This document shows positions 1 to 64,000 of a stretch of 64,000 bases of DNA, piece after piece. Made by a program: the position numbers and the translations under genes. Under the pieces are notes generated by a model. That model did no database searches and was not told the DNA's origin. It saw nothing but the letters and a program-made list of their open reading frames with translations. The stretch lies in the sequence record PP496443.1, one strand, 5' to 3'. Numbering within the stretch: position 1 is the stretch's first letter; every line of letters starts with the position of its first letter.

Positions 1-254
1 GTCCCTTCCTTCTCCAGCAGTGCGTGCGTACACTCATGCAGCAAGGTGGCCCAAGCTTTCGGCTCGGTGAAGAAGGAGTCCCGGAGTAAGCAGGTGCCGC
101 CGGTGAATGAAGCGGTAGGCTGGCCGTTGCCCGGAATCAACGTGAAGGTGTGAGTCCTTGCATAACCGTAGACGGGCGCCCGCATGTTCTGCGGCATCTT
201 GTCGATGATCTTCAGTAACGCCGAGTTGTCAACCTCTTTCCCGCTTCGATCCAC
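1..254 (-). CDS. Partial (runs off window) putative zincin-type metallopeptidase-like protein
   Basis: Manual translation gives ...KIIDKMPQNMRAPVYGYARTHTF...WATLLHECTHALLEKEG with an HExxH motif. Not in the ORF track; start codon uncertain (GTG at 254 assumed). Confidence 0.5.
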   Translation of the reverse strand, partial: MDRSGKEVDNSALLKIIDKMPQNMRAPVYGYARTHTFTLIPGNGQPTASFTGGTCLLRDSFFTEPKAWATLLHECTHALLEKEG

Positions 255-259
255 CGTCG

Positions 260-826
260 TTACTTTGGGACCTCGGCAACCTCCATCAGGTGTGCCACTT
301 CCGCAAAGTTCTCAGCGCTGGACAGAGCCGACATGCGTTCCCGGTACAGCTGAATCTCGATGGGTTCCTCCAGCTCTTTCAGGAACTTTTCCAGCTTGGT
401 CTTGAACCGCTCAGTGTACGGCTTCTGAATGGTGATGTGTGCCTTGTAGTCGGGAAACGTCGGCGCCGCACCGATACCCAGTAGCTGGTTGTGCAGGTCA
501 GTCAGTTCCTTGCAGTTGACCAGCAGGACCAGAGTGTCTTCCTTGGGGCCGAACACGTCAACACCTGTCACCTCAGCGGTGTACTTGTGCGACGGATTGA
601 GAACGCCACGGGCCGCTACGTCGTCGATGGTTGACGAAGAGTACATAACGGTGCAGTGCAGCTCAGACATCGGCATCACGTCCGGCTCACGATCTTGGCC
701 GTACTTGCTCAGGGTCATCAACATCTTGGCGAGGGTCAGCTTGGAATCCGGGTGGATCTTGACATCCACGTAAGAACCTTCCTTGATCAACGACCGGGCC
801 GTCTCCATTACCTTAACTGTTTTCAT
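260..826 (-). CDS. acb1: Anti-CBASS nuclease Acb1 / T4 gp57B-like 2H phosphoesterase
   Basis: Two HxT motifs (LHCTVMYS, YKAHITI) plus GSYVDVK, DTLVLLVNC and LGIGAAPTFPDY segments that parallel T4 57B (GLYVAAK, HSTICYS, STLVLVLDS, LGATHDFDDYTPHITL). Confidence 0.85.
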   Translation of the reverse strand: MKTVKVMETARSLIKEGSYVDVKIHPDSKLTLAKMLMTLSKYGQDREPDVMPMSELHCTVMYSSSTIDDVAARGVLNPSHKYTAEVTGVDVFGPKEDTLVLLVNCKELTDLHNQLLGIGAAPTFPDYKAHITIQKPYTERFKTKLEKFLKELEEPIEIQLYRERMSALSSAENFAEVAHLMEVAEVPK

Positions 827-1367
827 TGGTGAACCCCTCGAGTGGGAATATCGTAGCCGTGGACTTGTCAGGGTTGACCTGAATACTCGCCGGGTTGACT
901 TTCAGATACTGCTTCAAGATCTTTTCGATCCGCAGCAAGTCAACGTCCTCTCCTTCCTTTTTCTCTACCCACGGCAGCATCACGTAGGAGTACAGAGCGG
1001 GGTTGATCAGGACTACGTTGAAGAATGCAGTGATGGCGTGGATCAAGGTGTTGCCATCATGTTTGGTACTGGTCGGGTCTCCTTCCTTACTCCGGAGGAT
1101 CACCCGAGGCTGGATAGTGTCGTAGGTGATAATCACCCCGAAACTGTCCGCAAGATTAGCTGGCACATTAACGCCTGCCGGGGCGCCGCGTGTCCAGAAC
1201 GTAACGCGTGACTTGGTTCCGTCTGGGCGGTGGATTGTTGCCTTGGTGCAGTATTCCGAGGAAGTCCACAAGACCGGATAGGTCGGGAGGATATCCACCT
1301 GGGGGATAGACTTTATCATGGTTGCCTCTAAGCCAACGGGGCCTTTCGACCCCGTGCCATTGTTCAC
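813..1367 (-). CDS. Hypothetical protein
   Basis: 184-aa ORF overlapping both neighbours in the minus-strand operon. Confidence 0.6.
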   Translation of the reverse strand: MNNGTGSKGPVGLEATMIKSIPQVDILPTYPVLWTSSEYCTKATIHRPDGTKSRVTFWTRGAPAGVNVPANLADSFGVIITYDTIQPRVILRSKEGDPTSTKHDGNTLIHAITAFFNVVLINPALYSYVMLPWVEKKEGEDVDLLRIEKILKQYLKVNPASIQVNPDKSTATIFPLEGFTNENS

Positions 1368-2527
1368 TGGGGAACCAGAGGACTCAGTTTGGTCATGGTT
1401 TCCGACAGCTCTTTCAGGACGAATGCACGCTTGTCCTCCGGCAACTTCTTCATGCTGGATTGAAGCGAGGCGATCACCGCGATTGCCATCCCCAGTTCTT
1501 CCTGATACCGGCCCGTCCGGCCTTGGCGTGCACCGGACGTTTCGGTCTCGCCGTCGTCCACAATCAGACGTTCACCACAACGCTTACACCACCGAGAGTC
1601 ATCAGCGTTGTTCGCACCACAGCGTGGACACTCGATCTCGTCGTCTTTAGGCGGGCCATCCAAGTCATCGCCTTCTTCTTCGAGTTCCTCATCGGTCATC
1701 CGTGCCGGGGCGTCGGGATCCTCTTCGCTTTCCGGTTCCGCCGAGTCTTCATCTTCCGTGGTTTCATCTTCGGCGTCGGGATCCTCTTCAGGATCAACTT
1801 CAGCCTCCGGGTCTTCCTCGGTTTCGGTGTCCGCTTCCGGATCATCCTCTTCCATTTCGGCGTCCGGATCCTCTTCTTCGGTGGACGCTTCATCCTCGTC
1901 CGGTACTTCCGTTTCCTCTTCCTTCGCCTTTTTGTTCTTGGCTTTGGTCAGATTCTTGGAAGCTTCCTGCTCTTCATCAGTCGGGCGGAACGTAGGATCT
2001 TCCGCATCGTCGGTGAGGTCAGGAACGTCGGTGTCCATTGCGATTGGACGTTCCACGAAGAACGGGGAGTCCTCGGAGTTGCCGTAGGACCGCCCGTACC
2101 ATGGGCTGGCCTCGTCGAGGATGTCCGGGATAAGCGACAGCTCGATCTCGCCCGTGCCTTTCAGGTTACCCCGTGCACGACCAATGATACCCACGCCAGA
2201 CTTGGTTGGGCGGAAGCTCTGAACCGAACCCGTGTCATCCAAGACTACAGAGGTCATGTCAGCGGCAACCCGAGTAACCGTGCCGAGGTAGAATTCGGGG
2301 TTGGCCCAAGACTTGCCCATGTTGACCAGCACACGCTCACCTTTGTTATAGCGAACGTAGTAGCCAACCTCCATGTGACGAATGGATGCCGCCAGCGTAT
2401 GCACCTTGGTCCAGAAGCTCTTTCTCTCCTTGACCGGCACCTTGACGGCGGCGGTTACTTTGTATTGCGTCGAGACGCGATCCAGCGCTTGGCGGAAGGC
2501 CGCGTCCGAGGGATTGGCCATGGTCAT
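1364..2527 (-). CDS. Acidic low-complexity protein with C-terminal double zinc ribbon (probable virion/internal protein)
   Basis: Long D/E-rich tract with (E)EDP(D/E)A repeats, then CPRCGANNADDSRWCKRCG. Operon-coupled. Confidence 0.7.
   Translation of the reverse strand: MTMANPSDAAFRQALDRVSTQYKVTAAVKVPVKERKSFWTKVHTLAASIRHMEVGYYVRYNKGERVLVNMGKSWANPEFYLGTVTRVAADMTSVVLDDTGSVQSFRPTKSGVGIIGRARGNLKGTGEIELSLIPDILDEASPWYGRSYGNSEDSPFFVERPIAMDTDVPDLTDDAEDPTFRPTDEEQEASKNLTKAKNKKAKEEETEVPDEDEASTEEEDPDAEMEEDDPEADTETEEDPEAEVDPEEDPDAEDETTEDEDSAEPESEEDPDAPARMTDEELEEEGDDLDGPPKDDEIECPRCGANNADDSRWCKRCGERLIVDDGETETSGARQGRTGRYQEELGMAIAVIASLQSSMKKLPEDKRAFVLKELSETMTKLSPLVPQ
1709..1876. repeat. Three copies of an 18-nt coding repeat GGCGTC(G/C)GGATCCTCTTC (encodes EEDPDA)
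   Basis: Copies at 1709-1726, 1772-1789 and 1859-1876. Confidence 0.7.
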
Positions 2528-2528
2528 C

Positions 2529-3359
2529 TTAAGCCACCGTCTGTTCGCTCAGCTGGTTATCCAGGTCCATGTAGAACTGGGGGTTGGCCTTGCAGAGTTC
2601 GCTGTAGTATTCCACAACGTCGCCCGATTGATCTTCAACCGGCATCGGGATGTTAGCCAGTGAATCTGCACCAGCCAGTTGCACGACGGAGATCAGCTGA
2701 CCCCGGTGCACGGACTCGGTCTGCATGGTGTCAGTCGAGTAGATCGTGTCGGCGGTGACCACGTAGCCGTAGTTAACCGAATCGGTCTCGGTGGAGAAGA
2801 ACGAAGCGTATACGGCGTTACGTGGATCAGGCATAACGTCGAGCAGGGGCATAACATCCGCCACGTGCTTGGCGCCTCGGTCTTCTACCGCAGCCATGCT
2901 GACCAGATCGGCCAGTTGGTGGTTGGACGCACGGGACAAGGTGTGAGCACCCGATTCGGCGATGGTCAGGTCCCACAGGGTGTGGTCCACGTTGTCCATC
3001 ATCACGTTACCAGCCATCTCGCGATAACGAGCGGTCTCGGCGTTGGTGCCGATCTCATCCTTGTTGATGCCACGAATCTCGCGGTTCAGGGCGAGGAAGC
3101 CGCTGACTTCGATGGCCGAAGAGTGGGCACCGCGACCGATCACGGTGAAAGACTCGGTGACCGGGCTGATGCGATTGTCGAAAGCCTTGGCGATGGCTAC
3201 GCGAGCCTCTTCAACGGACTTCGGTGCCTTGCTGAACTTGCCGACGACGCGAGCCGTGGAATCGTTGATCACCAGAGCACTGGTCACACTGAAAACTGGA
3301 GCCATACCAGTCTTCATCTTAACGTGGTCGGTGACTTTATTCATATCAAGACGTGCCAT
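2529..3359 (-). CDS. Putative virion structural protein
   Basis: 276-aa ORF with AGGAG RBS and strong codon bias, within the structural operon. Confidence 0.65.
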   Translation of the reverse strand: MARLDMNKVTDHVKMKTGMAPVFSVTSALVINDSTARVVGKFSKAPKSVEEARVAIAKAFDNRISPVTESFTVIGRGAHSSAIEVSGFLALNREIRGINKDEIGTNAETARYREMAGNVMMDNVDHTLWDLTIAESGAHTLSRASNHQLADLVSMAAVEDRGAKHVADVMPLLDVMPDPRNAVYASFFSTETDSVNYGYVVTADTIYSTDTMQTESVHRGQLISVVQLAGADSLANIPMPVEDQSGDVVEYYSELCKANPQFYMDLDNQLSEQTVA

Positions 3360-3378
3360 TTGTGTATCTCCTAGGGAG

Positions 3379-4101
3379 TTATCGAGGGTAATTGTTCAGT
3401 CGGGAATCCAGAGCGCCCCAGTAGGAACTCAAGGGACCAGCAGATACACCGGTTGCGCCGGGCACATGCTTGCGCCGACCTTTACCGTTGCCACCTGCCT
3501 CACTTCCGTCACCTTTGGTAATCCCTACCCGGTTCAAGAAGGTCTTGATGCTCTCGACGTTCGCTTGAATGTAATCCATTACACTCTGATCCTGCGACTC
3601 GAGGTATTGCGTCATGTCCATGGTCAACTGGACCGCCGCGCCTTGGTAATCGAACTGGGTTCGACCTTCGTCCATGTACATCGTTCTCAGGGCGACGTGC
3701 TCGGCGTATTTGATCCACAGAGCGTAGATAGCGCCTTGAGCATTGATCATCGAGAACCCAGTAGGAATGACCGCACCGTTGAACATGTCCCGGCCTGCTT
3801 TGAGGCAGTTCAGGTAGTCCTCATCGGTGAACGCCAAGTCATCCAGACGAAGCTTGCTGTTGATCCGATTGGTGAACTGTCGCAGCTCATCTATCGCCGT
3901 CAACATCGACGGATTGATCATATACAGTCTCTGTGTACTGTAATTAGTGCTGCCTTGCTGCTTGTACACCACCTGATAGGGCTCGAAGTTGGGCAGCAGG
4001 GTATTGGCGGGCAGCACAGCTGACACCTTACCATTCGCCGCGACATCGGCCACCAGTGAAGACCTCAGCAAGTTGTCGAAGTAAACCTCGATGCTGATCA
4101 T
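3379..4101 (-). CDS. Putative neck/head-tail adaptor protein
   Basis: 240 aa in the structural module; helical core and a QFDYQGAAVQLTMD segment reminiscent of myovirus neck proteins. Function is inference. Confidence 0.45.
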   Translation of the reverse strand: MISIEVYFDNLLRSSLVADVAANGKVSAVLPANTLLPNFEPYQVVYKQQGSTNYSTQRLYMINPSMLTAIDELRQFTNRINSKLRLDDLAFTDEDYLNCLKAGRDMFNGAVIPTGFSMINAQGAIYALWIKYAEHVALRTMYMDEGRTQFDYQGAAVQLTMDMTQYLESQDQSVMDYIQANVESIKTFLNRVGITKGDGSEAGGNGKGRRKHVPGATGVSAGPLSSYWGALDSRLNNYPR

Positions 4102-5252
4102 ACGGGAAACTCCGGAAGTGCCGTGGTCAGTTCTATCACCTTGACCGGAGTGAGTGGTTGCACCTCCTGACCGGATAGTGGCGGACTCTCAATCGTCAGA
4201 TACGCTTCGGCGAAAGGCCCTAGCGGATAGGCGGTGAAGTACAGCGGCAGGTTGAACTCCGAGCTGGCCGACCCAATGACCACGGAGAACATCTGATCAG
4301 TGAAGTCGATGCCCGCGTGCCCGGAACCACCTGGAGTGTTACGCAAGTGCACACCAAGGGTGTAGGGTTCGACCAGTCCTTGTCCAGCAGAGTCCAGTAC
4401 GGTCACCTTGAGCACTTCGTCACCCGGCGATAGCTTGCCGAAAGATACGGACAAGTAGCGTGGCACCTCTTCGTCCTCATGGGGCTGTCGAGCAATCAGG
4501 CGGGTTCGTTCATCCGGGATACCCGTACCTACCGGTGCCTTGAATGTGAGCATCGCATGATCTACAATGCCGCTGGTGCCCGGCGAACTTAGGTCAATGT
4601 TCTGACTCGGGAGGATCAAGGTGGTCGTGAGTTTGAACGCCGGAATGGTCACGCTGCCTTGGATCGACTCGATGTACCCCGGATCTACCGATACGTCCCC
4701 GGCCACGACGGGCGGCAACTGTCTGGCGGTGTAGTTCAGGACAAGATCCTTAACGTACACCTGGGACAGCGCCAGCGTCAACTGGAACGGCTGACCTCTA
4801 ATTACTTCCTGAGAGGCAGGAGCAATGACCCGAAGGTTGGTAGTGTTGGCGTCTTGATCAGTAGCGAACGCCAGCGTGGTGGACAACTCCACGTCTTGGT
4901 TGAACAACGACACCAGTACGGAAGACCCACCCTGTTCCAGATCAACAGTCACCTGAATATCGGTGGATCCATCTTCATCGATGCCGACTAGTTCGTCCTT
5001 TAGGAAGAAATCAATCGTCAGCGAGTCATAGCTGGTGTCTGGCACCACGATGTTGGCCGTCACCTTGACCCGGTAGCGGTTACCCGCCGGTAGCTTCTTG
5101 ACGGACGTTACCAGTGCCGGTTCTTCCCCGGCCAGCAGTGCACCAACCTCGTCGCTCACCGCATAGTGCACATGTAGGTTGTCGCTGGGTTGCTTGTCGA
5201 TCAGGAATGTGTAGCTAAGGGGAACGGTGTCCCCAACGGTGTAGGTTGTCAT
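4098..5252 (-). CDS. Beta-strand-rich (Ig/Calx-beta-like) putative virion protein
   Basis: 384 aa, V/T/L-rich alternating strand pattern; stop overlaps the next start. Confidence 0.5.
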   Translation of the reverse strand: MTTYTVGDTVPLSYTFLIDKQPSDNLHVHYAVSDEVGALLAGEEPALVTSVKKLPAGNRYRVKVTANIVVPDTSYDSLTIDFFLKDELVGIDEDGSTDIQVTVDLEQGGSSVLVSLFNQDVELSTTLAFATDQDANTTNLRVIAPASQEVIRGQPFQLTLALSQVYVKDLVLNYTARQLPPVVAGDVSVDPGYIESIQGSVTIPAFKLTTTLILPSQNIDLSSPGTSGIVDHAMLTFKAPVGTGIPDERTRLIARQPHEDEEVPRYLSVSFGKLSPGDEVLKVTVLDSAGQGLVEPYTLGVHLRNTPGGSGHAGIDFTDQMFSVVIGSASSEFNLPLYFTAYPLGPFAEAYLTIESPPLSGQEVQPLTPVKVIELTTALPEFPV

Positions 5253-5686
5253 TGGCCTGACTCCGGTAGGGCGAAGACGATTGGAACCTCATGTTCCTCG
5301 GACAGGTCATTCAACGAGTAACGCACCAGCTCCTTGAGCCAGCGATAGGTCTTGCCGTTGAAGTACCGGTATCGGCCTTCGATCAGGGTGGGCGTGTACT
5401 CGGCGTTCAGATCAGCGATGATGGTGTCCGTCATGTCGCCGTTATCTTCCCGCACTTGCCGTACTAGAATGCTGTGCAGAACCCACACGTTGTTGCTGTT
5501 CTTGTTGTCCCCCAGCAGGACCAACTCATCTGTTGGCAGTGCCAGCCCTTGAGCCAGGTAGGAGGACACCGGGGCATGCGTGGGAGATTTGGTGAAGGTC
5601 TGGCCGGGTAACCCGAACGACAAGGTTGTCGTTAAACGCCTCAAGTACTGGGGGCGGGTCAGCGGCTGCGGGGCGATCTTGATCAT
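5249..5686 (-). CDS. Hypothetical protein (145 aa, MIKIAPQ...)
   Basis: Start re-called to the ATG at 5686, which overlaps the upstream stop (ATGA). The track's 5249..6052 extension overlaps another gene. Confidence 0.6.
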   Translation of the reverse strand: MIKIAPQPLTRPQYLRRLTTTLSFGLPGQTFTKSPTHAPVSSYLAQGLALPTDELVLLGDNKNSNNVWVLHSILVRQVREDNGDMTDTIIADLNAEYTPTLIEGRYRYFNGKTYRWLKELVRYSLNDLSEEHEVPIVFALPESGQ

Positions 5687-6438
5687 ACTAAATCGTACCT
5701 CGACAGTTGATGAACCACCGACGCACCGATGCTGTTCAGGTTGATACGATCCCCCGGATGGAATGCGCCTGCGTGAGTGTACACGGGCAACAGGTTGAGC
5801 CATGCGTGGCCCATCTCCGGCACATACGTCAACACCAGTACTACCTGATTGAACGTGTGCGTACCGGAAGCCTCTTCGGGGAAGTTGATCTGATAGAACA
5901 TGGTGAAGCGCGTGTGGTTGCGATTGTTCAGCAGGTGATCCACGCTGCCGTCCACACTGATCGAGGTGAAGTGCTGGTTCAGATACCCGAGTACTTCCTC
6001 GTTCAATCTGGCCAGCTCCGCGTTTTCCTCGTTCAGCAGATTGGTGTAGCAATCGGCGATGGTGTCGATGATGTGTTTGCGCGTTGCACGCAATCCCTTC
6101 TCGATAGTTTCCACCACCTTCTCATTGTCGAGGCCAGTGTACACGGAGTTCTCGGGAAGATGCTTGCGAACGTGGTTACGCAGCTGGGTCAGCAAGGTGA
6201 ACGCGGATGTCATCGAGGCCAGTTGAATGAACGCGGCATCGGTGTTGTGCGTTGAACCTTCATCCAGCGTAGAGTCAATCACCTGGGTGTTGTGCCCCGG
6301 TTCCTCCACGTACGCCTGCAGCAGCGGATTGATTACGTCTTTGGTGATCGGATACTTCAACAACCCCTCAACCACGCCCAGTGCTTCGGGCAAGGTACGG
6401 ATATTGCCGATGCTCTCCATATCTACATGCTTAGTCAT
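5683..6438 (-). CDS. Hypothetical protein (probable virion)
   Basis: 251-aa ORF tightly coupled in the operon. Confidence 0.65.
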   Translation of the reverse strand: MTKHVDMESIGNIRTLPEALGVVEGLLKYPITKDVINPLLQAYVEEPGHNTQVIDSTLDEGSTHNTDAAFIQLASMTSAFTLLTQLRNHVRKHLPENSVYTGLDNEKVVETIEKGLRATRKHIIDTIADCYTNLLNEENAELARLNEEVLGYLNQHFTSISVDGSVDHLLNNRNHTRFTMFYQINFPEEASGTHTFNQVVLVLTYVPEMGHAWLNLLPVYTHAGAFHPGDRINLNSIGASVVHQLSRYDLV

Positions 6439-6439
6439 A

Positions 6440-7606
6440 TCACAGGATTCCGTTGAACACTTCCTGAGGTTGGATCAACCGGGCCGTCAGCTCGATGAAG
6501 ATCACGGTATCCCCTTTGGAGTTGAGCTGGGGACGAGAGCTGGTTACGTACCACACTCTGTTGTATTTGAAGTCCCGGATCAGCGAGTGCTTGCCGATGT
6601 TCGAGACGTAGGAAGGAACGCTAACCTCGATGTCCGGGCTGTCGTCACCGGTGAGAGATTTGCTGAACGTCGCCACGTCAACCTGCGGGAAGTCGATACG
6701 GACCCGCACGCCTTGGCAGTCGAAGTTGGCTTCGAAGTGCGTGAACTCTTCGTCGCATGTTACCCGGAGGATGTGGGGAAGACCATCTGCCAAGTCGGCC
6801 AGTGATGCCACGGGGGTTGTCACGTCTGTAACCACGGTTGCCAAGGTGAAGCCCTTGATCTCCTCCGTATTGTTCATCAGACGATAGCTGAACAGGTTGC
6901 CGCCTTTCGGCACGATCATGTTGAAGTCCACGTAACCACCGTCAACGTCTGTCGAAGCCAGCGCGAAAGAGTAAGGGCTGGCAATGGTGTTGACGCGGAA
7001 GTCCGACATTCCTACCTGATCACCCACGGTAAGCAGTAGGTGATACCCGCGATAGATCGAATAACCTTTGATGTAGCCCGTGCTCAGGCAAACGCCGCAC
7101 GTGTTACCACCTGACTCAAGGAAGTCGTCGCCCATGAACTCTTCATCGAACCGGAGTTCATCGTCGTCATCGATGTCAGTCTCGTCTTCATCCGTGAGCG
7201 GATCATCTACTACCATGGTTTGATCGAAGTCAACATCCCCTGCGCGGAACGACTTGCGCCTTTTCAGGTCGTTAGCGGAGCCCCGGCCAACGGGTTCCAC
7301 TGCTCTGGACTCAAGTTCCTCTTCTTCCTTGTCCAGTTCGTCGGCGTTGTTGAAGAAGTTGTTGAGCTGATCGTTGCTCAGGTTGCCCTTCTTGTCCAGC
7401 AGTGGGGCACCTGATTGGCACGTGCACCGGCGACCGGCACGGATGAACGGATAGAGGATAGCGTCGATGCCAGATGCCTCAATGGCAATGTCCGTCTCCT
7501 TCCGTTTACGCTCTTCATAGTAGGCCACGCCTTGTTCCACGGGTGTCCGTAATCGTTGATTTCGGGCAGTGGAGACTTGCCGGGGCGAGGGTGTGTATCT
7601 AGGCAT
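6440..7606 (-). CDS. Putative head-closure/neck protein with Cys motifs
   Basis: RRCTCQ and CGVCLSTGYIKGY (CxC...CxxCxxxG) around an acidic insert; first gene of the leftward operon with a GAGG RBS. Confidence 0.5.
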   Translation of the reverse strand: MPRYTPSPRQVSTARNQRLRTPVEQGVAYYEERKRKETDIAIEASGIDAILYPFIRAGRRCTCQSGAPLLDKKGNLSNDQLNNFFNNADELDKEEEELESRAVEPVGRGSANDLKRRKSFRAGDVDFDQTMVVDDPLTDEDETDIDDDDELRFDEEFMGDDFLESGGNTCGVCLSTGYIKGYSIYRGYHLLLTVGDQVGMSDFRVNTIASPYSFALASTDVDGGYVDFNMIVPKGGNLFSYRLMNNTEEIKGFTLATVVTDVTTPVASLADLADGLPHILRVTCDEEFTHFEANFDCQGVRVRIDFPQVDVATFSKSLTGDDSPDIEVSVPSYVSNIGKHSLIRDFKYNRVWYVTSSRPQLNSKGDTVIFIELTARLIQPQEVFNGIL

Positions 7607-7620
7607 GAAAACCTCACACT

Positions 7621-7630
7621 AATTACATAC
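7621..7630 (-). promoter_or_regulatory. GTATGTAATT motif, candidate late promoter for the leftward structural operon
   Basis: An identical 10-mer lies at 17924-17933, upstream of the other leftward structural operon. Confidence 0.35.
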
Positions 7631-7646
7631 ATACCGGAAAATCAAC

Positions 7647-7654
7647 GGTAAATG
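7647..7654 (+). promoter_or_regulatory. GGTAAATG box, candidate phage-specific promoter
   Basis: Intergenic, 78 nt upstream of the RuvC-like gene; motif recurs upstream of many genes. Confidence 0.5.
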
Positions 7655-7731
7655 ATGGGTATAACGTCATATTCCGAATTAGCATCTTTTGTCCGGTTTC
7701 CTTACTACTCAAAAATCTAGGATCGGTCACT

Positions 7732-8472
7732 ATGCACAGTCAAATAACGGAGGTTTATTCGCTAGGATTTGACCCCGGAAAGAACAACTTTGCTTGGACC
7801 TTCACGCTGACTACCAACGTCGGCGGCAAGCTGGTGCCAGAGATCCTTGAAATGGGATACGTCCTCAGTCCTTTGAAGAACCTGACCGAAGACAACCTGA
7901 TGGAAGGCACCGAGCATTTCTTCTTCGACATGCGTATCCTCCTGCTCATGCTACTGCAGAAGTATGGCCGCATCGATATCGTCGTAGCGGAACGGTTTCA
8001 GGCTCGCGGCCAGAAGACCGGCACTACCAGTGAGGTGGTCAGCATGATGATCGGCTTACTGATCCGCTGCATCCGAGAGTGTCACATCAGTCCAGATGTT
8101 CGGTTGGTTATTGCCAGCAGCTGGAAGAACAGTTACAACCGCTGCCTAGATGACAAGGAAGCTTTGCGTACTGCATACAAGCTGTGCCGTGCTGAGGCGC
8201 ATGAACTCGACGCTAGCTTTATCTCCCTGTACGGAGCCAACAAGGTAATACAGCGATCCCTTGAATCATCTGGGTCCAAACGAATCGTAGCGTCTACCGC
8301 CCCGAACGTGTTCAAGCATTTCGTCAGTGAGGTAGCCCGCGACTTGTGGCTGTCCATCGTGGAATGCAAGACCGGGGGCCAATTGGTTAACCGAAAGGCC
8401 AAGCGCAAATATCACGCTGAGGCACCGAATGAGCAAAGCCGAAAGAAGGCCGCAAGCCATAGTCCAGCTTGA
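7732..8472 (+). CDS. RuvC-like Holliday junction resolvase
   Basis: SLGFDPGKNNFAW (motif I Asp), IVVAERFQ (Glu), WKN, and HELDA (terminal Asp), matching the RuvC/poxvirus A22 catalytic pattern. Confidence 0.75.
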   Translation: MHSQITEVYSLGFDPGKNNFAWTFTLTTNVGGKLVPEILEMGYVLSPLKNLTEDNLMEGTEHFFFDMRILLLMLLQKYGRIDIVVAERFQARGQKTGTTSEVVSMMIGLLIRCIRECHISPDVRLVIASSWKNSYNRCLDDKEALRTAYKLCRAEAHELDASFISLYGANKVIQRSLESSGSKRIVASTAPNVFKHFVSEVARDLWLSIVECKTGGQLVNRKAKRKYHAEAPNEQSRKKAASHSPA

Positions 8473-8863
8473 TCAGGAACATGCCGTCCGAGATAGCATT
8501 CCTGAGAAGCTGGCTGTACAACGCCGACTGGAAGGTGAGTTCCGCATCACCCACATCCTGATCCTTGACCGGTACCTGGAGTGGTTGAAGGATCGAAACC
8601 TTCCAGTGTATTCCGATGAAGATCTACGTCCACTGGATAATCTGTTCCACGAATACCCGTTCAATGGGGGTCACTTCCCTCAGAACTATAGCTTATTAAT
8701 TGCAGCGTTCAGTAGAGAGTACTGGCGCTTGTTCGTAGCAGAAACCGACATCGAAGCTGACCTGACTTCGGTGCTGGGGATACCGCCGAGATTGTTTCAG
8801 CAACTCAGCACGCTCAGGTTACAGCTAGTCCGCAGATACCACACTCCGAATTACCGCAAATGA
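8429..8863 (+). CDS. Hypothetical protein
   Basis: 144-aa ORF coupled to the next gene by an ATGA overlap. Confidence 0.55.
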   Translation: MSKAERRPQAIVQLDQEHAVRDSIPEKLAVQRRLEGEFRITHILILDRYLEWLKDRNLPVYSDEDLRPLDNLFHEYPFNGGHFPQNYSLLIAAFSREYWRLFVAETDIEADLTSVLGIPPRLFQQLSTLRLQLVRRYHTPNYRK

Positions 8864-9546
8864 GGTTGACCATGAAATTTGTACCTAAAGCCATTGAACA
8901 CCGCGACATCGATCCCACCGCACGAGAGTTGTGGGTTCTCAACACCACCAAGAAGCCAGCGTCAGGTGACGTGTTCTTCACCGTGCCTCGTATCCGGGGT
9001 AACGGTATGGACGACGTGCAGGTGATCAAGAGCTGGGCACCGCAGAACCTGTGTGAACAAGCGTCCGCCGGTCAGCTCATGGACTCCACCGAGTTCCGTA
9101 AGATGATGACCTACGGGAACATCATCGTCATCAGCCCGGAAGACGCACAGAAGATCATCAGCAAGCGGCCCGCCGAGTTTCAGGAAGAAGTCAAGCGCAT
9201 CCTGAACCGTCGTCAGCGTCAGATCGACGTACAAGATGCAGGGAGCCGTGTAGCCGAGCCTGCGTACACCAGCGGCCACGATCACATCAACGTGCAAGCT
9301 GCCGATGACCTGGACATGAAAGTTCAGAGCCTGATGCAGCCGATGGAAGAAGGGGACACAATCAGCGCTGAGGAAGAGACGCGACTGATCAACACCCTGC
9401 GCACCATGGAAGACGACGATGAGCTGGGCCCGGTTGAGACCAAGTTCATTCAGCGCATCGCCAAGAAGGCGGGCAAGAAGAAACTCCTGCGTTACATCAA
9501 CGAAGTCATTCGTCAGAGCGTTGACGACGAAGAAGACGATGACTAA
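8860..9546 (+). CDS. Hypothetical protein with acidic C-terminus
   Basis: 228 aa, strong codon bias, followed by a terminator. Confidence 0.7.
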   Translation: MRLTMKFVPKAIEHRDIDPTARELWVLNTTKKPASGDVFFTVPRIRGNGMDDVQVIKSWAPQNLCEQASAGQLMDSTEFRKMMTYGNIIVISPEDAQKIISKRPAEFQEEVKRILNRRQRQIDVQDAGSRVAEPAYTSGHDHINVQAADDLDMKVQSLMQPMEEGDTISAEEETRLINTLRTMEDDDELGPVETKFIQRIAKKAGKKKLLRYINEVIRQSVDDEEDDD

Positions 9547-9565
9547 TACGCAGCGGCAGTAAGTT

Positions 9566-9592
9566 AGGGGGTGCCGAGAGGTGCCCCCTTTT
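9566..9592 (+). terminator. Intrinsic terminator
   Basis: AGGGGGTGCC-GAGA-GGTGCCCCCT stem (two G-U pairs, GNRA loop) followed by a T-run. Confidence 0.7.
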
Positions 9593-9610
9593 ATTCATCT
9601 GGAGAAAGCT

Positions 9611-9805
9611 ATGAGCAGGTATGAACTGACTACTGCACAGTATCGCCGGGTAGTTGCCCACCTGATGTACTGGCAGCGGGGACTTAATGAGGCCATGGAT
9701 GATTGTGGTCTACCGCGCAGTGAACGGGAAGATGTAATCGGAGCACTCGCCAGCGCCGGGTATACCTACAACGAAGACTCAGACACGCTTGTTTATTCGT
9801 GTTAG
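9611..9805 (+). CDS. Small hypothetical protein (64 aa, MSRYELTT...)
   Basis: GGAG RBS at 9601, ATG at 9611. Confidence 0.5.
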   Translation: MSRYELTTAQYRRVVAHLMYWQRGLNEAMDDCGLPRSEREDVIGALASAGYTYNEDSDTLVYSC

Positions 9806-9916
9806 TACGGGGTGCCGTAGGATCGCGCAGGCGCCACGATGCCCCATGGACCGCCACACTGACCAATGGAACCACGGAAAACCCGACCTGCAGCGGCTGG
9901 CGCGGATTCCGCCCAC

Positions 9917-9953
9917 AAAAAAAGCCCCGTCCAATACCGGCACGGGGCTTTTT
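9917..9953. terminator. Bidirectional intrinsic terminator
   Basis: A-run GCCCCGT...ACGGGGC T-run between convergent genes, downstream of the tail tube gene. Confidence 0.8.
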
Positions 9954-9977
9954 CACCTCACTACGCTACCGGATGCC

Positions 9978-10493
9978 TTACAGCGGCGATTCGGTGAACG
10001 TGTCGATAGAGAGGGTGAGCGAAGGACGAACGATGTCCGAGTTCTCACCATCCAGCTGACCGCCTGCAGGATCGTAATCCTCCAAGAAGCAACCTTTGAT
10101 GATGTACACGTACACCGGGATATCCTGACGGTTCTTACGAACCAACTGGAAGATCGCCTTCACGTCAGCGTTACGCGCTTGAACACCGTTCTGGATGTTG
10201 AAGCACTGTTGACGCCACTGAGCAAGCGCCTGGAGGAAGCGATAATCCGCAGTCTCCGCAGCGATCATGTTCAGGTTGGGAGTAGCCGCCATGATGCCTG
10301 GCTGGCGGATACGAATACCGCGAATCCAGACATCGGTGGTTTGCCCTGCGTCGGTTTTGGGAACGTCGGTAGCCAGCAGCCGAATGTTCAGGTCGGTAGG
10401 CATGTCAACACCTACCGGGGACTTGAGGCAAGTCAAGTCCCATTTGTGCATGGGGGCGAAGTCCCCCAACGCATTGATCTGTTCATATTGCAT
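9978..10493 (-). CDS. Tail tube protein (T4 gp19-like)
   Basis: 171 aa directly after the sheath gene; gp19-like pattern (KWDL...IRGIRIRQPG...QWRQ...YIIKGCF...QLD...RPSLTLSID). Confidence 0.8.
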   Translation of the reverse strand: MQYEQINALGDFAPMHKWDLTCLKSPVGVDMPTDLNIRLLATDVPKTDAGQTTDVWIRGIRIRQPGIMAATPNLNMIAAETADYRFLQALAQWRQQCFNIQNGVQARNADVKAIFQLVRKNRQDIPVYVYIIKGCFLEDYDPAGGQLDGENSDIVRPSLTLSIDTFTESPL

Positions 10494-10505
10494 GGTCAGC
10501 CCTCC

Positions 10506-13349
10506 TTACACGCGGCCGAAAGCATCGTCGAAAGACATGCCGTAGCGGGTAACGACAGTCTTGAATCGGATGAACTCGGCATCGAGGGTTGGCTTGACGA
10601 ACAGCCACACGTTGATAACCTGATTCTCGATATCGTTGTCGCCGTTGTTGGACGTGTCGCAGACGGTGTAGTAATCGTACACACCTTTCCGCGCTTTGAT
10701 CCCGTCCATGTAATCGTCGATCAGGACCTTGATCTCGTTCCGCACTTCCGGCGTGTTCAGTTCGAACACGTAATCTTCGAGTGCTTCCTTGATGGCAGGT
10801 TCGATCACGATCAGCAACAGCCGAACGTTCAGACTGCGAGTTGCGGATTGAGTTGGGGACAGCGTCCGTTGACCCCAGACCACGATGCCTTTCCCTTTGG
10901 CGAACCAAATCGGGTTGACCTCGATGTCGTAGAGGAAGTCCATCTCCCCTTCGGTGAAGCGGATCAGCGTGTCGAGTACGTTCAGAACACCACGACGGAA
11001 ACCGGCTGGTGGATACCAGAGCTCGGAGTTCGCGCCAGTCTTGCTGATCACCGCGCCGACGAAACCATCCGGCGACACGTAGATGTCGCGGTTGTTGTAC
11101 TTGTCAGTAACCTTGACGTGCGGTGCATACAGCGCAGCGTACGAAGTGTTCGCGTTCAGAACCGACTGGCGGTAGTTCGCGATCTGATTCAAGTAGTCCG
11201 AAGACGATTCCGCAGCGTACGGGCAAGACAGGATAGCTACGCAGTCCATGCGCTGCTCTGCCAGTGCGATCAGTGCCTTGGCATACGATGCCGTAGCGCG
11301 GCCACCATCCAGAAGGAGGGTGATTGGCAGACCTTGCAGCTTGCCCAACGCCTTGATCATATCGGAGTCGGTCACCGCAGTGCCGTCATCGCCGCCGCCT
11401 ACGTAGATACCGTAAGGAGCGGAGCCGTCGTCTTTGGTGACAAGGGAAGCATCACCTGCGTCCACGGTGAACGTGATGGTCACCTTGGCAGCGGCAGCAG
11501 TAACGGTATCTACTGTCGCAACGCTGTCGTACGAAGCGGCACCCAGCAGGGCAGCAACCTCGGCAGCGGTATCCGCGCTGTACGGAATGGTAACCTTGAC
11601 GCCAGCCAGCTCAACAACCTCGTCATTGCCGGAAGTGTTACCCGACAGAACGATGAAGGATTGTTGCTCTGCTACTGCGTCCACGCCTGCCACGAAGCGG
11701 CGGACAATGGAGCAAGACGTGGTGCTGATCGACGAAGGGGCGGTCTTTACCGGCAGGTTCGCGTCGTGGGCAGTGGTCTTGTAGGTGACCAGTACCTTGG
11801 CACCATCAGCGGCTACTGAGGCGAAGTCTGCTACAGTGCTGTAGTTGCTGTTCGCGATGGATGCAGCAACGTCTGCCAAGTTGGTGCTGGCAGCAGTAAC
11901 CTGAGTGACGACACCGTTCAGAGTGAAGTCTTCGACCGCGCCCGAGTTGTTAGCGGCGTTGACGTTGAACGACACGATCTTGGGTTTCTCAGCCTGCGGT
12001 GCCACGTACGGCTGGGTTACAGCAGGTGCGCCGAAAGTGGTGGTGTTGCCACCTGGGTTGGTCAGGCTGGTAGCCGCGTTCTCCGCAGCCACTTTGTACG
12101 TCACCTTGACCGTGGTGTTGTTGACCACAGACACGGACTGGATCAGCGTGTCAGCAGCATACGACGCCGAGGCAATCGCAGCAGCTACCGCAGCAGCAGT
12201 GGTCGCGGCCAGAGGCACGGTGACCGTGGTGCTACCCAGAGTGAACTGTTCGTCCGCACCCGAGCTGTTGCCCGAGTTGACCAAGAAGGTCCACGTCTTA
12301 CCAACGCCTTGAACCGCAGGGGCGTAAGCCTGAACCACGGTGAAGCCGCTGGTACGAACACTCTCTGGCTTGCCAACGGTGAACGTCGCTACCGAGGCAG
12401 CGCTCTCTTTCATGGTCAGGGTGACCACGGCGCCGGAAGCCTCGACACGATCCACTGCCGGAATGTTGTTCCACTCTGGCGACGTAGCAATGACCGAAGC
12501 CAATGCAGACGTGGTAGTGGCATTCGCCGGGACGTCGATGTTGATGGTCTGGCCAGCGCCGGTGACCTTCAGCTTGAGCACTTGACCCGTGCTGTTACCA
12601 GATTGCACGGTGAACGACTGTTGTTGAACAGTCGCAGCCTTGCTGGCAACGAAGTCGCGGGTTTGAGTCAGGTCGCCGAACGACACCGTGGTAACCTTGG
12701 TGTTTTTCGGGAACAGCTTCTCGTCCGCGATTGGGTTGGAGACCCAACGGATGTAAGCCGACGACTGCAAAGCGGTTTCGACGTACATCGATTGGCCCAG
12801 GCCGTTGACCGCGCCTTGCAAGCGGGACACCTCGAACGACTCGACCAGCGCGCCGTAGAAGTACACACGAATGCGGAACGGGTTGTACGAAGCAGTCTGC
12901 TTGGTGATACGGTCGAGGATCACCGAGATGTTAGACGACCACACACCTGGGCTCGATGCGTAGATCAAACCAGCATCATCCGCAGTGAACGGATACGACT
13001 CTGGGTCGTCCAGGTCTTGGCTCGGAACGCGAACGTCCTGATCCGAAGTGGAGACCGGGATGATCAAGCCGCCAGCCAGCGTCTGTGAACCGGCGCGGAT
13101 TACCCACAGCTTGTTGGAAGCCTGAAGGAATGTCGCGGCGGAATACATGGCCAGGTCGGCACCAATACGGATACTGGAGTTCTCCGTATAACTTTGAATC
13201 AGATCCTGCTCGGAAGTCGTCAACTTCGCTTCTTCCTGCGACCCTCGCGGGGCACCTGGAAGTACGATTGCGCCGTAAACGCCCGGCGAACTCGCAACCG
13301 AAGTCGCGAGATTGATTTCCGAGAGGGTTACCTTTGCTGCACCACTCAT
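10506..13349 (-). CDS. Contractile tail sheath protein with inserted repeat domains
   Basis: Sheath N-terminus (VTLSEINL, PGVYGAIV) and canonical C-terminus (LWYPPAGFRRG, VNPI, VVWGQRTL, LNVRLLL, FELN, YYTVCDTSNN, VKPTLDAEFI). Confidence 0.92.
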   Translation of the reverse strand: MSGAAKVTLSEINLATSVASSPGVYGAIVLPGAPRGSQEEAKLTTSEQDLIQSYTENSSIRIGADLAMYSAATFLQASNKLWVIRAGSQTLAGGLIIPVSTSDQDVRVPSQDLDDPESYPFTADDAGLIYASSPGVWSSNISVILDRITKQTASYNPFRIRVYFYGALVESFEVSRLQGAVNGLGQSMYVETALQSSAYIRWVSNPIADEKLFPKNTKVTTVSFGDLTQTRDFVASKAATVQQQSFTVQSGNSTGQVLKLKVTGAGQTINIDVPANATTTSALASVIATSPEWNNIPAVDRVEASGAVVTLTMKESAASVATFTVGKPESVRTSGFTVVQAYAPAVQGVGKTWTFLVNSGNSSGADEQFTLGSTTVTVPLAATTAAAVAAAIASASYAADTLIQSVSVVNNTTVKVTYKVAAENAATSLTNPGGNTTTFGAPAVTQPYVAPQAEKPKIVSFNVNAANNSGAVEDFTLNGVVTQVTAASTNLADVAASIANSNYSTVADFASVAADGAKVLVTYKTTAHDANLPVKTAPSSISTTSCSIVRRFVAGVDAVAEQQSFIVLSGNTSGNDEVVELAGVKVTIPYSADTAAEVAALLGAASYDSVATVDTVTAAAAKVTITFTVDAGDASLVTKDDGSAPYGIYVGGGDDGTAVTDSDMIKALGKLQGLPITLLLDGGRATASYAKALIALAEQRMDCVAILSCPYAAESSSDYLNQIANYRQSVLNANTSYAALYAPHVKVTDKYNNRDIYVSPDGFVGAVISKTGANSELWYPPAGFRRGVLNVLDTLIRFTEGEMDFLYDIEVNPIWFAKGKGIVVWGQRTLSPTQSATRSLNVRLLLIVIEPAIKEALEDYVFELNTPEVRNEIKVLIDDYMDGIKARKGVYDYYTVCDTSNNGDNDIENQVINVWLFVKPTLDAEFIRFKTVVTRYGMSFDDAFGRV
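11465..12626 (-). repeat. Four ~95-100-aa degenerate repeats inside the sheath
   Basis: QQSFTVQSGNSTG / KTWTFLVNSGNSSG / KIVSFNVNAANNSG / QQSFIVLSGNTSG, each followed by a beta hairpin, an Ala-rich helix (e.g. TAAAVAAAIAS) and VxVTY/F. Confidence 0.8.
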
Positions 13350-13370
13350 AGTGATTCCCTCGATGGAGTG

Positions 13371-13559
13371 TTAAGCCTGAACTTGTTCAGTAACCTTGCC
13401 CGGCAACGGGTAGGTCAACTGATCACGATCCAGACGTTTCAGGACGCCGAGCGGCGGCAGGGTAACGGAATCTTTTCCCTCTGGACCATAGGCCAGCTGG
13501 ATGGGGTGCTTCGCCGTCGAATACAGATTGACGTAAACTTTTTCTTGATCAGACATCAC
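13371..13559 (-). CDS. Small hypothetical protein (tail module)
   Basis: 62 aa with RBS (GGAGA), lying between two tail genes. Confidence 0.6.
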   Translation of the reverse strand: MMSDQEKVYVNLYSTAKHPIQLAYGPEGKDSVTLPPLGVLKRLDRDQLTYPLPGKVTEQVQA

Positions 13560-13574
13560 ATCGTCTCCTAACCG

Positions 13575-14261
13575 TTATGGCGTCGGGGTCAGATCTATTT
13601 CCTTGCGGAACAGTACCTCGCCCTTACCGTTTTCACCTTCATCAAGCTGGGCAACGAAGATAATCTTCGAGCTGTTCTTGAGCTTCGTGTCATACTTGCC
13701 ACCATCACTGGAGACAAAGCCGTGGACAGTAATGTCTACGTTGAACACGAACGCCGATACGTCCTGACCCGCCTTCGACTTGGGAGGCAATGTCAGGTCA
13801 CCACCGACTTGAGACTCAATCGTGAACGCGATACCTCGGTACTCCAGCGTGAAATCCAGCAGGCTTAAATGCTGCATGAACTTCGCGTCACTGATGAACT
13901 TTAGCGCCTTCAGGTAATCGTCGGTAGCGAACTCCAGAACCATACCCATTGTAACCGGGATGATACTGATTGCGTACTCTCGATCCCCCTCGTTGACGGC
14001 AAAACGATTAACAATCCCTCGCGCTGTCACATTGGGGCGGTGTCGATTGGAATCACCTACGGTGCCGTAAGTCAGATAAGCGAAAGGGAACGTTGGTGCC
14101 TTTTCCTTTTTCTGAACGAACACATCGTAAGCTTCTTCCCGCGTTCGAATCATGACGCTGCCTTTAGCTAGGTCCAGCCCTTCTTCGACACGACGGCATA
14201 CACCCGCCAAGACGAACACCTCGATGGGCTTGATCCTTGTACTTGCTGAAGACTTAGCCAT
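13575..14261 (-). CDS. Putative tail completion/terminator protein
   Basis: Position between capsid and sheath genes; PTFPFAYLTY and alternating beta strands typical of tail terminator proteins. Function is inference. Confidence 0.5.
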   Translation of the reverse strand: MAKSSASTRIKPIEVFVLAGVCRRVEEGLDLAKGSVMIRTREEAYDVFVQKKEKAPTFPFAYLTYGTVGDSNRHRPNVTARGIVNRFAVNEGDREYAISIIPVTMGMVLEFATDDYLKALKFISDAKFMQHLSLLDFTLEYRGIAFTIESQVGGDLTLPPKSKAGQDVSAFVFNVDITVHGFVSSDGGKYDTKLKNSSKIIFVAQLDEGENGKGEVLFRKEIDLTPTP

Positions 14262-14272
14262 TTTCTACCTCG

Positions 14273-14309
14273 AAAAAAGGGTGGGTGGGCGGTAACACCC
14301 ACCCACCCT
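14273..14309 (-). terminator. Strong intrinsic terminator after the major capsid gene
   Basis: Perfect 12-bp stem AGGGTGGGTGGG/CCCACCCACCCT followed by a T-run on the minus strand. Confidence 0.85.
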
Positions 14310-14330
14310 ATATCACCTGACGTGCTGTGG

Positions 14331-15419
14331 TTACTGGCGGATAGCCTTAGTCACAGTGCGAGAGTTGATGATGGACATCGCGGTCAGCTGGCTCATGGTC
14401 CAACCACGACCTGGGAAGCGCTCGGTGGTCTCGTCGATAGGGCGAGCCTCGATGCCATCACGGTCGGAGTACACACCATGGTTCTCTGGCGAGGAAACCA
14501 CGTACATCTCGCCACGGCCCAGCACCTTGTGCTGCGAATGACGGAACTGGTCAGTGATCACTTCCAGGCCGTACACGTTGCCGATGTTGCCGGTTTGAAT
14601 CAGCTCTTCGGCGTACGAGGTGGCGTTGAAAGTGTTGACCCAGCTTTCTTCGCTGATGATGTCGGTCAGGATGTCCGACGAGATCAACCAGAATGCCGCT
14701 GGCAGTCCCCACTGGGTGATGTTACTCACCATGTTGGCCAGAGCGCGGGTGGTCACTTGACCGGCGAGGATGGTCTGCTCGTTGGCTACGCCGACCGACG
14801 CATCGGCCAGACGTTTCCACAGGCGGTCTTCCGCAACCATGAACGCTTCCAGCGTGGAGATGTACGTACGGTCGAGCAGAGTGGCCGGGCCGCGAGCCAG
14901 GTCTTTCTGTTCGATGTACGGACGCGCTTGGAGGTAAAACTCTTGCGGGTAGTACACGTTGTCGCGAACCAGGTGGGTCGCAACTTGGGCAGGACCAGTC
15001 GAGAGGACCGCGACGGACTGCTTCATGTCCACGGTGACTTTCGGCTCTTGGCCTTGTTCCAGTTCCATGCGTTGCAGCAGACGACGTGCGAAGCCGTCAC
15101 GGTTGCCGGTCACTTGCATCTCGGCGGCGAACACTTCGCCCAGTGCAACCAGCTCTTCCTTGCTGGCGAATGCGGCTTCAACCATCTCGCGCTTGCGAGC
15201 GGCAGCAGCCGAAGCAGTTTCAACCTGCTTCTCGGTGGTCAGCTGGTGACCACTCTTGGCCGCAGCTGCGAGGGTCTGGAGCATGCCGAAAAGTTCTTTG
15301 TTCGAACTGGCGTTGAACTCGCCGTTCTGGCCAACCAGCTTACCGCCGCCTGCCATGGACAGTTCGGTGATGATGCTCGGACGGCTGACGGACAGCCCTT
15401 TAAGTTGCAATGCTTTCAT
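14331..15419 (-). CDS. Major capsid protein (putative)
   Basis: 362 aa, extreme codon bias, lies after scaffold-like and decoration-like genes and before a strong terminator; P-domain-like IGNVYGLEVITD segment. Confidence 0.75.
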   Translation of the reverse strand: MKALQLKGLSVSRPSIITELSMAGGGKLVGQNGEFNASSNKELFGMLQTLAAAAKSGHQLTTEKQVETASAAAARKREMVEAAFASKEELVALGEVFAAEMQVTGNRDGFARRLLQRMELEQGQEPKVTVDMKQSVAVLSTGPAQVATHLVRDNVYYPQEFYLQARPYIEQKDLARGPATLLDRTYISTLEAFMVAEDRLWKRLADASVGVANEQTILAGQVTTRALANMVSNITQWGLPAAFWLISSDILTDIISEESWVNTFNATSYAEELIQTGNIGNVYGLEVITDQFRHSQHKVLGRGEMYVVSSPENHGVYSDRDGIEARPIDETTERFPGRGWTMSQLTAMSIINSRTVTKAIRQ

Positions 15420-15482
15420 GAGGTTTTAATCCTGTGCAGGAAAATCAGAAGACCTTGTCTGTATTGATAAGGCTAACTAGCC

Positions 15483-16190
15483 TTACAGCAGGACCAGTTT
15501 CAGGAACGGATAGCCTTCATCCGGGCCTTTCAGAACAGCGACGCCTTGCAGCACGGTGCCGTTGCCACCGCTGGTGAACAGGCCGTTCGCGCCGAGGGTG
15601 ACCACGGTCTCAGGGGACCAGTCAACGTTGGTGTCGAATTCGGAAGTCGCCAGCTCGCCTTTGGTGATGGCGGTGGTAATACCGAGGAAAGCAGCGGCGG
15701 TACGACCGGCAGACTGTTCGCCTTGCAGCGAAGCAGCTTCTACGACGGTCGGGGTGTAGCGATAGCCAGCCTGAATCGCTTGGTCTTTCTGTGCAGCGTT
15801 CAGCGTGACGGTCTTGCCGTCCGACGCGAGGCTGAACTTGCCAGCAGTGGCAGCATCACCAGCGGTCAGGGTGGTCTTGGTGCCGTTGGCAGCAGTAGCT
15901 ACCAGACGCAGCGAACCGGCGTCGGCGACAGCCTTGTCCAGCACCAGAGTAGTGCTGTTACGGTTGGCTTCGAAACCTTGCAGCTTCGGCAGGAAGTCCG
16001 GGAACTGGGTCTGGTTGATGTTGATGCCGAAGAAGCGCTCACCGGCAACACCAGTGGAGGGCTTGACTGCCAACTCACCGTCAGCGCCGGTAGTGATAAC
16101 CAGAGCGCAACCTTCGTTGGTCAATTCGATCCCTTCCGCCACTTGGACAGGTTGGGATTCGCGCAGATGAACGACGTCGAAACTGAGCAT
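15483..16190 (-). CDS. Capsid decoration/stabilising protein (putative)
   Basis: 235 aa, Ala/Gly/Thr-rich, high codon bias, immediately upstream of the MCP gene, AGGA RBS. Confidence 0.55.
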   Translation of the reverse strand: MLSFDVVHLRESQPVQVAEGIELTNEGCALVITTGADGELAVKPSTGVAGERFFGININQTQFPDFLPKLQGFEANRNSTTLVLDKAVADAGSLRLVATAANGTKTTLTAGDAATAGKFSLASDGKTVTLNAAQKDQAIQAGYRYTPTVVEAASLQGEQSAGRTAAAFLGITTAITKGELATSEFDTNVDWSPETVVTLGANGLFTSGGNGTVLQGVAVLKGPDEGYPFLKLVLL

Positions 16191-16251
16191 GGTACGTTCC
16201 TCAAAGGAAGGATAGATAAAAACGGATGACTGTCTCGGGTTGAATCAACCC

Positions 16252-17781
16252 TTAACTGATGCGGAACAGTCCGCCTTGAGCGAGTTCACGCACACGCGAG
16301 TTACCCTTCTGAACAGGTTCATTCAGGAAGGAAGCGGTGGTTACCTGGCGCAACGGGGTCTCGAGTTGGTTTTCCAGCTGCGCAGTAGAAGCCTGACGGC
16401 CAGTGCTGCGAGTCGAGGAACCTACCGGAGTAGTGGACGCGATGGTTTCCGCCAGATCATTCAGGCTGCTCGGATCACGGGCTGCCAGTGTCTGAGCCAG
16501 CGCGAGGACGTTTTGGTTATGTTCGTCTTCGGTTTCGGCCAAAGCGCTCTCAACCATGGCTTGCGCGTTCTGTACACCGGCGGTGGTCAGATCGGCAATC
16601 AGGCGTTCCTTCACTTTGTGTGGGGTGTTACGGAAGAACCCACGGGTCATACCAGCTGTCGCCAGCTGAAGGCCATGCAGCAGTCGTTCGGTCTGATCGC
16701 CAACGGTGTCGGCGACTTCGGCGGCAGCGACAGCCTTAGCCTTTTCTTGCACGAATGCCATCGCCATCGCGGCAGGGGCCTTGAAGCTGTTACGCTGGAA
16801 GCCGTAGCTAGCCAGAGTTGCGTCCAAGCCGTCCTTGTTGAACGTCTGGGCGATTGCTTCCATGTAAGCTGGCTCGCCGAAGATATCGGCGTTGGCGGTT
16901 TCTGCGGTCTTGTGCAGGACAGCCACGGTCTGATCGTTGACGTTAGCCAAGATCTTGCCGTTCAGCGGGATGAATTCAGCAGTCGCGTTTTCACTCAGGC
17001 CAACCGAGGACAGCGCTTCGAGAACGTCGATGTTCATATCTTCGGGCTCGTCACATTGGTCGGGATTCTGCGTGGACTGGATGACTTCGGCTTCTTCAAC
17101 CGGTTCGTCTTCCGACTCCTCTTCTTCCTCGTCATCAGCTTCGGCGGATGCAACCACCGGCTTCTGCTTCGGCATGATGATCATCGGATTGTCCTCGGCG
17201 GAAGCTTCTTCCTCCAAGTCCTCGTCAGACTCATTCGATTCGTCGTCTTCCAGTTCTTCGTCGTCGGCGCTGGTGTCGTCATCGCTTAGATCCGAATCGT
17301 CTTCCGACTCTTCTTCATCATCGGCGCTGGCTTCTTCGGCGGGTTGATCGCCGTCCCATGCCCAATCGGCGTTCGCGTCTTCTTCGTCGGTAGCAGTGGT
17401 ATCATCCTCTGCACCCGCGAGAGTTACGCTGGGGTTCAGTACCATCCCCGTACCGCATTCAACACAGCAGATCTCTACGTGGCCTTCTTTGTTCACCGGC
17501 ATTTGCGCCAGCTCTTCATCGAACATCACGTTAGCCACGGTGCACTGACGGCACTGCGCGCTGGTAAGGCTATCTTCTTCCGACTGGTTAAAGACGGAAG
17601 CAGTGATTGCCTCAGCACGCTGTTTCATGGCTGGACTGCCGCAGTGACCGCAGAACGGATCGCACCCCGCCAACGCTACCGTTTCCTCTTTGCAGTGACC
17701 GCACTGGTATGAAGCCAGTACAGCTTGCTTGAGGCTACGCATGGTTGGGGCGTGAGAAGCGATCATGGTGAGCTTCGGCAT
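16252..17781 (-). CDS. Putative prohead scaffold protein with N-terminal Cys4 motifs and acidic linker
   Basis: Start re-called to MPKLTM (AGAGGAG RBS). CGHC, CGHC, CRQC and CVEC motifs, a long D/E tract and a helical C-terminus, upstream of the capsid genes. Confidence 0.6.
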   Translation of the reverse strand: MPKLTMIASHAPTMRSLKQAVLASYQCGHCKEETVALAGCDPFCGHCGSPAMKQRAEAITASVFNQSEEDSLTSAQCRQCTVANVMFDEELAQMPVNKEGHVEICCVECGTGMVLNPSVTLAGAEDDTTATDEEDANADWAWDGDQPAEEASADDEEESEDDSDLSDDDTSADDEELEDDESNESDEDLEEEASAEDNPMIIMPKQKPVVASAEADDEEEEESEDEPVEEAEVIQSTQNPDQCDEPEDMNIDVLEALSSVGLSENATAEFIPLNGKILANVNDQTVAVLHKTAETANADIFGEPAYMEAIAQTFNKDGLDATLASYGFQRNSFKAPAAMAMAFVQEKAKAVAAAEVADTVGDQTERLLHGLQLATAGMTRGFFRNTPHKVKERLIADLTTAGVQNAQAMVESALAETEDEHNQNVLALAQTLAARDPSSLNDLAETIASTTPVGSSTRSTGRQASTAQLENQLETPLRQVTTASFLNEPVQKGNSRVRELAQGGLFRIS

Positions 17782-17923
17782 GCGAAGTGCTCCTCTTGCT
17801 GTCAATGGGCTGCTACACACTATAAGCATGAGCAGATCTTCGAGCAGGCCACCTCGACGGCCCCTGCTACGGTAAACTCGGATTAACCCCTCCACGCGTA
17901 TATAACGTTTTGGGAACAATTCA

Positions 17924-17933
17924 AATTACATAC
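17924..17933 (-). promoter_or_regulatory. GTATGTAATT motif, candidate late promoter for the head operon
   Basis: Identical to 7621-7630; intergenic. Confidence 0.35.
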
Positions 17934-18108
17934 GACCAGAGTGCCATGGTGTCCATACCTGCGTCAAAACGCCCGTTTGCCATCATGTCGGGATATGCCC
18001 AGCCATATGAGTGCTAAGTCATTGATTACCTTGACAATTTATTAGGGGGTATGTGGCCCCCTAATTCATGGAAATTCAGGTATTTTGGCTATATCTGCGT
18101 CAAAGTGC

Positions 18109-18137
18109 TTGACAAACGCTGCCAGGCCCTGTATACT
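18109..18137 (+). promoter_or_regulatory. Sigma70-type promoter
   Basis: TTGACA-N17-TATACT upstream of the ORF starting at 18201. Confidence 0.8.
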
Positions 18138-18200
18138 GCACGGGCGAGCTACTATTCCAGCCCGCTACGTCCATGCCCACCGGGGCACGAAGGAACCAAC

Positions 18201-18677
18201 ATGAAGAGCATGATTCGCCGCAAAGATGGGTTTTACACGGAGTTGTTGGCCGGTGCTAAAGACCCTGTCGCCCTTTCCAAGACTGCATTCAACCGTGGAC
18301 TGACCCGGATCGTTGCATCTATTACGAGCAGTGTTAAGCTGCGGTACGTAGTAGATTCCGAAACCGGTGATGCGGAATACCGGGTGAGAGTGAAGTTTCA
18401 GAAAAGCCAGTTGACCCGCAAGGGTACTCCGGCTATCAAGGTGGGACGGGTACTGGTTCCTGTTGATCTCGACAGCATTGCAGTACATTGCACGTGTCAG
18501 GACTTTCGATTCACCTGGTACACCTATTTGAAGAACTCTGGGCACGCTGCCGGTTGGTTCAAGCAGGTGGAGTTGAAAGGATCTGGCCGCACTCGGGAAG
18601 CTGACCACGCAGGTTGCTGCAAACACGTCGCCGGTGTACTGGCAATGGTTGAGCAGAACGTTATCGTCAAGCTGTGA
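18201..18677 (+). CDS. SWIM zinc-finger protein
   Basis: VHCTCQDF...CCKHVAGV (CxCxnCxH). Start re-called to the ATG at 18201 behind an AAGGA RBS. Confidence 0.75.
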   Translation: MKSMIRRKDGFYTELLAGAKDPVALSKTAFNRGLTRIVASITSSVKLRYVVDSETGDAEYRVRVKFQKSQLTRKGTPAIKVGRVLVPVDLDSIAVHCTCQDFRFTWYTYLKNSGHAAGWFKQVELKGSGRTREADHAGCCKHVAGVLAMVEQNVIVKL

Positions 18678-18712
18678 CCCAGATGCAGTGAGTGTTACAT
18701 GATAGAGAAAAT

Positions 18713-18748
18713 AAAACCCCACCGGTTCGCGCCGTGTGGGGTTTTTTA
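18713..18748. terminator. Bidirectional intrinsic terminator
   Basis: AAAACCCCAC...GTGGGGTTTT between convergent genes. Confidence 0.75.
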
Positions 18749-18764
18749 TGTCTGAAATTCAATC

Positions 18765-21551
18765 TTAGGTAAAGTCTTTCTGTGCCAGCACCAGTGGAAC
18801 GCCGACAGTATCCAGTGCTATCTGTGTGAACTCCTTCAATTCTGATCTGGTAAGCTTCCGGCTCAGCATCACCCCATCGTGCTCTTGTGCTACCACGATG
18901 TCTTTGTGTCGCATGTTGAACTCTATCATCACCGCTTGCTCCATACCGCAGGTGATGAAGTGCAGCAGCTTCGACTTCTCCTTTTGTGTCGTCCACCCAT
19001 TCAGCAGCTTGTCCGTGTAGAAGAATGCAACGGACCCCAGAGCATTGCGTACGCTCACTGCGCTGGCGGTAGCATTGTCTGGATCAAGCCCCGCATCCTT
19101 GATTGATCTGGACAGCGACTTGTACAGGAAGTAGTTCTGCTTGGCGATCAGGTCTCGATTGACCGGCAGCTTGACGTGTTCAGTTACCTTGTAGTCCGGG
19201 TGTACAAGGATCATGCTGGGCAGTGCCTGCATCGTCCTGATCACGGGGAAGATCAACCGGTTGGTGGTGTAGATCAAAGCGATTGCCAGCTCCATCATCT
19301 TAATCTTGAGGGCTTGCACGTGGCTCTCGTTCAACTCCAGTTCAATCGGTGCAACCAGACCACGGATCAGTTTGTCTATGGTGTCGGGCACCACGGAAGA
19401 TTTCAGGATGGACTCATGCGATGTCTTGAGGCTGGACCCGTACATGACAGAGAGGAACATCAGCTTACAGACTCCGTCGATAACCCGGATGAACTCCTTC
19501 TCCTTGCGCCACGTCTGGCCGAGCGTTTCCCCCGCGCTTTTCCATACCTGATGCAGCGCCAGTCGGTCATTCCATCTTGACTCACTTCCAGACCACTTGG
19601 GTGATCCGAACACCCCAGCTCTCCATGGGTTCCGTACCATGACCAGCGCCGACTCCAGCAGGCCTTTGAATCCGGAGTCTTCCATCTCAGTCAGCACATG
19701 ATCCGTCCACGTCTTGGATTCGTACATGCCGAAGATGGTCAACGCGCTGTCCACGTCCCGGTCCGTGAGAAACACCTTCCCGTATTCGTCTATCGTCTCA
19801 ACCAGTTCCTTGCGATACCTCTTAACCAGCCCACCGATCAACATCGGGTGGCAAGACTTGACATCGTAGTTGACGTATCCACTCTTGGTGAGGATCACCT
19901 GCTTGAGTTGGTTGGGCAGCGAACCAAAGCCCACCGGGGAGTTTATCCGGGGCGAGCGCAAGGTGGTGAAGTGATGTGCACGGTGCATGACGATCTGGTT
20001 GTGGCGGTCGCTGCTCCCTTGCTGGCAACCCAAGTTCTCCGGGTTGATCATGCGGGCCAGCGTGCGGAAGGCCCCGGAGGATATAGCTTCACCTGAGGTG
20101 TGGTGCATCCAGCTAAGCTCCGCAAGCAGGTCATTGACGGGTAGGCGTACGCTCTTGGTGGACAGCATGCGGATGTAGGACTTCACGTTGACCGGGACAA
20201 CGGGCCGGGTCGAAAGGTTTATGTTGTCGCTGATCTCCTTGTACGTCGGGTTGTTCACCACACAAGATTGCACCATGGAGACACGGCGTAACATCGTGCA
20301 CGCCTTGATCGGCACGTTCTTATCATGGAACATGTACAGCTTGCCCGGCTGGCCGGTCAGGTTATCGTTCGCCACCAGAGACTCACCGTAGGGCAGCTGA
20401 GAACTGAATACCATAACAGCCTGCCCTCGTTCCGCGAACGCGTAGATCGCATTGGGCAGTACCCGGTTGCTACCCTTCAGATTGGTTAGCCAGCGGCCCA
20501 GCGGTTTAACGTCACGAGGCCGGCCCATCAAACGCCCATGCAGGTAGGCATCAACCTTATCCATGTACGAGTCAACGAACTGTGTGACCACGGGACCAGG
20601 TTCGAACGTGAACGTCTTGTGCTTCCAGTAGTCTGCCTCCGTGGTCACGGCCATCAGCCCCATGGTCTCCAGCACAGCGCGCACGGTGTCCCAGTGATAC
20701 GTCATCTGACCTTTCTTCGATCCTTCGATGTTTCGCCAGTTGATCAGGTTGTTGAACCTCTTTTCACCTTGATGCGAGCCGAGCCCGTAGCCTTCCTTGA
20801 CCTGATCCTTCTTGATCGCGAACTGGGTATCGTGGCTGTGATCCAGATCAACATGCAGGAACCGGGATACAGACCGAGCATGGTTCAGTTCCATGGGGAA
20901 CGCCAGCTTGTTGGTCAGGTCCTTGGGGTTGAACGCAGGGTTCCATTGAAAGCCGTCCTTCGAGGTTCCCTTGTGCACGGCGGACACCAGATGTCGGGCC
21001 ATTGAGTCGCGGGAGTCGAAGTGGCCTTTGTCGTTCACCTTATCCAGCAGCATGGGGTACGCCACGACAAGGCGAGCGATCAGGAAGGCAAAGCAGTAGG
21101 CAGCAGACGGGCCGGGCGCACAGTTGCGCTCCGCCATCTTCTGGAGGAATGTCTCGTACTGATCAAGGATGAAGTAGCCCAGACCGGGGGTGACGGCTAC
21201 CGGCAGGCCAACGACGCGGCTGTCCAGCCAGCTCTTGCCACTGGGGTACAGGTTGTGCTTGGGGTTCAGCGAAGGTTCAACCACCATCATCCGCACATAG
21301 GGGACGTAGGACTGCACCCATTCAACGTTGGATTGATCTTTAGCTTCGGGGAAGTCACGGGTTACCTTTCCCACTTTGGCAATGAGATCAGTATTGAACC
21401 GCCCTACATCCTTGACCTCGGGGGCCAGCGTAGGGTTCAACCGGGCGGTAGCCTTGATGATGGGTACTTGGTCATACACTGGATACAAGTCTAGGGGCTT
21501 GGACAGTATGCCTGCATATTCCTTTTCCGAGAGTGGGGTGTAATCAGCCAT
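18765..21551 (-). CDS. Highly divergent family-A (PolA/T7 RNAP superfamily) polymerase-fold protein
   Basis: C-terminal motif A (YVNYDVKSCHPMLI), motif B (KLMFLSVMYG) and motif C (VAQEHDGVML) in correct order, preceded by PRINS...LP. No recognisable 3'-5' exonuclease motifs. Confidence 0.65.
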   Translation of the reverse strand: MADYTPLSEKEYAGILSKPLDLYPVYDQVPIIKATARLNPTLAPEVKDVGRFNTDLIAKVGKVTRDFPEAKDQSNVEWVQSYVPYVRMMVVEPSLNPKHNLYPSGKSWLDSRVVGLPVAVTPGLGYFILDQYETFLQKMAERNCAPGPSAAYCFAFLIARLVVAYPMLLDKVNDKGHFDSRDSMARHLVSAVHKGTSKDGFQWNPAFNPKDLTNKLAFPMELNHARSVSRFLHVDLDHSHDTQFAIKKDQVKEGYGLGSHQGEKRFNNLINWRNIEGSKKGQMTYHWDTVRAVLETMGLMAVTTEADYWKHKTFTFEPGPVVTQFVDSYMDKVDAYLHGRLMGRPRDVKPLGRWLTNLKGSNRVLPNAIYAFAERGQAVMVFSSQLPYGESLVANDNLTGQPGKLYMFHDKNVPIKACTMLRRVSMVQSCVVNNPTYKEISDNINLSTRPVVPVNVKSYIRMLSTKSVRLPVNDLLAELSWMHHTSGEAISSGAFRTLARMINPENLGCQQGSSDRHNQIVMHRAHHFTTLRSPRINSPVGFGSLPNQLKQVILTKSGYVNYDVKSCHPMLIGGLVKRYRKELVETIDEYGKVFLTDRDVDSALTIFGMYESKTWTDHVLTEMEDSGFKGLLESALVMVRNPWRAGVFGSPKWSGSESRWNDRLALHQVWKSAGETLGQTWRKEKEFIRVIDGVCKLMFLSVMYGSSLKTSHESILKSSVVPDTIDKLIRGLVAPIELELNESHVQALKIKMMELAIALIYTTNRLIFPVIRTMQALPSMILVHPDYKVTEHVKLPVNRDLIAKQNYFLYKSLSRSIKDAGLDPDNATASAVSVRNALGSVAFFYTDKLLNGWTTQKEKSKLLHFITCGMEQAVMIEFNMRHKDIVVAQEHDGVMLSRKLTRSELKEFTQIALDTVGVPLVLAQKDFT

Positions 21552-21600
21552 TGGATAGCTCGCGTATTACCGGAGTGAATGGAATTGGACGTTATCAGCC

Positions 21601-21608
21601 CATTTACC
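21601..21608 (-). promoter_or_regulatory. GGTAAATG box upstream of the polymerase-like gene
   Basis: CATTTACC on the plus strand, 50 nt upstream of the start. Confidence 0.5.
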
Positions 21609-21823
21609 AGACTATATACAGAGTATCTTATGGGGGTTAAAAAGGACCATCTTGCAATTATTTGGGTCATTAATTCCCTTTCATACCCTAAACCTCTATC
21701 TGTGAATACGGGGGTAGTTAGCCCTAGATACATCCCTATTACCTGTGTATATTGCCCATGTAGACTCTATTCCCCTATCGGGAAGTATAACCTCGAAAAA
21801 GGTTCCTAGCTTGCATGGGCTGG

Positions 21824-21847
21824 CCCACCCACCCCCGTGGCCCACCC
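21824..21847 (-). other. Canonical G-quadruplex-forming sequence
   Basis: Minus strand reads GGG-T-GGG-CCAC-GGGGG-T-GGG-T-GGG. Confidence 0.65.
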
Positions 21848-22048
21848 GACCGCCCGGTTAAGGCCATACCTAGGGATTCCTTTCTCCCAGAGGGACCCCC
21901 AGCCGCCCATCCTTCCCCTGCTCCTCCCTTTCCTTCATCATCTACACCCACCCAGCTATTGACTTACCATCTAGTGATCCTCCTTCCTCCAGCTTCTACA
22001 TAGGCAGTTAGTTTCCCCATGCCTCTAAGTCCCTACGCTTCATCATGC

Positions 22049-22099
22049 ACTTATGCTCTGTAGTACTGATTCCCCCACATGCCCGTGACTTATGCTCTG
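22049..22099 (+). repeat. 12-bp direct repeat ACTTATGCTCTG (iteron-like)
   Basis: Copies at 22049-22060 and 22088-22099, each followed shortly by ATTCCC. Confidence 0.6.
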
Positions 22100-22338
22100 G
22101 TGTCAGTATTCCCAGCCTCCCAGGTGAAAAGGGTGACCCGGCTTCCTGCTATGGGTATGGGGTTGTCCGGGGAATAGCGCCCGTGAATAGGGCTTCCAGG
22201 CGTGCGATATGGGGAGTTTTTCGGGGATGGATGAGTCAGTATGGCGGGGAATGGGGAATGTAGCGCCTGCGAGCTTGTAGGAGCCCGTGGTTATTGACTG
22301 GATATGCGGGACTGGGGCGGGGGTTTCCTGCGGAGGTG

Positions 22339-22372
22339 AAAAAGCCCGCACGGCTTGGGACCGATACGGGCT
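22339..22372 (-). terminator. Intrinsic terminator
   Basis: GCCCG...CGGGC stem followed by TTTTT on the minus strand, just after the 22379 stop. Confidence 0.65.
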
Positions 22373-22378
22373 CTGGTA

Positions 22379-22669
22379 TTACTTGACGTACTCGGGATGT
22401 CTCACTTGCGGGTGACACACGAAGTCAATGGACTGCACGGGTAAGATGAGTGGCACCGTACCCTTATACTTGCGGATCAGCTGGGCGTATATCTCACCGT
22501 CCCACTTGCCCAGCTCATTCGCTTGACTAACTCTCTCATCTAGGGAGAGCCGGGTTGCCGCTGACCAGCAGTCTGACTTGGCTGTGGGTCCGTCGAACGT
22601 CTGGATCGGCGTGTAGCCGTTGTGCAACGCGGTGAAGACCGCGAGCATCAGGAAGTAACCCGTGTTCAT
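22379..22669 (-). CDS. Small hypothetical protein with hydrophobic N-terminus
   Basis: 96 aa; start overlaps the upstream stop. Confidence 0.55.
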   Translation of the reverse strand: MNTGYFLMLAVFTALHNGYTPIQTFDGPTAKSDCWSAATRLSLDERVSQANELGKWDGEIYAQLIRKYKGTVPLILPVQSIDFVCHPQVRHPEYVK

Positions 22670-23505
22670 TTTAGTATCTCGATAGGTGGCTTCTTGGCGT
22701 TGGGGTTCGGACGGGGTTTACTGTCAGGGTTCAGGGTCGCCGGTTCCCTCCATTCGTACCTCGCCGGTCTTTCCTCTGTGCCCACGGTGTCGTCACCCGG
22801 CAATTCATCTATCAGCTTGTAGTAGCCAGTGGCCTGATCAATCGTGGGTTCCACATAGATCTTGGTGTGGATGGCCCCTTGCCTACTGACACATAACCTG
22901 CGAATGACCGGGTGTTCCTTAGTGCCGAACCTCGGCCCTCCAACCAGACTGGCTGTGTAATACGTCGGCCCCTCCGGTGGAATCTCTACGTATGTGCCGG
23001 GTACGTTCCCGTGATATAGCGGGGGATTAGTCTGCGTGCTGCCCGGCGTCACCGCATCTGGTCCGTCCGGCGTGCCTTTCATCTTCATGCGATACACGCG
23101 GATCATCTCATGCAGTTCGCCGCCCGGCTTTAACGCATCTGGGTCATCCGCGTGAATGAAGGCCAGCATGTCGATAGCGTCTACTTCAAAGCCTATCGCC
23201 TCAAACGGGATCAGCTGGAACTCCTGATACACGCCGGGGATCGGATCTTGCGGTCGGTACAACGCGACCACTCTTCCTTTGCCCGGCTCGACGCCGAGTA
23301 CGCTTTCGTCTCGACCCACCCACATCTCACGTGATCCCGGCACACTAGCTGGCACGTGTTCGATAGTACCTTTCGGGTAGTGCGCGTTGAACGTGGCAGT
23401 GAAGCACCGCAGGTTGCCCTTGTAGCAGCGGAACGGTTTGGTCTCTCTGGCGTGGCGGGTCAGTGGGTTGCTCAATGGTGTAGATTGTTTGACGATCAGG
23501 CTCAT
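22666..23505 (-). CDS. Hypothetical protein (Pro-rich)
   Basis: 279 aa, GAGGA RBS. Confidence 0.6.
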   Translation of the reverse strand: MSLIVKQSTPLSNPLTRHARETKPFRCYKGNLRCFTATFNAHYPKGTIEHVPASVPGSREMWVGRDESVLGVEPGKGRVVALYRPQDPIPGVYQEFQLIPFEAIGFEVDAIDMLAFIHADDPDALKPGGELHEMIRVYRMKMKGTPDGPDAVTPGSTQTNPPLYHGNVPGTYVEIPPEGPTYYTASLVGGPRFGTKEHPVIRRLCVSRQGAIHTKIYVEPTIDQATGYYKLIDELPGDDTVGTEERPARYEWREPATLNPDSKPRPNPNAKKPPIEILK

Positions 23506-23541
23506 GGTGTATGTTCCTCTTCGGGGTAGTGGGTGCTGCGG

Positions 23542-23874
23542 TTAGTCGTTGAACTCTGCTGGATCGAAGCCGAAACGTTCGCACCAGTCCCGGCGGCGCT
23601 CTACAATTTCACGTGCCTGCTCTTTGGAGTAGATGGCACAGCGGATCAGATCACGGATATCCCCCATGCGCTTCCACATGTGGAACCCTTGATAGAAATC
23701 ATCAAGTGCCTGCGTGTGTTCCTTGATCAGCGACGTGATGTGGAAAGACGGTTGGGTCAGCTTCATCAGCTCGGCGTGGTCTTTCGCGAACTGGGCCAGC
23801 TTGTTGCTCACCCAGATGTCGGCTTTGACTTGCAGCAGGGCGTAGTTGGTGTCAGTGTTCATGGTGTACCTCAT
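23542..23874 (-). CDS. Hypothetical protein
   Basis: 110 aa in the minus-strand run. Confidence 0.6.
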   Translation of the reverse strand: MRYTMNTDTNYALLQVKADIWVSNKLAQFAKDHAELMKLTQPSFHITSLIKEHTQALDDFYQGFHMWKRMGDIRDLIRCAIYSKEQAREIVERRRDWCERFGFDPAEFND

Positions 23875-23886
23875 TGGGGTAGTGGA

Positions 23887-24420
23887 TTATTTCTTCATGC
23901 CTTGGCGCACGAACGTGAGTGGTTCGAAGGGTGGTCTCTCAAACCACGATACGGGGTTTGCTCTCTCCAATCCGGCACGCCACCCCAGATAAAAACTGGC
24001 GGTGACGATGGACTGACGACGGTTAGTTATCTCGATCCTTCCAGTTGCCATCAGCGTCTTGATGTCCACGAAACCCGTACGCTCGACCTCGATGTCAACT
24101 TTGCTCCAGTGCTCCTTCGTCTTAGCGAAGTCGGATACAGCTTTCGGTTTGAACAATTTCTTGTCGGTGAAATACACGACGGGGTTGGTGATCTTACCCA
24201 GTGCACGATCTGAGCGGCTGGTGTGATACCAAGCCTCATGAACTACGCTGGCAATGTCTCCCACCCCGATACGCGCAGCCAGGCATTGCCATACGGTCGG
24301 GGCAAAGCACACACGCAGCGTCTCAGCGCATTCGTCGCGGTTCCTGCCGATTGGCACCTTGGCCTTCAGGATGACGTGCTTGCCTAGATCTTTCACGGAC
24401 ACGTGATAAAAGCGGGGCAT
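23887..24420 (-). CDS. Putative ADP-ribosyltransferase-fold protein
   Basis: N-terminal FYHVS strand, then RVCFAPTVWQCL and a late EHW, resembling phage ART-like families. First gene behind a sigma70 promoter. Confidence 0.4.
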   Translation of the reverse strand: MPRFYHVSVKDLGKHVILKAKVPIGRNRDECAETLRVCFAPTVWQCLAARIGVGDIASVVHEAWYHTSRSDRALGKITNPVVYFTDKKLFKPKAVSDFAKTKEHWSKVDIEVERTGFVDIKTLMATGRIEITNRRQSIVTASFYLGWRAGLERANPVSWFERPPFEPLTFVRQGMKK

Positions 24421-24467
24421 GGTGTGGCTTCCTATTGGACAGTGGGGCGGCAGTGTGCCGCACGTGC

Positions 24468-24497
24468 ATGATATCAGATGGGAACCATGGGTGTCAA
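24468..24497 (-). promoter_or_regulatory. Sigma70-type promoter
   Basis: TTGACA-N18-TATCAT with a TG extended -10, on the minus strand. Confidence 0.65.
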
Positions 24498-24516
24498 CAC
24501 CCGACCGACGCAGGTG

Positions 24517-24550
24517 AAAAAGCCCACGCAGCGGCTAGGCAGGTGGGCTT
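24517..24550 (-). terminator. Intrinsic terminator
   Basis: AAGCCCAC...GTGGGCTTTTT on the minus strand. Confidence 0.7.
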
Positions 24551-24554
24551 GAGG

Positions 24555-24845
24555 TCAAACGAGCTTCAATACTGGCCTTGGTTTTTCACCTACGTCAACG
24601 GACGCATGTAGTTCCAGATCAAGTGCGAGCCGTATTAAGTCCGAGTAGGGCTCTCGTGAGTGTGCCCAAACGTCTGGCAGTGTCGTGCGGTAGACGTGGA
24701 CAACCGTGTGCAGCTCTTCCTTGGCGTAAACACCTGCCCGCATCAACTGAGTAACCCGTGCACGCACCTTGGGTGTGATCCACGTGATCAGATCCTCATA
24801 CGTTCCGGTCCAGATCATCACCTGATGATTAACGCGCTTCGCCAC
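24555..24845 (-). CDS. Hypothetical protein
   Basis: 96 aa, ends at a terminator. Confidence 0.6.
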   Translation of the reverse strand: MAKRVNHQVMIWTGTYEDLITWITPKVRARVTQLMRAGVYAKEELHTVVHVYRTTLPDVWAHSREPYSDLIRLALDLELHASVDVGEKPRPVLKLV

Positions 24846-25170
24846 TGGACACCTCTTTGTTGGTCAGTATCCAGCCGATGCTCAGGACCAGACGTGGCCC
24901 ATGGCACATAACCCTGTGTCGGTTGATGTCAGGACGGAACAGGTTGAAGCGACCCTTGATCACGGCTTCTGGGCATTGGAACGCGGACGTTGATCCCTTG
25001 AGCACGATGTTCAGACGCCAGTGCCGTTTACCTTCCACTGGATCAACGTGCCACGCGATGCCTTGCTTGTCCATGTACCGGATCAGATAACAATCACCAG
25101 AGCGCCATTGGAACAGCAGCATCTTGCGGTATTGCCCGGCACGACCTTGAACCCACTTGGGCCAGTTCAT
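24829..25170 (-). CDS. Hypothetical protein
   Basis: 113 aa, ATGA-coupled. Confidence 0.55.
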   Translation of the reverse strand: MNWPKWVQGRAGQYRKMLLFQWRSGDCYLIRYMDKQGIAWHVDPVEGKRHWRLNIVLKGSTSAFQCPEAVIKGRFNLFRPDINRHRVMCHGPRLVLSIGWILTNKEVSSGEAR

Positions 25171-25499
25171 TCCGAAGACTCCGCCAGTGGCTTTCCTGAT
25201 ACAACAAACCAGAAGCCGCTTTCCTCATCCACTTCGAACTCAGTCAGCGTGCCTTTGCTATTGGTCAGTAGAGAGACTCTACGAATAAGGTTAGTACGAT
25301 CGAAGAACACCTTAAGATAAGGCCCGTTATTGTCCGTGATCAACATAGGCCTGTCATAGTCGAACGGGATTATCACACCTGAAAGGGCGGAGCCTACATG
25401 AAGAGGGTAATGCTCAGGACCTTTATAGTCCTCGGGAGGATTGGTAGTTTCTTCAGGTACGTAGTAACCGAATCTACCTTTAACTACCTTGATTGACAT
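25167..25499 (-). CDS. Hypothetical protein (110 aa, MSIKVVKG...)
   Basis: Start re-called to the ATG at 25499 with a GGAGG RBS. Confidence 0.55.
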   Translation of the reverse strand: MSIKVVKGRFGYYVPEETTNPPEDYKGPEHYPLHVGSALSGVIIPFDYDRPMLITDNNGPYLKVFFDRTNLIRRVSLLTNSKGTLTEFEVDEESGFWFVVSGKPLAESSE

Positions 25500-25824
25500 T
25501 ACCGCCTCCGGATACTGACTCGATGGCAATGATCTCTGCACCGATGAGCAGGCTCTTCAGCCATTCTTCACCACGTTCCTCTTCGTCCTCGATTCGGACG
25601 TCTCCCATCATAATGAATGGGCAGTCATTGTGCGTCTCGAGCTTGTCAAAGACTGTGTTTACGGCGGCGTCGATAACATCCCAGCCAGTACAATTGCCGC
25701 CGATCTTCACTTCCATGACGGCGCGAAGCAATCCCGATGCGAAGGTCAATATAACGGTTTGGGTAACCTTGCCGCCGAACATTGCGAGAAAAGATCCGAG
25801 CTGTTCGTGATCATAGTTCAACAT
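25480..25824 (-). CDS. Hypothetical protein
   Basis: 114 aa, coupled to the GNAT gene. Confidence 0.55.
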   Translation of the reverse strand: MLNYDHEQLGSFLAMFGGKVTQTVILTFASGLLRAVMEVKIGGNCTGWDVIDAAVNTVFDKLETHNDCPFIMMGDVRIEDEEERGEEWLKSLLIGAEIIAIESVSGGGNVNQGS

Positions 25825-26648
25825 TAGTCTGTCCTCTTGATATTACCGGGTAGGGTGTAGGACCACGGCTTGACATAATCTGCCGGGCGGGTGTAGCCTA
25901 TCAGGTCTTCACCTTCGTAGGGGCCGTGCTTCCACGGGTCAGTAATCTCTGCGCGTTCAAACCCGATGGACTCGTATAGCTTGATCGCACCTTCGTTGTC
26001 CGGGTCCACGTTGAGATGGTGGGGCAAACCTTGGGTCAGTTCCCAAGACAGCAGGAATTCTAGCATGCCTGTGGCAACACCGCGACGGCGGTAATCAGGG
26101 TCAACGCTGATCTCCTTGACAAAGCACGCGTCCACCTTCTCGCTGTCCTCGTCTTCTTTGAACATCACAACGTCCATCAGCCCAACGACCTTGTTGTGCG
26201 CGGTCACGGTCACCCGTACCTCTTCCTGATCCGGCATATCCCCGCTCCAGCCATTCCATCGGGCCATGGTCACCGTGTACAGATGGTGTTGCCCGTCGTG
26301 CTTGGGGCCGTGCACCTGATGCAGTGCACGTGCATTCTTCAACTCCATCTTGGCGCCGGGCTTGATGACCGGGAATTCCAGATGCTTGATTTCCTTTTCA
26401 AGCATGATACCAATCTCGGAGTCTTTCGCTTTCTTGTCTTTGATGGTGGCTCGGTACACTGTGTCTGTGTCCGTGTTGTAAACACCCACCTTATCCGTCA
26501 TCACCGTAATAGACGGCACAGCGGACCAGATGTACTCTTTGCAATGAGCTTTATCCGGGAATGCGAAGCCAACGGACTTGCCGTCTACAATGACCAGCCA
26601 CGGGCAATGGCCGGGATGCGGAAACCGAAGGATCTTTTGTGTGGGCAT
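25824..26648 (-). CDS. GNAT (RimI-like) acetyltransferase with N-terminal extra domain
   Basis: Acetyl-CoA motif A VKEISVDPDYRRRGVATGML and motif B LNVDPDNEGAIKLYESIGF. Confidence 0.9.
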   Translation of the reverse strand: MPTQKILRFPHPGHCPWLVIVDGKSVGFAFPDKAHCKEYIWSAVPSITVMTDKVGVYNTDTDTVYRATIKDKKAKDSEIGIMLEKEIKHLEFPVIKPGAKMELKNARALHQVHGPKHDGQHHLYTVTMARWNGWSGDMPDQEEVRVTVTAHNKVVGLMDVVMFKEDEDSEKVDACFVKEISVDPDYRRRGVATGMLEFLLSWELTQGLPHHLNVDPDNEGAIKLYESIGFERAEITDPWKHGPYEGEDLIGYTRPADYVKPWSYTLPGNIKRTD

Positions 26649-26653
26649 GACAC

Positions 26654-26986
26654 TTACCTCGAAGGGGCAGGGGATTTGATTGGTGTCACCCGCTTAAGAC
26701 CGGTCGAACTGGCATTAAGACGTGGGACCGGGTTGATGGTCATCTTGGTCAACGGTGTCAATCCCAGCACACGGACTACTTCTTCCGGCAGCTCGGCACG
26801 CGTCCACACAACTACGTCTGGAGACACAGTGGACATCACGTAGATGGGCAAGTCATTGATCGCCCGTGCTTCCACTCGGTGCACGGTCTTCAGCCGGTCC
26901 AGTGCTTCTTTGGTCAGAAAGGTGGTGAGTGACTCGACGCTACCCATCCAGGTCATGATGGGGATGTTGCGACTAGTAGAATTCAT
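26654..26986 (-). CDS. Hypothetical protein
   Basis: 110 aa, ATGA-coupled. Confidence 0.55.
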   Translation of the reverse strand: MNSTSRNIPIMTWMGSVESLTTFLTKEALDRLKTVHRVEARAINDLPIYVMSTVSPDVVVWTRAELPEEVVRVLGLTPLTKMTINPVPRLNASSTGLKRVTPIKSPAPSR

Positions 26987-27192
26987 TGTTCAATCCCTTG
27001 ATCGAGTGGAGTTTCAAGTCTGGCGATAACCGAGTTCAACCAGATGATGCGGTTGTTGTAGCGCTGTTTCAGACGGCCTACCGGTGGATTATTCCCTTGC
27101 AGCACCCCGCACATTCTTTGCAGCTCAAGGCGAAGGGAAGCAATAGCCTGCTCGACGTGATTGCGGTCAGGATTAGAGTTCTCAGTGCTCAT
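26983..27192 (-). CDS. Small coiled-coil hypothetical protein
   Basis: 69 aa, AGGA RBS. Confidence 0.55.
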   Translation of the reverse strand: MSTENSNPDRNHVEQAIASLRLELQRMCGVLQGNNPPVGRLKQRYNNRIIWLNSVIARLETPLDQGIEQ

Positions 27193-27206
27193 GTATCTTT
27201 CCTTTA

Positions 27207-27548
27207 TTACGGTTGGGTCAATGCAGATTCAAGTTTCTTGTAGCATGCTGCGACGATGCCTCTGGACATGCGGTCAGCCGCCCAAGAGTTTTGTAGCAGC
27301 AAGTGACTGTAGTGGAACAGATCACCTTGGAGCAACAAGTCGGACAGCTCCATCCGGTTGGCCAGATGAATAGAATAGTCCTCGTCTGCCAGATCCGCCA
27401 CCTTCGGACCCCACGTGGCAATCACAGCATCGAGATTGGTTGGAACGACGGCCAGTGTCAGCACCGTCTCTCCCTTCACAACACGCAGTCCCGCCAGCGT
27501 CTTGCTCACATACCGTTCAATGGTGATGCTCATATCAGATGTCCGCAA
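27207..27548 (-). CDS. Hypothetical protein
   Basis: 113 aa in the operon; start uncertain. Confidence 0.55.
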   Translation of the reverse strand: MRTSDMSITIERYVSKTLAGLRVVKGETVLTLAVVPTNLDAVIATWGPKVADLADEDYSIHLANRMELSDLLLQGDLFHYSHLLLQNSWAADRMSRGIVAACYKKLESALTQP

Positions 27549-28164
27549 TGATCTTCAGGATGAACGAACGTGCTGCTTCGTTCAGTGTCTCGATACCCTC
27601 CAGTGCTTTCTTCTTGGCTGGCTTATACGGTGACAGACGTTGCTCGTCTACGTGTTCTATTGCACCGTCATAGTCGAAGTCGATGAACTCTGCTGACAGC
27701 AACCAATAGGCACACGCACGAGACGCAGCGAAGTGGAACTCCAAGAGTCCAGCAGGGTATTCTCTCATAACACCCTGACCCTCATCATCGTGAAGACAGT
27801 ACAGAGTATTGTAATCTTTGGGGCCGCCGGTGGTGAACTGGAAGGTGCGTTCCCCGATGTCCATCTTTTCGAACTCGGCAAAATCTGCTTCGTTGAACGG
27901 CCAGTCAACGGCCTCGATGGATTGAACGACGCCACCTATAGTCCAAGTATAGGTTATTATTGGCGAGTCACCCATCTTATTTATGCTGCCCTTGGAAACG
28001 GTCAGGACAGATACGTCTGGGTGCTGCATGGTCAGGAACAGGTTGCCGGTTTGCACATGAGACGGAACAAGTCCGATCTGCATGGCACGCTGATATTCGT
28101 GGCGGCAGTCCAACCTGATGTGCAGTTTCGGTTTGGGTTTGCGTACCGGGGCCTTAGGTGGCAT
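27535..28164 (-). CDS. Hypothetical protein
   Basis: 209 aa, GAGGA RBS, GTAAATG box upstream. Confidence 0.65.
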   Translation of the reverse strand: MPPKAPVRKPKPKLHIRLDCRHEYQRAMQIGLVPSHVQTGNLFLTMQHPDVSVLTVSKGSINKMGDSPIITYTWTIGGVVQSIEAVDWPFNEADFAEFEKMDIGERTFQFTTGGPKDYNTLYCLHDDEGQGVMREYPAGLLEFHFAASRACAYWLLSAEFIDFDYDGAIEHVDEQRLSPYKPAKKKALEGIETLNEAARSFILKIIADI

Positions 28165-28226
28165 GGTGTCTTCCTCGTTGGGTCAGTGGGCGGCGGCTTA
28201 GTGGCGCCGTGCTACCAGTATGGACT

Positions 28227-28234
28227 CATTTACC
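28227..28234 (-). promoter_or_regulatory. GGTAAATG box
   Basis: CATTTACC on the plus strand, 63 nt upstream of 28164 and just after a terminator. Confidence 0.5.
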
Positions 28235-28252
28235 CAGTCTGTCAAGTCCAAC

Positions 28253-28286
28253 AAAAAGCCCACCGCCGGTTAGGGTCAGTGGGCTC
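28253..28286 (-). terminator. Intrinsic terminator after RNase H
   Basis: GAGCCCAC...GGTGGGCTTTTT on the minus strand. Confidence 0.7.
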
Positions 28287-28289
28287 AGG

Positions 28290-28952
28290 TCAAAACAAAC
28301 TGTTCTTCGGTACACGTTGCGTCAATGCCTGCAATTCATCAAACGTAAATTGGAACCACTCATGATCTCCGGATACCAGACTATCCGTGGGCTTGGCCTT
28401 CTTAGCCTGCTTCAAGATCAGCTTTCGCTGTTCCCCGGCCAGCACATCTGCCCGTTCATTCCCTACGTTGCCTTTGTGACCACGCACCCATGACACCTTG
28501 GCATTGGTCTTCTCTTTCAACGCTTTGGCACATAACCATAGGTCGAAGTTGGCGACTGCCTCTCCATTAGCTTTGAGCCCACCTCGACGCATCCAGCCAT
28601 CCAGATGATCAGTGAATCCCTTCTGCACGTATTGGCTGTCGGTTATCACCTGAACGGGTCGTGGCACTTGCCCGAAGATCTGTCGGTGCAGCATGTTGTA
28701 GCGGAAGGCGTCAGCCATGGCTGCAATAACACCTGACAGTTCCATGCGTGAGATCGTGGTGTCGTTGTATCCGGCGGCACGGTGACTGACCTCCAATACG
28801 TTAGTCAGGTCATTGAACTGTGCACGCAGTGGAGATAACACGGGGGCATTCAGGTCCACCATGCGGACAGCAGCCCAACCGCCAATACGGTCTTTCGATC
28901 CACAAGACCCATCGGTGTAGTACGTCAACGGTATGTTCTTCTTGCCACGCAT
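28290..28952 (-). CDS. rnhA: Ribonuclease HI
   Basis: YTDGSC, RMELSGVI, ITDSQYV, NFDLW and WVRGHKGNVGNERADVLA contain all DEDD/H catalytic residues. Confidence 0.95.
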   Translation of the reverse strand: MRGKKNIPLTYYTDGSCGSKDRIGGWAAVRMVDLNAPVLSPLRAQFNDLTNVLEVSHRAAGYNDTTISRMELSGVIAAMADAFRYNMLHRQIFGQVPRPVQVITDSQYVQKGFTDHLDGWMRRGGLKANGEAVANFDLWLCAKALKEKTNAKVSWVRGHKGNVGNERADVLAGEQRKLILKQAKKAKPTDSLVSGDHEWFQFTFDELQALTQRVPKNSLF

Positions 28953-28961
28953 GGTAGGACC

Positions 28962-29696
28962 TTACTTGGTGATTATCTTGTAGGTGAACAGTGCGTCGGA
29001 CAAGATGCGATGAACCCCGTCGGCTTTGTTTACGAACAGGTCAGCGATAGCTTCCGCATTGAGTGCCGGGTCGATCTGCCGAACGGCGCCATCACCCATC
29101 ACGTAGCCTTGATCCTGATCGCGGGTGCGTTCCTTGTCTTTCAGGATAGACAGGTGGATCACGCTACCGTAACGGAACATGATCTGTGCACGTCCGTGCG
29201 CGGTGCTCTGGATACGATCAACGCTGTCCACTACCACCTGACCGTACGTCTGTGCGGCTTCCATAACGTGAGCAATCATCGGAGACGCATAACCGGGAGT
29301 GCACGCATAACTAGAGCACTTCTGACCCAAGGTATGTTTCAGTGGATTGAACAACTGGAAGGCGGGCAAAGTCTTACCCATCGAATGTAGGCCGTTGTGA
29401 ACATCAGTCTTGTCCGCCATCACGTGCCAGTTGCGCAGGAAGATCTGGCTACTGGAATGGACAAGATACGGGAGTCGCATCAGATCCTCCATCCGGTCCA
29501 CGAACAAGTGAACGTCGATGATGAACTTGTTCTCCACCTTAGTCCACCGACCGGGATTGGTACGCTCGATCTCGAGGAACCCGGTTAGGGTCAGGGCCTC
29601 TAGAATTACACCCTTGGCAAGCAGTGCGTCCCGGTCGGTCAGGTTGAACAGGGATTCGGAATGATCCCGGTCGGTGATTAAGGTAATGTAATTCAT
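28962..29696 (-). CDS. Hypothetical protein
   Basis: 244-aa ORF in the operon. Confidence 0.65.
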   Translation of the reverse strand: MNYITLITDRDHSESLFNLTDRDALLAKGVILEALTLTGFLEIERTNPGRWTKVENKFIIDVHLFVDRMEDLMRLPYLVHSSSQIFLRNWHVMADKTDVHNGLHSMGKTLPAFQLFNPLKHTLGQKCSSYACTPGYASPMIAHVMEAAQTYGQVVVDSVDRIQSTAHGRAQIMFRYGSVIHLSILKDKERTRDQDQGYVMGDGAVRQIDPALNAEAIADLFVNKADGVHRILSDALFTYKIITK

Positions 29697-29714
29697 GGTA
29701 GGGTACCTGGGTGC

Positions 29715-30023
29715 TTACAACTTCTGAGGACTGACGGTGACAACGCGGATGTCGGCGACGCCCGCACTGATCTGTAGTTCGACTTTGATGAACAGGCTCT
29801 TGTCCTCGTTGGTGTAGTAATACACCGCGTTGGTACGCTTGAGGAAGAACTTTCCTTTGTTCTCACTGCGGTACACAGTGAAGTCTTCCATGTTGTCTTT
29901 CTTGAACGTGGTGAAGATCAGTTCACTGGTGATCTTGGCGACGGCTTTGGTGCCGAGGTCATCCAAGTCCCACTTTATCCCTACACCGGTGGACTGTTGC
30001 ACGAAGCTCGCGAGGGTAGTCAT
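29715..30023 (-). CDS. Hypothetical protein
   Basis: 102 aa, GGAG RBS. Confidence 0.65.
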   Translation of the reverse strand: MTTLASFVQQSTGVGIKWDLDDLGTKAVAKITSELIFTTFKKDNMEDFTVYRSENKGKFFLKRTNAVYYYTNEDKSLFIKVELQISAGVADIRVVTVSPQKL

Positions 30024-30496
30024 TTGGTCTCCAACACCCGAATGAAGTCGAGTGGATCTTTAATGATGGGGAAGAAGCAGTGTATTACCTTTTCTAATCC
30101 GGTCTGTGACGGGTGAGGATCATGGATAATCTTGCCGTCGTACATCACGACCATGTGCTGGCATCCACGCTTCGACGGCCCACCGGCTAGGTACAACGTA
30201 GGGAGTGCCAGATGAGTATCCCGCTGGGACAGGTGCATGCCACGGGATTCAAATGCCTCCTCCAAGTTGCACCAGAACGAATAGGAGCGTTCATCCTCGG
30301 CCACCGTTGTATCATCTACACTCGGGTAGAACTTACCTATCTGTTCCAGTGACAGACCGAACAAAGTAGCCACACAGGCCTCTGTGCAGTTACCCGAACC
30401 GGGACTACTGGAATCGAAGAGGGTAGTCTGATTGACCCGGCGGGCCATGGGCAGCAAAGCCACCGCGTCTTCCTTGCAATAGAAATCTACGCTCAT
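30020..30496 (-). CDS. Papain/C39-like peptidase-fold protein
   Basis: GNCTEACVATL...QHMVV...IIHDPHP gives a Cys-His-Asp triad pattern. Start re-called to MSVDF (ATGA overlap). Confidence 0.55.
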   Translation of the reverse strand: MSVDFYCKEDAVALLPMARRVNQTTLFDSSSPGSGNCTEACVATLFGLSLEQIGKFYPSVDDTTVAEDERSYSFWCNLEEAFESRGMHLSQRDTHLALPTLYLAGGPSKRGCQHMVVMYDGKIIHDPHPSQTGLEKVIHCFFPIIKDPLDFIRVLETK

Positions 30497-30645
30497 CGCA
30501 CCAACATCCATAGGCAGGTTGAAAAGCTGAATGTATCCCGGCAGTCAGACCACGTGAAGTATTCCCAGGTGAAAGCTGCAATGATGATTGCGGCGATTGC
30601 GAGTAACCCCAGATTAGTAGTTAGCGCTGTATCCTTCTTACTCAT
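30493..30645 (-). CDS. Small membrane protein (50 aa), missed by the ORF track
   Basis: MSKKDTALTTNLGLLAIAAIIIAAFTWEYFTWSDCRDTFSFSTCLWMLVR; overlaps both neighbours; GGAGG RBS. Confidence 0.6.
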   Translation of the reverse strand: MSKKDTALTTNLGLLAIAAIIIAAFTWEYFTWSDCRDTFSFSTCLWMLVR

Positions 30646-30832
30646 GGTTGCCTCCCGCGTTGGCCGCGTCCAGAATGCGGCGGGCGAAACCTTTGCGCTC
30701 TGCCATGCGCTTCATAGCTTTGCCGATGGCACGACCGAACAGGGTTAATCCAATACGGCTACGCATCTCTGCCCGTAGCCGGGGTGTGGCACGCTGTGGA
30801 ATCTTCAAACCCCACCGATCTACCTTAGTCAT
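30638..30832 (-). CDS. Small basic hypothetical protein
   Basis: 64 aa, ATGA-coupled. Confidence 0.55.
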   Translation of the reverse strand: MTKVDRWGLKIPQRATPRLRAEMRSRIGLTLFGRAIGKAMKRMAERKGFARRILDAANAGGNHE

Positions 30833-31047
30833 GACTTATCTCCAGTCAGGGGTGTGACTCCCAGGTAATTGCCGATGCGCGGAATGAACAATGGGCAGGC
30901 AGTTACACAGACCCAAGCAACGGACATGGGGAACACTACCCCTTGCAACATCGACCAGCCACATGCAAACAGGATGATCAGACTAAGTACTGCGTAGTAC
31001 GCGGACCAGATGATCAACCACCAAGCCTTACGGGACACGTTCTTCAT
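30829..31047 (-). CDS. Small two-TM membrane protein (72 aa)
   Basis: Start re-called to MKNVSRKAWW (ATGA overlap with the helicase stop, AGGAG RBS); two hydrophobic stretches. Confidence 0.6.
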   Translation of the reverse strand: MKNVSRKAWWLIIWSAYYAVLSLIILFACGWSMLQGVVFPMSVAWVCVTACPLFIPRIGNYLGVTPLTGDKS

Positions 31048-32651
31048 TTGTTCCACTCCTTGCGAGCCTTTAGCTGGGCTTCGGTAGGGGCCACCCGGAA
31101 TCGTGTGTTCTGGGGCGACAAGTTCTTGAGCAGTGTGGTGGTCACACATTCGTGCGGCGTGATATGCAGCAGCAGGTCACTGGCTCGGGTATACGACACG
31201 TATTGAACGTGGGGCAGCTGGCCGTCTTCACAGTCGAACCAGTCGTCGATCACCGCGACTCGTTCACTCTCCATCCCCTTCGCACCCCATGAGGTGTTAA
31301 GTTCCACACCTTTGCCGTGGTCATTGGCAATGATCTTGGTGATGAACGTCTTCACTTCGGCAGCGCTACCAAGGTCCCAGTTGGTGACGATGTACAACGC
31401 AGCGTCTGCGGCATCCTTGATCAGTGGCTCCTTGGACTCCTTACGCAAATCATCCAAGGCCTTAACGAAGTCAAGAGTGGACTTGCGGCCGCAGCGCATG
31501 GCGACACCAATCACCTGTTCCAGCACCTTGGCTTTCTTGAAGGTAACCTCCAGTCCACGATCCATGTATTCCAGCGCGATGCGGATCAGATGCTTGTTAC
31601 GGGCGCTGACCACGCGTTGCACGTCGAACTTAATCATGCTCTTGATGCGGTACGGATCCTTCTTGGTGTGCGCCGTCAGCATCTTGACTTGCCCACCCTC
31701 GGCGAAGGCTTCAAGCGGCACATCGGGGAATCGACCCTTGACGAACTCGACGATCTTCGATTTGGACCGGTACGTGGTGGTAGACGGCAATCTCTTAGCG
31801 TTGAACTCCTTGAACATGTCAGCCATGCCCGCGCTCAACCCACCTCGGAACGCATAGATGGCCTGCCATGGATCACCGACGAAGACGAACAACATGCCCG
31901 GCTTCAACCGGCGGAACAGGCGAAGCGTGTCGTGCTGCACAAGGTTGAAGTCTTGGAACTCATCGACGAACAACACGTCCGGCAGGATCTTCGCCAGCGT
32001 GGCGTACTGCGTGCGGATAAAGCTGTTGGCCAGAACCATGCGGCTCATGTCGTTGAAGTCTACCGACGACGTGGTCTCATCACTGGCTTCCAGCGCCTCA
32101 CATATTTCAGGAAGCAGTGGCACCACCTTCTCATGGGGAATCAAGAAGCGGTACTTGCCGGTGATCAGTTCCTTGATCTGCTTGGGGTCGCTGTAGGGAA
32201 TGCCCAATTCACGGATACGCTCTCCGTGCCAGCGGATGTCCTTGTTCACACGAGGCCCGTCTTGGGGGAACAGTGCGTCCACCACCTGGAACCACTTGTC
32301 GAACATGATCGGTACGGCCTTGGCACCCGTCAACGTCTTGAACAACTCCAGCCCGTAGCTGTGCATGGTGGAACTGGAGACCGCCCGATCCTTAATACGC
32401 TGATCGAACACCTTGGCGTTGTCCGTGTTGAACACGATGGCGCGCATGGTCAGCTTCGGGCACTCTTTACGAATGCGGCGGATAGTCTCGATGATCAGGG
32501 TGGTCTTACCCGATCCGGCACCGGCGTCGATGCCCACTGCGTCTTGTGGCTTGCCGGTGTACAAGTCTTTAGGCATCGACTTGGCTTTCTTCAAGATCTC
32601 GTTGAAGATGTCATTCTGTTGCTTGGACCAAACTCTTTCAGTAGTGGACAT
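31044..32651 (-). CDS. Superfamily 1 UvrD/Rep-like DNA helicase
   Basis: DAGAGSGKTT (Walker A), FVDEFQD (Walker B), VGDPWQAIYAFRG, TTYRS, TSWGAKGMES and YVSYTRA. Confidence 0.92.
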   Translation of the reverse strand: MSTTERVWSKQQNDIFNEILKKAKSMPKDLYTGKPQDAVGIDAGAGSGKTTLIIETIRRIRKECPKLTMRAIVFNTDNAKVFDQRIKDRAVSSSTMHSYGLELFKTLTGAKAVPIMFDKWFQVVDALFPQDGPRVNKDIRWHGERIRELGIPYSDPKQIKELITGKYRFLIPHEKVVPLLPEICEALEASDETTSSVDFNDMSRMVLANSFIRTQYATLAKILPDVLFVDEFQDFNLVQHDTLRLFRRLKPGMLFVFVGDPWQAIYAFRGGLSAGMADMFKEFNAKRLPSTTTYRSKSKIVEFVKGRFPDVPLEAFAEGGQVKMLTAHTKKDPYRIKSMIKFDVQRVVSARNKHLIRIALEYMDRGLEVTFKKAKVLEQVIGVAMRCGRKSTLDFVKALDDLRKESKEPLIKDAADAALYIVTNWDLGSAAEVKTFITKIIANDHGKGVELNTSWGAKGMESERVAVIDDWFDCEDGQLPHVQYVSYTRASDLLLHITPHECVTTTLLKNLSPQNTRFRVAPTEAQLKARKEWNK

Positions 32652-32682
32652 GGGTTTACCTTAACGCTTCACGGTTTCCATC

Positions 32683-32716
32683 CATTTACACGAGGCCTAT
32701 GCGCGTGGGGTAAATG
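32683..32716. promoter_or_regulatory. Divergent pair of GTAAATG boxes at the strand switch
   Basis: CATTTACA (32683-32690, minus box, toward the helicase) and GGTAAATG (32709-32716, plus box, toward the LigA-like gene). Confidence 0.6.
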
Positions 32717-32778
32717 AGCGTATAGCAATCGAATACGTGGAATTAGCCCTTAACGGCGTCCCCACTAGCGGAGAACAC

Positions 32779-34257
32779 ATGAAATCTGTAGCCGTTGACT
32801 ACCAAAAGATAGCCAAGGAATGCCAGTGTACCGAGCTGCCTTCTAAGGTAAGAGTTACGCGTGCACGGGTCTATCCAAACTTGAGGACGTGTCTACTCTT
32901 CCTCAAGTACGATGCCAAAGGTGAACTGGTACAAGCCGAGATCACTGCGCCGTACGACACGTCCACTGAGCCAAAGGTGAGGGTGCTCAAGCACCCGGAT
33001 AAGAAGTCCGACTTCCTTTCATTATATAGAGCGCTGATCCGCCACCAGATCATACCCGAGTCTATTCCGAAGAAAGGTAACGGGATTGCACCAACGCTGG
33101 AGGTCATCGGCACACTGGTGAGCCTGCTGCCGGAACGGGATGTCGAAACCTTCCGTACGCTGACCCCGGCCATCCAGACGGGCAGCGTCATGTACGTCCC
33201 TCTGGTTACGTCCCGGCCAATGCCCATGGTGCAACACTGGATACCCGTTGACCAGCATTCAGAGCTGGGCATGATCGAGCTGGTCGATACGGATAGCAAG
33301 CCTTTCCTTAATCAGTGGGTCAACAGGTTGAGCAACACCGCCACCGGTTATGTGATCTACACCCCGGAAGGCTCACACGGTCAGGAACTCGCCTGCTTCC
33401 GGGTGCCCAATGTACAAGGGGAGGAACTGTGTGTGGTCAAGAAGGTTGACTTCACCCTGACTGTTGCTCGCACACTCAAGCCGGTACTGACTGTATCCAC
33501 CAAGAGTACTCGGGCAGTGTCCCGCATTCCCCTACCCCACTATCTGATGCTGCGCAATCACCACATCAAGGTGGGCACGGTTATTTCCCTGCGTCGTAAC
33601 GACCGAGGTGGGTTGGTGTACCATGAGACGGTGGCCGAGGAAGGCATGACGCCCCTGCCGCTGTGTCCACACTGCCACAGTGGTTCTGTGCTGCGAGGTA
33701 GTAGCAATGACGTGTACTGCAATAACGATTCATGCCGAGGCCTAGCCATTGTGCGACTTCGTTATGTCTTGAACAACAAGCTGGACGTCAAGTACCTGAG
33801 CGACAATAAGGTAACAGCGCTGATCAATGACAAGCAGGACCTGTTCAGCTTGCTTAAGACACCGACGCACCAGTTACGGCACAGACCTGGCTTTGGTGCA
33901 CGTACCGTGGACGCACTGGAGGAGAAGCTTAACACTATTGCCGGTCTTCCACTGCACACACTGGCCGAGATGTCCTGCGCTTTCTACAACGTGGGCGTGC
34001 CCCCACTGGATGAGATGGTGTTCAAGAAGATCTTTTCCGTTATGTCGATTGACTACCTGAAAGCGCTGCCGTCTACCGGCAAGATGTACAGTCAGCTGCT
34101 CGACATCGAAGGTATCCGCAACAACCGCGCAGTGGCTTTCCTTGCCGGCTGGCCTGCATTTCAACAGTGGATGATAGACCTGAACGCTGCCCTACAGTCT
34201 CGTAGCGCAATCTCCTCCACGGTAAATAACCCGAAACAAATTCGAGGTGTGAAATGA
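32779..34257 (+). CDS. NAD-dependent DNA ligase (LigA)-like protein, apparently catalytically inactive
   Basis: Collinear with LigA (LEVIG, GYVIY, OB fold LKPVLTV/IKVGTVISLRR, Zn finger CPHC...YC...C, HhH PGFGARTV), but KxDG is replaced by PNLRT. No domain Ia or BRCT. Start re-called to the ATG at 32779 (GGAG RBS). Confidence 0.7.
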   Translation: MKSVAVDYQKIAKECQCTELPSKVRVTRARVYPNLRTCLLFLKYDAKGELVQAEITAPYDTSTEPKVRVLKHPDKKSDFLSLYRALIRHQIIPESIPKKGNGIAPTLEVIGTLVSLLPERDVETFRTLTPAIQTGSVMYVPLVTSRPMPMVQHWIPVDQHSELGMIELVDTDSKPFLNQWVNRLSNTATGYVIYTPEGSHGQELACFRVPNVQGEELCVVKKVDFTLTVARTLKPVLTVSTKSTRAVSRIPLPHYLMLRNHHIKVGTVISLRRNDRGGLVYHETVAEEGMTPLPLCPHCHSGSVLRGSSNDVYCNNDSCRGLAIVRLRYVLNNKLDVKYLSDNKVTALINDKQDLFSLLKTPTHQLRHRPGFGARTVDALEEKLNTIAGLPLHTLAEMSCAFYNVGVPPLDEMVFKKIFSVMSIDYLKALPSTGKMYSQLLDIEGIRNNRAVAFLAGWPAFQQWMIDLNAALQSRSAISSTVNNPKQIRGVK

Positions 34258-35018
34258 ACAATCAAAACAGAACTCGTATCGCTGTGCTTGTCGGCGGCGG
34301 TCTGGACTCACATGCGTACATGGTATTGAAAGCCGACCAGCCTCAGACAGACTTCATTCATGTGGACTACGGCCAGCGGGTTGCAGTAGCCGAGAGAAAC
34401 GCCGTGTTGCAAATGGCTGAGAAGCTGGGCATTGCCCGCAGCCGGGTGTACACGCTGATCTGCAACAAGAAGAATCACATGCGCAAGGTCAATGACGGTG
34501 TGGGTGTGTTGTTTGGCACCGGCCCGGTCGAGATGGACAATGCGTTTGTTAAGGGGCGTAACCTGTTCCTGATTCAGAAGGCCATCGAGCTGGGCTACGG
34601 TCACGTGCACTTGACGCTGACCCAAGAGCGTGGCCGGATGTTCCCCGATGCCGATCTGGCATTCGTCCAGCTGGTTGACAACCTGATGCACCGCAGTTAT
34701 GACGTGAGGGTATCCGCCCCCTACATCATGGAAGACAAGCATCGGGTGATGTTCAAGGCGTATCGGCATTGCCCCGAGTTCCTCGATATGTCTTTCACGT
34801 GCTGGGTAGGTCCTTATGTGGAATGTGGCACGTGCCCGCACTGCGTCAAGAAGGAAAAGATTCGAGCCGAGATGATCGTTGAGAAGATTGAATACGATCT
34901 CAGCAAGGATGAACGTGAGGCGCAGTGGGAGCAAGTCAAGGCAGGCTACGGCGACGCGTTGAAGCCCGCTGAGACCATCAACATGAACATTCAGGTTGTT
35001 GACGGGGAAATGAAATGA
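34254..35018 (+). CDS. queC: QueC-like PP-loop ATPase (copy 1)
   Basis: VLVGGGLDS, DYGQR...E, FVKGRNLFLI, FPDAD...F, AP and SFTCW...CGTCPHC zinc motif. Confidence 0.8.
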   Translation: MNNQNRTRIAVLVGGGLDSHAYMVLKADQPQTDFIHVDYGQRVAVAERNAVLQMAEKLGIARSRVYTLICNKKNHMRKVNDGVGVLFGTGPVEMDNAFVKGRNLFLIQKAIELGYGHVHLTLTQERGRMFPDADLAFVQLVDNLMHRSYDVRVSAPYIMEDKHRVMFKAYRHCPEFLDMSFTCWVGPYVECGTCPHCVKKEKIRAEMIVEKIEYDLSKDEREAQWEQVKAGYGDALKPAETINMNIQVVDGEMK

Positions 35019-35776
35019 ACAAGTTCTTATGTTGGTTCAATCGTCTGCTGGGTAAGGAGCAAAAGGCGGTAACGATGACAATGACCGACGCCAGTGGCAA
35101 GTTGGTCACCATTCATATACCTAAAGGTGCCGGGGTTGAGTACACCTTGTCGAAGTCGGGTGCCCACTTGAACGTCTCGGTCAAGGACGACATCTTCGTA
35201 TTGAGCACGAACGGTGCTGGAGGCGGTGGGGGTGGCCGCGGTAGATCCAAACCTGGTGGCCCCGGCCATCCGCCCGTGCATCCGCGCCAAACCGTCCCAG
35301 TGGGTCCAGGCGCCCCGAACATGGGTTGCGCTGGGGACGCACCGAGTGGAGCAGGTGTAACGTCGCCAGTGGGCGCTCAAGCTTCGTTCCCTATCGGTGC
35401 CCGAGCCACTGTTTCTAGTGGTGGCCGCGTTGGTGGTCTGGCGGGTGACGGACGGGAACACAGAGAACTAGGAGGTGCACCCGGTCCCGGCGGAGATAGC
35501 TTCGTTCCCTCTCCAATCCGTAGTAGTGACCGAGCCTATCGCATCCGCGGTCTGTACTACGTCATTACGACTCGAAAGCTTACAGGTGAGGAGTACCCGA
35601 CCCACGAACTTCTGCACTGGGGCCTTCGAGACATAGAACTCATGGGCAAGTTCTCAACGGTCCGTGAAGCTATCGACGAACTCAAGAGTAAGCTGGGTAT
35701 CGTGTTAGACGATATTACGGACTATCAGGTTGACTCCATTCCCAAACGGATGTGCAAACCACCGCACAAATCTTGA
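35015..35776 (+). CDS. Hypothetical protein with Gly/Pro-rich disordered centre
   Basis: 253 aa, ATGA-coupled to QueC-like copy 1; GAGGGGGGRGRSKPGGPG...GGAPGPGG. Confidence 0.6.
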   Translation: MNKFLCWFNRLLGKEQKAVTMTMTDASGKLVTIHIPKGAGVEYTLSKSGAHLNVSVKDDIFVLSTNGAGGGGGGRGRSKPGGPGHPPVHPRQTVPVGPGAPNMGCAGDAPSGAGVTSPVGAQASFPIGARATVSSGGRVGGLAGDGREHRELGGAPGPGGDSFVPSPIRSSDRAYRIRGLYYVITTRKLTGEEYPTHELLHWGLRDIELMGKFSTVREAIDELKSKLGIVLDDITDYQVDSIPKRMCKPPHKS

Positions 35777-35779
35777 GCG

Positions 35780-35787
35780 GGTAAATG
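35780..35787 (+). promoter_or_regulatory. GGTAAATG box
   Basis: Intergenic, 28 nt upstream of QueC-like copy 2. Confidence 0.5.
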
Positions 35788-35814
35788 GCTCGCAACTAAT
35801 CCGGAGACACTAGC

Positions 35815-36633
35815 ATGACCACTACACCCCCTAAGATTATCGTCGCATTCAGCGCTGGCACAGATTCAACCACAGCGGCCTATTACTATCGCAAGCTCGG
35901 GTATCAGGTTACGCTGGCTGTCTTCGATGATGGCCCCTGCAACGATCCAAAGGATCCTCTGTACGATCCTAACAAGCCGGAAGATCTTACCAATTTCTCC
36001 GACGAGTTCTACGATTACGTACGAATCCATCAAGAACACACTGAGGGTCACCTGCAGTTCGACTTTGTGGAGATCCGTTACCCACAGCTCCCGTTGTTGG
36101 AAGCCAACAAGACGGCTAAACCTGGTCGGGACAACGCGGCGGCAGCCGAAGCTGACGGCTTGGGGTTCTGGGTAGGCTTCAAAGGTCTGATGGCGATGAT
36201 GCTGATGAGCCACGGCGCGGCCAACGGTTACGAGGCTGTAGTCTTCGGCCACATGCCGTACAACAACCATTACGAAGATGAGCTGCCGCAGAACTTCGAG
36301 CTGCTGCGCCAGTACATGGTTACGGCCTATGGCAGCCGAGTGGAAATTCCTCAGATCTACCACCCGTTCTATCGACCGAATTTCGATACCAAGGAAAAGG
36401 TTATTGAGCTGGCGCAGGCAATCGGCGTGCCCTTGCGAGATACCTATTCGTGCCGCCGAGGTGAAGTAGAAACCCGAGGTATCCTATTGCCACTTCTGCG
36501 TGGTGGTAAATCCAACTACGTGAGCCCCACCTACCGCTGGAAGCATTGTGGTACGTGTGAGAACTGTGTCGAACGCAAGCGAGCCTTCGCGGCGCTGGGC
36601 ATGAAAGATCCTGCCCCTTATATGGAACATTGA
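35815..36633 (+). CDS. queC: QueC-like PP-loop ATPase (copy 2)
   Basis: IVAFSAGTDST, HPF...TKEKVI, TYSC and HCGTCENCVERKRAF. Confidence 0.8.
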   Translation: MTTTPPKIIVAFSAGTDSTTAAYYYRKLGYQVTLAVFDDGPCNDPKDPLYDPNKPEDLTNFSDEFYDYVRIHQEHTEGHLQFDFVEIRYPQLPLLEANKTAKPGRDNAAAAEADGLGFWVGFKGLMAMMLMSHGAANGYEAVVFGHMPYNNHYEDELPQNFELLRQYMVTAYGSRVEIPQIYHPFYRPNFDTKEKVIELAQAIGVPLRDTYSCRRGEVETRGILLPLLRGGKSNYVSPTYRWKHCGTCENCVERKRAFAALGMKDPAPYMEH

Positions 36634-36634
36634 T

Positions 36635-37624
36635 ATGGCCCTTTCAACCTGGCCGCTGACCGAAGGTGAACTCGGTCAGGGCCTCGTCAACGAACTGAAT
36701 CGTACCAGCAAGGCGCTGGTGAACCGGAGTATGTGGTCTTTGCCATTGCTCCGGCGTTTGTTTTATCGGCGCACCGAGATTGGTGTCCCGGAGCTACTCC
36801 ACGTCTGTACCAGCATTCATCGGGGCAAGACTTACTTCTGCCTGTTGGTGAACTTCCGAGACGTGGTGATGGGCAATCCCGACCAGTATGGCTGGGATCT
36901 GGCGGGCCGCTGGTTGTTCTACGACGTTGACCTGCTGGACACCCCGCCGTTCAAAGCGGTGAAGAAGTCCATTGAGTCCCGTGCCACCAAGACCGAAGTG
37001 TCGTACGGTCAGGCTTTCCTCCCTTACGAGAAGAGCGATGAGGAATACGTCAAGTCCCTCAAGGGCAACTACAAGCCCCACATCTTCGGCGAGAAGTCCA
37101 AGCAGTATCGCGTCTTATCGTACTTCGGGCTGGCAGCGGTAGCCCCCTTCGCTCAAGCTCTGATGTGCTTCGGCATTCAGCGCGCCGAAAGGTTTATGGC
37201 CGAAGGGCAGAACGATGTCCTCCCCGAGTTGTACGACCTGCCACTGCAACTGGCGGGGCTCGGCAATGTCTCGAACACCCGCATCGGCTGCGTGACCATT
37301 GAAGTAGAAGGTACGATGGTAGGTGCTATCAGCATGTATGCTCAAGGTGCACTGGGCGACGCGGACATGCTGTATCTGCACGAGATCCTCATCGACCCGG
37401 ACCCCAAGTGGAAGAGCTTGTCGCTGGCTACTCTGCTGCACATTCATGCCGTCCTGTACTATCGCCGATCCCTCCAGAAAGACATAGTGTTCAACCTGGG
37501 CTATAACTTCGCCGATGGGTATCAAGGTTACAAGGATGTCTTCCGTCCCAACGCCAACGCCTTCAACGTGTACACCGAGATGGACACCGAGCCCGGCGTA
37601 CCACTGTCCTGTTTCAAGGGGTAA
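36635..37624 (+). CDS. Fem/BioF2-like GNAT-fold transferase (paralog 1)
   Basis: GNAT strands (VTIEVEGTMVGAISM, LYLHEIL, SLATLLHIHAV) ending FNLGY...YKDVF, as in FemABX/Acetyltransf_6 proteins. Confidence 0.55.
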   Translation: MALSTWPLTEGELGQGLVNELNRTSKALVNRSMWSLPLLRRLFYRRTEIGVPELLHVCTSIHRGKTYFCLLVNFRDVVMGNPDQYGWDLAGRWLFYDVDLLDTPPFKAVKKSIESRATKTEVSYGQAFLPYEKSDEEYVKSLKGNYKPHIFGEKSKQYRVLSYFGLAAVAPFAQALMCFGIQRAERFMAEGQNDVLPELYDLPLQLAGLGNVSNTRIGCVTIEVEGTMVGAISMYAQGALGDADMLYLHEILIDPDPKWKSLSLATLLHIHAVLYYRRSLQKDIVFNLGYNFADGYQGYKDVFRPNANAFNVYTEMDTEPGVPLSCFKG

Positions 37625-37627
37625 GAC

Positions 37628-38629
37628 ATGTACACTCCGTATTCCCAAAACAGCCTTATGCAGTCGATCCCTCTGGATGACCAAGGTACATTCGCCCATC
37701 CACCGTACACGATGGAAGGAGAGTTCACCGACGTGTGGACGAATCCCAGCCTGTACGGGTTTGTTAGCTTGTTGAACGGTCAGAGCAATAGCCGGGCATA
37801 TCGAGACTGGATGACCACCCACAATCTTCCAGCCCTGTTCCTCGGTCCGCACCATGAAGACAACTTCTGGTTTGAATTCAGCACTGGTCTCGATTCCAAC
37901 TGCACGCTGGATTACAACGAGATCAACGTCCAAGGCAACCTGCAGGACTTCCTTGGGAGATTGACGTCATCTCGCCGTCGCTCCGTGCTCAAGGCAAAGG
38001 AAACGGATACAATGATCCACAAGGCAGGCTCGGTAGCCAACTTCAACCTGTATCATCCGGTAGAGGGTAGGCTGTATAGTCTGACCGTGATTCACGAACG
38101 CCGGGTGATGAAAGATATTTCCGAGTTTATCGAATCGAAACTCTGGAGTATGAAGCATACGCCTACTGACCTCACGTACGGTGCATTCACCACTCTGATG
38201 GACTACATCCGGTTGAAGCAGCGAGATGACACGCCGCTGGGCCACCGGTTGCGCAACGTACAGCTCTTGATTATCCGAGATGAACGCTCCGGGTTTATCG
38301 TGTCGGTACACCTGGTGGCGATCAACACGTTGAAAGATGAGTCCATGAACCCCATCAAGACGTACATGCACTCCTTCGCACGCATCACTGTTCTCCCTGC
38401 ACGTATCGCCTTACTTGCGTTGATCAAGGCGGTTCAAGAGTTAAACGTCACCAGTCAGTATGCGTCCCGTGCACTGGCGAAGATCGACTATCTTGATGTG
38501 AGCAACGTGGTGCTGTCCGAGCGAGAGCAGTACAAGTCGGACTTCTTCACCGGCAAATGCCAAGTGCGTGCGTGGGCATCCCCGGCGCTGCTGGAACGGC
38601 AGTTACCTTTCGTTACGCCGATCCCGTAA
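37628..38629 (+). CDS. Fem/BioF2-like GNAT-fold transferase (paralog 2)
   Basis: FLGRLTSSRRRSVLKA helix and C-terminal IDYLDVS...QYKSDF, both Fem-family hallmarks. Confidence 0.55.
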   Translation: MYTPYSQNSLMQSIPLDDQGTFAHPPYTMEGEFTDVWTNPSLYGFVSLLNGQSNSRAYRDWMTTHNLPALFLGPHHEDNFWFEFSTGLDSNCTLDYNEINVQGNLQDFLGRLTSSRRRSVLKAKETDTMIHKAGSVANFNLYHPVEGRLYSLTVIHERRVMKDISEFIESKLWSMKHTPTDLTYGAFTTLMDYIRLKQRDDTPLGHRLRNVQLLIIRDERSGFIVSVHLVAINTLKDESMNPIKTYMHSFARITVLPARIALLALIKAVQELNVTSQYASRALAKIDYLDVSNVVLSEREQYKSDFFTGKCQVRAWASPALLERQLPFVTPIP

Positions 38630-38632
38630 CTC

Positions 38633-38640
38633 TGTAAATG
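38633..38640 (+). promoter_or_regulatory. TGTAAATG box
   Basis: Intergenic; the 12-mer GTAAATGATGGG is identical to that at 7648. Confidence 0.55.
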
Positions 38641-38683
38641 ATGGGAACAGCCCCACCATCACTTCATCTCTAGGGTAGTTCCC

Positions 38684-39736
38684 ATGCAAGACTTCGATAA
38701 GATAATGATCGATAGTAGTTTGACATCCAATCTGGTGTACGCAGGGTTGGGTAACTTGATCACGCCCCGCGCACTTGACCTGCTGATCGAACATCAGGCT
38801 GCACTGGAAAACGTATACGCCAATCTGGAAACGGCCTATCAGATTACCCCACCCTTCCCCTGTGAAGCTGCATTCAATTCCCCTGACAAAGATCCTGTGC
38901 TGGTCGCCGACTATCTGAATGCTACTCCCGCCATCCGTTGCGGAGAGCTGGCTGGATTCGAGGCAAAGCCCGGCAGTTACTACCATGCGCCCGCCGCTGG
39001 TATCTCCCCGGAACATCGCATCGACGTACGTGGTATGTCTTTGCGTGAGTTCGACCACTATCTGGTTGAGCGTAAGGAGGTATCCCGTATCACTACCAAT
39101 CTGGTGGCCGACAAGTTCCGCTGTGAGACGCATGTGTACAAAGTGGATGAAGATCATATCCTGATCCATGACGCCGAACGAGTTGGGATCAGCCAGACGG
39201 ACTTCCGCCGCATGTGGGCGCAGACCCGCCGCCGGGAAATCGCTGAAAACTATCTGCAGTACATGCCCATCGAAGACTCCGCCAAGGATGATCAGGTGGT
39301 GCGCCTGATCAACGAAGACGTAGCACGGGTGTTCGCCCAGAACGTCGACTACGACCGCATGATTCCGCCCGAGCTGATCTTCGATGGTCAGGGCAAGCCG
39401 GTGCTGACCGTGCTGAAAGATTGCAACGCCAAGGTGTTGGGCATTGGTGTGTACGTCATCTACAAGTCAGCTGACCCAGAGAATGACAGCGAACTGCACT
39501 GGCGTGGCGCTTTCTACGATCACGAAGATCCTCGCGTAGCATCCATGGGCATTGAACACGCTCTGGTTGCCAGCGCACTGCATACAGCGTACGCCTGCAA
39601 CGCGGTCCTCTATCTGACCAAGGCACCTAAGTCCGTGTGCGACGCATGGAAGACGGAAGTGCACCAAGGTTACGGTCTGGTCCGTAATGCGATGCCGGAA
39701 CTGTCTGACACCCCTTACATTCTGGCTATCCAGTAA
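38684..39736 (+). CDS. Fem/GNAT-like transferase (paralog 3)
   Basis: QTRRREI helix, VLGIGVYV, LHWRGAFYD, MGIEHALVASAL and terminal AWK; more divergent than the others. Confidence 0.45.
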   Translation: MQDFDKIMIDSSLTSNLVYAGLGNLITPRALDLLIEHQAALENVYANLETAYQITPPFPCEAAFNSPDKDPVLVADYLNATPAIRCGELAGFEAKPGSYYHAPAAGISPEHRIDVRGMSLREFDHYLVERKEVSRITTNLVADKFRCETHVYKVDEDHILIHDAERVGISQTDFRRMWAQTRRREIAENYLQYMPIEDSAKDDQVVRLINEDVARVFAQNVDYDRMIPPELIFDGQGKPVLTVLKDCNAKVLGIGVYVIYKSADPENDSELHWRGAFYDHEDPRVASMGIEHALVASALHTAYACNAVLYLTKAPKSVCDAWKTEVHQGYGLVRNAMPELSDTPYILAIQ

Positions 39737-39769
39737 ATAGCCGGTAACTCCATCCATTGAGGTACTTCC

Positions 39770-41854
39770 ATGAAATCCGTGAACCCCATCTTCAAGCACG
39801 TTCCCCAGTTCGACTGGCCTGTCATTCCCCGTGCGCAGTGGGAAGAGATCATCAAGGGAAAAGAGCATGTTATGTTCGACTCCTTCTCGCAGCTCGCTCA
39901 AGTGTTGGCTATCCCGGTGAGCAGTTACCAGTTCTACTTCGAAGATGGGTCCACGTTGTTCGCCGGTCCCGAAGCAACCTTCACCGCCGCGCCGTACCCG
40001 CTGTATCAGGACCTTGAATTCGTCCTGACCCCTGACGAGACGTTGGTACCGGGTCTTGCACTGGATACCAAACCGTGGGGCCTGTACACCGACGAATGGG
40101 TGGACAACTACGAAGGTGCGGACAAGGAAGACATCGGCAACAAGACCGGGTTCGAATTCATTCCGCTGTCGGACGCCTTGAAACTGGTGGTCCTCAACAC
40201 GGAGACCATGCAGCTCCAGTACACTGCCATCGAGAGCTTCACGTACGACGGCGTGACTTACGTATACCTGCTGGCCGATGGCGTGTGCTGGGTACTGGCG
40301 GGCAAGTCCGGTGGTCTGGTTGCCAGCGAGCATGACAAAGGTGCTGCGTTCATCATGGTGTCCCATCCCGAGTTCGCCGGGTGCAGCGTAGACAACATGT
40401 ACCCAAGTGAGTTCGGTGAAGCGGAAGCGACGTTCTACGTTCAAGACGAGGAACACAATTACCTGGACGCGGCTAACCGCATCTTCGAGGAAGCCAAGGA
40501 CGTAGGCGCTGGCACTTTCCTGACCATTGAGACCGGGGATGGACTGCCGACGGCACTGGCCTACAACCTGCGGTACAGTGACGTGGCCCACGTTAACCTG
40601 CCGATGCACAACATCCACCAGTTCACGTCTCTGCACGTACGACTGGGCGAGACGCCTAACTTCTCCGAGGCCCCGGAAGCGTGCCGTATGAAAGAGGTGA
40701 TGGAGTATCTGGCGGACCCTGAGTCCCCGGTAGATCATTACTGGTCGGCCATCATGGTACTGGAGAAGAACTTCCCCGGTTTCGCCGACGCCCTGAAAGA
40801 CTCCAGTGTCCCGACCCGTGACATCGTGCACTCCAAACAGGCGTTCAGCTTGGAGATCGATCGCCAGTTCGGCAAGGAAGTGGCAAGCAAGATCGGCCTG
40901 AACACTGGCGTATTCGCCCAAGTGAAAGACCGTGATGAGTGGCTGACCCGTCAAGACGATTTTCCTACCGACAAGGTGGCCGTTAAGTACAACACCAAAC
41001 ACTTCATCGGCATCTTCGACAAGGACGAGGTATCGAATTCCATCAACATGTGGCTGGCCGGTCAACCCGGAGAGTCGCTGATGATCGAAGAGTACTTCGG
41101 TGAGGGCAATCAGGAATTCAACCTGTGCTATGTGATCAACGAAGAGTTCGTGCAGCCGACGCTGTTCCTGTGCGAAGTCAACAAGATCCTCGGTAATGAC
41201 ACCGGCGGCAAAGGTGGCAACACGCTGGCCTGCCATGATGCTCGTATTAACAAGTACCCTGAGTTCTTCGAGCCGGTCAATAATGCGCTTGCTAACCTGC
41301 ATGAGCACGTGGAAGGTGTGAAGGGCTGGGTTGACCTGAGCTTCATGGTCCGCGACGGCATCCCTTACTTCACAGAGTGGTGCATTCGCATCGGCTGCTC
41401 CAACAACGCCACCATCGTGCGCCAGATGGAGACCCCGCTCGACGTTCTTTTGACTAACGTGGTTAACAAGGTGCATACCGAGCTGTCTTGGAAGCACTCC
41501 ATGTCTGTTAGCGTGGACATCTACAGCATGCCGCTGTCCGCAGGCAATGATGCCAACATGCAGTTCACCGACTCGCTGACCACTCCGGTAGAGATGGTGT
41601 CCCCACTCAATCTGGAATTGGCAGCGGAGAGTTTCTTCGACCCGATTGATTCGGCCTGGAACGCGGTGTACGACGGCTACATTGTCGAGGCGTACAACCG
41701 ATATGGCACCGTATCGGGGTATTCCACCAACTGGAACTTCGCCTGCAATGCGGCGTACAATCACTTGAAAGATCAGTCGGTGTTGTACGGGGCATACCGC
41801 GAAGCGCCTGCCCACCACGACCCACTGACTCTGTTCCCTTTCCTCAAGGCGTAA
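39770..41854 (+). CDS. PurD (GAR synthetase)-like ATP-grasp amide ligase with N-terminal extension
   Basis: AFSLEIDRQFGKE, VAVKY, LMIEEYF.....EF, NDTGGKGGN and VDLSFMVRDGIPYFTEWCIRIG parallel PurD motifs (LE.SK.FAK, VVIEEFL.G.E, GPNTGGMG, P.V.EFN.RFG). Confidence 0.7.
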   Translation: MKSVNPIFKHVPQFDWPVIPRAQWEEIIKGKEHVMFDSFSQLAQVLAIPVSSYQFYFEDGSTLFAGPEATFTAAPYPLYQDLEFVLTPDETLVPGLALDTKPWGLYTDEWVDNYEGADKEDIGNKTGFEFIPLSDALKLVVLNTETMQLQYTAIESFTYDGVTYVYLLADGVCWVLAGKSGGLVASEHDKGAAFIMVSHPEFAGCSVDNMYPSEFGEAEATFYVQDEEHNYLDAANRIFEEAKDVGAGTFLTIETGDGLPTALAYNLRYSDVAHVNLPMHNIHQFTSLHVRLGETPNFSEAPEACRMKEVMEYLADPESPVDHYWSAIMVLEKNFPGFADALKDSSVPTRDIVHSKQAFSLEIDRQFGKEVASKIGLNTGVFAQVKDRDEWLTRQDDFPTDKVAVKYNTKHFIGIFDKDEVSNSINMWLAGQPGESLMIEEYFGEGNQEFNLCYVINEEFVQPTLFLCEVNKILGNDTGGKGGNTLACHDARINKYPEFFEPVNNALANLHEHVEGVKGWVDLSFMVRDGIPYFTEWCIRIGCSNNATIVRQMETPLDVLLTNVVNKVHTELSWKHSMSVSVDIYSMPLSAGNDANMQFTDSLTTPVEMVSPLNLELAAESFFDPIDSAWNAVYDGYIVEAYNRYGTVSGYSTNWNFACNAAYNHLKDQSVLYGAYREAPAHHDPLTLFPFLKA

Positions 41855-41857
41855 TCC

Positions 41858-43021
41858 ATGAGCACTCCATTCCAAGAGTTCACCCTAGAAGGGTGGATTC
41901 GCTACATGAGAGATGAAAGCATCATCTGGCGCGCGTACGCTGATGGTCATCCGGATAAGGTCGAGTTCAGCCCGAAGTGGCGTGACGAGATGTATCGGTT
42001 GATGGTGCAGTTCAAAGATCTGCTGCCGATGTCGTTTTCCAATCCGGTGTACGGCTTCACTGAAGGTTGGCTGGAAGGGCTCGGACTCCAGCCCTTTTAT
42101 GGCGATGATCCGTTCAATCCGATGGTGCAACCTCTTAGCCACCCTCTGGTGCATGTGGGGCTTCCGTTTACTCTGAGCGAGCTGACGGCGGGCGTATGGG
42201 ACTGGCAGTCCCTGAGCGCGCACCTAGGGCGTCCGCTGCTGGTCGATACATTCGAACCGATCCCAGTGCCATCTATTAGCCTGGACGCTTACAAAGCCGT
42301 CCTGACCGTACGGGACCGGGAAGAGATCGTGATGAGTGCGGGAACCCCGGTGAACTACTTCCTCTGGTTGAATAGTCCGATCACCGAACTCAAAGACGAC
42401 TTCGACGTTTATCTGGCCAGCCTGACGAAGAAGCGCCGCTACAAAGTGAAGCAGGCACTGGCGACAGTGGGCACCGAAGAGAACCCGGCTATCAGCGTCA
42501 GTACTGGATCTCGTTTCGGCGAAGGGTTGTTGTCCGATCAGGTGAACAGCATCCTCGCGACTTTCGAAGATCCGGTGGACATCGAGTGCATGCTTCTTCA
42601 GCTGCTGTTCGGGGTGGCAACCTGCAATACCCATCCGCATCTTGTCGATCTGGTTTGTGCAGACCAGCAGTTGGGGATCTTCATCAAGCGTAACGGCCAT
42701 ACGATGAACTTCCTCTACAACCGTGACCCTGACAACCGCGCTGACTCAGGCATCAACCTGCTGACCCAGTACGTGCGCCATCTGCACATGAACCGCCCGG
42801 AAGGTGTGATGTACGTGGACCCGACATGTCGATATCGGCCTGACGAGGACAGTATGAACACCTACAAGCGGGTGATCACCAACGAGAACCGGTATCACCC
42901 AATGCCGTTCGTCTCGGCTGACCCTGCGCATATCGAAGGTGTGATTACCCCGGCGTTCATTGCAGGTCATTGGCAGATGTCGGCGTCCAATGGCCCGGCC
43001 AATCCTGAGATGATGGAGTAA
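41858..43021 (+). CDS. Fem/BioF2-like GNAT-fold transferase (paralog 4)
   Basis: FDVYLASLTKKRRYKVKQAL helix, GINLLTQYV and terminal YKRVI. Confidence 0.55.
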   Translation: MSTPFQEFTLEGWIRYMRDESIIWRAYADGHPDKVEFSPKWRDEMYRLMVQFKDLLPMSFSNPVYGFTEGWLEGLGLQPFYGDDPFNPMVQPLSHPLVHVGLPFTLSELTAGVWDWQSLSAHLGRPLLVDTFEPIPVPSISLDAYKAVLTVRDREEIVMSAGTPVNYFLWLNSPITELKDDFDVYLASLTKKRRYKVKQALATVGTEENPAISVSTGSRFGEGLLSDQVNSILATFEDPVDIECMLLQLLFGVATCNTHPHLVDLVCADQQLGIFIKRNGHTMNFLYNRDPDNRADSGINLLTQYVRHLHMNRPEGVMYVDPTCRYRPDEDSMNTYKRVITNENRYHPMPFVSADPAHIEGVITPAFIAGHWQMSASNGPANPEMME

Positions 43022-43023
43022 CC

Positions 43024-43971
43024 ATGGCAAAGCACAAGGTCAAAAGGTTGGAAATCAACCACATCTACGACTTCTACCCGTTGTATCAGGTGATGTACGG
43101 GCGTGGCATGGAGACCAAAGCGTTCGAGGTCTCCAAGTTCGCCAAGATGGTGCTGGACTTCGAAGCATCAACCAGTACTCGCCGGAAGTGGGACGTGCTG
43201 GAACCTTTCAGCGGTATCAGCGAGCATGAACACTTCTTCGCTGCTACTGGCCTGAACATCGAGCACTACACCGGCATGGACATCGTGGTTCCAGATGGGG
43301 CCAAAAACGTCATTCAAGGTGACATCATCACCGACACCCTTCCGTTTCACGTCAACGCGGTGTTCGCCTTCTACTACAGCTTGCAGAATGTACGGGACGC
43401 CAAGACTGGCATGCACACGCGGGAAAAGCTGGTGGAGTTCTTCGACAACATCCTCGGCCATCTGCAAGTCAATGCGAACAAGAGCCGTATGCCCGCAGTG
43501 TTCGCTTTCCACCTTGACCAGCCTGAAGACCCTAATTACTATCTGACGTCCCGTGCCGACGTTGGAGGTGAACAGTCATGGACCGCACCCGCGTGTGGTC
43601 TGCTGGGGCAGTGGGTCAAGTGCAAGCCTACTGATACTCTGGAAGTGAAGTGCAATCTGGACACCTGGTACAACCGTGTGCAGTGCACCGCGTACGATCA
43701 GGCGGAGGATATCCAGATTCTGGTAAATGGGCGAGTAGTGGCTACCGTTGAGATCGAACAGCCGTTCACCCATCGGGTCTGGACCGAGCACGAGGTTATC
43801 GATATCCTGCGTGGTCTGGACTACAATCTGCACTTCCACATGTACAACGGCACCATCTCCAATTACGACTTCTTGATGACCCGTTTGGAAGACAAGCCCG
43901 TTCCCGGCGATGAAGAGGCTAATACTAATCAGATGACAACTGATATGCTGGTTGTCGTTAATCCGAGGTAA
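43024..43971 (+). CDS. Class I SAM-dependent methyltransferase (paralog 1)
   Basis: VLEPFSG (motif I), YTGMDI (motif II), VIQGDI (motif III) and NAVFAFYYSL. Confidence 0.7.
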   Translation: MAKHKVKRLEINHIYDFYPLYQVMYGRGMETKAFEVSKFAKMVLDFEASTSTRRKWDVLEPFSGISEHEHFFAATGLNIEHYTGMDIVVPDGAKNVIQGDIITDTLPFHVNAVFAFYYSLQNVRDAKTGMHTREKLVEFFDNILGHLQVNANKSRMPAVFAFHLDQPEDPNYYLTSRADVGGEQSWTAPACGLLGQWVKCKPTDTLEVKCNLDTWYNRVQCTAYDQAEDIQILVNGRVVATVEIEQPFTHRVWTEHEVIDILRGLDYNLHFHMYNGTISNYDFLMTRLEDKPVPGDEEANTNQMTTDMLVVVNPR

Positions 43972-43973
43972 GA

Positions 43974-44891
43974 ATGGCTAAGCCCAAGATCCCTACACGA
44001 ACCATCCCCACGTTGTACCAAGACTGGGGGTTGTACAGCGCCATCTGCGAACTGCCGCAGGAGACGATGCTGATGATGTCGCGCTTCGTGGCAGACCGGA
44101 CTATAGAGCATGCTAATAGGCATGACATAGATCGTGTGTCGATCATGGAACCTTTCAGTGGTCCTATCCCGTATTACGAACCTGATATCGACAGTTTCCT
44201 TACTAGAGCTGGCATAGGTTTAGACACGTATGATCATGTGGAATACCTGGATCACGGCAAACTATCGGAAGACAACGGCATCATCATCGGTGACATCACC
44301 ACCATCGATCTGAAGCAGAAGTACGACGTCATCTACGGCAGTTACGGCAGCTTGGCCTGCCTGCTGCTGGATCAGACGCACAACAAAGCTTACGAGAAGT
44401 CGCACGCGGCGCTGGTCAACATCCGCAACCACCTGAAACCCAACGGCATCTTCGTCCTGAACGCCAACGGATCCAGCGAAAGCCTGCTGAATAACCTGTT
44501 GAACTCCGATGAGCCGGATCAGGAGATTCGCGTCCGTCCGGGATCGCAGTTGGGTAAGGCGTTCCGAATCAAACCAGACAGTAACGCGCTGCTTCGCTTC
44601 ACCTATCATGTGGAGTACGACCGGCGCACCACCTGCACCATGTGCCACTACAGCGATATGGTGCTGTCTGTAAATGGAGTTGACATCCAGCGCTGGGAGG
44701 TGGAATCCCCGACGTATCTTGCGCCGCTGGACGAACCCGAACTAATTCGAATGGCAGGTATGGCAGGTTTCAATCTGGACAACACTGAGTTTTACGGATT
44801 GGACACCACCGGTTATCCTGCCTTCTTCAAAATGGATACGGTCTGCGACGGGTCATGGTCACCCGCCGAGTTCGTAGTCTTTCGCACCTAA
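43974..44891 (+). CDS. Class I SAM-dependent methyltransferase (paralog 2)
   Basis: IMEPFSG, IIIGDITTIDLKQKYDVI, GSLACL and HLKPNGIFVLN. Confidence 0.85.
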   Translation: MAKPKIPTRTIPTLYQDWGLYSAICELPQETMLMMSRFVADRTIEHANRHDIDRVSIMEPFSGPIPYYEPDIDSFLTRAGIGLDTYDHVEYLDHGKLSEDNGIIIGDITTIDLKQKYDVIYGSYGSLACLLLDQTHNKAYEKSHAALVNIRNHLKPNGIFVLNANGSSESLLNNLLNSDEPDQEIRVRPGSQLGKAFRIKPDSNALLRFTYHVEYDRRTTCTMCHYSDMVLSVNGVDIQRWEVESPTYLAPLDEPELIRMAGMAGFNLDNTEFYGLDTTGYPAFFKMDTVCDGSWSPAEFVVFRT

Positions 44892-44901
44892 CGAGGTTAC
44901 T

Positions 44902-46137
44902 ATGAGCGTTATCATCCCCACCGTAGCGATGGAGAGTGGTCAGCCAGACATGATCATTCAAGGCTGTTCCACTGGTCGCGTCTCTATGGCCGAGCCTAAC
45001 GAGAGCGCCAAACCTAAGTCTTCCAAGAAGCTGTACGAACGTGAAGACCTGATGGCGTACGACAGCGAGTCGGAGCACTGGCAGAAGCAGTTGGCCCGCC
45101 GCTACGCTCACCACGGTGAGATGGTCGGTGTGTTGAACAACGTCGAGGTGGTGCCGGAAGCCACCTATCAGAACTTCGACATGAAGATCACCCCGTACAC
45201 CGCGCAGTTGATGGACCAGAACGACCCCAACTGCCCGATCCGTTTGCAGTACATGCCGACCAACAAAGAGCTGGAGTCGATTCAGCGCGAAGAGACCATG
45301 CACAACGAGCTGGGCGAGGAAGAGGACACCATCCCCGGTACCTCGGTCGTGCATCGCTACCCGCGTCGCGTCTTGTTCCTGACCACTACCCAATGCGCCA
45401 GCTTCTGCCGTTACTGCACCCGTGCACGCATCGTCTCCCACGGCGGCGAAGCGGCGATCACCAAGAAGCACCTTGACGCCAGCATCGACTACATCGCCGG
45501 GAACAAGGACATCGAAGACGTGCTGCTGTCCGGCGGTGACCCGTTCATCCTCCCAGACAACAAGCTCGACGAGATCCTCGGTCGTATCCGTGCTGAAGCA
45601 CCTCACGTTCGCTTCCTGCGTATTGGTAGCCGACTGCCGGTCCAGATGCCGACTCGTATCACTCCAGAGCTGTGCGAGATTCTGGAACGCCACAACGTCA
45701 ACATGGTCAACATCCATGTGAACCACCCGAAAGAGGTTACCCCTCTGCTGGCCTCCCGGTTGAAGATGCTGCGTAAAGCGGGCGTCATGCTGGGCAATCA
45801 GGCGGTCCTGCTGAAAGGCGTGAACGACTCCATCGAGGTGATGACCGAGCTGTGCTTGCGCATGGTCGAGATGGGTGTGCGTCCGTACTACGTCTACTCC
45901 AACGATCCGGTTGCGCAGGCCGCACACTTCACCGTCTCGCTCCGTGATATGCTGGACATCAACGAAGGCATGCGTGGCTTCCTGTCCGGCCCGGCAATGC
46001 CCACCTTCGTGGTGGATGGCGTCGGTGGCTTGGGCAAGATGCCCGTGCAGAAAGAGTACGTATCAATGCTGGGCAGTGGTAAGATCTGGGCCACCAACTT
46101 CGAAGGAATGACCACCCGCATGCCCCATCTGGAGTAA
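44902..46137 (+). CDS. kamA: KamA-family radical SAM lysine 2,3-aminomutase
   Basis: HRYPRRVL, CASFCRYCTR (CxxxCxxC), VLLSGGDP, RIGSR.PV..P.RIT, HVNHPKE, NQAVLLKGVND, RPYY and PTFVVD..GG.GK.P (PLP lysine). Confidence 0.95.
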   Translation: MSVIIPTVAMESGQPDMIIQGCSTGRVSMAEPNESAKPKSSKKLYEREDLMAYDSESEHWQKQLARRYAHHGEMVGVLNNVEVVPEATYQNFDMKITPYTAQLMDQNDPNCPIRLQYMPTNKELESIQREETMHNELGEEEDTIPGTSVVHRYPRRVLFLTTTQCASFCRYCTRARIVSHGGEAAITKKHLDASIDYIAGNKDIEDVLLSGGDPFILPDNKLDEILGRIRAEAPHVRFLRIGSRLPVQMPTRITPELCEILERHNVNMVNIHVNHPKEVTPLLASRLKMLRKAGVMLGNQAVLLKGVNDSIEVMTELCLRMVEMGVRPYYVYSNDPVAQAAHFTVSLRDMLDINEGMRGFLSGPAMPTFVVDGVGGLGKMPVQKEYVSMLGSGKIWATNFEGMTTRMPHLE

Positions 46138-46200
46138 GCGTTCCCAGACACTCCCTAGTTCCATTGTACAAGCTTCAAATGCCCCATTTGCGCTAGGTCC

Positions 46201-46208
46201 TGTAAATG
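46201..46208 (+). promoter_or_regulatory. TGTAAATG box
   Basis: Intergenic, upstream of 46289; also part of a CCCCATTT/AAATGGGG inverted repeat. Confidence 0.45.
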
Positions 46209-46288
46209 GGGTTGCTTATCAGCGTTGCAATGTGTTACGCTGGATTGGACCCATTTTATTCCGATAACCGAAACCCCGAGGTATCACC

Positions 46289-46720
46289 ATGAGCTTCACA
46301 GTAACCGTAGCTGCACAGACCATCGCTGCCCCTGAGTCGCTGGGTAGCCCGAAAGGCATCAGCGTCCTCGAAGCCAACGAAGGCTTTGCTGTCATCGAAT
46401 TCCAACGTCCTCGCGCCTCGAAGCGTGACCAGATCGCCGTCCCTCGCGTCCAGATCCTTTCCCTGAGCCACGGCAGCGCCGACGGCGACAGCGGTTACCT
46501 GATCGCTCAAGGCATGGCCGGTGTGGCCGACGAATTCGAAGCCGCAAGCTTCACCATCGAAGGCAACGTTGCCACGTTCGTGACCGCTGAAGGCGCCACT
46601 ATCGAAACCGACGCACGTCTGACCCGTATCCTCGCTTACGGCGTGGAAGAGGGCGAAAACAGCCTGCTGGGTAAGCCGGAAAAGAAAGTAAAACCGAAAG
46701 CAAGCACCAAGAAGAAGTAA
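46289..46720 (+). CDS. Hypothetical protein with Lys-rich tail, probably highly expressed
   Basis: 143 aa, GAGG RBS, extreme codon bias, own terminator. Confidence 0.75.
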   Translation: MSFTVTVAAQTIAAPESLGSPKGISVLEANEGFAVIEFQRPRASKRDQIAVPRVQILSLSHGSADGDSGYLIAQGMAGVADEFEAASFTIEGNVATFVTAEGATIETDARLTRILAYGVEEGENSLLGKPEKKVKPKASTKKK

Positions 46721-46749
46721 TCAACACGGCCCGCGCCGGTTGAGATTGT

Positions 46750-46781
46750 AAAAAGCCCCTTCCGTTCGGTTGGGGCTTTTT
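46750..46781 (+). terminator. Intrinsic terminator
   Basis: AAAAAGCCCC...GGGGCTTTTT. Confidence 0.75.
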
Positions 46782-46800
46782 CGTTATACCGAGGTGTCCC

Positions 46801-47121
46801 ATGGCTAAAGACAGATTCCTGATCTACTCCAAAAACTGCTTAGGGTGTAAACACCTCGTTGATGGAGCCAAGAAGACCTACACTGCGTGTCACTACAGTG
46901 AAGGCAACGAACGCTGCCCCGCGCAGTACGTCCAGATTATTACGGGTGTGGATATCCATGCCTTGGCTACTGAGTTGGCAGACGCCATCAGGGCTAACAA
47001 TTCCAAGAAGTACGATCGGGTGAATGCCAAGATCGGTAAATTGGACACTGTGATTGCCAGTAGTGTGAAGCTGGCCGCAGACAACCTAATAGCAGGGGCC
47101 GGTGATGGCGAAGGTAAATAG
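46801..47121 (+). CDS. Small Cys-containing (putative Zn-binding) protein
   Basis: CLGC...C...CP motif, GAGG RBS. Confidence 0.65.
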   Translation: MAKDRFLIYSKNCLGCKHLVDGAKKTYTACHYSEGNERCPAQYVQIITGVDIHALATELADAIRANNSKKYDRVNAKIGKLDTVIASSVKLAADNLIAGAGDGEGK

Positions 47122-49075
47122 TAAGCAGGAAGGTTACAGCGCCGACAGCGTTCGGGCGCTGACCGGCCTGGAAGTAATCCGCAACAACATATCGATGTAC
47201 ATCGGGTCCACTGACTCTGACGCACTGTTCACTCTGGCCCGCGAACCGCTGGACAACGCGGTGGACGAGGCGCTGGCTGGTCGTAACGACGAAGTGTTCT
47301 TCCGTGCACACGGCACATGGAAAGGTTCAGCGTTCACGCCGACCGTCATGCTGATCGCAGACAATGGCACCGGTATCCCGATTGAGAAGCCGAAGGGTGA
47401 GACGCGTTCCGCACTGGAGATCGTGACCAGTCACGTGCACGGCGGCGGCAAGTTCAAAGACGCTGGTGCCTACGCTGCATCGATCGGTACGCACGGGGTG
47501 GGTATCAAGGCAACCAACGCCCTGTCCTCGTCGTTCTCGGCGTACACGTTCCGCAACAAGAAGTGGCACGTGATTCACTACAAAGATTCCAAGCTGGTCA
47601 AGCCGCCATCGGAAGCCAGCGCGCTAGAGCTGAAGTCACTGTGGGGTGAACTGGGCGAGACCCGGAAGCGGGGCACCGTCATCCGCTTCTCCCCGGACTA
47701 CGGCTTCCTCGACAAAGGTTCGGCACTTTCCATCGCTGACCTGACCCACTGGTTCGAACTGCGCGCCTACTTCAACTCAGGCATCAAGTTCCGCATGGAG
47801 TACGCCCAAGCCAAGAAGGAAGACTTCAAGGCGTTGGAGTTCTACCACGATGATGGTCTGAACGACTACATGAAAATGCGCTTGAAAGAACTCAAGTGCG
47901 AGCTGATGACCGACAGTCACTTCTCTATCCACACGCCGCATCTGGACGTGATCCTCGCATTCAGTGATACCGACGGATGTAAGGTGGACAGCTACACCAA
48001 CACCATGTACAACTCTGTCGGCGGCAACCACCAGCGGTCCACTTTCACCCTGATCTCCGACGCGTTGGCCCCGTACGCGGGCAAGAATGAATTCCACAAG
48101 GACGACATTCGGGAAGGCGTGGTCGGCCTGATCAACTTCAAGATCGATACGCCGAAGTTCGCCAGCCAGACCAAAGAACGCTTGGCTGACCCCCGCTTTG
48201 AGATCCTGTGCACTGAGGAACTGGAAGAGGCGCTCTCCAAGTTCTTCAAGAAGAACAAGGATCTGGCAAAGCAACTGTGTGAACGTGCGGCTCGCCTGCG
48301 TGATCTCAAGGACAAGTTCAGCCTGACCAAGAAGGCGGCTACCGCCCTCAAGAAGTTGCGTTCAGGCGGATCTCTGCTGCCGGGCAAGCTGACCGAGGTT
48401 AAGGACTGCTCCGTAGAAGAGCGTGAGCTGTTCACGGTGGAAGGTGACTCGGCGGGCGGTACGGCCAAAGGCGCTCGTATGCAGGAACCGTACCGCTATC
48501 AGGAAACGCTGGCCCTCAAGGGTAAGATCCTGAACGTGATCAAGGAAGTGGAAAAGGGCAAAGGCGACGCCATCTGGGACTCCCACGAAGTGCAATGCAT
48601 CTTGACTTCCCTCGGCTACAAGCCCGAAGCCAAAGACCCACTCAAGGAACTGCGCGTGGGCAAGATGATCCTTATGGCCGATGCCGACGATGACGGTGCC
48701 CACATCGCCATGCTTCAGATCGCGCTGATCGCCAAGTTCCTCCCAGGCATGTTCGACATGGGCATGGTGTATATCGCCGATCTTCCCAAGCGTATGTGCA
48801 CGGTGAAGGAGAAGGGCCGGAATAAGATGTACTTCGGCAACACGGTCGATGAGATCAAAGCCCAGATCCCACACGTCAAGGAACCGCCGATTGTTTATCT
48901 GAAAGGTCTGGGTGAGATGAACGCTGACGCATTGCGTTACACCGCCTTCGATCCGACCACCCGCAAGTTGATCAAGATTATGCCGCCGTCCGCCGCTGAC
49001 TTGCTGGACATCGACCGGCTTATGGGTGTGTCCACGGCTGAGCGTAAGCGCTTGCTGGGCATCGAGACCGAGTAA
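47102..49075 (+). CDS. gyrB: Type IIA topoisomerase subunit B (GyrB/ParE-like)
   Basis: GHKL motifs EPLDNAVDE, DNGTGIP, HGGGKF and GTHGVGIKATNALS; TOPRIM motifs VEGDSAGG, LKGKILNV, MADADDDGAHI and LKGLGEM. Confidence 0.95.
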   Translation: MMAKVNSKQEGYSADSVRALTGLEVIRNNISMYIGSTDSDALFTLAREPLDNAVDEALAGRNDEVFFRAHGTWKGSAFTPTVMLIADNGTGIPIEKPKGETRSALEIVTSHVHGGGKFKDAGAYAASIGTHGVGIKATNALSSSFSAYTFRNKKWHVIHYKDSKLVKPPSEASALELKSLWGELGETRKRGTVIRFSPDYGFLDKGSALSIADLTHWFELRAYFNSGIKFRMEYAQAKKEDFKALEFYHDDGLNDYMKMRLKELKCELMTDSHFSIHTPHLDVILAFSDTDGCKVDSYTNTMYNSVGGNHQRSTFTLISDALAPYAGKNEFHKDDIREGVVGLINFKIDTPKFASQTKERLADPRFEILCTEELEEALSKFFKKNKDLAKQLCERAARLRDLKDKFSLTKKAATALKKLRSGGSLLPGKLTEVKDCSVEERELFTVEGDSAGGTAKGARMQEPYRYQETLALKGKILNVIKEVEKGKGDAIWDSHEVQCILTSLGYKPEAKDPLKELRVGKMILMADADDDGAHIAMLQIALIAKFLPGMFDMGMVYIADLPKRMCTVKEKGRNKMYFGNTVDEIKAQIPHVKEPPIVYLKGLGEMNADALRYTAFDPTTRKLIKIMPPSAADLLDIDRLMGVSTAERKRLLGIETE

Positions 49076-49133
49076 TCCACCCCATTGCATACCCCGATCC
49101 GTTGCGCACCGCCTGGAGCGTTATACGCGGTCG

Positions 49134-49141
49134 GGTAAATG
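49134..49141 (+). promoter_or_regulatory. GGTAAATG box
   Basis: Intergenic, 20 nt upstream of 49161. Confidence 0.5.
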
Positions 49142-49160
49142 CTGGGTAGTGAGGTGATTC

Positions 49161-49376
49161 ATGCGCAACACAATGATGAAGTCGGTCAAGTGCACGACAT
49201 GCCGAGGTGAAGGGTTCACGGTGGATACGTCTCGGTCCAAAGGATCGATGGACGAACAGATAGACCGATGCCACACGTGCAAGGGCCAAAAGGTGGTGAT
49301 CGTTAAGATCTTTGACCCGTCCCCGGAAGACCAAGCCAATCAGTACGCTGCCCTATACGAACAGGATAAGAAGTAA
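49161..49376 (+). CDS. Small DnaJ-type zinc-finger protein
   Basis: CTTCRGEG and CHTCKGQK (CxxCxGxG repeats), GAGG RBS. Confidence 0.7.
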   Translation: MRNTMMKSVKCTTCRGEGFTVDTSRSKGSMDEQIDRCHTCKGQKVVIVKIFDPSPEDQANQYAALYEQDKK

Positions 49377-50884
49377 TGGCTAAGACAATCAGCAAGACTC
49401 GGGCTGCCAAAGTTAAAGCGGGAATCGCAGCAGACGTAAACATCCGGGAAGTTCCCATTCTGGAATGGTCTATCGAGGCGTACATCGATACATACGCTAA
49501 GATGACTCTGGAAGACCGGGCCATCCCCGACGTGATCGACGGACTGATGCCTTCTGAACGCCGTACTATCTGGGCAGCTCACGTCCTGAATGCCCACCAC
49601 GAAGGCAAGTTCTACAAAGCCGCCCGTATCGTCGGTGACGTGATCGGCAAGTTCCACCCTCACGGTGACACGTCGGCGTATGGTACGCTGGTCAAGAGCG
49701 TGATGCATCTGTGCCACCCGTATTTCCTCGGACAAGGTAACTGGGGTACGGTCGAGGAACCCAAGAAGTTCGCGGCCATGCGATACACTGAGACGAAGCT
49801 GTCCAAGTACAGCGGACTGGTCTTGCTGGACAAGGACTACTTGGCTGTGACCGAGATGGTGCCCACGTACGACGGCTCGTTGCGAGAACCATTCGTGCTT
49901 CCGGCGCTGCTCCCTAACCTACTGATCAACGGCACGTACGGCGTGGCGACAGGCGCTACCACGTATTGCCCGTCGTTCAAAATCGAAGGGGTTATTGCGC
50001 TGGTACAGAAGGCCCTTAAAGGTTCGAAGCTCCGTGCACGTGACTGCCATAACCTGCTGGAGTTCAACACCCCGTACGGCGGCTATGCTGTCGTAGACGA
50101 GGACGATGAAGAAGAGGTGGCGGAACTCACCAGCATCTTCGAGACGGGGGTGGGTCGAGTCTACTATGCCTGCGACTACGAACTACTGGAAGACAAGCAT
50201 GCGGCACTGGTGACCGGGTTCGTACCTTATCAGTCGGTCACCGCAGCCGTCCTCAAGATCGGTGAGGACGAACGCGTTGCCGAAGTTAAAGACGTATCGG
50301 GTATCAACGAGGCGGGTGATGTTGAGATCGCCTACCAGATCACGTTCAAGCGCAGCGTCAGCAAGATGATGTTGCAGGAAGTGGCCGACGAAGTACTGTC
50401 TGCATTCGACCGGGTTCAAAACTTCAAGATGAACGTCAACCAGCGGCGCTGGAACGAGATGGACGGTAAAGCTAACTCGACGTTTGGCAGTACCGGCGTG
50501 CTCGGTGTAGTAGAGACGTGGGTGGCATGGCGGCTGGCGCTGGAGCAACGGTACCTGGAGTACAAGAACTCGAAGCTGGAGCAACGCAACTGGGCCATCA
50601 ATACCCTGCTGCTCGCGGCCAATGCGCTGGATGTTATCATGGCAGGCTTGAAGCGGGACGATACCGAGGCCTACATCAAGTCCAAGCTCAAGATCACTGA
50701 TGAGCAGGTCGAGTATATCCTTGACCGTCAAGTGCGGTCCCTGAAGAAGCTTAATCAGGATCGACTCAAGTCTGAGCTGAAAGAAAACCTGGCGACCATC
50801 AAACACCACAAGGAAATGATCAAGACTCCAGAGGTTCCTGTGGCGGCACAACTAAAAGACTTCGCCAAGACACTGGCTGAGTAA
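49376..50884 (+). CDS. gyrA: Type IIA topoisomerase subunit A (GyrA/ParC-like), lacking the C-terminal pinwheel
   Basis: RAIPDVIDGL, KAARIVGDVIGKFHPHGD, GQGNWG, AAMRYTE (catalytic Tyr) and LPNLLING; only 502 aa. Confidence 0.95.
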   Translation: MAKTISKTRAAKVKAGIAADVNIREVPILEWSIEAYIDTYAKMTLEDRAIPDVIDGLMPSERRTIWAAHVLNAHHEGKFYKAARIVGDVIGKFHPHGDTSAYGTLVKSVMHLCHPYFLGQGNWGTVEEPKKFAAMRYTETKLSKYSGLVLLDKDYLAVTEMVPTYDGSLREPFVLPALLPNLLINGTYGVATGATTYCPSFKIEGVIALVQKALKGSKLRARDCHNLLEFNTPYGGYAVVDEDDEEEVAELTSIFETGVGRVYYACDYELLEDKHAALVTGFVPYQSVTAAVLKIGEDERVAEVKDVSGINEAGDVEIAYQITFKRSVSKMMLQEVADEVLSAFDRVQNFKMNVNQRRWNEMDGKANSTFGSTGVLGVVETWVAWRLALEQRYLEYKNSKLEQRNWAINTLLLAANALDVIMAGLKRDDTEAYIKSKLKITDEQVEYILDRQVRSLKKLNQDRLKSELKENLATIKHHKEMIKTPEVPVAAQLKDFAKTLAE

Positions 50885-50911
50885 CCCAATCCGAAACATG
50901 AGGCACATCCC

Positions 50912-51604
50912 ATGGCGAGCACGCTGGGCATTAAAGAAGCACAAGACATACTGGGGCTGGAACCGGGCGCTGACCTTGCCGACGTCAAAAAGGCGGTGCG
51001 CAAGCTGTGCCAAAGGTTCCACCCGGACAAGGAAGGCGGTGACCCTGAGATGTTCCGACGTGTACGGGAAGCTGGGGAGTTGCTGGAGGAGATTCTGGCG
51101 GATCACGACATCATCCCGAATGAGGAATACCTGGACGCGCTCAACTACGTCATCACCATGCTCGGCCAGAAGTACGTGGCGGCTGAGATGGACGGGATGA
51201 ATGCCAGGCGTCGTGTCGCGATCAAGATGACCAACGACGTTTTCAGCTTCCACAACCTGCAGCAAGCGGCCTTCGCAGCGGCAGCCCCGCCCAGTGCAGA
51301 GTCCTACGTGTTGAACGAACTCGAACAGGAGATCAAAGTCAACATCGATGAGTTCAATTCATCTATCGAACGGCACTCTGTTCAGGGTAAAGGGCTGCGC
51401 ATGTTGATGCAAAACATGAAAGCGCCGAAGATGGCCTACTCCGTGTGGCAAGACGCTCGGGATTCCTTGGCGCAGGCTATTCGCCAGCAACGCAACAACA
51501 TCCGCATGGCGAAGATCCGGCTGCAAGCACTGGAAGAGTTCGAAGCCATCCAGCACAAGCGCAAGCAGGAAGCCATTCGTCTGGCCCATGGGGTGCGCTC
51601 ATGA
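50912..51604 (+). CDS. J-domain co-chaperone
   Basis: ILGLEPGA...VKKAVRKLCQRFHPDKEGGDPEMFRRV (HPD motif), then a coiled-coil C-terminus. Confidence 0.88.
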   Translation: MASTLGIKEAQDILGLEPGADLADVKKAVRKLCQRFHPDKEGGDPEMFRRVREAGELLEEILADHDIIPNEEYLDALNYVITMLGQKYVAAEMDGMNARRRVAIKMTNDVFSFHNLQQAAFAAAAPPSAESYVLNELEQEIKVNIDEFNSSIERHSVQGKGLRMLMQNMKAPKMAYSVWQDARDSLAQAIRQQRNNIRMAKIRLQALEEFEAIQHKRKQEAIRLAHGVRS

Positions 51605-52212
51605 TCTCGGAGCAAATGTTGCACTGGTTGAAGACCGCAGCTCCGTGGAAGCCCGTGCTGATCGTGGATATCGACGGTGTGATCTTGAACAACGAACATC
51701 GCCTGCATCACATCGTGCACACGGTGGACGGCGTTCAGGTGAACCGTACGGATGCGGACTGGGAGGCCTTCCATGCCAAAGGCTCCATGGATACGCCGGG
51801 CGCGGCGGCAGCGTTCATTGAGGCAGCTTACAACACGTTCACTCCGATCTTCGTTACGGCCCGTGTGGCCTTTGGTGAGCAGCGCAAGCACGTGCACCAG
51901 ATGCTTGAGAAGACGTTGCCCAAGATCAAGGACATCAACTGGCGTACAGGTTGCCCGTCCAAGGATGAGATATTTCCATTGTTCATGCGGGCGCCCAACG
52001 AGAACTGGGACACACAGAAGGTGGGCGGTGGGGACGCCATCGTGCACCACTCTGATTACAAGCGAGTGGCGATCCAGTGGCTTCGGGCTCAAGGTATAAA
52101 TCCCATGGCTGGTCTGGATGACTCCCTTACCATTTGCAAGATGTTCGCGGAGGAAGGCCTCCTGAGCTTGCGAGTTCACAACCACGTAGCAGACGCGGCG
52201 CTGATGCGCTGA
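51601..52212 (+). CDS. HAD-family phosphatase (PNK 3'-phosphatase-like)
   Basis: LIVDIDGV (DxD), IFVTAR, K and GLDD motifs. Start re-called to the ATG at 51601 (ATGA overlap). Confidence 0.82.
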   Translation: MISEQMLHWLKTAAPWKPVLIVDIDGVILNNEHRLHHIVHTVDGVQVNRTDADWEAFHAKGSMDTPGAAAAFIEAAYNTFTPIFVTARVAFGEQRKHVHQMLEKTLPKIKDINWRTGCPSKDEIFPLFMRAPNENWDTQKVGGGDAIVHHSDYKRVAIQWLRAQGINPMAGLDDSLTICKMFAEEGLLSLRVHNHVADAALMR

Positions 52213-52222
52213 GGATAAGAAC

Positions 52223-52603
52223 ATGAAGACTGAACAAGAAATGCAGCGCGCCAAGGTTTCCCAATCGATGGCCGCGCTTCTTAACGATGCCGTCGGTGGA
52301 TCGATAGGACCTTCGTTGCGTGACCTGGGCAATGCGGTCATGGGTAAACCTGAAGCAGCTCACGAAGGTGGTATGTCCGCCACCATGCGACAGGAGAAAG
52401 AGTCGCTGGAAAAGTTCGGTGATAACTACCTCACCATGATGAGCAGACCTAAACACAAGCGCAAGGTGGTGAACCGAGCGATCAAGCGGGTCAATGCCAT
52501 CGTCTCCAAACACGGCGTGTGCCCAAAGGTTCTGGCGCCGGTCCGCTTCGTGTCGTCCAAGAAGGACGTGTTCAACCTGGCTAAGATCAAATCGATCTGC
52601 TAA
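52223..52603 (+). CDS. Hypothetical protein
   Basis: 126 aa, GAGGA RBS. Confidence 0.7.
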   Translation: MKTEQEMQRAKVSQSMAALLNDAVGGSIGPSLRDLGNAVMGKPEAAHEGGMSATMRQEKESLEKFGDNYLTMMSRPKHKRKVVNRAIKRVNAIVSKHGVCPKVLAPVRFVSSKKDVFNLAKIKSIC

Positions 52604-52617
52604 TCGAGGGCAAGACC

Positions 52618-52758
52618 ATGAATGACTATCCCGTGTATCCGTACCACTCTGCACAGGCAAAAGATTTTCGTAAGAACTTCGCAGAGGCACGTGCCGCTGG
52701 ACTCCCTGAGTTCACGTGGGAAGGTCGACGTTACACCACCAAACGAGCAGACGATTAA
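52618..52758 (+). CDS. 46-aa protein missed by the ORF track
   Basis: MNDYPVYPYHSAQAKDFRKNFAEARAAGLPEFTWEGRRYTTKRADD with a GAGG RBS. Confidence 0.65.
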   Translation: MNDYPVYPYHSAQAKDFRKNFAEARAAGLPEFTWEGRRYTTKRADD

Positions 52759-52795
52759 ACCAATGCCCGGCCTAACCGTCGGGCATTGTCGCCTG

Positions 52796-52825
52796 TTGAC
52801 ATCCCGCTTCGACGTGTGGCATACT
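52796..52825 (+). promoter_or_regulatory. Possible sigma70-type promoter
   Basis: TTGACA-N18-CATACT upstream of 52895. Confidence 0.45.
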
Positions 52826-52894
52826 GGCACCATGGGGCTACCATGGCCCCGGAAATGCTGGACCGACCAGCCACTGTCCTAAGAGGAATGCACC

Positions 52895-53317
52895 ATGTCC
52901 AAGCCCGTACCGACCCTGTTCATGAAGGCCCCGTTCGAACTCGTCTGGGGTAAACCGGAGGATGGCAACGAACTGCCGGGATCTCCGTTTGACGGCATCA
53001 ACGTCAAAGGCAATGACTACGCTGCCAGCGCACAAGATCTGATGCTGCTGCACACGATGGTCGATGACTGGGCCTTCGTTCGCTTCACCGTGTTCGGCTT
53101 CGAGTTGACTCTGGATCAGATGCTGATGCTTTGCTGGTGGGAAGACAAGTGCCCGGCACACTGGTCAATGGCAGAGCATGTGGACAATCCCCAGGTTAAT
53201 ACTGCCAGTCATAATGAGGCAACTCTCGCCCAGCGCTGTGCCCAGATTCTTTCAGTGGCATTGGGTAGCGCGGGAAATTGCATTCTTGATATCGAGTCAA
53301 ATCCCAGCAAGGTCTAA
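52895..53317 (+). CDS. Hypothetical protein
   Basis: 140 aa, AGAGGA RBS. Confidence 0.65.
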   Translation: MSKPVPTLFMKAPFELVWGKPEDGNELPGSPFDGINVKGNDYAASAQDLMLLHTMVDDWAFVRFTVFGFELTLDQMLMLCWWEDKCPAHWSMAEHVDNPQVNTASHNEATLAQRCAQILSVALGSAGNCILDIESNPSKV

Positions 53318-53373
53318 TTCACACACGGACCTTTCGGGGTCCGTTCACTTTCTGTCCCAAAGAGGAATGTAAC

Positions 53374-53727
53374 ATGAGCCGTGCACCCGTCCGCAACCAG
53401 GTCTACACCTATGGCGAAATCATCGACGATCTGTTCCTGCGTGACACCCCGTGTCTGATGGTGTACGTCGGTGATGGGGGTAGCCCGATCAAGAGCTACT
53501 ATCCCGTCAACTCTGATCTCACTTACGAGGAACTGCGTAAGCTGCCGGGCTGGGAAGACAGCCGCTGGACGTTCGTTCGTGAGACCAGTGAATGGATTCC
53601 AGTCTTCCACTGGGACAATGATCAAGGTAGCCCGACGCAACTGGTGCAGGTGAACCGTAGTGAGTACTACGATCTGGATCACACGTCCATGGATCGTCTT
53701 ATCGTAACACCGAAAGAGGTAGTCTGA
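53374..53727 (+). CDS. Hypothetical protein
   Basis: 117 aa, AGAGGA RBS. Confidence 0.65.
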   Translation: MSRAPVRNQVYTYGEIIDDLFLRDTPCLMVYVGDGGSPIKSYYPVNSDLTYEELRKLPGWEDSRWTFVRETSEWIPVFHWDNDQGSPTQLVQVNRSEYYDLDHTSMDRLIVTPKEVV

Positions 53728-53728
53728 A

Positions 53729-54193
53729 ATGATCCAGATGGCACGTGACATTGACTTTTCCCTTCCGCACTCCAGCTCCAACTCGGTCAATTTTATCTTG
53801 CGTGTGGGCAAGATAAAGAACGGTGAGCGTGTGGATTCCTTCGCGTCAGACGAGTTGAAGCTTACACTCGAATCCACCAATCTAGAAGGGGTGCTTATCA
53901 GCCTGTTGGCTAAAGCGTCCAACTTAGAGCTACCTACCGTTGCGTGGGCCGGACTTGAGTATCTTATCGAGCGTGTCCAGCGGCAGTACGATTATGCTGT
54001 TATCGAGAACAGCTTCTACCGAACCATTCAAGGCTCTGATAGTAAGGGTACGGGTATTCGCCGTAATAAGCAGGTGACCGGCAACCGGGAGTACACGTTG
54101 AAAGAGTGGGCAGCGTGCTTCCTCCGGGGCCAAGGTGCCTACCCTGAGTACGAGCGTGAGTTCTTGTCGAGCCCTTGCCCACCCCAATTCTGA
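53729..54193 (+). CDS. Hypothetical protein
   Basis: 154 aa, adjacent to the upstream stop. Confidence 0.6.
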   Translation: MIQMARDIDFSLPHSSSNSVNFILRVGKIKNGERVDSFASDELKLTLESTNLEGVLISLLAKASNLELPTVAWAGLEYLIERVQRQYDYAVIENSFYRTIQGSDSKGTGIRRNKQVTGNREYTLKEWAACFLRGQGAYPEYEREFLSSPCPPQF

Positions 54194-54202
54194 GTAACCG
54201 AT

Positions 54203-54697
54203 ATGAAGATCCAACGGATTGAAAAGACCACGATAACTGATCTGATGCTTCGGGCATTGAGTCAGGGCTTCTTAGTCAACGCGTACCACGACAATAAGAA
54301 AAGACCAGTGGTCATGGTGGTGCGTATCCATGAAGACAAGGTGAAGCTGGTCAGCCATACGACCGGTAAGAAGTACGTCCACATGCTGGCTCAATCTCTT
54401 GCCGATGCCCACGCATTGTTCCCCGGAGTTCGTGCCGTAGACGAACCAGTGGCAAAGAAAGACCTTACTCCCTTGCTAGTGCAGGCAATGGAACGCGGGT
54501 TCCGTATCCATGGAAGCGGGCCAAGAGAGAAGGGAGAGACTACTCACTCGGTGATGATCTCAAAGGACACCGACACTGAAATACTGGTGCTGGGCGCAGC
54601 CACCGAAGAAGATCACTGTGATGCACTGGAGAAGGTGTTGAAACTGGCGCTGGAGCGCTTCGGCCAGGTAGTCCCGATCACCAAAAATAAAGTTTGA
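54203..54697 (+). CDS. Hypothetical protein
   Basis: 164 aa; possibly two internal repeats (DLMLRALSQGFLV / PLLVQAMERGFRI). Confidence 0.6.
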   Translation: MKIQRIEKTTITDLMLRALSQGFLVNAYHDNKKRPVVMVVRIHEDKVKLVSHTTGKKYVHMLAQSLADAHALFPGVRAVDEPVAKKDLTPLLVQAMERGFRIHGSGPREKGETTHSVMISKDTDTEILVLGAATEEDHCDALEKVLKLALERFGQVVPITKNKV

Positions 54698-54722
54698 CAG
54701 CCAAAACTGGCTCTGATACAAT
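54694..54722 (+). promoter_or_regulatory. Sigma70-type promoter
   Basis: TTGACA-N17-TACAAT with a TG extended -10. Confidence 0.75.
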
Positions 54723-54772
54723 GTATGTGCCGCGCCGTAAAGCGGCACACTACCCGAAGTGAAGGAACCGAG

Positions 54773-55675
54773 ATGACCAAAACATTAGCGCTGGCTCCTA
54801 TGGAGAAAGCAAATCTGATACAGGACGCTGAGTTCGCCGCGACCGCCATCAAAGAGTTGCTGACCCTGCTAATCGAGACCACTACCGAGTTGAAGAAAGA
54901 GCACGAAGACCCAATGTCTGCGGCCAAAGCTCGGTGTGATGAGTTGCATAAGACGGTGACCAAGATCGTGTCGTCGCACAACGCCAAGAACCCTGAATTC
55001 ATGTTGGCTATCGAGTCTTCGACCCGAGTGACCAACCATACCGTCTCAATCATGGACTTGACCAAGCGTCGAGGATTGAGAGTCGGTAAACCCTATCTAC
55101 TAAGCTACAAGAAAGAGCTGGCTGACAAGCTGGTTCAACTCGTAGACTTTCATCAGTTCTCAAAAGGACTGCCCGTAAAAGGGACGAAAGACGCCTTGTC
55201 TGATACCGTGGTAGCACTCGCCGCCGATGCCGACAGCATCGATGAAAAGGTGAAGGCTAGCTCGGACAACTCCAAGAACCCTGTGTTCATGATGGAGATG
55301 AATATCGTCCCGCCGTTCAACTACTTCTACGTACAACCCCGCAAGTTCCTGCTCCACAAGCTCGCCTTCGACCGCATCGGCAAAGGTGACAACAGCGACT
55401 TCATCGTGCTGAAGAAGCAAAAGGTTCTGGTGGTGGACAACGTTGCCGCCGAGAACTACAAGATGGAACCGCTGGAGCTGGCCGCTACGCTGATCGAAGC
55501 CATCAATCTGAAACGCCCCGCTGGCACATCAGAGCTGGCGATGGTGATGGAAGAACATGCGTCACTCAAAGGCAGTTCAGGCTACACGTTCTACTGGGTG
55601 GTTCCTCTGCCCACGCTTCACGTGCTGCAACCCATCATCGGCCAAGGTACCCTCGCTTGGGGCTTGGCAGTCTAA
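54773..55675 (+). CDS. Hypothetical protein (300 aa)
   Basis: Start re-called to MTKTL behind an AAGGA RBS and a 5' hairpin. Confidence 0.7.
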   Translation: MTKTLALAPMEKANLIQDAEFAATAIKELLTLLIETTTELKKEHEDPMSAAKARCDELHKTVTKIVSSHNAKNPEFMLAIESSTRVTNHTVSIMDLTKRRGLRVGKPYLLSYKKELADKLVQLVDFHQFSKGLPVKGTKDALSDTVVALAADADSIDEKVKASSDNSKNPVFMMEMNIVPPFNYFYVQPRKFLLHKLAFDRIGKGDNSDFIVLKKQKVLVVDNVAAENYKMEPLELAATLIEAINLKRPAGTSELAMVMEEHASLKGSSGYTFYWVVPLPTLHVLQPIIGQGTLAWGLAV

Positions 55676-55705
55676 TCCGTTCACCCACCATAAAGAGTAA
55701 TTGAA

Positions 55706-56239
55706 ATGGCAAAAGGTAAAACCCCGCTGTATCTGAGCTACATTGACACCATCAATGGTCTGCTCAACTCCATCAAGTTCTCGGCAGAACTGCCGGTGCA
55801 CAAGAAGTCCATCGACCGTTCGGGTCGTAACGTTGAGTGGTTGCGCAAGGGGATCAAGCGTGGTAAGCTGACCATCCCCGGCGTTGATATCGGCAACGAG
55901 TTCTGGAAGCTGGCTCAACTGCTGGAGGTGGAAGCACCCGCCTACGGCAATGTCAGTGCCTTAGGCATGGTTCAGACGGTTCATGTCAAGATCGGAGAGA
56001 CGGTTACTCTGAACGCTGAAGGTTGGTCGCCGAGTAGCATTGAGCAACGTGAGAGTCGGATGGACCGTAAGCAACCGGAAGTGCAGGAAGAAGTTCATCC
56101 CGTAGACCTGGCACTGCGTGGTTCCACCCCGAACCGGGCACGTCAGATCAGCAAGAACCGTAACTTCGCTGAGAACTATGGCACCAATGCAGACGTGACG
56201 GACAGTACCAAGACGCTCGACAAGTATGAAACCCGCTAA
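55706..56239 (+). CDS. Hypothetical protein
   Basis: 177 aa, strong codon bias. Confidence 0.65.
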   Translation: MAKGKTPLYLSYIDTINGLLNSIKFSAELPVHKKSIDRSGRNVEWLRKGIKRGKLTIPGVDIGNEFWKLAQLLEVEAPAYGNVSALGMVQTVHVKIGETVTLNAEGWSPSSIEQRESRMDRKQPEVQEEVHPVDLALRGSTPNRARQISKNRNFAENYGTNADVTDSTKTLDKYETR

Positions 56240-56717
56240 TCTCAAAGCTCTCGGGATCGACACCAAACCCGGAGCGATGAACATTCCAGATGGAAGGTGC
56301 TGGGTGTGCCCGGCGGTAGCGGGGCTGGAAGACCATCACATCATCCCGCGACACTGCGGGGGCGAAGGTGGGCCACAAGTCAGACTATGCGGCGTATGCC
56401 ATACGTCGATCCACAATCTGGCCAACAACAAGAAAGTGCTGGCGCAAGAGATTGAACCGCTGGAGATCCATGAGTACAACAAGGCTTGGTCCGATGCGCT
56501 GATGCTGCGCAAAGGTCATGCACTGGCGTATGTCATCGCTAAGTCCAACAAGGTGACGAAGGGGGACGCCAACAGGAAGGTTAAGTTCGCCACCACGTTC
56601 GACGGACTCACCAGCAGGCAGTTGAAGCAACTCAAGAAGAGCATGGGCTGCACAAGCCTTGACCAAACAATAGTGACGTTGATAAAACAGGCCCACGGGC
56701 GACTGTTTAGGGGATAG
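56226..56717 (+). CDS. HNH-motif nuclease-like protein with possible C-terminal ribbon-helix-helix
   Basis: CWVC...EDHHIIPRHCGG...LCGVCHTSIH, and C-terminal VKFATTFD...QLKQLKKSMGCTSLDQTIVTLI. Confidence 0.75.
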   Translation: MKPANLKALGIDTKPGAMNIPDGRCWVCPAVAGLEDHHIIPRHCGGEGGPQVRLCGVCHTSIHNLANNKKVLAQEIEPLEIHEYNKAWSDALMLRKGHALAYVIAKSNKVTKGDANRKVKFATTFDGLTSRQLKQLKKSMGCTSLDQTIVTLIKQAHGRLFRG

Positions 56718-56719
56718 AG

Positions 56720-57643
56720 ATGACCAAAAGTACTTCAGCTAACCAGAAGCAATTGAAAGACGTAGTTAGCTCACCGAAGCCATTCAATACAAAGCTAGAG
56801 CTGTATGTAGAAGATCATTTGTATTTCGATACGAAGAAGCCGTCGATCAAGGCGTCTTTCTCCGAGCTGGGGTTACAGCCGTTCGCCAAGGCACCGTCCA
56901 AAGGGTTCATCCCTAATCTGTCCAAGCTGGCCCGCTCCACCAACGGACCCGAACTGTTCCAGCATCTGGGCTCCCTCACCCAGAACCTAGATGCCAGCCA
57001 ACTACGGCTGCTGTCCGTGGTGTTCAACAACATGGCGAAGATGGAAGCCCATGGCTTGAACTTCGGCCAGAAGGTGTACGTCAACGTTTCAAGCCCGCGC
57101 ATCGAGTTCGTCGAGTGCTACGTCGAGGCCATTGTGATCGGCGTCGAGTCGGAACATCCAGAGTCCCCGGTGTTCCTGAGCGTAGCCTTCGAGAAGATGG
57201 CGGCAGATGCTCCGATGTGTTGGTCAATGCCCACCAGTTCTTTCCTGACCGAACGCCAGTTCCGGCTGCTGCGTAAGAGGCTGCGTGCGGAAGGCAAGAC
57301 CAGTGTACCGGACAAGATTCGCAAGGAACACTTGTGCTGGGAACGCGAGAACTTCGGTAAGCCGTCGAACCGGTTGTCCGTTGACGAGACTGTTCAAACC
57401 ATCGACACCGTCTCGGAGGACTGGCTCAACAGCAACGTCCTCTCTCTGCTCGATCCGTATGTGGATCCGACAGCACTGGAAGAGACCGAAGTGGCCGATG
57501 TCGAAGTGGTTGAAGAGAAGAAGACGCGAACCCGTGGTCCACGGAATCGTCGTGCAGAAGATAAGCAGACGCTTAGCCAAACTAAGGTCAAGTCGTCTGG
57601 TTCAGTGAAGATGAGCAACAACAGCATCTCCATCGTTCACTGA
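56720..57643 (+). CDS. Hypothetical protein
   Basis: 307 aa in the operon. Confidence 0.7.
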   Translation: MTKSTSANQKQLKDVVSSPKPFNTKLELYVEDHLYFDTKKPSIKASFSELGLQPFAKAPSKGFIPNLSKLARSTNGPELFQHLGSLTQNLDASQLRLLSVVFNNMAKMEAHGLNFGQKVYVNVSSPRIEFVECYVEAIVIGVESEHPESPVFLSVAFEKMAADAPMCWSMPTSSFLTERQFRLLRKRLRAEGKTSVPDKIRKEHLCWERENFGKPSNRLSVDETVQTIDTVSEDWLNSNVLSLLDPYVDPTALEETEVADVEVVEEKKTRTRGPRNRRAEDKQTLSQTKVKSSGSVKMSNNSISIVH

Positions 57644-57707
57644 TACCGATCCGCTGTATACCTTAAGTTGCTTATACCTTCAATACAACGAACCGAGATT
57701 CTGATAC

Positions 57708-58787
57708 ATGAAGATTACAAATGTGCATTCCACCCTACTCAATCTTGGAGTTAACCGATCACTGCTGGAGCAAGCGGTTCAGGTTACATTGAGTGCGTTG
57801 ATGCGACTGATCTCAGTTGACGCATACTGTAAGAAGATGAAGAAAGACTTCGGCATCGTGATGAACACTCAAGTGTTCAACGACACCTTCGACAACGGCT
57901 ACTATCTGAAACATGTCAAGCTTTATCTGGCGTGGTGTGTCGGCAAGAAGCTGACGGACAGCATCGACATCCGCCGGGCAGGTCGCCAGTTCGAACTGGA
58001 CGCCAAAGATCGGCAGCTAATCAATCTGATGAAACCCGCCGACCGCAAGATGGTACTGAGCAAGATCAATCCGGAAGTCGAACTGTACGCGTCTCCCAAG
58101 GTGATGGACATCAAGATTGGTGCGGCCATCGACTCGCTGACAGATCACATCGGCAAGTTCACCAACAAGAAGTTGACCTTCACCACGAAGGGTACTGGCC
58201 GGGATAAGGATGACGTGCACAGTGATCTTCGTATCGCCGCGTTGCGTGCCGCCTACAAGACCTACCCGTTCCAGCTGTGTGACTTGCATCTCATCAACTC
58301 GATGAAGTCTGCCATCCACAACGTCGGCATCAACCTGATCCAGTCCGCCACGACCAAGAGTCGTCAAGTGATGGTCAAGGAAGATGATGAGTTCATCATG
58401 CTGCGCGAGAACTTCGACTTCTACGGCAGCCATAACGACGTGGCGTCGGTCGTGAGCAGTTGCGGGCTGGACGGGGGCGCCGCTATGGGCTCAGGCGGGT
58501 GTTCCACCACTGACAGCATTACGTATCAGCAGTTGGTGTCCCAAGTCAAAGGCCGGGCAGCACAGTTCCTCGTAATGCTGGCCGGTCACTACTCGGAAAG
58601 GTTCTCCGCGTACTTGCGACAGATCGGCATCAACAAAGACAATGATGAATGGTCCCAAGCAGTTCTCACCGGTCGGCGCACGTCCATCCAGCGCTACTGT
58701 GAGATCATCGCAGACTATTGCAAAGTCCCCCACGAGATTGCCAACAAACTGCTAGCAGGTTATCGCCAGCAGATGGCTGTAATGTAA
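57708..58787 (+). CDS. Putative phage sigma70-like factor
   Basis: KDDVHSDLRIAALRAAYKTYPF...LINSMKSAIHNVGINLIQ resembles sigma region 2 (D.EDL.Q...L..A...Y...). Weak and read by eye only. Confidence 0.4.
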   Translation: MKITNVHSTLLNLGVNRSLLEQAVQVTLSALMRLISVDAYCKKMKKDFGIVMNTQVFNDTFDNGYYLKHVKLYLAWCVGKKLTDSIDIRRAGRQFELDAKDRQLINLMKPADRKMVLSKINPEVELYASPKVMDIKIGAAIDSLTDHIGKFTNKKLTFTTKGTGRDKDDVHSDLRIAALRAAYKTYPFQLCDLHLINSMKSAIHNVGINLIQSATTKSRQVMVKEDDEFIMLRENFDFYGSHNDVASVVSSCGLDGGAAMGSGGCSTTDSITYQQLVSQVKGRAAQFLVMLAGHYSERFSAYLRQIGINKDNDEWSQAVLTGRRTSIQRYCEIIADYCKVPHEIANKLLAGYRQQMAVM

Positions 58788-58798
58788 GGAGAGCTGTC

Positions 58799-59014
58799 AT
58801 GCCCCGTATCGTATTGCACCCCTCTGCAAGTAGTTGGTTCAACGGTCTGAAGTTCGCTGAGCGTCTGTATATCAGCGATGGATATACGCTCGATCAGATC
58901 GAGCACCACCTTGCCACAGAGAGAAATATCATCCTGCTGGATGCAGAGTACCTACGGGGCGTTGATGACTATCTGGGATACGCCCGTGAAAATCTCCGGG
59001 CTGTCCATCACTAA
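58799..59014 (+). CDS. Small hypothetical protein (71 aa)
   Basis: AAGGAG RBS, ATG at 58799. Confidence 0.6.
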   Translation: MPRIVLHPSASSWFNGLKFAERLYISDGYTLDQIEHHLATERNIILLDAEYLRGVDDYLGYARENLRAVHH

Positions 59015-59031
59015 TCAAAGAGGAAACGACC

Positions 59032-59169
59032 ATGCGTCGAGCCCAACGTACGTCTCAAGGCTTCAAGAATGGTTCCCACAATCGCAAGATGAAGGACCAC
59101 CGTAAACAACTCAACCAACCTCAAACCGAAGTACCGAAGGTTTGGGAAGCACTGGCGGAACTGGCATGA
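59032..59169 (+). CDS. 45-aa basic protein missed by the ORF track
   Basis: MRRAQRTSQGFKNGSHNRKMKDHRKQLNQPQTEVPKVWEALAELA, AGAGGA RBS, ATGA overlap with the kinase. Confidence 0.55.
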   Translation: MRRAQRTSQGFKNGSHNRKMKDHRKQLNQPQTEVPKVWEALAELA

Positions 59170-59855
59170 AAGACTACACACTTATCGTAATCTCCGGCAC
59201 GCATCGCACCGGCAAGACCACCATGATGCAGGAGTTCGTCAAACAGAACCCTGAGTTCCAGATACTGCCGTTCACTGTGACCAAAGTTTGGCACGACGTG
59301 TTTGGCGACCGCCCGTACACCATGGATCTTCACCCAGCAGACCGAGTGTTGTTCCAGTACGGGGTGCTCAATGCGTGGCATAAGTGTGTAGCAGAACATG
59401 TCTTACGTAATGGCAAGTGGGTTGTTGACCGAGGCCCCCTCGACTTCGCCACGTATATGCGCCTTGGACTGATCGACTGCATGGATCACGAAGTAAACCT
59501 GCAAGCAGAGCATTTCGTGCTCAACTGCATCCAGGCCACGGCGGGGCTTGTCAGTTACGAAATCTTGGTCAGTCCTGTGCTGCACCGGATCAACGGGGAT
59601 ATGGTAGAGGATGACGTCACGAAGCTCACCGGCAAGGTGGGGTTGATGAACCAGACGGTGTTCCATTCCATCCTGCGCGACGTGGCCCAAGACACCATCC
59701 GGTCCAGCATCTGCAGCGGGTACTCGGTCGGGCAACTGATCAACTTGCAAGAGTTGCCTACTGAGATTGTTAATCTGGGTGATCGTGTCAATTGGCTGCG
59801 GGAGGTGATCGATGCCAAACAAAAAGGAAAGGCCCGCCTACAGCCAACCCGCTAA
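59166..59855 (+). CDS. P-loop kinase (NadR/AAA_28-like, putative nucleotide kinase)
   Basis: IVISGTHRTGKTT (Walker A) and WVVDRGPLDFATY. Start re-called to 59166. Confidence 0.75.
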   Translation: MKDYTLIVISGTHRTGKTTMMQEFVKQNPEFQILPFTVTKVWHDVFGDRPYTMDLHPADRVLFQYGVLNAWHKCVAEHVLRNGKWVVDRGPLDFATYMRLGLIDCMDHEVNLQAEHFVLNCIQATAGLVSYEILVSPVLHRINGDMVEDDVTKLTGKVGLMNQTVFHSILRDVAQDTIRSSICSGYSVGQLINLQELPTEIVNLGDRVNWLREVIDAKQKGKARLQPTR

Positions 59856-61347
59856 GGCGTTCTCCGTCGGCGTACGGTTACTGGGGCGCCTGTGGTGGGA
59901 GCCTGCCAGCGGCAAGCATCGGCGGTTCGCCACAGTCAATCTGCCCCACGCCGCGCTCACGCTGTACATGGCAGATAGTGCGGGTGGTACGCAACTGAGT
60001 GTGACCACTCGTCTGAGCCGCCGCACATCCAAGAAAGATAAGAAGCCCAAGTCCGCATACATCAATCTTGGCCATTATCTAGACTACCAACATGCCAGCA
60101 ATTCAGCGCTCGGGAAGCTCAAAGAGTTTCTCGACAATAATCCGGAGCACTGTGTCATGCCTGAAGTCAACACCGCAACAAAGCTGGACATCACGCTGGA
60201 TCAGATGAAGTCGTTACTCGACGCTGCCGGGGTGAAAGAACATACTGCTGACACCCTGTGCCGCGTGTTCATGCCGGTCCCAATCAAAGGTGATCCTACC
60301 GATGGTCAGTCCAAACTCTCCATTGCGCTGGCAAAGCTGACCGACGACATCGACGCGATCTCCGGGATGTTCGACGCGGCAGAAGGTTTTACCGCCATGG
60401 ACTTCTGTCAGGCGGACGTGGCCTTCCAGAAGTTAATGCGACTGATCAACATCAAACCCCATGACCTGGACTCGGGTGGCGAAGAGATCAGCAAGTCGAT
60501 CAATCGTTTGGTCACCAGCATGTGGCGGTTCAAGATTGATCCGGCACCCTATCTGCTGGAACTAGGTTTGGACCCAGATCAGTCCACTGTGCTTGCCATG
60601 GAGAAGAAGCTGGTGGAAGTGTACGACGATGTTGAACCTGAGTTCACGCAGATGATGGAGTCCCAGTTGTCTAAGGCAGACATAGTTCGGGCTAACCAGC
60701 TTCGGTGGGGTTCAACAGACCTGAAACGTTACTTGCGAGACAACGGGTTACATATCCGTATGATCTTTAGCGACCCCGACAAAACCCCCTACGTAAAACG
60801 GTCCGTGTTCGTGTGCGATCTTGATGTCGTCAGCGTGGACGCGTTGGTAGATTCAGGTATTCTTTCGGCTAGTACCACTGAGCCTGATCTCATGTACCGA
60901 GCTTTCAACAGTCAGACGTGGAACCGTAAGCAAGCTCGTTACCTAGTCATCCAGAAAGAGACGTGGGATTTCCTTGATGCCAAAGGGTTAGAGTCCTTGG
61001 AAATTGAGGTAGCAGGATTACAACCGCATGTACTGGAAGGGTATGTTACACCGGAAAATGGAGAGTGGCCGGAAGATGTTGCCAACTATTTGGTAGACCT
61101 GGGATTCCGGAAACACGGGCATGCAGGTAGTGAATGTTACGTCATGCGACAACCATCTGGGATTAGCAAGAACGATTTCATTCGTAATCTGATCGACGCC
61201 CGTATACTTCGGGTCGACGGTACAGGGCACTATGCCAAAGTACGAGCCTTCACCGACGGTTTCAAGTCGAAGATTTACAAGTCCGACATCGATGAGTATC
61301 TGATCCTCCACGTTGACAACTGGCAGACGTCGTCCACGGCGCGCTGA
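59812..61347 (+). CDS. Hypothetical protein (511 aa)
   Basis: Long ORF ending at a terminator; no motif recognised. Confidence 0.7.
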   Translation: MPNKKERPAYSQPAKAFSVGVRLLGRLWWEPASGKHRRFATVNLPHAALTLYMADSAGGTQLSVTTRLSRRTSKKDKKPKSAYINLGHYLDYQHASNSALGKLKEFLDNNPEHCVMPEVNTATKLDITLDQMKSLLDAAGVKEHTADTLCRVFMPVPIKGDPTDGQSKLSIALAKLTDDIDAISGMFDAAEGFTAMDFCQADVAFQKLMRLINIKPHDLDSGGEEISKSINRLVTSMWRFKIDPAPYLLELGLDPDQSTVLAMEKKLVEVYDDVEPEFTQMMESQLSKADIVRANQLRWGSTDLKRYLRDNGLHIRMIFSDPDKTPYVKRSVFVCDLDVVSVDALVDSGILSASTTEPDLMYRAFNSQTWNRKQARYLVIQKETWDFLDAKGLESLEIEVAGLQPHVLEGYVTPENGEWPEDVANYLVDLGFRKHGHAGSECYVMRQPSGISKNDFIRNLIDARILRVDGTGHYAKVRAFTDGFKSKIYKSDIDEYLILHVDNWQTSSTAR

Positions 61348-61358
61348 CCGAGTGACCA

Positions 61359-61391
61359 AGAGCCCTGTGCCAGTACGGACGGGGCTTTTTT
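61359..61391 (+). terminator. Intrinsic terminator
   Basis: GCCCTGT...ACGGGGC followed by TTTTTT. Confidence 0.75.
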
Positions 61392-61408
61392 GCATCTGAA
61401 AATAAATG

Positions 61409-61438
61409 TTGCACGCCGTAATGCCCATGTGCTATACT
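61409..61438 (+). promoter_or_regulatory. Possible sigma70-type promoter
   Basis: TTGCAC-N18-TATACT with an extended TG, just after the terminator. Confidence 0.5.
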
Positions 61439-61483
61439 GGAATCACGGGAACTCCCCGCCACTATCCCACTGAGGAAAACGCC

Positions 61484-61747
61484 ATGACTACTACCCAGAT
61501 GAAAGCCCCAGCCCGCCCGGTCCAGTATCAGGTCGCTGTCGCCATTTTCATTACGTGCACCGCAATCTCCGTCGTGATCGGTTTGCACCACTTGTTCTGG
61601 ATGATGGTGTTCGGCTTCACCCCGGCAGGTGTGGTTGACTTTTCTTCACCGATCATCTTCGGCCATGCCAACGTCACCGCCCCACTCCTGATCGTCACGG
61701 CTCTGGTTGCCGTGTTCACTTGGCAGCTCGTTGACGTGGAGGCTTGA
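61484..61747 (+). CDS. Small two-TM membrane protein (87 aa)
   Basis: Start re-called to MTTTQ (GAGGA RBS); two hydrophobic segments. Confidence 0.65.
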   Translation: MTTTQMKAPARPVQYQVAVAIFITCTAISVVIGLHHLFWMMVFGFTPAGVVDFSSPIIFGHANVTAPLLIVTALVAVFTWQLVDVEA

Positions 61748-61749
61748 TC

Positions 61750-62091
61750 ATGGGCCATCGCAGCAAGTTCCCCTCGCTGGACAAGCAGGCCCGTGAACTG
61801 GAAGCCATGCGCAAGTATCTGGGCTTGGGTACATCGGTCGTCACCCCGCTAGTCGAACAGAATCTGGGTCCAGTCACCACTGTTAAGCGGGCAGGTTGGA
61901 ACGTGAGCATGTGGATCATGCCGAAAGATGGATACGTCCCCGAGTTTCTGGAAGTGTTCATTACCCTCATGGACAGACAGCTCGCTTGGGACTCGGCGAT
62001 TCAGTCGATCCCTAAGACCCACAAGCTGCACTTCATCGTTGACTGCATCTACGTTTACGAAGTCAAAGAATGGCACCCGGAGAACAACTGA
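61750..62091 (+). CDS. Hypothetical protein
   Basis: 113 aa, GGAGG RBS. Confidence 0.6.
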   Translation: MGHRSKFPSLDKQARELEAMRKYLGLGTSVVTPLVEQNLGPVTTVKRAGWNVSMWIMPKDGYVPEFLEVFITLMDRQLAWDSAIQSIPKTHKLHFIVDCIYVYEVKEWHPENN

Positions 62092-62348
62092 TGAATGCCC
62101 AAGAAAGAGCTGCACCCAAGTTCGTGATTAAGAAGGACGGCAAGTATCACGCCGGTTCTTCTTACGCCACGGGGTACGGCTACCGCAACAGCTGGAGCAA
62201 GACGATCGAGGCTGCACGAATCTTCGTCCCGGCAAACTCCCGTGTTAACAGTGACGCCGGTGCGCTTGAGAACATCGCCGCCCGGCTGAAAGGCAAGATC
62301 ATTCAAGTTACCCTCAATGCAGCTAACCGATACGTAGAGGTCCTCTAA
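62091..62348 (+). CDS. Hypothetical protein (85 aa)
   Basis: Start re-called to MNAQE (TGATG coupling). Confidence 0.6.
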   Translation: MNAQERAAPKFVIKKDGKYHAGSSYATGYGYRNSWSKTIEAARIFVPANSRVNSDAGALENIAARLKGKIIQVTLNAANRYVEVL

Positions 62349-62349
62349 C

Positions 62350-62778
62350 ATGCAACTGACCAATCAGCAACTGACTGCCCGTGAAAAAGATTACTGCGTG
62401 AACCGCTTGAAAGGTTACCGCAATGAGATCAAGACGCTGCGCAACTGGGAGCATCGGGACAAGGTCAAGCGGCCGCATCGCGTCCCTAGTCTTCGTGCAC
62501 AGCGCATCAATGACATCCGCCGGGCGGTGTTCTACCGAGGCATCCTGCGCGGCACCGTTGAACTGCCGCTTGCCAATCTGGGCCACAACCGATTCATCAC
62601 GCCCGCCGTGCCACTCGGATACACCATCATCCAGAACCGAGACGGCGTGTGGGGATGGGAGTCCGCCACTGCCCCCGAGTCGCATCGCAAGTCTGGCTTC
62701 GATATGTATCTAGTGGCGCTGATGGATTGCGTCCGGGCACAAGGTCCAACCTACGCGGCTGCTGCCGTATCGTACTAA
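62350..62778 (+). CDS. Hypothetical basic protein
   Basis: 142 aa, followed by a terminator. Confidence 0.6.
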   Translation: MQLTNQQLTAREKDYCVNRLKGYRNEIKTLRNWEHRDKVKRPHRVPSLRAQRINDIRRAVFYRGILRGTVELPLANLGHNRFITPAVPLGYTIIQNRDGVWGWESATAPESHRKSGFDMYLVALMDCVRAQGPTYAAAAVSY

Positions 62779-62783
62779 CAGAC

Positions 62784-62814
62784 AGCCCATGCGGTTTCGG
62801 CCCATGGGCTTTTT
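62784..62814 (+). terminator. Intrinsic terminator
   Basis: AGCCCATG...CATGGGCT followed by TTTT. Confidence 0.75.
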
Positions 62815-62820
62815 CCTCTT

Positions 62821-62828
62821 TGTAAATA
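62821..62828 (+). promoter_or_regulatory. TGTAAATA box
   Basis: Immediately after the terminator, 29 nt upstream of 62857. Confidence 0.45.
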
Positions 62829-62856
62829 GCCCGCACAACCCAACTAGGTACACACA

Positions 62857-63348
62857 ATGAAATTTCCCACGACTAACGATGTAGTAGATATGCTGACCAA
62901 CTCTGAATGGTATGTGATGACCATTGGCTGGGTACTCGTATTTTGGCTGTGTTGGACGGTCTCGTGGATCCTCTGGAATGTGGCGCTCCGCTTCCTCAAG
63001 TGTTATGCCAGAGGGTTTAGCTTTGGACTACTGAAGGCTTACGTGGCCGTACTCTCTGGTGCGCCAATCCAGTACGTCCTGTTCTATCTCTTCGTTCAAG
63101 CTCTCTTAACTGACCCTTTCCATTTTATCCGAGAGGAAATGTTCGCCAGCACCCATTACTCCAGTATGACTCTGGCCAACGGCGGCACATGGTCCGGTAC
63201 CTTCCAGTGGTACATCCGTAAGGGGATCACCCGCAACAGCTGGAATGAGTGGGAAGCAGAGCGGCTGGTTAAGAAAGCCAAGCAAGCAGAAATAGATCGC
63301 CGCAACCGCGAAGACTATCTGCGTGATCCTGACAACTTCGACGTGTGA
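62857..63348 (+). CDS. Membrane protein
   Basis: Two hydrophobic segments in the N-terminal half. Confidence 0.65.
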   Translation: MKFPTTNDVVDMLTNSEWYVMTIGWVLVFWLCWTVSWILWNVALRFLKCYARGFSFGLLKAYVAVLSGAPIQYVLFYLFVQALLTDPFHFIREEMFASTHYSSMTLANGGTWSGTFQWYIRKGITRNSWNEWEAERLVKKAKQAEIDRRNREDYLRDPDNFDV

Positions 63349-63357
63349 GACTGATCC

Positions 63358-63708
63358 ATGGATATCTCTTACCGCACTATCAGCTTCTCCACCCGCTTCC
63401 CCGACAGCGGCGGACCGATCAAGTTCTACTTCCTTGTGGTCGGCAAGGTGACCCGTGCCGACTTCACCGTGAGGTTCACGTACGAGTGCAAGCGTAATCG
63501 TGTGCGCCCAACTCTGAAGTTCCATGACAGCGTGTTCCTCGACATTCAAGGGCAAGGATTCCCTACGGGAGTCGGACTAGACGATACTGAGGAACGGCGA
63601 CTCCAGAACATGTTCACGGAGCTGGCGCGTGAGATAAAGCTGCAAGTCACCCAGCGACTCAAGCAAGAGCTGCTGGAACACGTCAACGCTATCGAGATGC
63701 CTGTGTGA
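63358..63708 (+). CDS. Hypothetical protein
   Basis: 116 aa in the operon. Confidence 0.6.
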   Translation: MDISYRTISFSTRFPDSGGPIKFYFLVVGKVTRADFTVRFTYECKRNRVRPTLKFHDSVFLDIQGQGFPTGVGLDDTEERRLQNMFTELAREIKLQVTQRLKQELLEHVNAIEMPV

Positions 63709-64000
63709 ATATATTCTTCGTCCACGCTGATCCTGTTATTGCCGCAAGCATGCTCTGCGACCAGCATGTGACCAAGATGATCACCGAGTCAATCCAGATG
63801 CTGTGTACGGCACATCGGTTCTTCGGTAACGACAATATGCCTTACGAGTCGATGAACCCGAACCATCGGTGCAACATCTGGGTCCGGGAGTCCACTGAGA
63901 ACTATCGGTGGTTGTGGCGCCACGCCCACGCGCTGGCGCTGGTGGCAGCGTCCCGATACGGGGCTGTACGCTCGCAGGCGGTGACTTTGTTGTCCCGACT
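63705..64000 (+). CDS. Pyrimidine-dimer DNA glycosylase (T4 DenV superfamily)-like protein, partial
   Basis: Manual translation from GTG 63705 gives MNIFFVHADPVIAASMLCDQHVTKMITESIQMLCTAH...NHRCNIWVRESTENYRWL, the family signature. Not in the ORF track. Confidence 0.8.
   Translation, partial: MNIFFVHADPVIAASMLCDQHVTKMITESIQMLCTAHRFFGNDNMPYESMNPNHRCNIWVRESTENYRWLWRHAHALALVAASRYGAVRSQAVTLLSR

Follow-up and report, generated by a model that had tools for sequence, protein, structure and literature searches.

A putative exonuclease-less polymerase-like protein of very divergent Klenow type, exchanged between Pseudomonas putida jumbo phages

Introduction

The canonical family A DNA polymerases (PF00476) comprise 19 subfamilies (Czernecki et al. 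2023, PMC10201439). Two divergent groups, divPolA1 and divPolA2, have been described by Yutin et al. (2024, Virol J, PMC11348598); divPolA2, represented by AUR84708 of Vibrio phage 1.063.O, is defined by PSI-BLAST relatedness to the barbavirus divPolA2. A further group, TV-Pol, is a predicted primase-polymerase (Iyer, Abhiman and Aravind 2008, Biol Direct, PMC2579912).

Here we compare with these systems the gene Lauda_00163, annotated as 'hypothetical' in the record of Pseudomonas phage vB_PpuM-Lauda, a jumbo phage of P. putida with a genome of 201 kb. The window that we analysed is a stretch of 64,000 nucleotides from this phage (sequence record PP496443.1), and positions are counted from its first letter. 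N4 vRNAP provides a precedent for a member of the superfamily that is recognisable by short motifs only. Our main reading, to which we assign a probability of about 0.6, is that Lauda_00163 encodes an accessory, exonuclease-less polymerase-like enzyme whose residues ∼530–928 would form a very divergent Klenow-type domain of the Pol I/T7 RNAP/TV-Pol superfamily.

Results and Discussion

The gene, its homologs and its exchange between phages

The open reading frame lies at 18765..21551 on the minus strand, begins with ATG, encodes 928 amino acids followed by a stop codon, and is intact in nine phages. It contains the three motif strings that a sequence-only reading of this DNA had picked out, YDVKSCHP (residues 562–569), KxxFxxxxYG (as KLMFLSVMYG, 696–705) and EHDG (890–893). 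The nine carriers are P. putida jumbo phages, among which the gene occurs in three allele classes, and its dN/dS (against SKa-4) is 0.05. We conclude that Lauda_00163 is a real, conserved gene under strong purifying selection.

Homologs that are ∼20% identical, GR11A_00066 and GR7B_00126, were found by synteny in the Vibrio phages GR11A and GR7B. The four lineages compared have mutual identities of only ∼20–38%, and lengths in the family are 617–1010 residues; the gene is single-copy and lies inside a syntenic block. Between the same two phage groups the co-resident replicase is 52% identical, compared with ∼20% for the Lauda_00163 family. Lauda_00163 has no Pfam, PHROG or PDB sequence match. 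Its description as an orphan does not hold in the strict sense, given the nine phage records and the Vibrio phage homologs. Further homologs outside this family were found neither by a word-indexed search of 5.8e9 proteins, nor by exhaustive phmmer over 1.84e9 representatives, nor by pattern scans of IMG/VR and JGI metagenomes.

Comparison with Peetri and SKa-4 places the gene within an island of recombination or divergence at 18050..21980. Between Lauda and Peetri nucleotide similarity is absent from ∼21980 to ∼18965, with flanks that are 78–92% identical; between Lauda and SKa-4 identity is 88–97% from ∼21500 to ∼18050, with flanks that are ∼99–100% identical. Synonymous divergence (dS) within the island is ten times that of the flanks. 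Related phages thus exchange Lauda_00163 in situ, in the manner of a cassette; rapid positive selection was considered and rejected on the dN/dS value. Swapping of DNA polymerases has been attributed to defence escape or replicon incompatibility (PMC11348598), and prophages of P. putida strongly restrict G3 phages (bioRxiv 10.1101/2024.03.26.586772).

Domain organisation and conserved residues

The N-terminal ∼519 residues (19995..21551, minus strand) contain no domain that could be recognised, and their AF2 pLDDT is mostly <50. This part is partly common to the shorter Vibrio phage homologs, with invariant residues that include D307, G376 and P387. A 3′-5′ exonuclease domain (PF01612) is not matched in Lauda_00163, and a set of DxE, Nx3(F/Y)D and Yx3D motifs is neither recognisable nor conserved among the homologs. 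Both the unrecognisable N-terminus and the missing Exo I, II and III motifs of the sequence-only reading are thereby upheld. The β-rich region at residues 300–410 could conceivably hold a vestigial exonuclease fold.

The predicted Klenow-type domain, with a palm and enlarged fingers, covers residues 520–928 (∼409 residues; 18768..19994, minus strand), with support from the VIA alignments and ESM Atlas neighbours discussed below; all of its elements are likewise on the minus strand. It opens with the block RSPR...LPNQLKQVI (residues 532–553; 19893..19958), which resembles TGR...PNLQNIP. Here P534, F542, K550 and Q551 are invariant, and the Arg does not occupy one alignable column across the four lineages; Arg residues of SPR or GSR type lie close to the TGR position in the lineages, but in different columns. 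The motif A candidate, YvNYDvkSCHP (559–569; 19845..19877), has Y559, N561, Y562, D563 and S566 invariant in all four lineages, and five residues after its Asp there is His or Gln instead of Gly. The motif B candidate, CKLMFLSVMYGS (695–706; 19434..19469), lies at the C-terminus of a long predicted helix. All four lineages have its K696 and G705, Phe replaces Y704 in the Vibrio members (GR11A, GR7B), position B3 is Leu or Ile in the Pseudomonas alleles and Tyr in the Vibrio members, and Arg is absent at K−4 in every lineage. The steric-gate Glu is likewise absent from the family.

Towards the C-terminus, a motif-6-like helix, HFITCGMEQA (864–873; 18933..18962), has G869, M870, E871 and A873 invariant, and its pattern HxxxxGMExA may be compared with N..QG.AAD of Pol I. 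The motif C candidate, IVVAQEHDGVM (886–896; 18864..18896), is a predicted β-hairpin with invariant E890-H891-D892-G893 at its turn; agreement between Lauda and Peetri in this motif is not independent evidence, since nucleotide similarity resumes at residue ∼863. The final strand, VPLVLAQKDF (918–927; 18771..18800; V918, L922, K925 and F927 invariant), is comparable to the C-terminus of Pol I, VPLxVE..G..W.

Five of the six key residues (D563, K696, G705, H891 and D892) are invariant across the four lineages, against 34 invariant positions among the 409 of the domain (hypergeometric p = 1.7e-5; p = 5.7e-4 when they are counted as three independent sites). Of the two putative metal ligands, D563 lies in a predicted β-prone stretch followed by a helix and D892 at a predicted hairpin turn. 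In GR11A, 37 residues separate GSR from the motif A Asp, as they do R668 and D705 in Klenow, and the motif A to motif B spacing of 47 equals that between D475 and K522 of T7 DNA polymerase.

Comparison with sequence families

Statistical comparison places the similarity of Lauda_00163 to canonical family A below sequence detection, and the motif strings alone are not beyond chance. They are individually common, K.{7}YG occurring twice within Lauda_00163 itself. When five PSSM blocks in fixed order were tested against a family-A reference of 63 sequences, z was −0.2 to 1.1, and a profile-profile score of 12.4 fell inside the column-permuted null (13.1 ± 1.9). PF00476 was not matched by any of the four lineages even at E ≤ 10, whereas the positive control, Lauda_00226, scores 3e-38. 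Pfam (at E ≤ 10) and PHROGs gave nothing relevant for Lauda_00163, and sequence and profile searches of the PDB gave no match for the family; a sub-threshold YycE-like_C match in the family libraries was disregarded. Comparisons by hhalign with T7 DNA polymerase, T7 RNAP, Lauda_00226, the 63-sequence PolA profile and divPolA2 gave P = 0.07–0.5. Scans of viral contigs for diverse single-subunit RNAP and PolA references returned only close T7 relatives.

Predicted structure

For the ESM model of Lauda_00163 in the Atlas, PF00476 clusters account for six of the ten structural neighbours among the matches listed, with TM by query of 0.32–0.40 over 379–474 aligned residues. An Atlas cluster of PF00476 also matches residues 571–926 at TM 0.58. 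The nearest embedding neighbours of the Peetri allele and of GR11A_00066 are unnamed clusters (0.94 and 0.96), whose predicted folds match family-A palm proteins, PF00940 and Pol I (TM 0.45–0.71).

The AF2 models, both full-length and C-terminal, are of poor quality; Foldseek searches of the models against the PDB, AFDB clusters and the Atlas were uninformative, as was VIA with the C-terminal-only model. When VIA was given the poor AF2 model, all long alignments were to Pol I-family DNA polymerases or phage N4 RNAP II: 182–216 residues align to Klenow, Pol nu, apPol, Msm Pol1, Aquifex Pol I and N4 RNAPII, and the alignment with Klenow extends to both C-termini. T7 RNAP aligns with the model over 232 residues, and residues ∼852–928 align to the palm of HIV-1 RT (∼145–237), which holds the YMDD hairpin. 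The predicted secondary structure starts with a long helix that has K..YG at its end and continues with a hairpin, the GMEQA helix, the hairpin with the HD turn, a helix and a terminal strand.

The possibility that Lauda_00163 is not a polymerase at all, the motif likeness being a coincidence and the protein a mostly helical one whose conserved Asp, Lys and His-Asp have some other enzymatic or structural role, has in its favour the null outcome of all sequence-statistical tests, the commonness of each motif string by itself, and the fact that most top structural matches of these low-confidence models are generic helical bundles. We nevertheless consider it unlikely. Three partly independent routes (the ESM model, the neighbours of three lineages in embedding space, and AF2 with VIA) converge, it is implausible that six Pol I-family or N4 RNAPII entries should fall by chance within the top 17 of 48,161 representatives, and the invariant residues coincide exactly with the predicted catalytic positions. 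The invariance of the key residues across four lineages and the fold evidence lead us to take the motif observation as real, and with moderate confidence we assign to Lauda_00163 a predicted palm and fingers of the family-A/T7-RNAP type without an exonuclease. The same assignment in the sequence-only reading draws its support from the predicted-structure neighbours and the conserved catalytic-type residues, and from no sequence statistic.

Proposed function and alternatives

A separate canonical replicase is encoded in the genome, in agreement with the earlier proposal that Lauda_00163 is not the main replicase. This protein, Lauda_00226, has 1087 residues and combines PF00476 (E 3e-38) with a 3′-5′ exonuclease domain; the genome also encodes a Toprim primase, a DnaB helicase, an SSB and a clamp-loader-like protein. 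Since replicase (PolA plus exonuclease), primase and DnaB helicase are all encoded elsewhere in the phage, Lauda_00163 would be an accessory enzyme, and the separate replicase suggests for it a specialised form of template-dependent synthesis, such as repair, gap filling, or initiation and priming. In the proposed mechanism D563, at the end of the motif A strand, and D892, at the turn of the motif C hairpin, would be the two carboxylates that hold the catalytic metals, and K696 and Y704, on the O-helix-like helix, would contact the incoming nucleotide. The N-terminal part of ∼520 residues, which lacks a recognisable fold, may replace the usual exonuclease and thumb scaffold. As substrate, DNA synthesis appears somewhat more likely than RNA synthesis, to judge from the His or Gln five residues after the motif A Asp, the Phe that the Vibrio members have in motif B, and the lack of a repeated promoter.

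These same features bear on whether Lauda_00163 could instead belong to a new lineage of single-subunit DNA-dependent RNA polymerases, akin to T7 RNAP, N4 vRNAP or N4 RNAPII, and transcribe a small set of genes or make replication primers from its own leader. For rNTP selection T7 RNAP needs Tyr639 in motif B and a small residue five after the motif A Asp; the Vibrio members have Phe at the former position, and at the latter a bulky His or Gln is found. A search of the 201-kb genome for repeated 12–16-mers and one-mismatch word families, which few or weakly conserved promoters would escape, found no repeated promoter-like word; every 12-mer is limited to at most five copies, and the leading one-mismatch families are mostly of acidic-repeat type, with none promoter-like. 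A T7-like promoter family was thus rejected, and on this ground the role of a T7-style general transcriptase is disfavoured. A phage sigma-like factor (a weak Sigma70_r2 match) implies use of the host RNAP, signals for PF00940, RPOL_N or the specificity loop were not found in Lauda_00163, and VIA scores place PolA DNA polymerases slightly above RNAPs. We therefore regard an RNA polymerase as decidedly unlikely.

Very unlikely, finally, is a polymerase fold repurposed as an altered or template-independent nucleotidyl-transferase, or as a decoy or sensor-evasion factor in phage–host or phage–phage conflict; this would account for the allele swapping, and it draws on the three deep allele classes in otherwise near-identical genomes with their tenfold dS, on the prophage restriction and the explanations of polymerase swapping cited above, and on the missing O-helix Arg and steric-gate Glu, but the O-helix Lys and the two Asp residues that would bind metal show no variation, and the dN/dS is that of ordinary purifying, not diversifying, selection.

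The upstream leader

Lauda_00163 is preceded by a non-coding leader of 827 nt (21552..22378, minus strand), and leaders of 750–1090 nt precede the gene in all four lineages, GR11A and GR7B included. From its distal end, the Lauda leader comprises a hairpin (22338–22378) that resembles a terminator of the upstream gene, C-runs on the sense strand (∼22150–22340), two 26-nt direct repeats (22049–22074 and 22088–22113), G-runs on the sense strand (∼21820–22000), and an AT-rich stretch with two σ70-like promoter matches (21552–21800). AT content over 300 nt reaches its genome-wide maximum within the Lauda leader; this spot, flanked by opposed G-run tracts and the 26-nt repeats, is a candidate cis element.

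Structured RNA in the leader was rejected (fold z = +1.4, no Rfam match), as was special conservation of its distal 400 nt, whose 89% identity to Peetri equals the genomic background of 78–92%. An origin signal in the genome-wide cumulative GC skew was likewise rejected, the skew being flat. The idea that the leader acts as an origin or other cis element has circumstantial support from the occurrence of a long leader in all four lineages and from the AT-rich 300 nt in Lauda. It is a long shot that gene and leader together form a self-contained initiation module, in which a cognate upstream element would be the target of a prim-pol-like or RNAP-like enzyme and their joint swap would set replicon or expression specificity; if so, the module would confer specificity between co-infecting jumbo phages in a manner resembling plasmid incompatibility.

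Implications

If the fold assignment holds, Lauda_00163 represents a further very divergent, exonuclease-less lineage of the Pol I superfamily, in jumbo phages that have a full replisome. Like divPolA1, divPolA2 and TV-Pol, it would then indicate that phages retain 'second polymerases'. The family is far more divergent than the replicase, yet strongly constrained within each allele. As a hotspot of in-situ allele replacement it bears on why related phages swap polymerase genes, and the case is tractable, since both P. putida and the CEPEST phages are in laboratory use and a natural pair of alleles with only ∼35% identity is present within nearly isogenic backgrounds.

Comparison with known polymerases

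With the canonical family A enzymes Lauda_00163 would share the predicted fold of residues 530–928 and the order of a TGR-like block, motif A, motif B, a motif-6-like helix and motif C. Its invariant Asp, Lys, Gly and His-Asp sit where canonical family A has them, and the Leu and Tyr found at position B3 within the family are both known PolA variants. All phage PolAs, however, keep the exonuclease (PMC10201439), which Lauda_00163 lacks. It also differs in having no steric-gate Glu, no O-helix Arg, Gly rather than Glu after the His-Asp, and large finger insertions, and in a sequence that falls below every detection threshold. The T7-like and N4 single-subunit RNAPs appear, from the models, to share with it the fold of the superfamily, with motifs A, B and C at similar places along the chain. 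Unlike the T7-like enzymes, Lauda_00163 has no PF00940 or RPOL_N signal and no phage promoter family, the discriminating motif B Tyr is Phe in two lineages of its family, and a bulky residue lies five after the motif A Asp.

TV-Pol would resemble the predicted domain of Lauda_00163 in being a minimal PolA-superfamily core that is never linked to a nuclease and that sometimes carries an uncharacterised globular domain at its N-terminus (PMC2579912). Recurrent DUF5906, VapE and D5_N clusters among the structural neighbours of Lauda_00163 are domain types of the D5-helicase fusions of TV-Pol, although these matches are weak (TM 0.16–0.37). Whereas TV-Pol has two palm Asp residues, an invariant hairpin Arg and RxxxK, Lauda_00163 keeps both Asp residues, its Arg is not alignable, and the Lys stands alone. 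Nor is Lauda_00163 fused to a D5-like helicase or surrounded by integrase or resolvase genes: next to it lie small hypothetical genes, capsid genes and an ATPase, and a helicase and RNase H follow at a distance of several kb.

divPolA2, like Lauda_00163, is encoded beside a regular DNA polymerase, lacks the 3′-5′ exonuclease and has an N-terminal globular part that resembles nothing known. Both retain the palm catalytic residues, with structural matches to PolA DNA polymerases and to mitochondrial or N4 RNAPs; both have CK...Y in motif B and an Arg-to-Asp spacing of 28 (GGR...VYDFK in divPolA2, SPR...NYDVK in Lauda_00163). Sequence similarity between AUR84708 and the Lauda_00163 family is not significant (hhalign P = 0.2). 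divPolA2 has 430 residues, compared with 617–1010, has FDE in place of EHDG, and has short fingers, with ∼40 residues from motif A to motif B against 47–200. Its neighbourhood is variable, sometimes with paralogs (PMC11348598), whereas Lauda_00163 is single-copy within a syntenic block. The features that characterise divPolA2, namely an exonuclease-less PolA palm, an unrecognised N-terminal domain and a regular DNA polymerase in the same genome, all appear, as far as the models predict, in Lauda_00163 also, and we suggest that its closest precedents, by likeness, are divPolA2 and TV-Pol.

Lauda_00163 and its relatives

The window matches Pseudomonas phage vB_PpuM-Lauda (PP496443.1, 201,030 bp), a jumbo myovirus of genus cluster G3 in the CEPEST collection that infects P. 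putida; window coordinates equal record coordinates minus 124,000. Lauda_00163 (18765–21551, minus strand) encodes 928 residues and is annotated 'hypothetical protein'. The open reading frame and motif strings of the sequence-only reading were recovered as described, with YDVKSCHP at residues 562–569, KLMFLSVMYG at 696–705 and EHDG at 890–893.

This protein is not a strict orphan: nine phage records and two Vibrio-phage homologs exist. Searches of Pfam, PHROGs and PDB sequences gave no match, word-indexed searching across 5.8e9 proteins gave nothing but its own cluster, phmmer against 1.84e9 representatives returned only that cluster and the allele of the related phage Peetri, and IMG/VR and JGI metagenomes, when scanned by pattern, yielded no relatives. 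Among deposited phages, copies 97–100% identical are present in eight G3 phages, and the Peetri allele is 32–38% identical. The family was extended by synteny rather than by searches. The nearest outgroup, Vibrio phages GR11A and GR7B, was reached via a neighbouring ATPase (∼40% identity), and their homologs (617 and 618 aa), for which no further relatives were found, lie within the same helicase...RNase H...ATPase-capsid block. Their pairwise identity to Lauda_00163 is ∼22%; the C-terminal GME(Q/S)A...EHDG block is common to both, and careful alignment shows that the complete motif series is shared as well.

Conserved residues and sequence statistics

In the four-lineage alignment of the catalytic region, which combines the Pseudomonas-phage alleles with the Vibrio-phage homologs, 34 of 409 positions are invariant, among them N561-Y562-D563, S566, K696, G705, G869-M870-E871, A873 and E890-H891-D892-G893. 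Five of the six residues singled out by the polymerase model are in this set (p = 1.7e-5, or 5.7e-4 when treated as three sites); both Vibrio-phage homologs have Phe in place of Y704. Conservation of motif C within the Lauda–Peetri pair is non-independent evidence, because nucleotide similarity between the two returns at residue ∼863. The GR11A motifs are closer to canonical ones, with GSR-x3-NPIQSL 37 residues ahead of INYDIESSQL and K-IIL-Y-ALV-FG 47 residues after it.

The resemblance to canonical PolA motifs is nevertheless, as judged by these comparisons, not above chance, since every statistical sequence test was negative. Pfam at E ≤ 10 gave no relevant match for whole proteins or halves from all lineages, hmmsearch of family profiles against the PDB gave none, and hhalign gave none against T7 DNAP, T7 RNAP or Lauda_00226. 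When the four-lineage alignment was compared by hhalign with a family-A reference profile (63 sequences, <70% identity), the best single local match paired motif B with motif B at a P of only 0.14. In a PSSM test of five collinear blocks (TGR, A, B, motif 6, C), z relative to shuffled sequences was −0.2 to 1.1, and the proposed motifs were not selected. Local profile-profile alignment reached 12.4 bits, compared with 13.1 ± 1.9 when the query columns were permuted. The pattern K.{7}YG occurs twice in Lauda_00163.

Predicted structure

In the ESM Atlas model of Lauda_00163 (pLDDT 0.50), PF00476 clusters make up 6 of the 10 structural neighbours listed, with 379–474 residues aligned. The nearest embedding neighbours of the Peetri allele and GR11A homolog (0.94 and 0.96, on a scale where about 1% of shuffled proteins score 0.95 or more) are unnamed clusters of ∼460–700 aa, which in predicted fold resemble 'family A palm domain' proteins, PF00940 and Pol I (TM 0.45–0.71). 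PF00476 is the closest named family for Lauda, Peetri and GR11A alike (3/3), although its score is weak (0.77–0.78).

The full-length AF2 model is poor overall (pLDDT 43), with values of 60–80 across much of residues 570–920. Foldseek, a check proposed in the sequence-only reading, gave no significant match for the Lauda_00163 models. A Foldseek-independent aligner was run against 48,161 PDB representatives. Its only long alignments (182–216 residues, model ∼530–928) are to six polymerase entries among the top 17 matches: apicoplast PolA (9qsc, score 6.1), Pol nu (4xvi, 6.0), Klenow (1d9d, 6.0; model 529–927 on chain 518–928), M. smegmatis Pol1 (6vde, 5.8), N4 RNAPII (6dt7, 5.7) and Aquifex Pol I (8jrb, 5.6). 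The remaining top matches span 50–115 residues, mostly helical segments. When searched by shape against the Atlas, the full-length model returned small phage proteins (TM 0.63–0.68), a PF00476 cluster (TM 0.58, query 571–926) and DUF5906/VapE/D5_N proteins. A C-terminal-only AF2 model, in which the palm sheets are unformed, found no polymerase; this and the Foldseek result count against the assignment.

The predicted order of secondary structure agrees with that of Pol I: a long helix ending in K..YG, more helices, a hairpin and the GMEQA helix, followed by a second hairpin whose turn carries HD, another helix and the terminal strand. The proposed family-A-type fold is thus supported by conservation, by the ESM and embedding results and by the AF2 alignments, though by no sequence statistic, and we consider a Klenow-type polymerase domain at ∼530–928 likely (probability roughly 0.7) but not proven.

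An accessory protein and its possible substrate

Lauda_00163 is an accessory protein, not the replicase. As the sequence-only reading anticipated, a search of the genome for a separate replicative polymerase was positive: Lauda_00226 (1087 aa) carries PF00476 (3e-38) and a 3′-5′ exonuclease domain. The phage also encodes a Toprim primase, DnaB, SSB, a clamp-loader-like gene, ligases, RNase H and topoisomerase II. Over the polymerase domain, the Lauda and GR11A replicases share 52% identity, compared with ∼22% for the Lauda_00163 homologs of the same phages.

Outside the window, Lauda_00237 (record 198959–199606, 215 aa) is annotated 'DNA polymerase' and matches no Pfam family at E ≤ 0.001. In Lauda_00132 (record 111722–117472, 1915 aa), annotated 'DNA helicase', an SNF2-related domain is confined to ∼929–1364, and the ∼900 N-terminal residues are without assignment. 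Two QueC-like genes in the window (34254–35018 and 35815–36633), with a QueE-like radical-SAM gene and a GTP cyclohydrolase outside it (record 192820–193791 and 195760–196500), suggest 7-deazaguanine modification of the phage DNA.

Five positions past the motif-A Asp, where PolA DNAPs have Glu and T7 RNAP has Gly, this family has His or Gln. Two lineages carry Phe instead of the motif-B Tyr. B3 is occupied by Leu or Ile in alleles from the Pseudomonas phages and by Tyr in the Vibrio-phage homologs; among PolAs, Leu and Tyr are known variants (PMC10201439). No repeated promoter-like word was found in the 201-kb genome, in which every 12-mer is found five times at most and the most frequent one-mismatch word families are mostly of acidic-repeat type, none promoter-like. 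A sigma-like factor is encoded, with a weak Sigma70_r2 match. These weak, inferential indications lean towards dNTPs as substrate and away from a T7-style general transcriptase, and would still allow a specialised RNAP or primase.

Allele replacement

Comparison with Peetri and SKa-4, two related P. putida phages, shows Lauda_00163 to be a real, strongly constrained gene; the island in which it lies was imported by recombination and has three or more deep allele classes. Against Peetri, both flanks are 78–92% identical in nucleotides, and similarity is absent from ∼430 nt 5′ of the start codon to residue ∼863. In the comparison with SKa-4, dS of the ORF is 0.27 and dN/dS is 0.05, the latter rejecting fast positive selection; the flanking genes measured have dS 0.00–0.04, and the island (∼18050–21500) has flanks ∼99–100% identical. 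The replacement resembles the in-situ 'DNAP swapping' of Yutin et al. (PMC11348598).

The small convergent gene just downstream, Lauda_00162 (18201–18677, plus strand; dS 0.157, dN/dS 0.035 against SKa-4), likewise has raised synonymous divergence and lies within the SKa-4 island and outside the Peetri island. A second, stronger Lauda/SKa-4 variable island (24944–25494; 52–74% identity, many gaps) covers the small genes Lauda_00168–00170, and the DNA adjoining it is 100% identical.

The leader

The gap ahead of Lauda_00163 (21552–22378) is 827 nt long and is non-coding, because its indels relative to Peetri are of 1, 4, 7 and 8 nt. Gaps without an annotated gene also precede the homologs on the GR11A contig (L198:2178–3263, ∼1090 nt) and the GR7B contig (L201:2490–3239, ∼750 nt). 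GC skew in the leader inverts sharply, from +0.5 to −0.7, centred on two 26-nt direct repeats (22049–22074 and 22088–22113; 77% identical, 39-nt spacing) that fall in the part common to Peetri and have G-runs on opposite strands around them. The GR11A gap has the same polarity, C-rich then G-rich on the sense strand. Past this inversion and directly 5′ of the start codon, 21501–21800 (record 145501–145800) is the sole 300-nt stretch of the genome below 43% GC and holds two sigma70-like promoter matches. The leader has no Rfam match and no excess RNA stability (z = +1.4), and cumulative GC skew over the whole genome is flat, with no origin signal. On this circumstantial evidence it fits a promoter or regulatory region, or an origin-like element.

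Comparison with known polymerase families

The observations of the sequence-only reading are thus confirmed and its interpretation is partly supported: the fold is likely and the protein is accessory, not the replicase, with primase, single-subunit RNAP and origin initiator as candidate roles. Czernecki et al. describe 19 PolA subfamilies and note that phage PolAs all retain the exonuclease (PMC10201439), which places the Lauda_00163 family outside those subfamilies. Two exonuclease-less groups come closer. divPolA2 has an unknown N-terminal domain, occurs beside a regular DNAP and is given as role 'repair or RNAP' (PMC11348598); its representative AUR84708 has a similar motif flavour but no significant similarity in direct comparison. 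TV-Pol, a minimal PolA core never linked to nucleases, is a predicted prim-pol (PMC2579912), whose RxxxK motif and helicase/integrase context are missing from Lauda_00163. From these comparisons we file Lauda_00163 as a new, very divergent exonuclease-less type of the PolA superfamily and a member of no named family, for which divPolA2 and TV-Pol are the best functional analogues.

Follow-up and report, generated by a model that had tools for sequence, protein, structure and literature searches.

The region analysed here lies within a window of 64,000 nucleotides, bases 124001-188000 of PP496443.1, from Pseudomonas phage vB_PpuM-Lauda, a 201,030-bp jumbo myovirus that infects Pseudomonas putida and belongs to CEPEST genus cluster G3. 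At positions 21552-22378 of the window, a gene-free island is flanked by two minus-strand genes: upstream, a 96-aa gene (22379-22669), the last in a series of small genes, and, downstream, the 928-aa orphan gene Lauda_00163 (18765-21551, minus strand), whose product displays family-A-polymerase-like motifs. An earlier note on this DNA described the island as the largest gene-free stretch of the window, and this holds even genome-wide, the gap of 828 bp being the largest in the whole-genome annotation and the runner-up measuring 476 bp. The same note proposed that the island is a bidirectional replication origin, primed through G-quadruplexes (G4) and R-loops and served by the neighboring PolA-like protein and a phage RNase HI, and all the motifs that it listed are present in the sequence where it had placed them. 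The RNase HI was confirmed as well, its gene (28290-28952, minus strand; PF00075, E = 2.5e-26; annotated as RNaseH) lying 6 kb from the island, and Lauda further encodes a replication-class gene set that includes a DnaB-like helicase, primase, clamp loader, UvsX and SSB, and also a sigma factor. No recognisable gene for a T7-like RNA polymerase was found in Lauda. Judging from its QueC, QueE and FolE-type genes for 7-deazaguanine in DNA, the phage DNA probably carries this base. 7-Deazaguanine is devoid of the N7 required for G-tetrads, and G-tetrads are consequently blocked in DNA, while RNA G4s and R-loops are unaffected. For comparison, GenBank holds eight G3 phages besides Lauda, seven of which are 93-97% identical over the island region, and the eighth, Peetri, is much more distant; the conservation evidence comprises these nine closely related genomes and two very distant ones, and the genome-wide statistics refer to the first 200 kb of Lauda.

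A strong intrinsic terminator (22333-22378, minus strand), oriented to stop leftward transcription and belonging to the upstream, early operon, forms the right edge of the island. Its hairpin begins 4 nt past the stop codon of the 96-aa gene, has a folding energy of -21.1 kcal/mol (z = -5.3 relative to shuffled sequences) and leads into UUUUU, as expected for terminators of this type. Further copies of the same sequence family are found at record positions 33333, 71332, 133945 and 148512, and the element is invariant in eight phages (pi of 0 among the eight close phages) and differs at one position in Peetri. The orientation of the genes and this terminator show that leftward transcription reaches the island from the right. 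A terminator-like relic at 21785-21834 was also considered and rejected, since the GGGTGGGTGGG motif is present there but no significant hairpin is formed (z = -0.17).

The left 70-250 nt of the island hold a promoter-like motif and the leader of the 928-aa gene. A sigma-70-like site runs on the minus strand from 21640 to 21611 and encloses CTGTATATA (21621-21613, minus strand), a sequence akin to the CTGTAAATA motif that the clamp-loader and SSB genes, along with several others, carry at a distance of 40-90 nt upstream; the promoter-like motif of the 928-aa gene is, in other words, of the CTGTA[A/T]ATA type common to the clamp-loader and SSB genes. From the position of this motif, the segment 21552-21612 (minus strand) is probably the 5' leader of the gene, and a comparison of many upstream sequences indicates that it lacks a Shine-Dalgarno sequence. 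The small genes upstream of the island are preceded by consensus TTGACA-N17-TATCAT/CATACT promoters placed directly after terminators, and because the two groups differ in promoter type a temporal boundary at the island is plausible. Between 21800 and 22330 a scan limited to sigma-70-type sites returned no sigma-70-like promoter on either strand. Repeated promoters of the T7-like kind were rejected, as long over-represented k-mers are missing and the frequent CTTGACCAG is a coding artefact.

Between these edges the island is composed of tracts of strongly divergent composition. The AT-rich tract that includes the promoter region of the orphan gene (21613-21819) has a GC content of 0.35-0.41, the second lowest genome-wide, and the AT-rich run reported in the earlier note was verified, with a GC content of 0.35-0.40 over 21601-21800, a segment that ranks second in AT content among windows of 100-200 bp in the 200 kb analysed. 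It is followed on the plus strand by a C-rich, pyrimidine-rich tract (21820-21988; C 46%, G 15%) with two canonical G4 motifs on the minus strand, one of which is the motif at 21824-21847 previously noted and verified here. The rightward RNA of 21820-21988 is the C-richest and G-poorest of the genome. Next come a repeat block (21989-22132), a hypervariable patch (22133-22164) and a tract that is G-rich on the plus strand (22165-22332; G 43%, C 17%), the leftward RNA of which is the C-richest and G-poorest of the genome. The four plus-strand GGGG runs reported within the latter were found at 22211, 22223, 22246 and 22253, but they are separated by loops of 8, 19 and 3 nt and hence do not constitute a canonical G4; likewise, the cluster at 22308-22323 does contain three G runs, but these are too few for a canonical motif. 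A diverged copy of 57 nt of the G-rich segment was found at another indel boundary.

The G4 and skew pattern of the island exceeds chance. Six of the 28 regions per 200 kb with an absolute G4Hunter score of at least 1.5 fall within it, against about 0.12 expected, their sign being negative over 21820-21932 and positive over 22148-22338, and two of the four canonical G4 motifs in the genome are located here. Both genomic extremes of GC skew in 168-nt windows, -0.59 at 21895 and +0.48 at 22150, lie in the island, 255 nt apart, and so do the 78-nt windows with the highest genome-wide excess of C over G in plus-strand RNA (C 39, G 5) and in minus-strand RNA (C 35, G 8). The island further harbors 5 of the 19 genomic copies of GGGGAAT/ATTCCCC, which are not strictly retained in Peetri. 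The cumulative GC skew of the Lauda genome, a check suggested for the proposed origin, gave a flat, uninformative profile, which lends the proposal no support.

The island is under purifying selection. Among the eight close phages, the adjacent gene had a pi of 0.12 at third codon positions and of 0.012 at first plus second positions, and within the island it amounted to 0.021 in the AT-rich tract, 0.006 in the C-rich tract, 0.015 in the repeat block and 0.046 in the G-rich tract, the hypervariable patch reaching 0.24 with indels of 10-11 nt. Overall, the substitution rate of the island is about 4-fold below that of adjacent synonymous sites, and up to 20-fold below in the C-rich tract; indels of 1 nt occur in the island among close relatives. 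That the island is non-coding, as the earlier note had it, was borne out, since each of the ten ORFs of 40-82 aa is interrupted by a stop or a frameshift in one relative or more, and a coding role was therefore rejected. Exact 20-26-mers of the island were not found in IMG/VR, metagenome contigs or GTDB genomes. The comparison of Lauda with Peetri divides the island in two. DNA similarity begins at 21989, and leftward of this position the island and the 928-aa gene are unalignable as DNA; to its right, the G-rich tract is 4.2% and the terminator 2.2% different, whereas the third codon positions of the ATPase gene differ by 17.4%. The left half thus travels with the 928-aa gene, and the right half forms a separate genus-wide module. 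In Peetri the C-rich tract is diverged, 60 nt shorter, and both canonical G4 motifs, present in the eight close phages, are gone, whereas the non-canonical G runs at 22297-22338 are retained in all nine phages; a canonical G4 on the plus strand is absent in all phages compared.

The repeat block at the center of the island contains two 26-nt direct repeats (22049-22074 and 22088-22113) with a period of 39 nt. The 12-nt direct repeat ACTTATGCTCTG was verified at 22049 and 22088, and at 77% identity the repeated unit is 26 nt long. The repeats are genome-unique, kept in 9/9 phages and, in Peetri, more similar to each other (87%), a sign of concerted evolution in that phage. Being unique in the genome, the repeat was rejected as a general phage promoter. 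An iteron array was not found, the island having just two repeat copies and not three or more, nor were DnaA boxes with fewer than two mismatches present in it, and its enrichment in direct repeats is modest (top 4-10% of genome windows).

The product of the 928-aa gene gave no match in Pfam, PHROG, NCBIfam or PDB sequences. In a set of 1.84 billion representative proteins, nothing but its own cluster and the orthologue of Peetri (38% identity) was matched, and word-based and exhaustive HMMER searches together with a scan of viral contigs returned relatives in the nine phages only. Three motifs conserved between Lauda and Peetri, NYDxxSCHP, CKxxFxSxxYGS and QEHDG, follow the order of family A. 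An AlphaFold model of the protein had a pLDDT of 34 and was unusable; in an ESM Atlas model of residues 520-928 the nearest neighbors include several PolA clusters, with a TM of about 0.49. The description of the gene as PolA-like thus agrees with its motif order and its ESM Atlas neighbors but finds no support from profiles, and for these reasons we regard it as a reasonable lead to a putative membership of the family. The main family-A DNA polymerase of Lauda is a different protein (PF00476, E = 3e-38) that includes an exonuclease domain and shows no similarity to the 928-aa orphan. Lauda accordingly possesses an RNase H and two candidate extending polymerases, the main PF00476 enzyme and the PolA-like orphan.

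Beyond the genus, the closest phages are the Vibrio phages GR11A and GR7B, whose ATPase is about 40% identical to that of Lauda and which share with it a gene order comprising the helicase, RNase HI with an orphan gene, and the ATPase with the major capsid protein. In both Vibrio phages an intrinsic terminator and a gap, 1087 or 750 bp long, lie ahead of an orphan gene of 617-618 aa, and RNase HI directly follows this gene. The encoded protein, a member of a family of two proteins only, shares with the Lauda protein INYDIESSQ, K..(F/Y)G and a GME.A...EHDG block, and in four proteins motifs A, B and C can be made out by eye; these likenesses, statistically weak with a BLASTP E of 0.004 for the pair and an hhalign probability of 9%, are no more than suggestive of a distant homologue of the 928-aa protein. 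No sequence similarity between the Vibrio gaps and the Lauda island was found by nhmmer or sensitive blastn. GR11A displays adjoining C-rich and G-rich patches of the same polarity, in which the skew of its 19-kb locus reaches its extremes, and the same is true of Peetri within its 9-kb locus; GR7B has the C-rich part only, without a G-rich tract. Common to the four lineages is the succession of a terminator, a sense RNA with more C than G, an AT-rich promoter region and the orphan gene. The earlier note had expected a comparable island upstream of homologues, and such a gap, of 750-1090 bp, is kept ahead of the possible Vibrio homologue. It is therefore not the case that homologous phages lack a comparable island, although its G4 content is not conserved. 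The G4 specifics of the proposed origin, on the other hand, are not supported by the comparison, both canonical motifs being lost in Peetri and the G-rich tract missing from GR7B.

On this evidence, the island resembles a region that stops and controls transcription in both directions no less than it resembles a G-quadruplex origin. Our first choice, a tentative one held at less than even confidence, is that it constitutes a composite cis-acting two-way transcription boundary and control region between the early operon and the orphan polymerase-like gene; we rank this reading ahead of an R-loop origin because it explains composition and polarity without new assumptions. Rho loading sites are defined by a C-rich, G-poor RNA composition and not by exact sequence. 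RNA of such composition, untranslated and at least 70-80 nt long, is encoded on each strand, and the two skewed tracts may serve, back to back, as loading sites for Rho, the termination factor of the host. RNA reading through the terminator from the right would be C-rich and G-poor over 22332 to 22165, and antisense RNA arriving from the left would be so over 21820 to 22132; since the incoming untranslated RNA would have this composition either way, transcripts from both sides would be terminated within the island. The 928-aa gene would in this manner be insulated from early transcription, and the early operon shielded from antisense transcription. This boundary is supported by the strong terminator, the arrival of transcription from the right, the two skew extremes and the top C-over-G window on each strand, the difference in promoter type between the two sides, the untranslated nature of the region, an RNA folding no stronger than that of shuffled sequences (at absolute energies that are large owing to G+C content), arms that are not specifically complementary and the lack of a central sigma-70-like promoter (21800-22330), and also by the Vibrio phages GR11A and GR7B, which share the terminator, the C-over-G sense RNA and the orphan gene, GR7B doing so without the G-rich tract. 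It is weakened by the conservation of the C-rich tract (pi of 0.006 against 0.12 at synonymous sites) and of the repeats throughout the genus, which goes beyond what Rho needs, and by a skew that far exceeds the need of an ordinary Rho-dependent terminator. As tight conservation of exact sequence is left unexplained, additional signals must exist; to judge from the conservation and the two direct repeats, these may be superimposed signals for factor binding or antitermination.

Composition by itself cannot separate this boundary from an R-loop origin, since C-rich incoming RNA and G-rich outgoing RNA are the same skew. The origin, which we rank second and consider possible but rather doubtful, would be primed by a G-rich RNA on its C-rich template beside the AT-rich tract, with G4 formation optional; with a similar degree of doubt, RNase HI might trim the primer, and its extension might fall to either the PolA-like orphan or the main polymerase of family A. 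An easily melted AT-rich tract adjoining G-skewed tracts, as such an origin would have, is in fact found here, in the largest non-coding region of the genome, one under purifying selection and with conserved tandem repeats at its center. Outward transcription from the center would yield G-rich RNA from the extreme G clusters, and leftward read-through would yield G-rich RNA over 22132 to 21820, immediately ahead of the tract that ranks second in AT content. In four lineages, moreover, the gap has kept its association with an orphan polymerase-like gene, after which comes RNase HI in the Vibrio phages, and in Peetri the left half of the island has diverged along with the orphan gene. Against such an origin speak the loss of the canonical G4 motifs in Peetri and the absence of a G-rich tract from GR7B, the flat cumulative skew, and the presence of two repeat copies only, with no DnaA box below two mismatches. 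Outward transcription is required, yet the region 21800-22330 has no central sigma-70-like promoter, and the known direction of transcription yields C-rich RNA over the right half. The genes for 7-deazaguanine weigh on the same side, as by general chemistry such a base would block G-tetrads in DNA, and so do the weak PolA assignment of the orphan gene and, for the origin as the earlier note had modelled it, the existence of a separate bona fide family-A DNA polymerase in Lauda. A bolder version, in which the island and the orphan gene would form a self-contained initiation module found from Pseudomonas to Vibrio jumbo phages, with a private, highly diverged family-A-type polymerase that possibly uses rNTPs and that, on its own upstream cis element, would make or extend an R-loop primer processed by RNase HI, in the manner of ColE1 or mitochondrial origins, strikes us as unlikely.

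Three further explanations were considered. The island may be regulatory DNA bound by phage or host proteins, which would control the 928-aa gene or else drive late antisense transcription to silence the early operon, a proposal that we regard as unlikely; the direct repeats and GGGGAAT/ATTCCCC would be the candidate binding sites, with the same small likelihood. Conserved and genome-unique repeats with signs of concerted evolution in Peetri agree with such a function, as do the concentration of 5 of the 19 genomic GGGGAAT/ATTCCCC copies and the special promoter type of a 928-aa gene devoid of a Shine-Dalgarno sequence, but there are two repeats only, GGGGAAT is not strictly kept in Peetri, repeat enrichment is modest (top 4-10%) and the extreme skew would go unexplained. 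Quite unlikely, in our view, is a non-coding RNA gene of a new family occupying the conserved core (about 21820-22332) on either strand. A constraint that extends evenly across hundreds of nucleotides, interrupted by the short hypervariable patch as a possible loop, and the tolerance of 1-nt indels are consistent with an RNA, as is the better consensus fold of the plus strand (-104 against -77 kcal/mol for the minus strand), in which several one-sided changes preserve G-U pairs. However, Rfam gave no match at the gathering score and noise only at E <= 10, no tRNA was found in the island, and folding was no better than that of shuffled sequences (z = +0.65 and +0.80), the large absolute energies being due to G+C content. 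The predicted pairs show 0 compensatory changes on the plus strand and 1 on the minus strand, a count of low power with nine close sequences, and no dedicated promoter or terminator fits on either strand. The C-rich and G-rich arms are not specifically complementary either, and a single large RNA or DNA hairpin of the two halves was rejected, as their pairing equals that of shuffled arms (z of +0.6, -1.1 and +0.5). A structured RNA in the island is not supported by these results, and this reading is weakened at the low power that nine close sequences afford. Least probable, and very unlikely, is a conserved role as a junction in recombination, in packaging or as an end of the genome. The conserved right half lies between variable gene content, the breakpoint with Peetri falls exactly at 21989, and the 57-nt diverged copy of the G-rich segment sits at another indel boundary; the terminase genes, however, are 145 kb away, and a junction would not explain constraint over all 830 nt.

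Whichever of these functions applies, the island is a tractable handle on origins and gene timing in a new genus of P. putida jumbo phages and their Vibrio relatives, because it combines the most extreme strand asymmetry of the genome with slow evolution and, even in very distant phages, a link to an orphan polymerase-like gene. As a two-way Rho-dependent insulator, it would show by what means these phages keep early and replication-class genes apart, and as an R-loop origin with its own polymerase, it would amount to a novel way for large phages to replicate. More generally, motif calls for G4s and R-loops and calls of Rho loading sites are two readings of the same skew, and only the direction of the transcript separates them.

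When set beside known systems, the 928-aa protein presents motifs A (D), B (K..Y/F-G) and C (HD) in the same order as family A (PF00476), but it has no profile match at any threshold and no exonuclease domain, and its steric-gate position is His or Gln and not Glu. Motifs A and B are 133 residues apart in this protein; in the Klenow fragment this spacing is about 53 residues. Established R-loop origins, such as ColE1 (RNA II, RNase H and Pol I), the T7 primary origin, T4 oriF and oriG and the mitochondrial LSP-CSBII, likewise have a G-rich non-template strand next to an AT-rich tract; tandem repeats at the center and genes for RNase HI and family-A-type polymerases in Lauda are further likenesses, and the non-coding span of ColE1, about 0.6-0.8 kb, is similar to that of the island. 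The T7 primary origin is made up of tandem promoters plus an AT-rich tract. Unlike these origins, the island has no identified promoter in a sigma-70-type scan, its G4 motifs are not kept across relatives and Lauda has no recognisable T7-like RNA polymerase. In comparison with known Rho-dependent terminators such as lambda tR1 and those at the immediate-early/delayed-early boundaries of T4, the island, where a role of Rho is predicted, differs in having two tracts back to back, one per direction, behind an intrinsic terminator, and in its extreme skew and far tighter conservation. It resembles them in that untranslated, C-rich and G-poor RNA of more than 80 nt lies downstream of an operon, with no more secondary structure than shuffled sequences and at a likely boundary of temporal gene classes.

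The G-rich tract of the island and the terminator next to it remain in place in all nine phages, even though the genes upstream of them are variable. A diverged copy of part of this tract, corresponding to 22216-22272, is found on the minus strand at window 9826-9882 (57 nt, 74% identity; E = 0.0028 in a genome-wide nhmmer search), and its alignment score of 42 is higher than the best score among 2000 shuffles, which was 27. The copy is adjoined by a bidirectional terminator and lies exactly at the edge of Lauda_00154, a gene found only in Lauda and SKa-4; it is retained in the eight close phages and missing from Peetri.

Immediately upstream of the island (window 22379-23505, with the corresponding parts of loci L002, L006, L008 and L009 from other phages of the genus) the nine phages differ in gene content. 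Five have a full-length annotation of the 96-aa gene; in KoPa-5 the call is confined to a 31-aa remnant, the sequence running on past it, and no copy is annotated in Pori-4, Amme-1 or Peetri. The next gene along is between 147 and 279 aa long across the phages.

In the C-rich tract, the earlier note had proposed a minus-strand G-quadruplex at a site that holds one copy of GGGTGGGTGGG (21824-21834, minus strand). This element occurs three times in the window, against 0.04 copies expected, and at 14279-14308 two copies make up the perfect 14-bp stem of a strong terminator (z = -4.1) that separates the major head gene from its neighbour; a hairpin resembling it is also present upstream of Lauda_00131. 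In the island, the copy no longer has a partner arm but has retained the TTTTTCGAGG tail, and the supposed quadruplex motif may be a relic terminator arm. Every claim of a DNA G-quadruplex in the Lauda genome is affected by the question of 7-deazaguanine, since two copies of QueC, a QueE-like gene and a GTP cyclohydrolase gene (window 32779-46137 and record 192820-196500) point to DNA modified with this base.

AT content over 100-200 bp is highest in the genome at window 7596-7800 (GC 0.34-0.39), in the divergent gap between Lauda_00150 (minus strand) and the Holliday-junction resolvase gene (plus strand); this stretch is another candidate, besides the island, for an easily melted origin region. 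In the Vibrio phages another large gap separates the RNase HI and ATPase genes, of 1176 bp in GR11A (L014:6564-7738), where it contains one tRNA-Cys, and of 807 bp in GR7B (L015:7446-8251), whose locus-wide C-skew extreme falls near 8640-8695. Its counterpart in Lauda (window 17782-18200, 420 bp) likewise ranks with the largest gaps and with the most AT-rich ones.

The annotated replicative DNA polymerase of Lauda (record 188922-192185 of PP496443.1; L013:38922-42185 in the later part of the record) is a family A enzyme (PF00476, E = 3e-38) with a 3'-5' exonuclease domain, although the recombination and clamp-loader genes of the phage are otherwise of the T4 type. No Shine-Dalgarno motif can be recognised for the 928-aa gene at window 21552-21575 (minus strand), in which it differs from nearly all the other genes that were inspected; its Vibrio counterparts carry AAGGA or TAGGA 9 nt 5' of the start codon. 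At the left end of the island a CTGTA[A/T]AT(A) motif is found on the minus strand (21613-21621), with further copies at record 36531, 55729, 77960, 76823, 82331, 162632, 170200 and 186820 of PP496443.1. The total of 14 copies is no excess over chance, and it is the position and orientation of the motif, 40-90 nt upstream of the clamp-loader, SSB and several other genes and in the direction of the gene, that make it a promoter candidate, a putative middle or late element of Lauda that would be the counterpart of TATAAATA in T4.

Follow-up and report, generated by a model that had tools for sequence, protein, structure and literature searches.

A pseudo-ligase gene heads a row of biosynthetic genes

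The window, by which we mean the whole 64,000-nucleotide stretch of record PP496443.1 that we analyzed, comes from Pseudomonas phage vB_PpuM-Lauda, a jumbo phage of P. putida. It contains an ORF whose product is 100% identical to Lauda_00184, annotated as a hypothetical protein, which we call the pseudo-ligase. We prefer the ATG at 32779 over an upstream GTG at 32737 as its start because a GGAG lies at 32770-32773. The 127-nt spacer upstream holds no ORF that could supply domain Ia of the NAD-dependent ligase LigA. The genes of the locus are as follows.

31044..32651, minus strand: SF1 UvrD/Rep-type helicase (Pfam PF00580), divergent from the pseudo-ligase and near it in both phage clades
32770..32773, plus strand: Shine-Dalgarno-like GGAG, 5 nt ahead of the ATG, read from the sequence
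32779..34257, plus strand: pseudo-ligase CDS (Lauda_00184), an intact ORF of 492 aa plus stop (ATG at 32779, stop at 34255-34257)
34254..35018, plus strand: QueC-like PP-loop enzyme 1 (Pfam PF06508, E 7e-19), its ATG overlapping the pseudo-ligase stop (ATGA)
35015..46137, plus strand: rest of the gene row, with a Gly/Pro-rich protein, QueC-like 2, unknowns, a weak methyltransferase-like protein and the genes below
36635-37624 and 41858-43021, plus strand: FemXAB-like proteins
39770-41854, plus strand: PurD-like ATP-grasp protein
44902-46137, plus strand: radical SAM lysine-aminomutase-like protein

As originally predicted, the gene is the first of an enzyme cluster: it heads a row of 12 same-strand genes that are joined by 4-nt overlaps or short gaps. 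The ATGA overlap with QueC-like 1, which is the same in the phages Peetri and Aura, suggests that the two genes are translationally coupled. Promoter- or terminator-like sites within the row were no commoner than in shuffled sequence.

The C-terminal half is homologous to LigA

Alignment to LigA divides the protein into the following parts.

32779..33399, plus strand: N-terminal domain, residues 1-207, in the position of the LigA nucleotidyltransferase (NTase) domain (MAFFT mapping; dN/dS 0.06; pLDDT 30-70)
32878..32889, plus strand: motif I relic N34-L35-R36-T37 in place of K-x-D-G, identical in Lauda, Aura and Peetri
33400..33648, plus strand: LigA-type OB fold, residues 208-290 (hhalign 99.8%; pLDDT about 90; dN/dS 0.01; pI 10.1)
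33649..33744, plus strand: Cys4 zinc finger, residues 291-322 (C296, C299, C314, C319)
33745..34194, plus strand: HhH domain, residues 323-472 (hhalign; pLDDT 80-93; GFG hairpin 371-373, IEGI 442-445)
34195..34254, plus strand: basic C-terminal tail, residues 473-492 (pI 12; low pLDDT; dN/dS 0.3-0.45, indicating relaxed constraint)

The C-terminal half is unmistakably homologous to LigA, at a level far above chance. When the pseudo-ligase family was aligned to 24 LigAs with hhalign, query residues 208-472 matched LigA residues 316-584 of 675, spanning motif V to the HhH domain, with 99.8% probability (E 8e-30), and a family profile matched LigA structures in the PDB with E 5e-14. An AlphaFold2 model built from a 32-sequence alignment reached a pLDDT of 80-93 over residues 216-480, and its top Foldseek matches were LigA structures (E about 1e-15); a single-sequence prediction, with a mean pLDDT of 35, was not usable. 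The persistence of the OB fold, zinc finger and HhH domain that had been read from the sequence by eye is thus borne out. The pseudo-ligase searched alone had no match in Pfam, PF03120 included; this OB domain is recognized in the orthologues from Vibrio phages (E 2e-8 to 7e-8). The LigA models of NCBIfam match residues 295-395, and the protein scores 27.4 bits against the LigA equivalog TIGR00575, for which the cut-off is 444.

The OB fold starts at the position of motif V, where R208 or P210 replaces the lysine. All four cysteines of the zinc finger were invariant in one alignment with real LigAs; in the 32-sequence alignment, which also includes real LigAs, C299 and C314 were invariant and C296 and C319 were present in 90% or more. 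The protein stops 20 residues beyond the HhH domain and lacks a BRCT domain. It is basic in all three lineages of the family (pI 9.3 for the Lauda protein, 10.1 for its OB fold). On the strength of the retained OB, zinc-finger and HhH domains and of these charges, we infer that the pseudo-ligase would bind DNA.

The N-terminal part is probably a degenerate adenylation domain

We mapped the catalytic motifs with MAFFT in the 32-sequence alignment, which contains 28 real LigAs. Motif I (KxDG) corresponds to N34-L-R-T37, TRGDG to EITAP, EVRGE to E108-V-I-G-T112 and DGxVxK to T189-G-Y-V-I-Y194, while the motif V lysine falls on R208 by MAFFT and on P210 by hhalign. This is the same correspondence that had been proposed by eye (NLRT, EVIGT, TGYVIY and CFR). 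The motif I lysine is invariant in 24 real LigAs; its position reads GLLG and NFGG in the Vibrio orthologues, and in all three lineages the N-terminal part is free of K-x-[DE]-G (residues 1-215 of the Lauda protein). The claim that all adenylation residues are lost holds for the Pseudomonas protein but is strictly limited to it, because the two Vibrio orthologues retain the motif V lysine. Domain Ia is absent, since the protein begins at the LigA position "PMLSL", and with its end just after the HhH domain this agrees with the earlier statement that Ia and BRCT are missing.

Searches of residues 1-207 against Pfam (threshold E 0.1), PHROG, NCBIfam and PDB profiles gave no match, and an HMM of the LigA Ia and NTase domains scored them no better than shuffled sequence. 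Comparison of the N-terminal parts with LigA by hhalign was in register but weak (E 0.026); language-model neighbors were mostly PF01653 proteins; and the predicted order of secondary-structure elements, like the position of the segment and an AlphaFold2 model of low confidence (pLDDT 30-70), supports a relation to the NTase domain. The homology is not statistically demonstrable, all of this support being indirect, and residues 1-207 are probably a degenerate relic of the NTase domain. Thus, of the proposal that the LigA architecture is kept, the C-terminal half is solid, but the N-terminal part is unrecognizable by sequence.

Compared with LigA structures (PDB 2owo, 1dgs, 8ak4), the pseudo-ligase has the same OB-Cys4-HhH order and an N-domain of roughly the right size in the NTase position, but is without Ia, BRCT, the motif I lysine and the catalytic residues of motifs III, IV and V; it is also much more basic and far under the equivalog cut-off. 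With Ia, BRCT and all adenylation residues lost, nick sealing by the protein would be impossible. It is most likely a catalytically dead derivative of LigA, as originally proposed: no alignment places a lysine at motif I, Ia is absent, and the ligase score is 27 bits against the cut-off of 444.

The phage carries a separate, complete LigA

121679-123658 of the record, outside the window: resident LigA (Lauda_00140), complete, with Ia motif, K128-LDG, RGE, DGVIV and FAFK

Because this LigA is complete, with K128-LDG in place, nick sealing should already be covered in the phage. The two proteins belong to the same superfamily and both have OB and HhH domains, but the resident LigA keeps Ia and all NTase motifs and is without the zinc-finger cysteines, whereas the pseudo-ligase shows the reverse. 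We rejected a recent duplication of the resident LigA as the origin of the pseudo-ligase: the two are barely alignable, the resident enzyme has no zinc finger and they do not group in a tree. In that tree, calculated for the OB-Zn-HhH region, the three pseudo-ligase lineages group together (98/98), and the resident LigA is not their sister.

We also considered a split ligase, with Ia and the lysine contributed by a small partner protein. The T5-like phage PR1 has such a NAD-dependent enzyme, with separate catalytic and DNA-binding halves (PDB 9hu3, 9i5i), and it matches the pseudo-ligase by sequence and by fold. The PR1 halves reassemble into an active ligase, whereas for the pseudo-ligase neither of two candidate partners checked had a ligase motif: an ORF of 147-151 aa in the Vibrio phages, which overlaps the start of the gene, and Lauda_00045 (153 aa, annotated "DNA ligase") both lacked a Pfam match and KxDG, and the two are not similar to each other. 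The split-ligase idea was rejected for these two candidates.

E. coli likewise has a second, trimmed LigA paralogue: LigB is degenerate, lacks BRCT and stands beside a full LigA. Unlike the pseudo-ligase, LigB is missing part of the zinc finger but has kept its active site, with the catalytic lysine, and it is a weak ligase.

The pseudo-ligase is under purifying selection

Between Lauda, Aura and Peetri, the whole-gene dN/dS was 0.05-0.07, with dS up to 0.67. By domain, it was 0.06 for the N-domain, 0.01 for the OB fold and 0.3-0.45 for the C-terminal tail. The value for the whole gene is below those of 10 of the 11 downstream genes of the operon and similar to that of QueC-like 2; for the neighboring helicase it is even lower. 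The protein is a pseudoenzyme, combining homology to an enzyme family, absence of the catalytic residues and purifying selection.

A decaying pseudogene or an annotation artefact is scarcely credible. The family databases do fail to recognize the protein, but all 11 carriers, nine Pseudomonas and two Vibrio phages, have the ORF intact, the gene comes with a ribosome-binding site and apparent translational coupling, and the dN/dS at this depth of synonymous divergence, overall and by domain, rules decay out. Relaxed selection had been named beforehand as the outcome that would speak against a functional protein, and a dN/dS of 0.05-0.07 excludes it.

The strong constraint on the N-domain could instead mean that the protein is still an enzyme, whose N-domain carries out a different kind of transfer on DNA (non-covalent nucleotidyl or otherwise) or ligates by means of a lysine elsewhere. 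K13 and T171 do not vary among the three lineages, and the failure to find a DpdA-type enzyme in the Pseudomonas phages (below) leaves one pathway step without a candidate. Against this, the lineages share almost none of the polar residues of the N-domain, unlike in an active site, and K13 sits in the first helix, a long way from the motif I position. In the superfamily of ligases and capping enzymes, no known member works without the motif I lysine, which is absent here. We regard continued catalysis as very unlikely.

The family is rare and tied to QueC-type genes

Orthologues are confined to 11 phages: nine jumbo phages of P. putida and the Vibrio phages GR11A and GR7B. Searches of 5.8 billion clustered proteins, 1.84 billion representatives, IMG/VR and JGI metagenomes yielded no further members, so the N-domain alignment stays shallow; among the representative proteins, the family forms three sequence clusters. 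The three lineages are about 25% identical to one another. The rarity of the family limits its general importance.

The motif I lysine is absent in all 11 orthologues, all of which adjoin QueC-type genes, and each of the 11 carriers has a complete, orthologous LigA elsewhere in its genome. Among 50,697 phage records, the pseudo-ligase and the 694-aa ATP-grasp protein, the best-conserved enzyme of the downstream row, occur in the identical set of 11. Because the carrier phages are kin, this co-occurrence with the operon represents one or two evolutionary events and not 11. The ATP-grasp protein and a 387-aa protein are common to Lauda and the Vibrio phages, and GR11A and GR7B preserve synteny with QueC-type genes, the gene after the pseudo-ligase being of the DUF5591 type, otherwise found in proteins of the archaeosine tRNA-guanine-transglycosylase type.

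The helicase of Lauda is 31-33% identical to rep genes of the Vibrio phages and is syntenic with the pseudo-ligase in both clades. It is as syntenic with the pseudo-ligase as the QueC-type genes are, an observation that counts against a role in modification. The pseudo-ligase might accordingly be read as an accessory of this SF1 UvrD/Rep-type helicase in replication or recombination, a relic of the bacterial pcrA-ligA arrangement and unrelated to the modification enzymes; such linkage is known in Firmicutes. In both clades the helicase gene is a near neighbor on the other strand, and its orthologues above 30% identity are confined to the same 11 phages. However, the two genes are transcribed divergently, two genes, DHFR among them, intervene in the Vibrio phages, and it is with the QueC-type genes that the pseudo-ligase shares its strand and tight spacing or overlap. 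A helicase accessory is therefore quite unlikely.

The operon points to a probable 7-deazaguanine-type modification

The Lauda genome also encodes a QueE-like radical SAM protein and FolE (PF01227, E 4e-39); QueD was not identified among its genes for the precursor pathway. Neither tblastn nor a small HMM detected a DpdA-type transglycosylase in the Pseudomonas phages, which makes DNA a putative substrate of their operon. Related DUF5591/Gat-QueC clusters of Xanthomonas jumbo phages operate without a LigA-like gene: none accompanies the cluster of phage PhiXhv-12, in which the upstream 545-aa protein is a GNAT.

With no catalytic lysine but with the DNA-gripping half kept, the pseudo-ligase would most likely be a DNA-binding helper of base-modification enzymes. 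More specifically, we give about an even chance to the reading that it is a non-catalytic, LigA-derived DNA-binding or scaffold subunit of a probable 7-deazaguanine-type DNA hypermodification pathway. Its ancestor would be an NAD-dependent DNA ligase whose OB fold, Cys4 zinc finger and HhH domain were kept to wrap duplex DNA, in a protein that is more basic than typical LigAs. It would be produced together with two QueC-like enzymes, FemXAB-like aminoacyl transferases, a PurD-like ATP-grasp ligase and a radical SAM aminomutase-like enzyme, and these, with FolE and the QueE-like protein, most likely furnish phage DNA with a 7-deazaguanine-type base decorated with an amide or an amino acid. The LigA-type clamp would grip duplex DNA, and the degenerate N-domain, which is constrained inside each lineage and very different across lineages, may dock each lineage's own modifying enzymes and thereby let them act on DNA. 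The partnership with these enzymes and the chemistry of the modification are, like DNA binding, what we infer.

There is a modest chance of a more specific role: the pseudo-ligase may be the subunit that engages DNA in a hitherto undescribed machinery, one by which a 7-deazaguanine-type base carrying an amino acid or peptide is put in place or matured directly on the phage duplex. A LigA derivative would then play the part of an accessory factor like DpdB, the ATPase that DpdA needs for insertion of preQ0 into bacterial DNA and that has a ParB-like fold. DpdB could be a functional analogue, as a DNA-engaging helper beside 7-deazaguanine enzymes, although its fold is unrelated and it is an active ATPase. 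The reshaped nucleotide-binding domain could help to present or flip the target base in the Pseudomonas phages, where no DpdA-type enzyme is detectable, and the step served might be a new mode of insertion or an on-DNA amidation by the translationally coupled QueC-like enzyme.

Alternatively, the pseudo-ligase might sense and protect nicks or lesions, binding the nicks, gaps or abasic intermediates that arise in phage DNA from base exchange or replication and then shielding them from nucleases and nick-sensing host systems or passing them to the real LigA. The ring of OB, zinc-finger, HhH and NTase domains in LigA is made to encircle a nick and would suit this role. Moreover, in the alignment R126 takes the place of the "PRN" arginine that LigAs conserve in the DNA-contact loop of the NTase domain, the "RT" of the OB "GRTG" loop is kept in the Pseudomonas protein, and a probable transglycosylase adjoins the gene in the Vibrio phages. 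Yet the "RT" dipeptide is not conserved in the Vibrio orthologues, nothing remains of the AMP-pocket residues by which the nick's 5' phosphate is positioned, and the real LigA in every carrier means that a hand-over step is not obviously needed. We consider this reading possible but unlikely.

The original prediction also offered a dominant-negative shield against host LigA or nick-sensing defences, for which we found no evidence at all. Such a decoy would compete with host LigA or defence proteins for DNA ends and nicks, and the pseudo-ligase would be expected to bind the same DNA structures as LigA, which is a general fact only. Nothing in the context points that way: the gene lies in a biosynthetic row and not among early host-takeover genes, and these phages are strongly blocked by prophage-encoded defences of the host (bioRxiv 10.1101/2024.03.26.586772). 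We judge an anti-defence decoy highly improbable.

Relation to described systems

DNA ligases are textbook enzymes, and literature searches for inactive LigA turned up no precedent for a catalytically dead LigA that is under selection; the paper on the isolation of these phages does not describe these genes. Jumbo phages encode a standalone DNA-binding domain of ATP-dependent ligases, proposed to recruit the host ligase (Iyer et al. 2021, PMC7824862). That module is also non-catalytic and ligase-derived, but it comes from another ligase family, represents another domain and has no linkage to modification genes.

If the helper role in DNA modification holds, phages recycle the scaffold of a repair enzyme in a way that gives biosynthetic enzymes access to duplex DNA, and the pseudo-ligase flags an unexplored hypermodification operon of QueC-like, FemXAB-like, ATP-grasp and radical SAM enzymes, which may encode a new restriction-resistant DNA base. 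A ligase-shaped DNA binder that does not seal could also find use as a probe for nicks or duplex DNA.

The C-terminal part of Lauda_00184 is homologous to LigA

Over the gene, the window is 100% identical to the record of phage vB_PpuM-Lauda (PP496443), a P. putida myovirus with a 201-kb genome; window position 1 is record position 124001. The record annotates the pseudo-ligase as a hypothetical protein (Lauda_00184). The listed ORF begins at a GTG (32737-34257); we take the gene as 32779-34257 (492 aa) because GGAG at 32770-32773 precedes ATG 32779 and the matching ATG is the start in each of the nine related phage records. Pfam and PHROGs searches with the protein gave no match. Residues 226-351 matched the Deinococcus LigA structure 8ak4 (phmmer against the PDB), and a profile of the pseudo-ligase and its two Vibrio phage homologues found seven LigA structures in the PDB, the best at E 5e-14. 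Searching 1.84 billion representatives exhaustively gave 19 matches; besides its own cluster and two Vibrio phage proteins of 437-440 aa, those inspected were full-length LigAs, which align to residues about 210-470 only. When the three-member family was compared with 24 LigAs (hhalign), residues 208-472 aligned to LigA 316-584 of 675 (99.8% probability, E 8e-30), a span comprising motif V, the OB fold, the zinc finger and the HhH domain. The zinc cysteines (C296, C299, C314 and C319) are invariant or nearly so in alignments, and an AlphaFold2 model from a 32-row alignment has pLDDT 80-93 at residues 216-480, its best Foldseek matches being LigA structures throughout (E about 1e-15). We conclude that the LigA homology of the C-terminal 60% is unambiguous, and that the OB fold, Cys4 zinc finger and HhH domain persist as originally predicted. 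The predicted loss of both terminal domains also held: the protein starts where LigA has its PMLSL element, without domain Ia, and stops 20 residues past the HhH domain, without BRCT.

The claim that LigA architecture is kept thus stands for the C-terminal domains but not in full for residues 1-207 (the N-domain), whose score with a LigA N-terminal HMM is one that shuffled sequences also reach. The N-domain profile had no match in the PDB, and pLDDT is 30-70 across the region. On the other side, it lies where an NTase domain would and has a suitable length, hhalign covers the stretch from PMLSL to motif I in register (E 0.026), and in the Vibrio protein a PHROG LigA profile extends into the region of motifs IV and V (E 0.003). 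Predicted helices and strands follow one another in the same order whether or not the alignment is used, and 94 of 100 language-model neighbours lie in clusters mostly carrying PF01653 (score 0.73, a lead only). The N-domain is likely a degenerate NTase domain.

The catalytic motifs are lost

NAD-dependent adenylation requires the motif I lysine and domain Ia. A MAFFT alignment with 28 real LigAs reproduced the motif mapping first made by eye.

LigA catalytic motifs in the pseudo-ligase and its Vibrio orthologues (P0002, P0008)
Motif I (KxDG): N34-L-R-T37; GLLG and NFGG in the Vibrio orthologues
TRGDG: EITAP; KIAED and KVAFD in the Vibrio orthologues
Motif III (EVRGE): E108-V-I-G-T112; IEICG in P0008, P0002 aligning poorly
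Motif IV (DGxVxK): T189-G-Y-V-I-Y194; KGTVLV in P0002, P0008 mostly gaps
Motif V (Lys): R208 (MAFFT) or P210 (hhalign); Lys kept in the Vibrio orthologues

All 24 LigAs have the motif I K, D and G, and no K-x-[D/E]-G occurs across the N-terminal part in any of the three lineages. Against the NCBIfam LigA equivalog model the pseudo-ligase scores 27 bits (cut-off 444). Loss of all adenylation residues is therefore true of the Pseudomonas protein but not of the Vibrio orthologues, which retain the motif V lysine.

The OB, zinc-finger and HhH domains of LigA encircle duplex DNA. Because these persist while domain Ia and the motif I lysine, both indispensable, are gone, the protein is predicted to be unable to ligate but still to bind DNA. 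In each of the three lineages every domain is basic (overall pI 9.3, OB fold 10.1), compared with domain pIs of about 5-6 in the LigA P0021. Such binding could instead serve sensing or protection of nicks or abasic sites, which we think unlikely.

The pseudo-ligase is under purifying selection

We compared Lauda with Aura and Peetri (dS 0.26-0.67). Whole-gene dN/dS was 0.05-0.07, which removes the decaying pseudogene named beforehand as a refuting outcome; we regard that origin as refuted. By region, dN/dS was 0.06 in the N-domain, 0.01 in the OB fold, 0.03-0.04 in the zinc finger and 0.09-0.13 in the HhH domain, with relaxed constraint confined to the last 20 residues. All three phages have the same relic motif I.

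The N-domain is tightly constrained among the Pseudomonas phages and shares almost no polar residue across lineages. A docking surface for partners that differ between lineages would explain this pattern better than an active site would, and we consider a re-tooled enzyme improbable.

A complete LigA accompanies the pseudo-ligase

A tblastn search of 50,697 phage records located the pseudo-ligase in nine jumbo phages of P. putida and two phages of Vibrio coralliilyticus, GR11A and GR7B, whose copies (25-28% identity) are annotated ligA; scans of IMG/VR and JGI metagenomes yielded no further relatives. A tree of the OB-Zn-HhH region puts the three lineages in a single long-branched group (98/98), separate from the LigA of the phage itself, a grouping that could reflect long-branch attraction. 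All 11 carrier genomes encode a complete LigA at a separate locus, in Lauda just left of the window:

Record 121679-123658 (L007:21679-23658), minus strand: resident LigA, Lauda_00140, 659 aa

Lauda_00140 keeps domain Ia, with an Ia-type motif, and all NTase motifs (K128-LDG, RGE, DGVIV and FAFK); nick sealing is already covered. That the dead copy acts as an anti-defence decoy is a reading to which we give very little credence. Lauda_00140 lacks the Cys4 zinc finger, with one cysteine in 659 aa. The two paralogues have lost complementary parts, the dead one keeping the finger without the catalytic motifs. Because they are barely alignable, the pseudo-ligase is taken to be an old separate lineage; recent duplication of the resident LigA is ruled out by this and by the tree.

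The pseudo-ligase heads a putative DNA-modification operon

As first noted, the gene is the first of an enzyme cluster: twelve same-strand genes (32779-46137) that overlap by 4 nt or lie no more than 55 nt apart. The stop of the pseudo-ligase gene overlaps the ATG of the next gene. Promoter- and terminator-like sites within the row were not above chance.

34254-35018 and 35815-36633, plus strand: two QueC-like PP-loop enzymes
35015-35776, plus strand: Gly/Pro-rich protein, 253 aa, no family match
36635-37624 and 41858-43021, plus strand: two FemXAB/Acetyltransf_6-like proteins, no Pfam match
39770-41854, plus strand: PurD-like ATP-grasp protein
43974-44891, plus strand: weak methyltransferase-like protein
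44902-46137, plus strand: radical SAM lysine-2,3-aminomutase-like enzyme

GTP cyclohydrolase I and a QueE-like enzyme are encoded elsewhere in the genome. The likeness of both FemXAB-like proteins to aminoacyl transferases (feature score 0.94-0.95, TM 0.5-0.65) is a hint that the modified base may carry amino acids. The pseudo-ligase has a lower dN/dS than 10 of the 11 downstream genes (0.08-0.25), the second QueC-like gene being similar (0.07-0.08); the 253-aa protein, with a low-complexity Gly/Pro-rich core of roughly 100 aa, is among the highest (about 0.2), as are the 329-aa and 387-aa proteins. ATP-grasp protein and pseudo-ligase occur in exactly the same 11 records, and neither is found in Rhizobium phages, Motura or phiRSL1, whose LigAs are the next closest; this is weak evidence because the carriers are kin.

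We favor, at about an even chance, a putative DNA-binding or scaffold subunit serving the co-transcribed modification enzymes, with the N-domain as docking surface. This reading is weakened because a search of the Pseudomonas phages found no DpdA-type gene and because similar Xanthomonas phage clusters manage without a LigA-like gene. The Vibrio phages share the helicase, the pseudo-ligase and QueC-type genes, and their ATP-grasp protein and one FemXAB-like protein are 38% and 29% identical to the Lauda counterparts.

31044-32651, minus strand: SF1 helicase
L002:7158-8120 and L003:7835-8842 (Vibrio phage segments): DUF5591-type protein directly after the pseudo-ligase
L011:8863-9738 (Xanthomonas phage PhiXhv-12): DUF5591-type homologue

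The adjoining helicase is under tighter constraint than the pseudo-ligase, and its orthologues above 30% identity occur in the same 11 phages only; a role as accessory of this helicase is nonetheless rather unlikely in our view. Its next relatives (about 25%) are in roughly 58-kb Pseudomonas, Xanthomonas and Variovorax siphophages, one of which, Quinobequin-P09, belongs to Queuovirinae/Nipunavirus, a subfamily named for queuosine-pathway genes. No DUF5591-type homologue was detectable in Lauda. In Xanthomonas jumbo phages, these homologues adjoin a GATase-QueC fusion, an L/F-tRNA-protein transferase and a GNAT, company that would be expected of a DpdA-like DNA transglycosylase; the cluster, which in addition holds a deacetylase and a glycosyltransferase, resembles another uncharacterised hypermodification operon.

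Full-text literature searches turned up no account of these genes or of any inactive LigA, and the P. putida phage isolation paper holds no analysis of them. The nearest precedents are three. E. coli LigB is trimmed yet active, whereas the pseudo-ligase lacks the catalytic lysine. The ligase of T5-like phage PR1 (PDB 9hu3) is split but active, and the standalone DNA-binding domain noted in jumbo phages (PMC7824862) comes from ATP-dependent ligases. The pseudo-ligase would be a clean, rare case of a ligase turned pseudoenzyme, heading an uncharacterised putative DNA-modification operon.

The window also encodes an annotated RNA ligase (260-826, minus strand) and, on the plus strand, GyrB- and GyrA-like topoisomerase II subunits, a DnaJ-domain protein and polynucleotide kinase (47102-50884, 50912-51604 and about 51601-52212); no tRNA genes were found within it. 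A 153-aa protein (record 39646-40107, segment L005) is annotated DNA ligase through a 67-position PHROG profile alone, a doubtful label because it has no Pfam match and no KxDG. DHFR adjoins this protein, and also an unrelated 147-151-aa ORF overlapping the pseudo-ligase start in the Vibrio phages.
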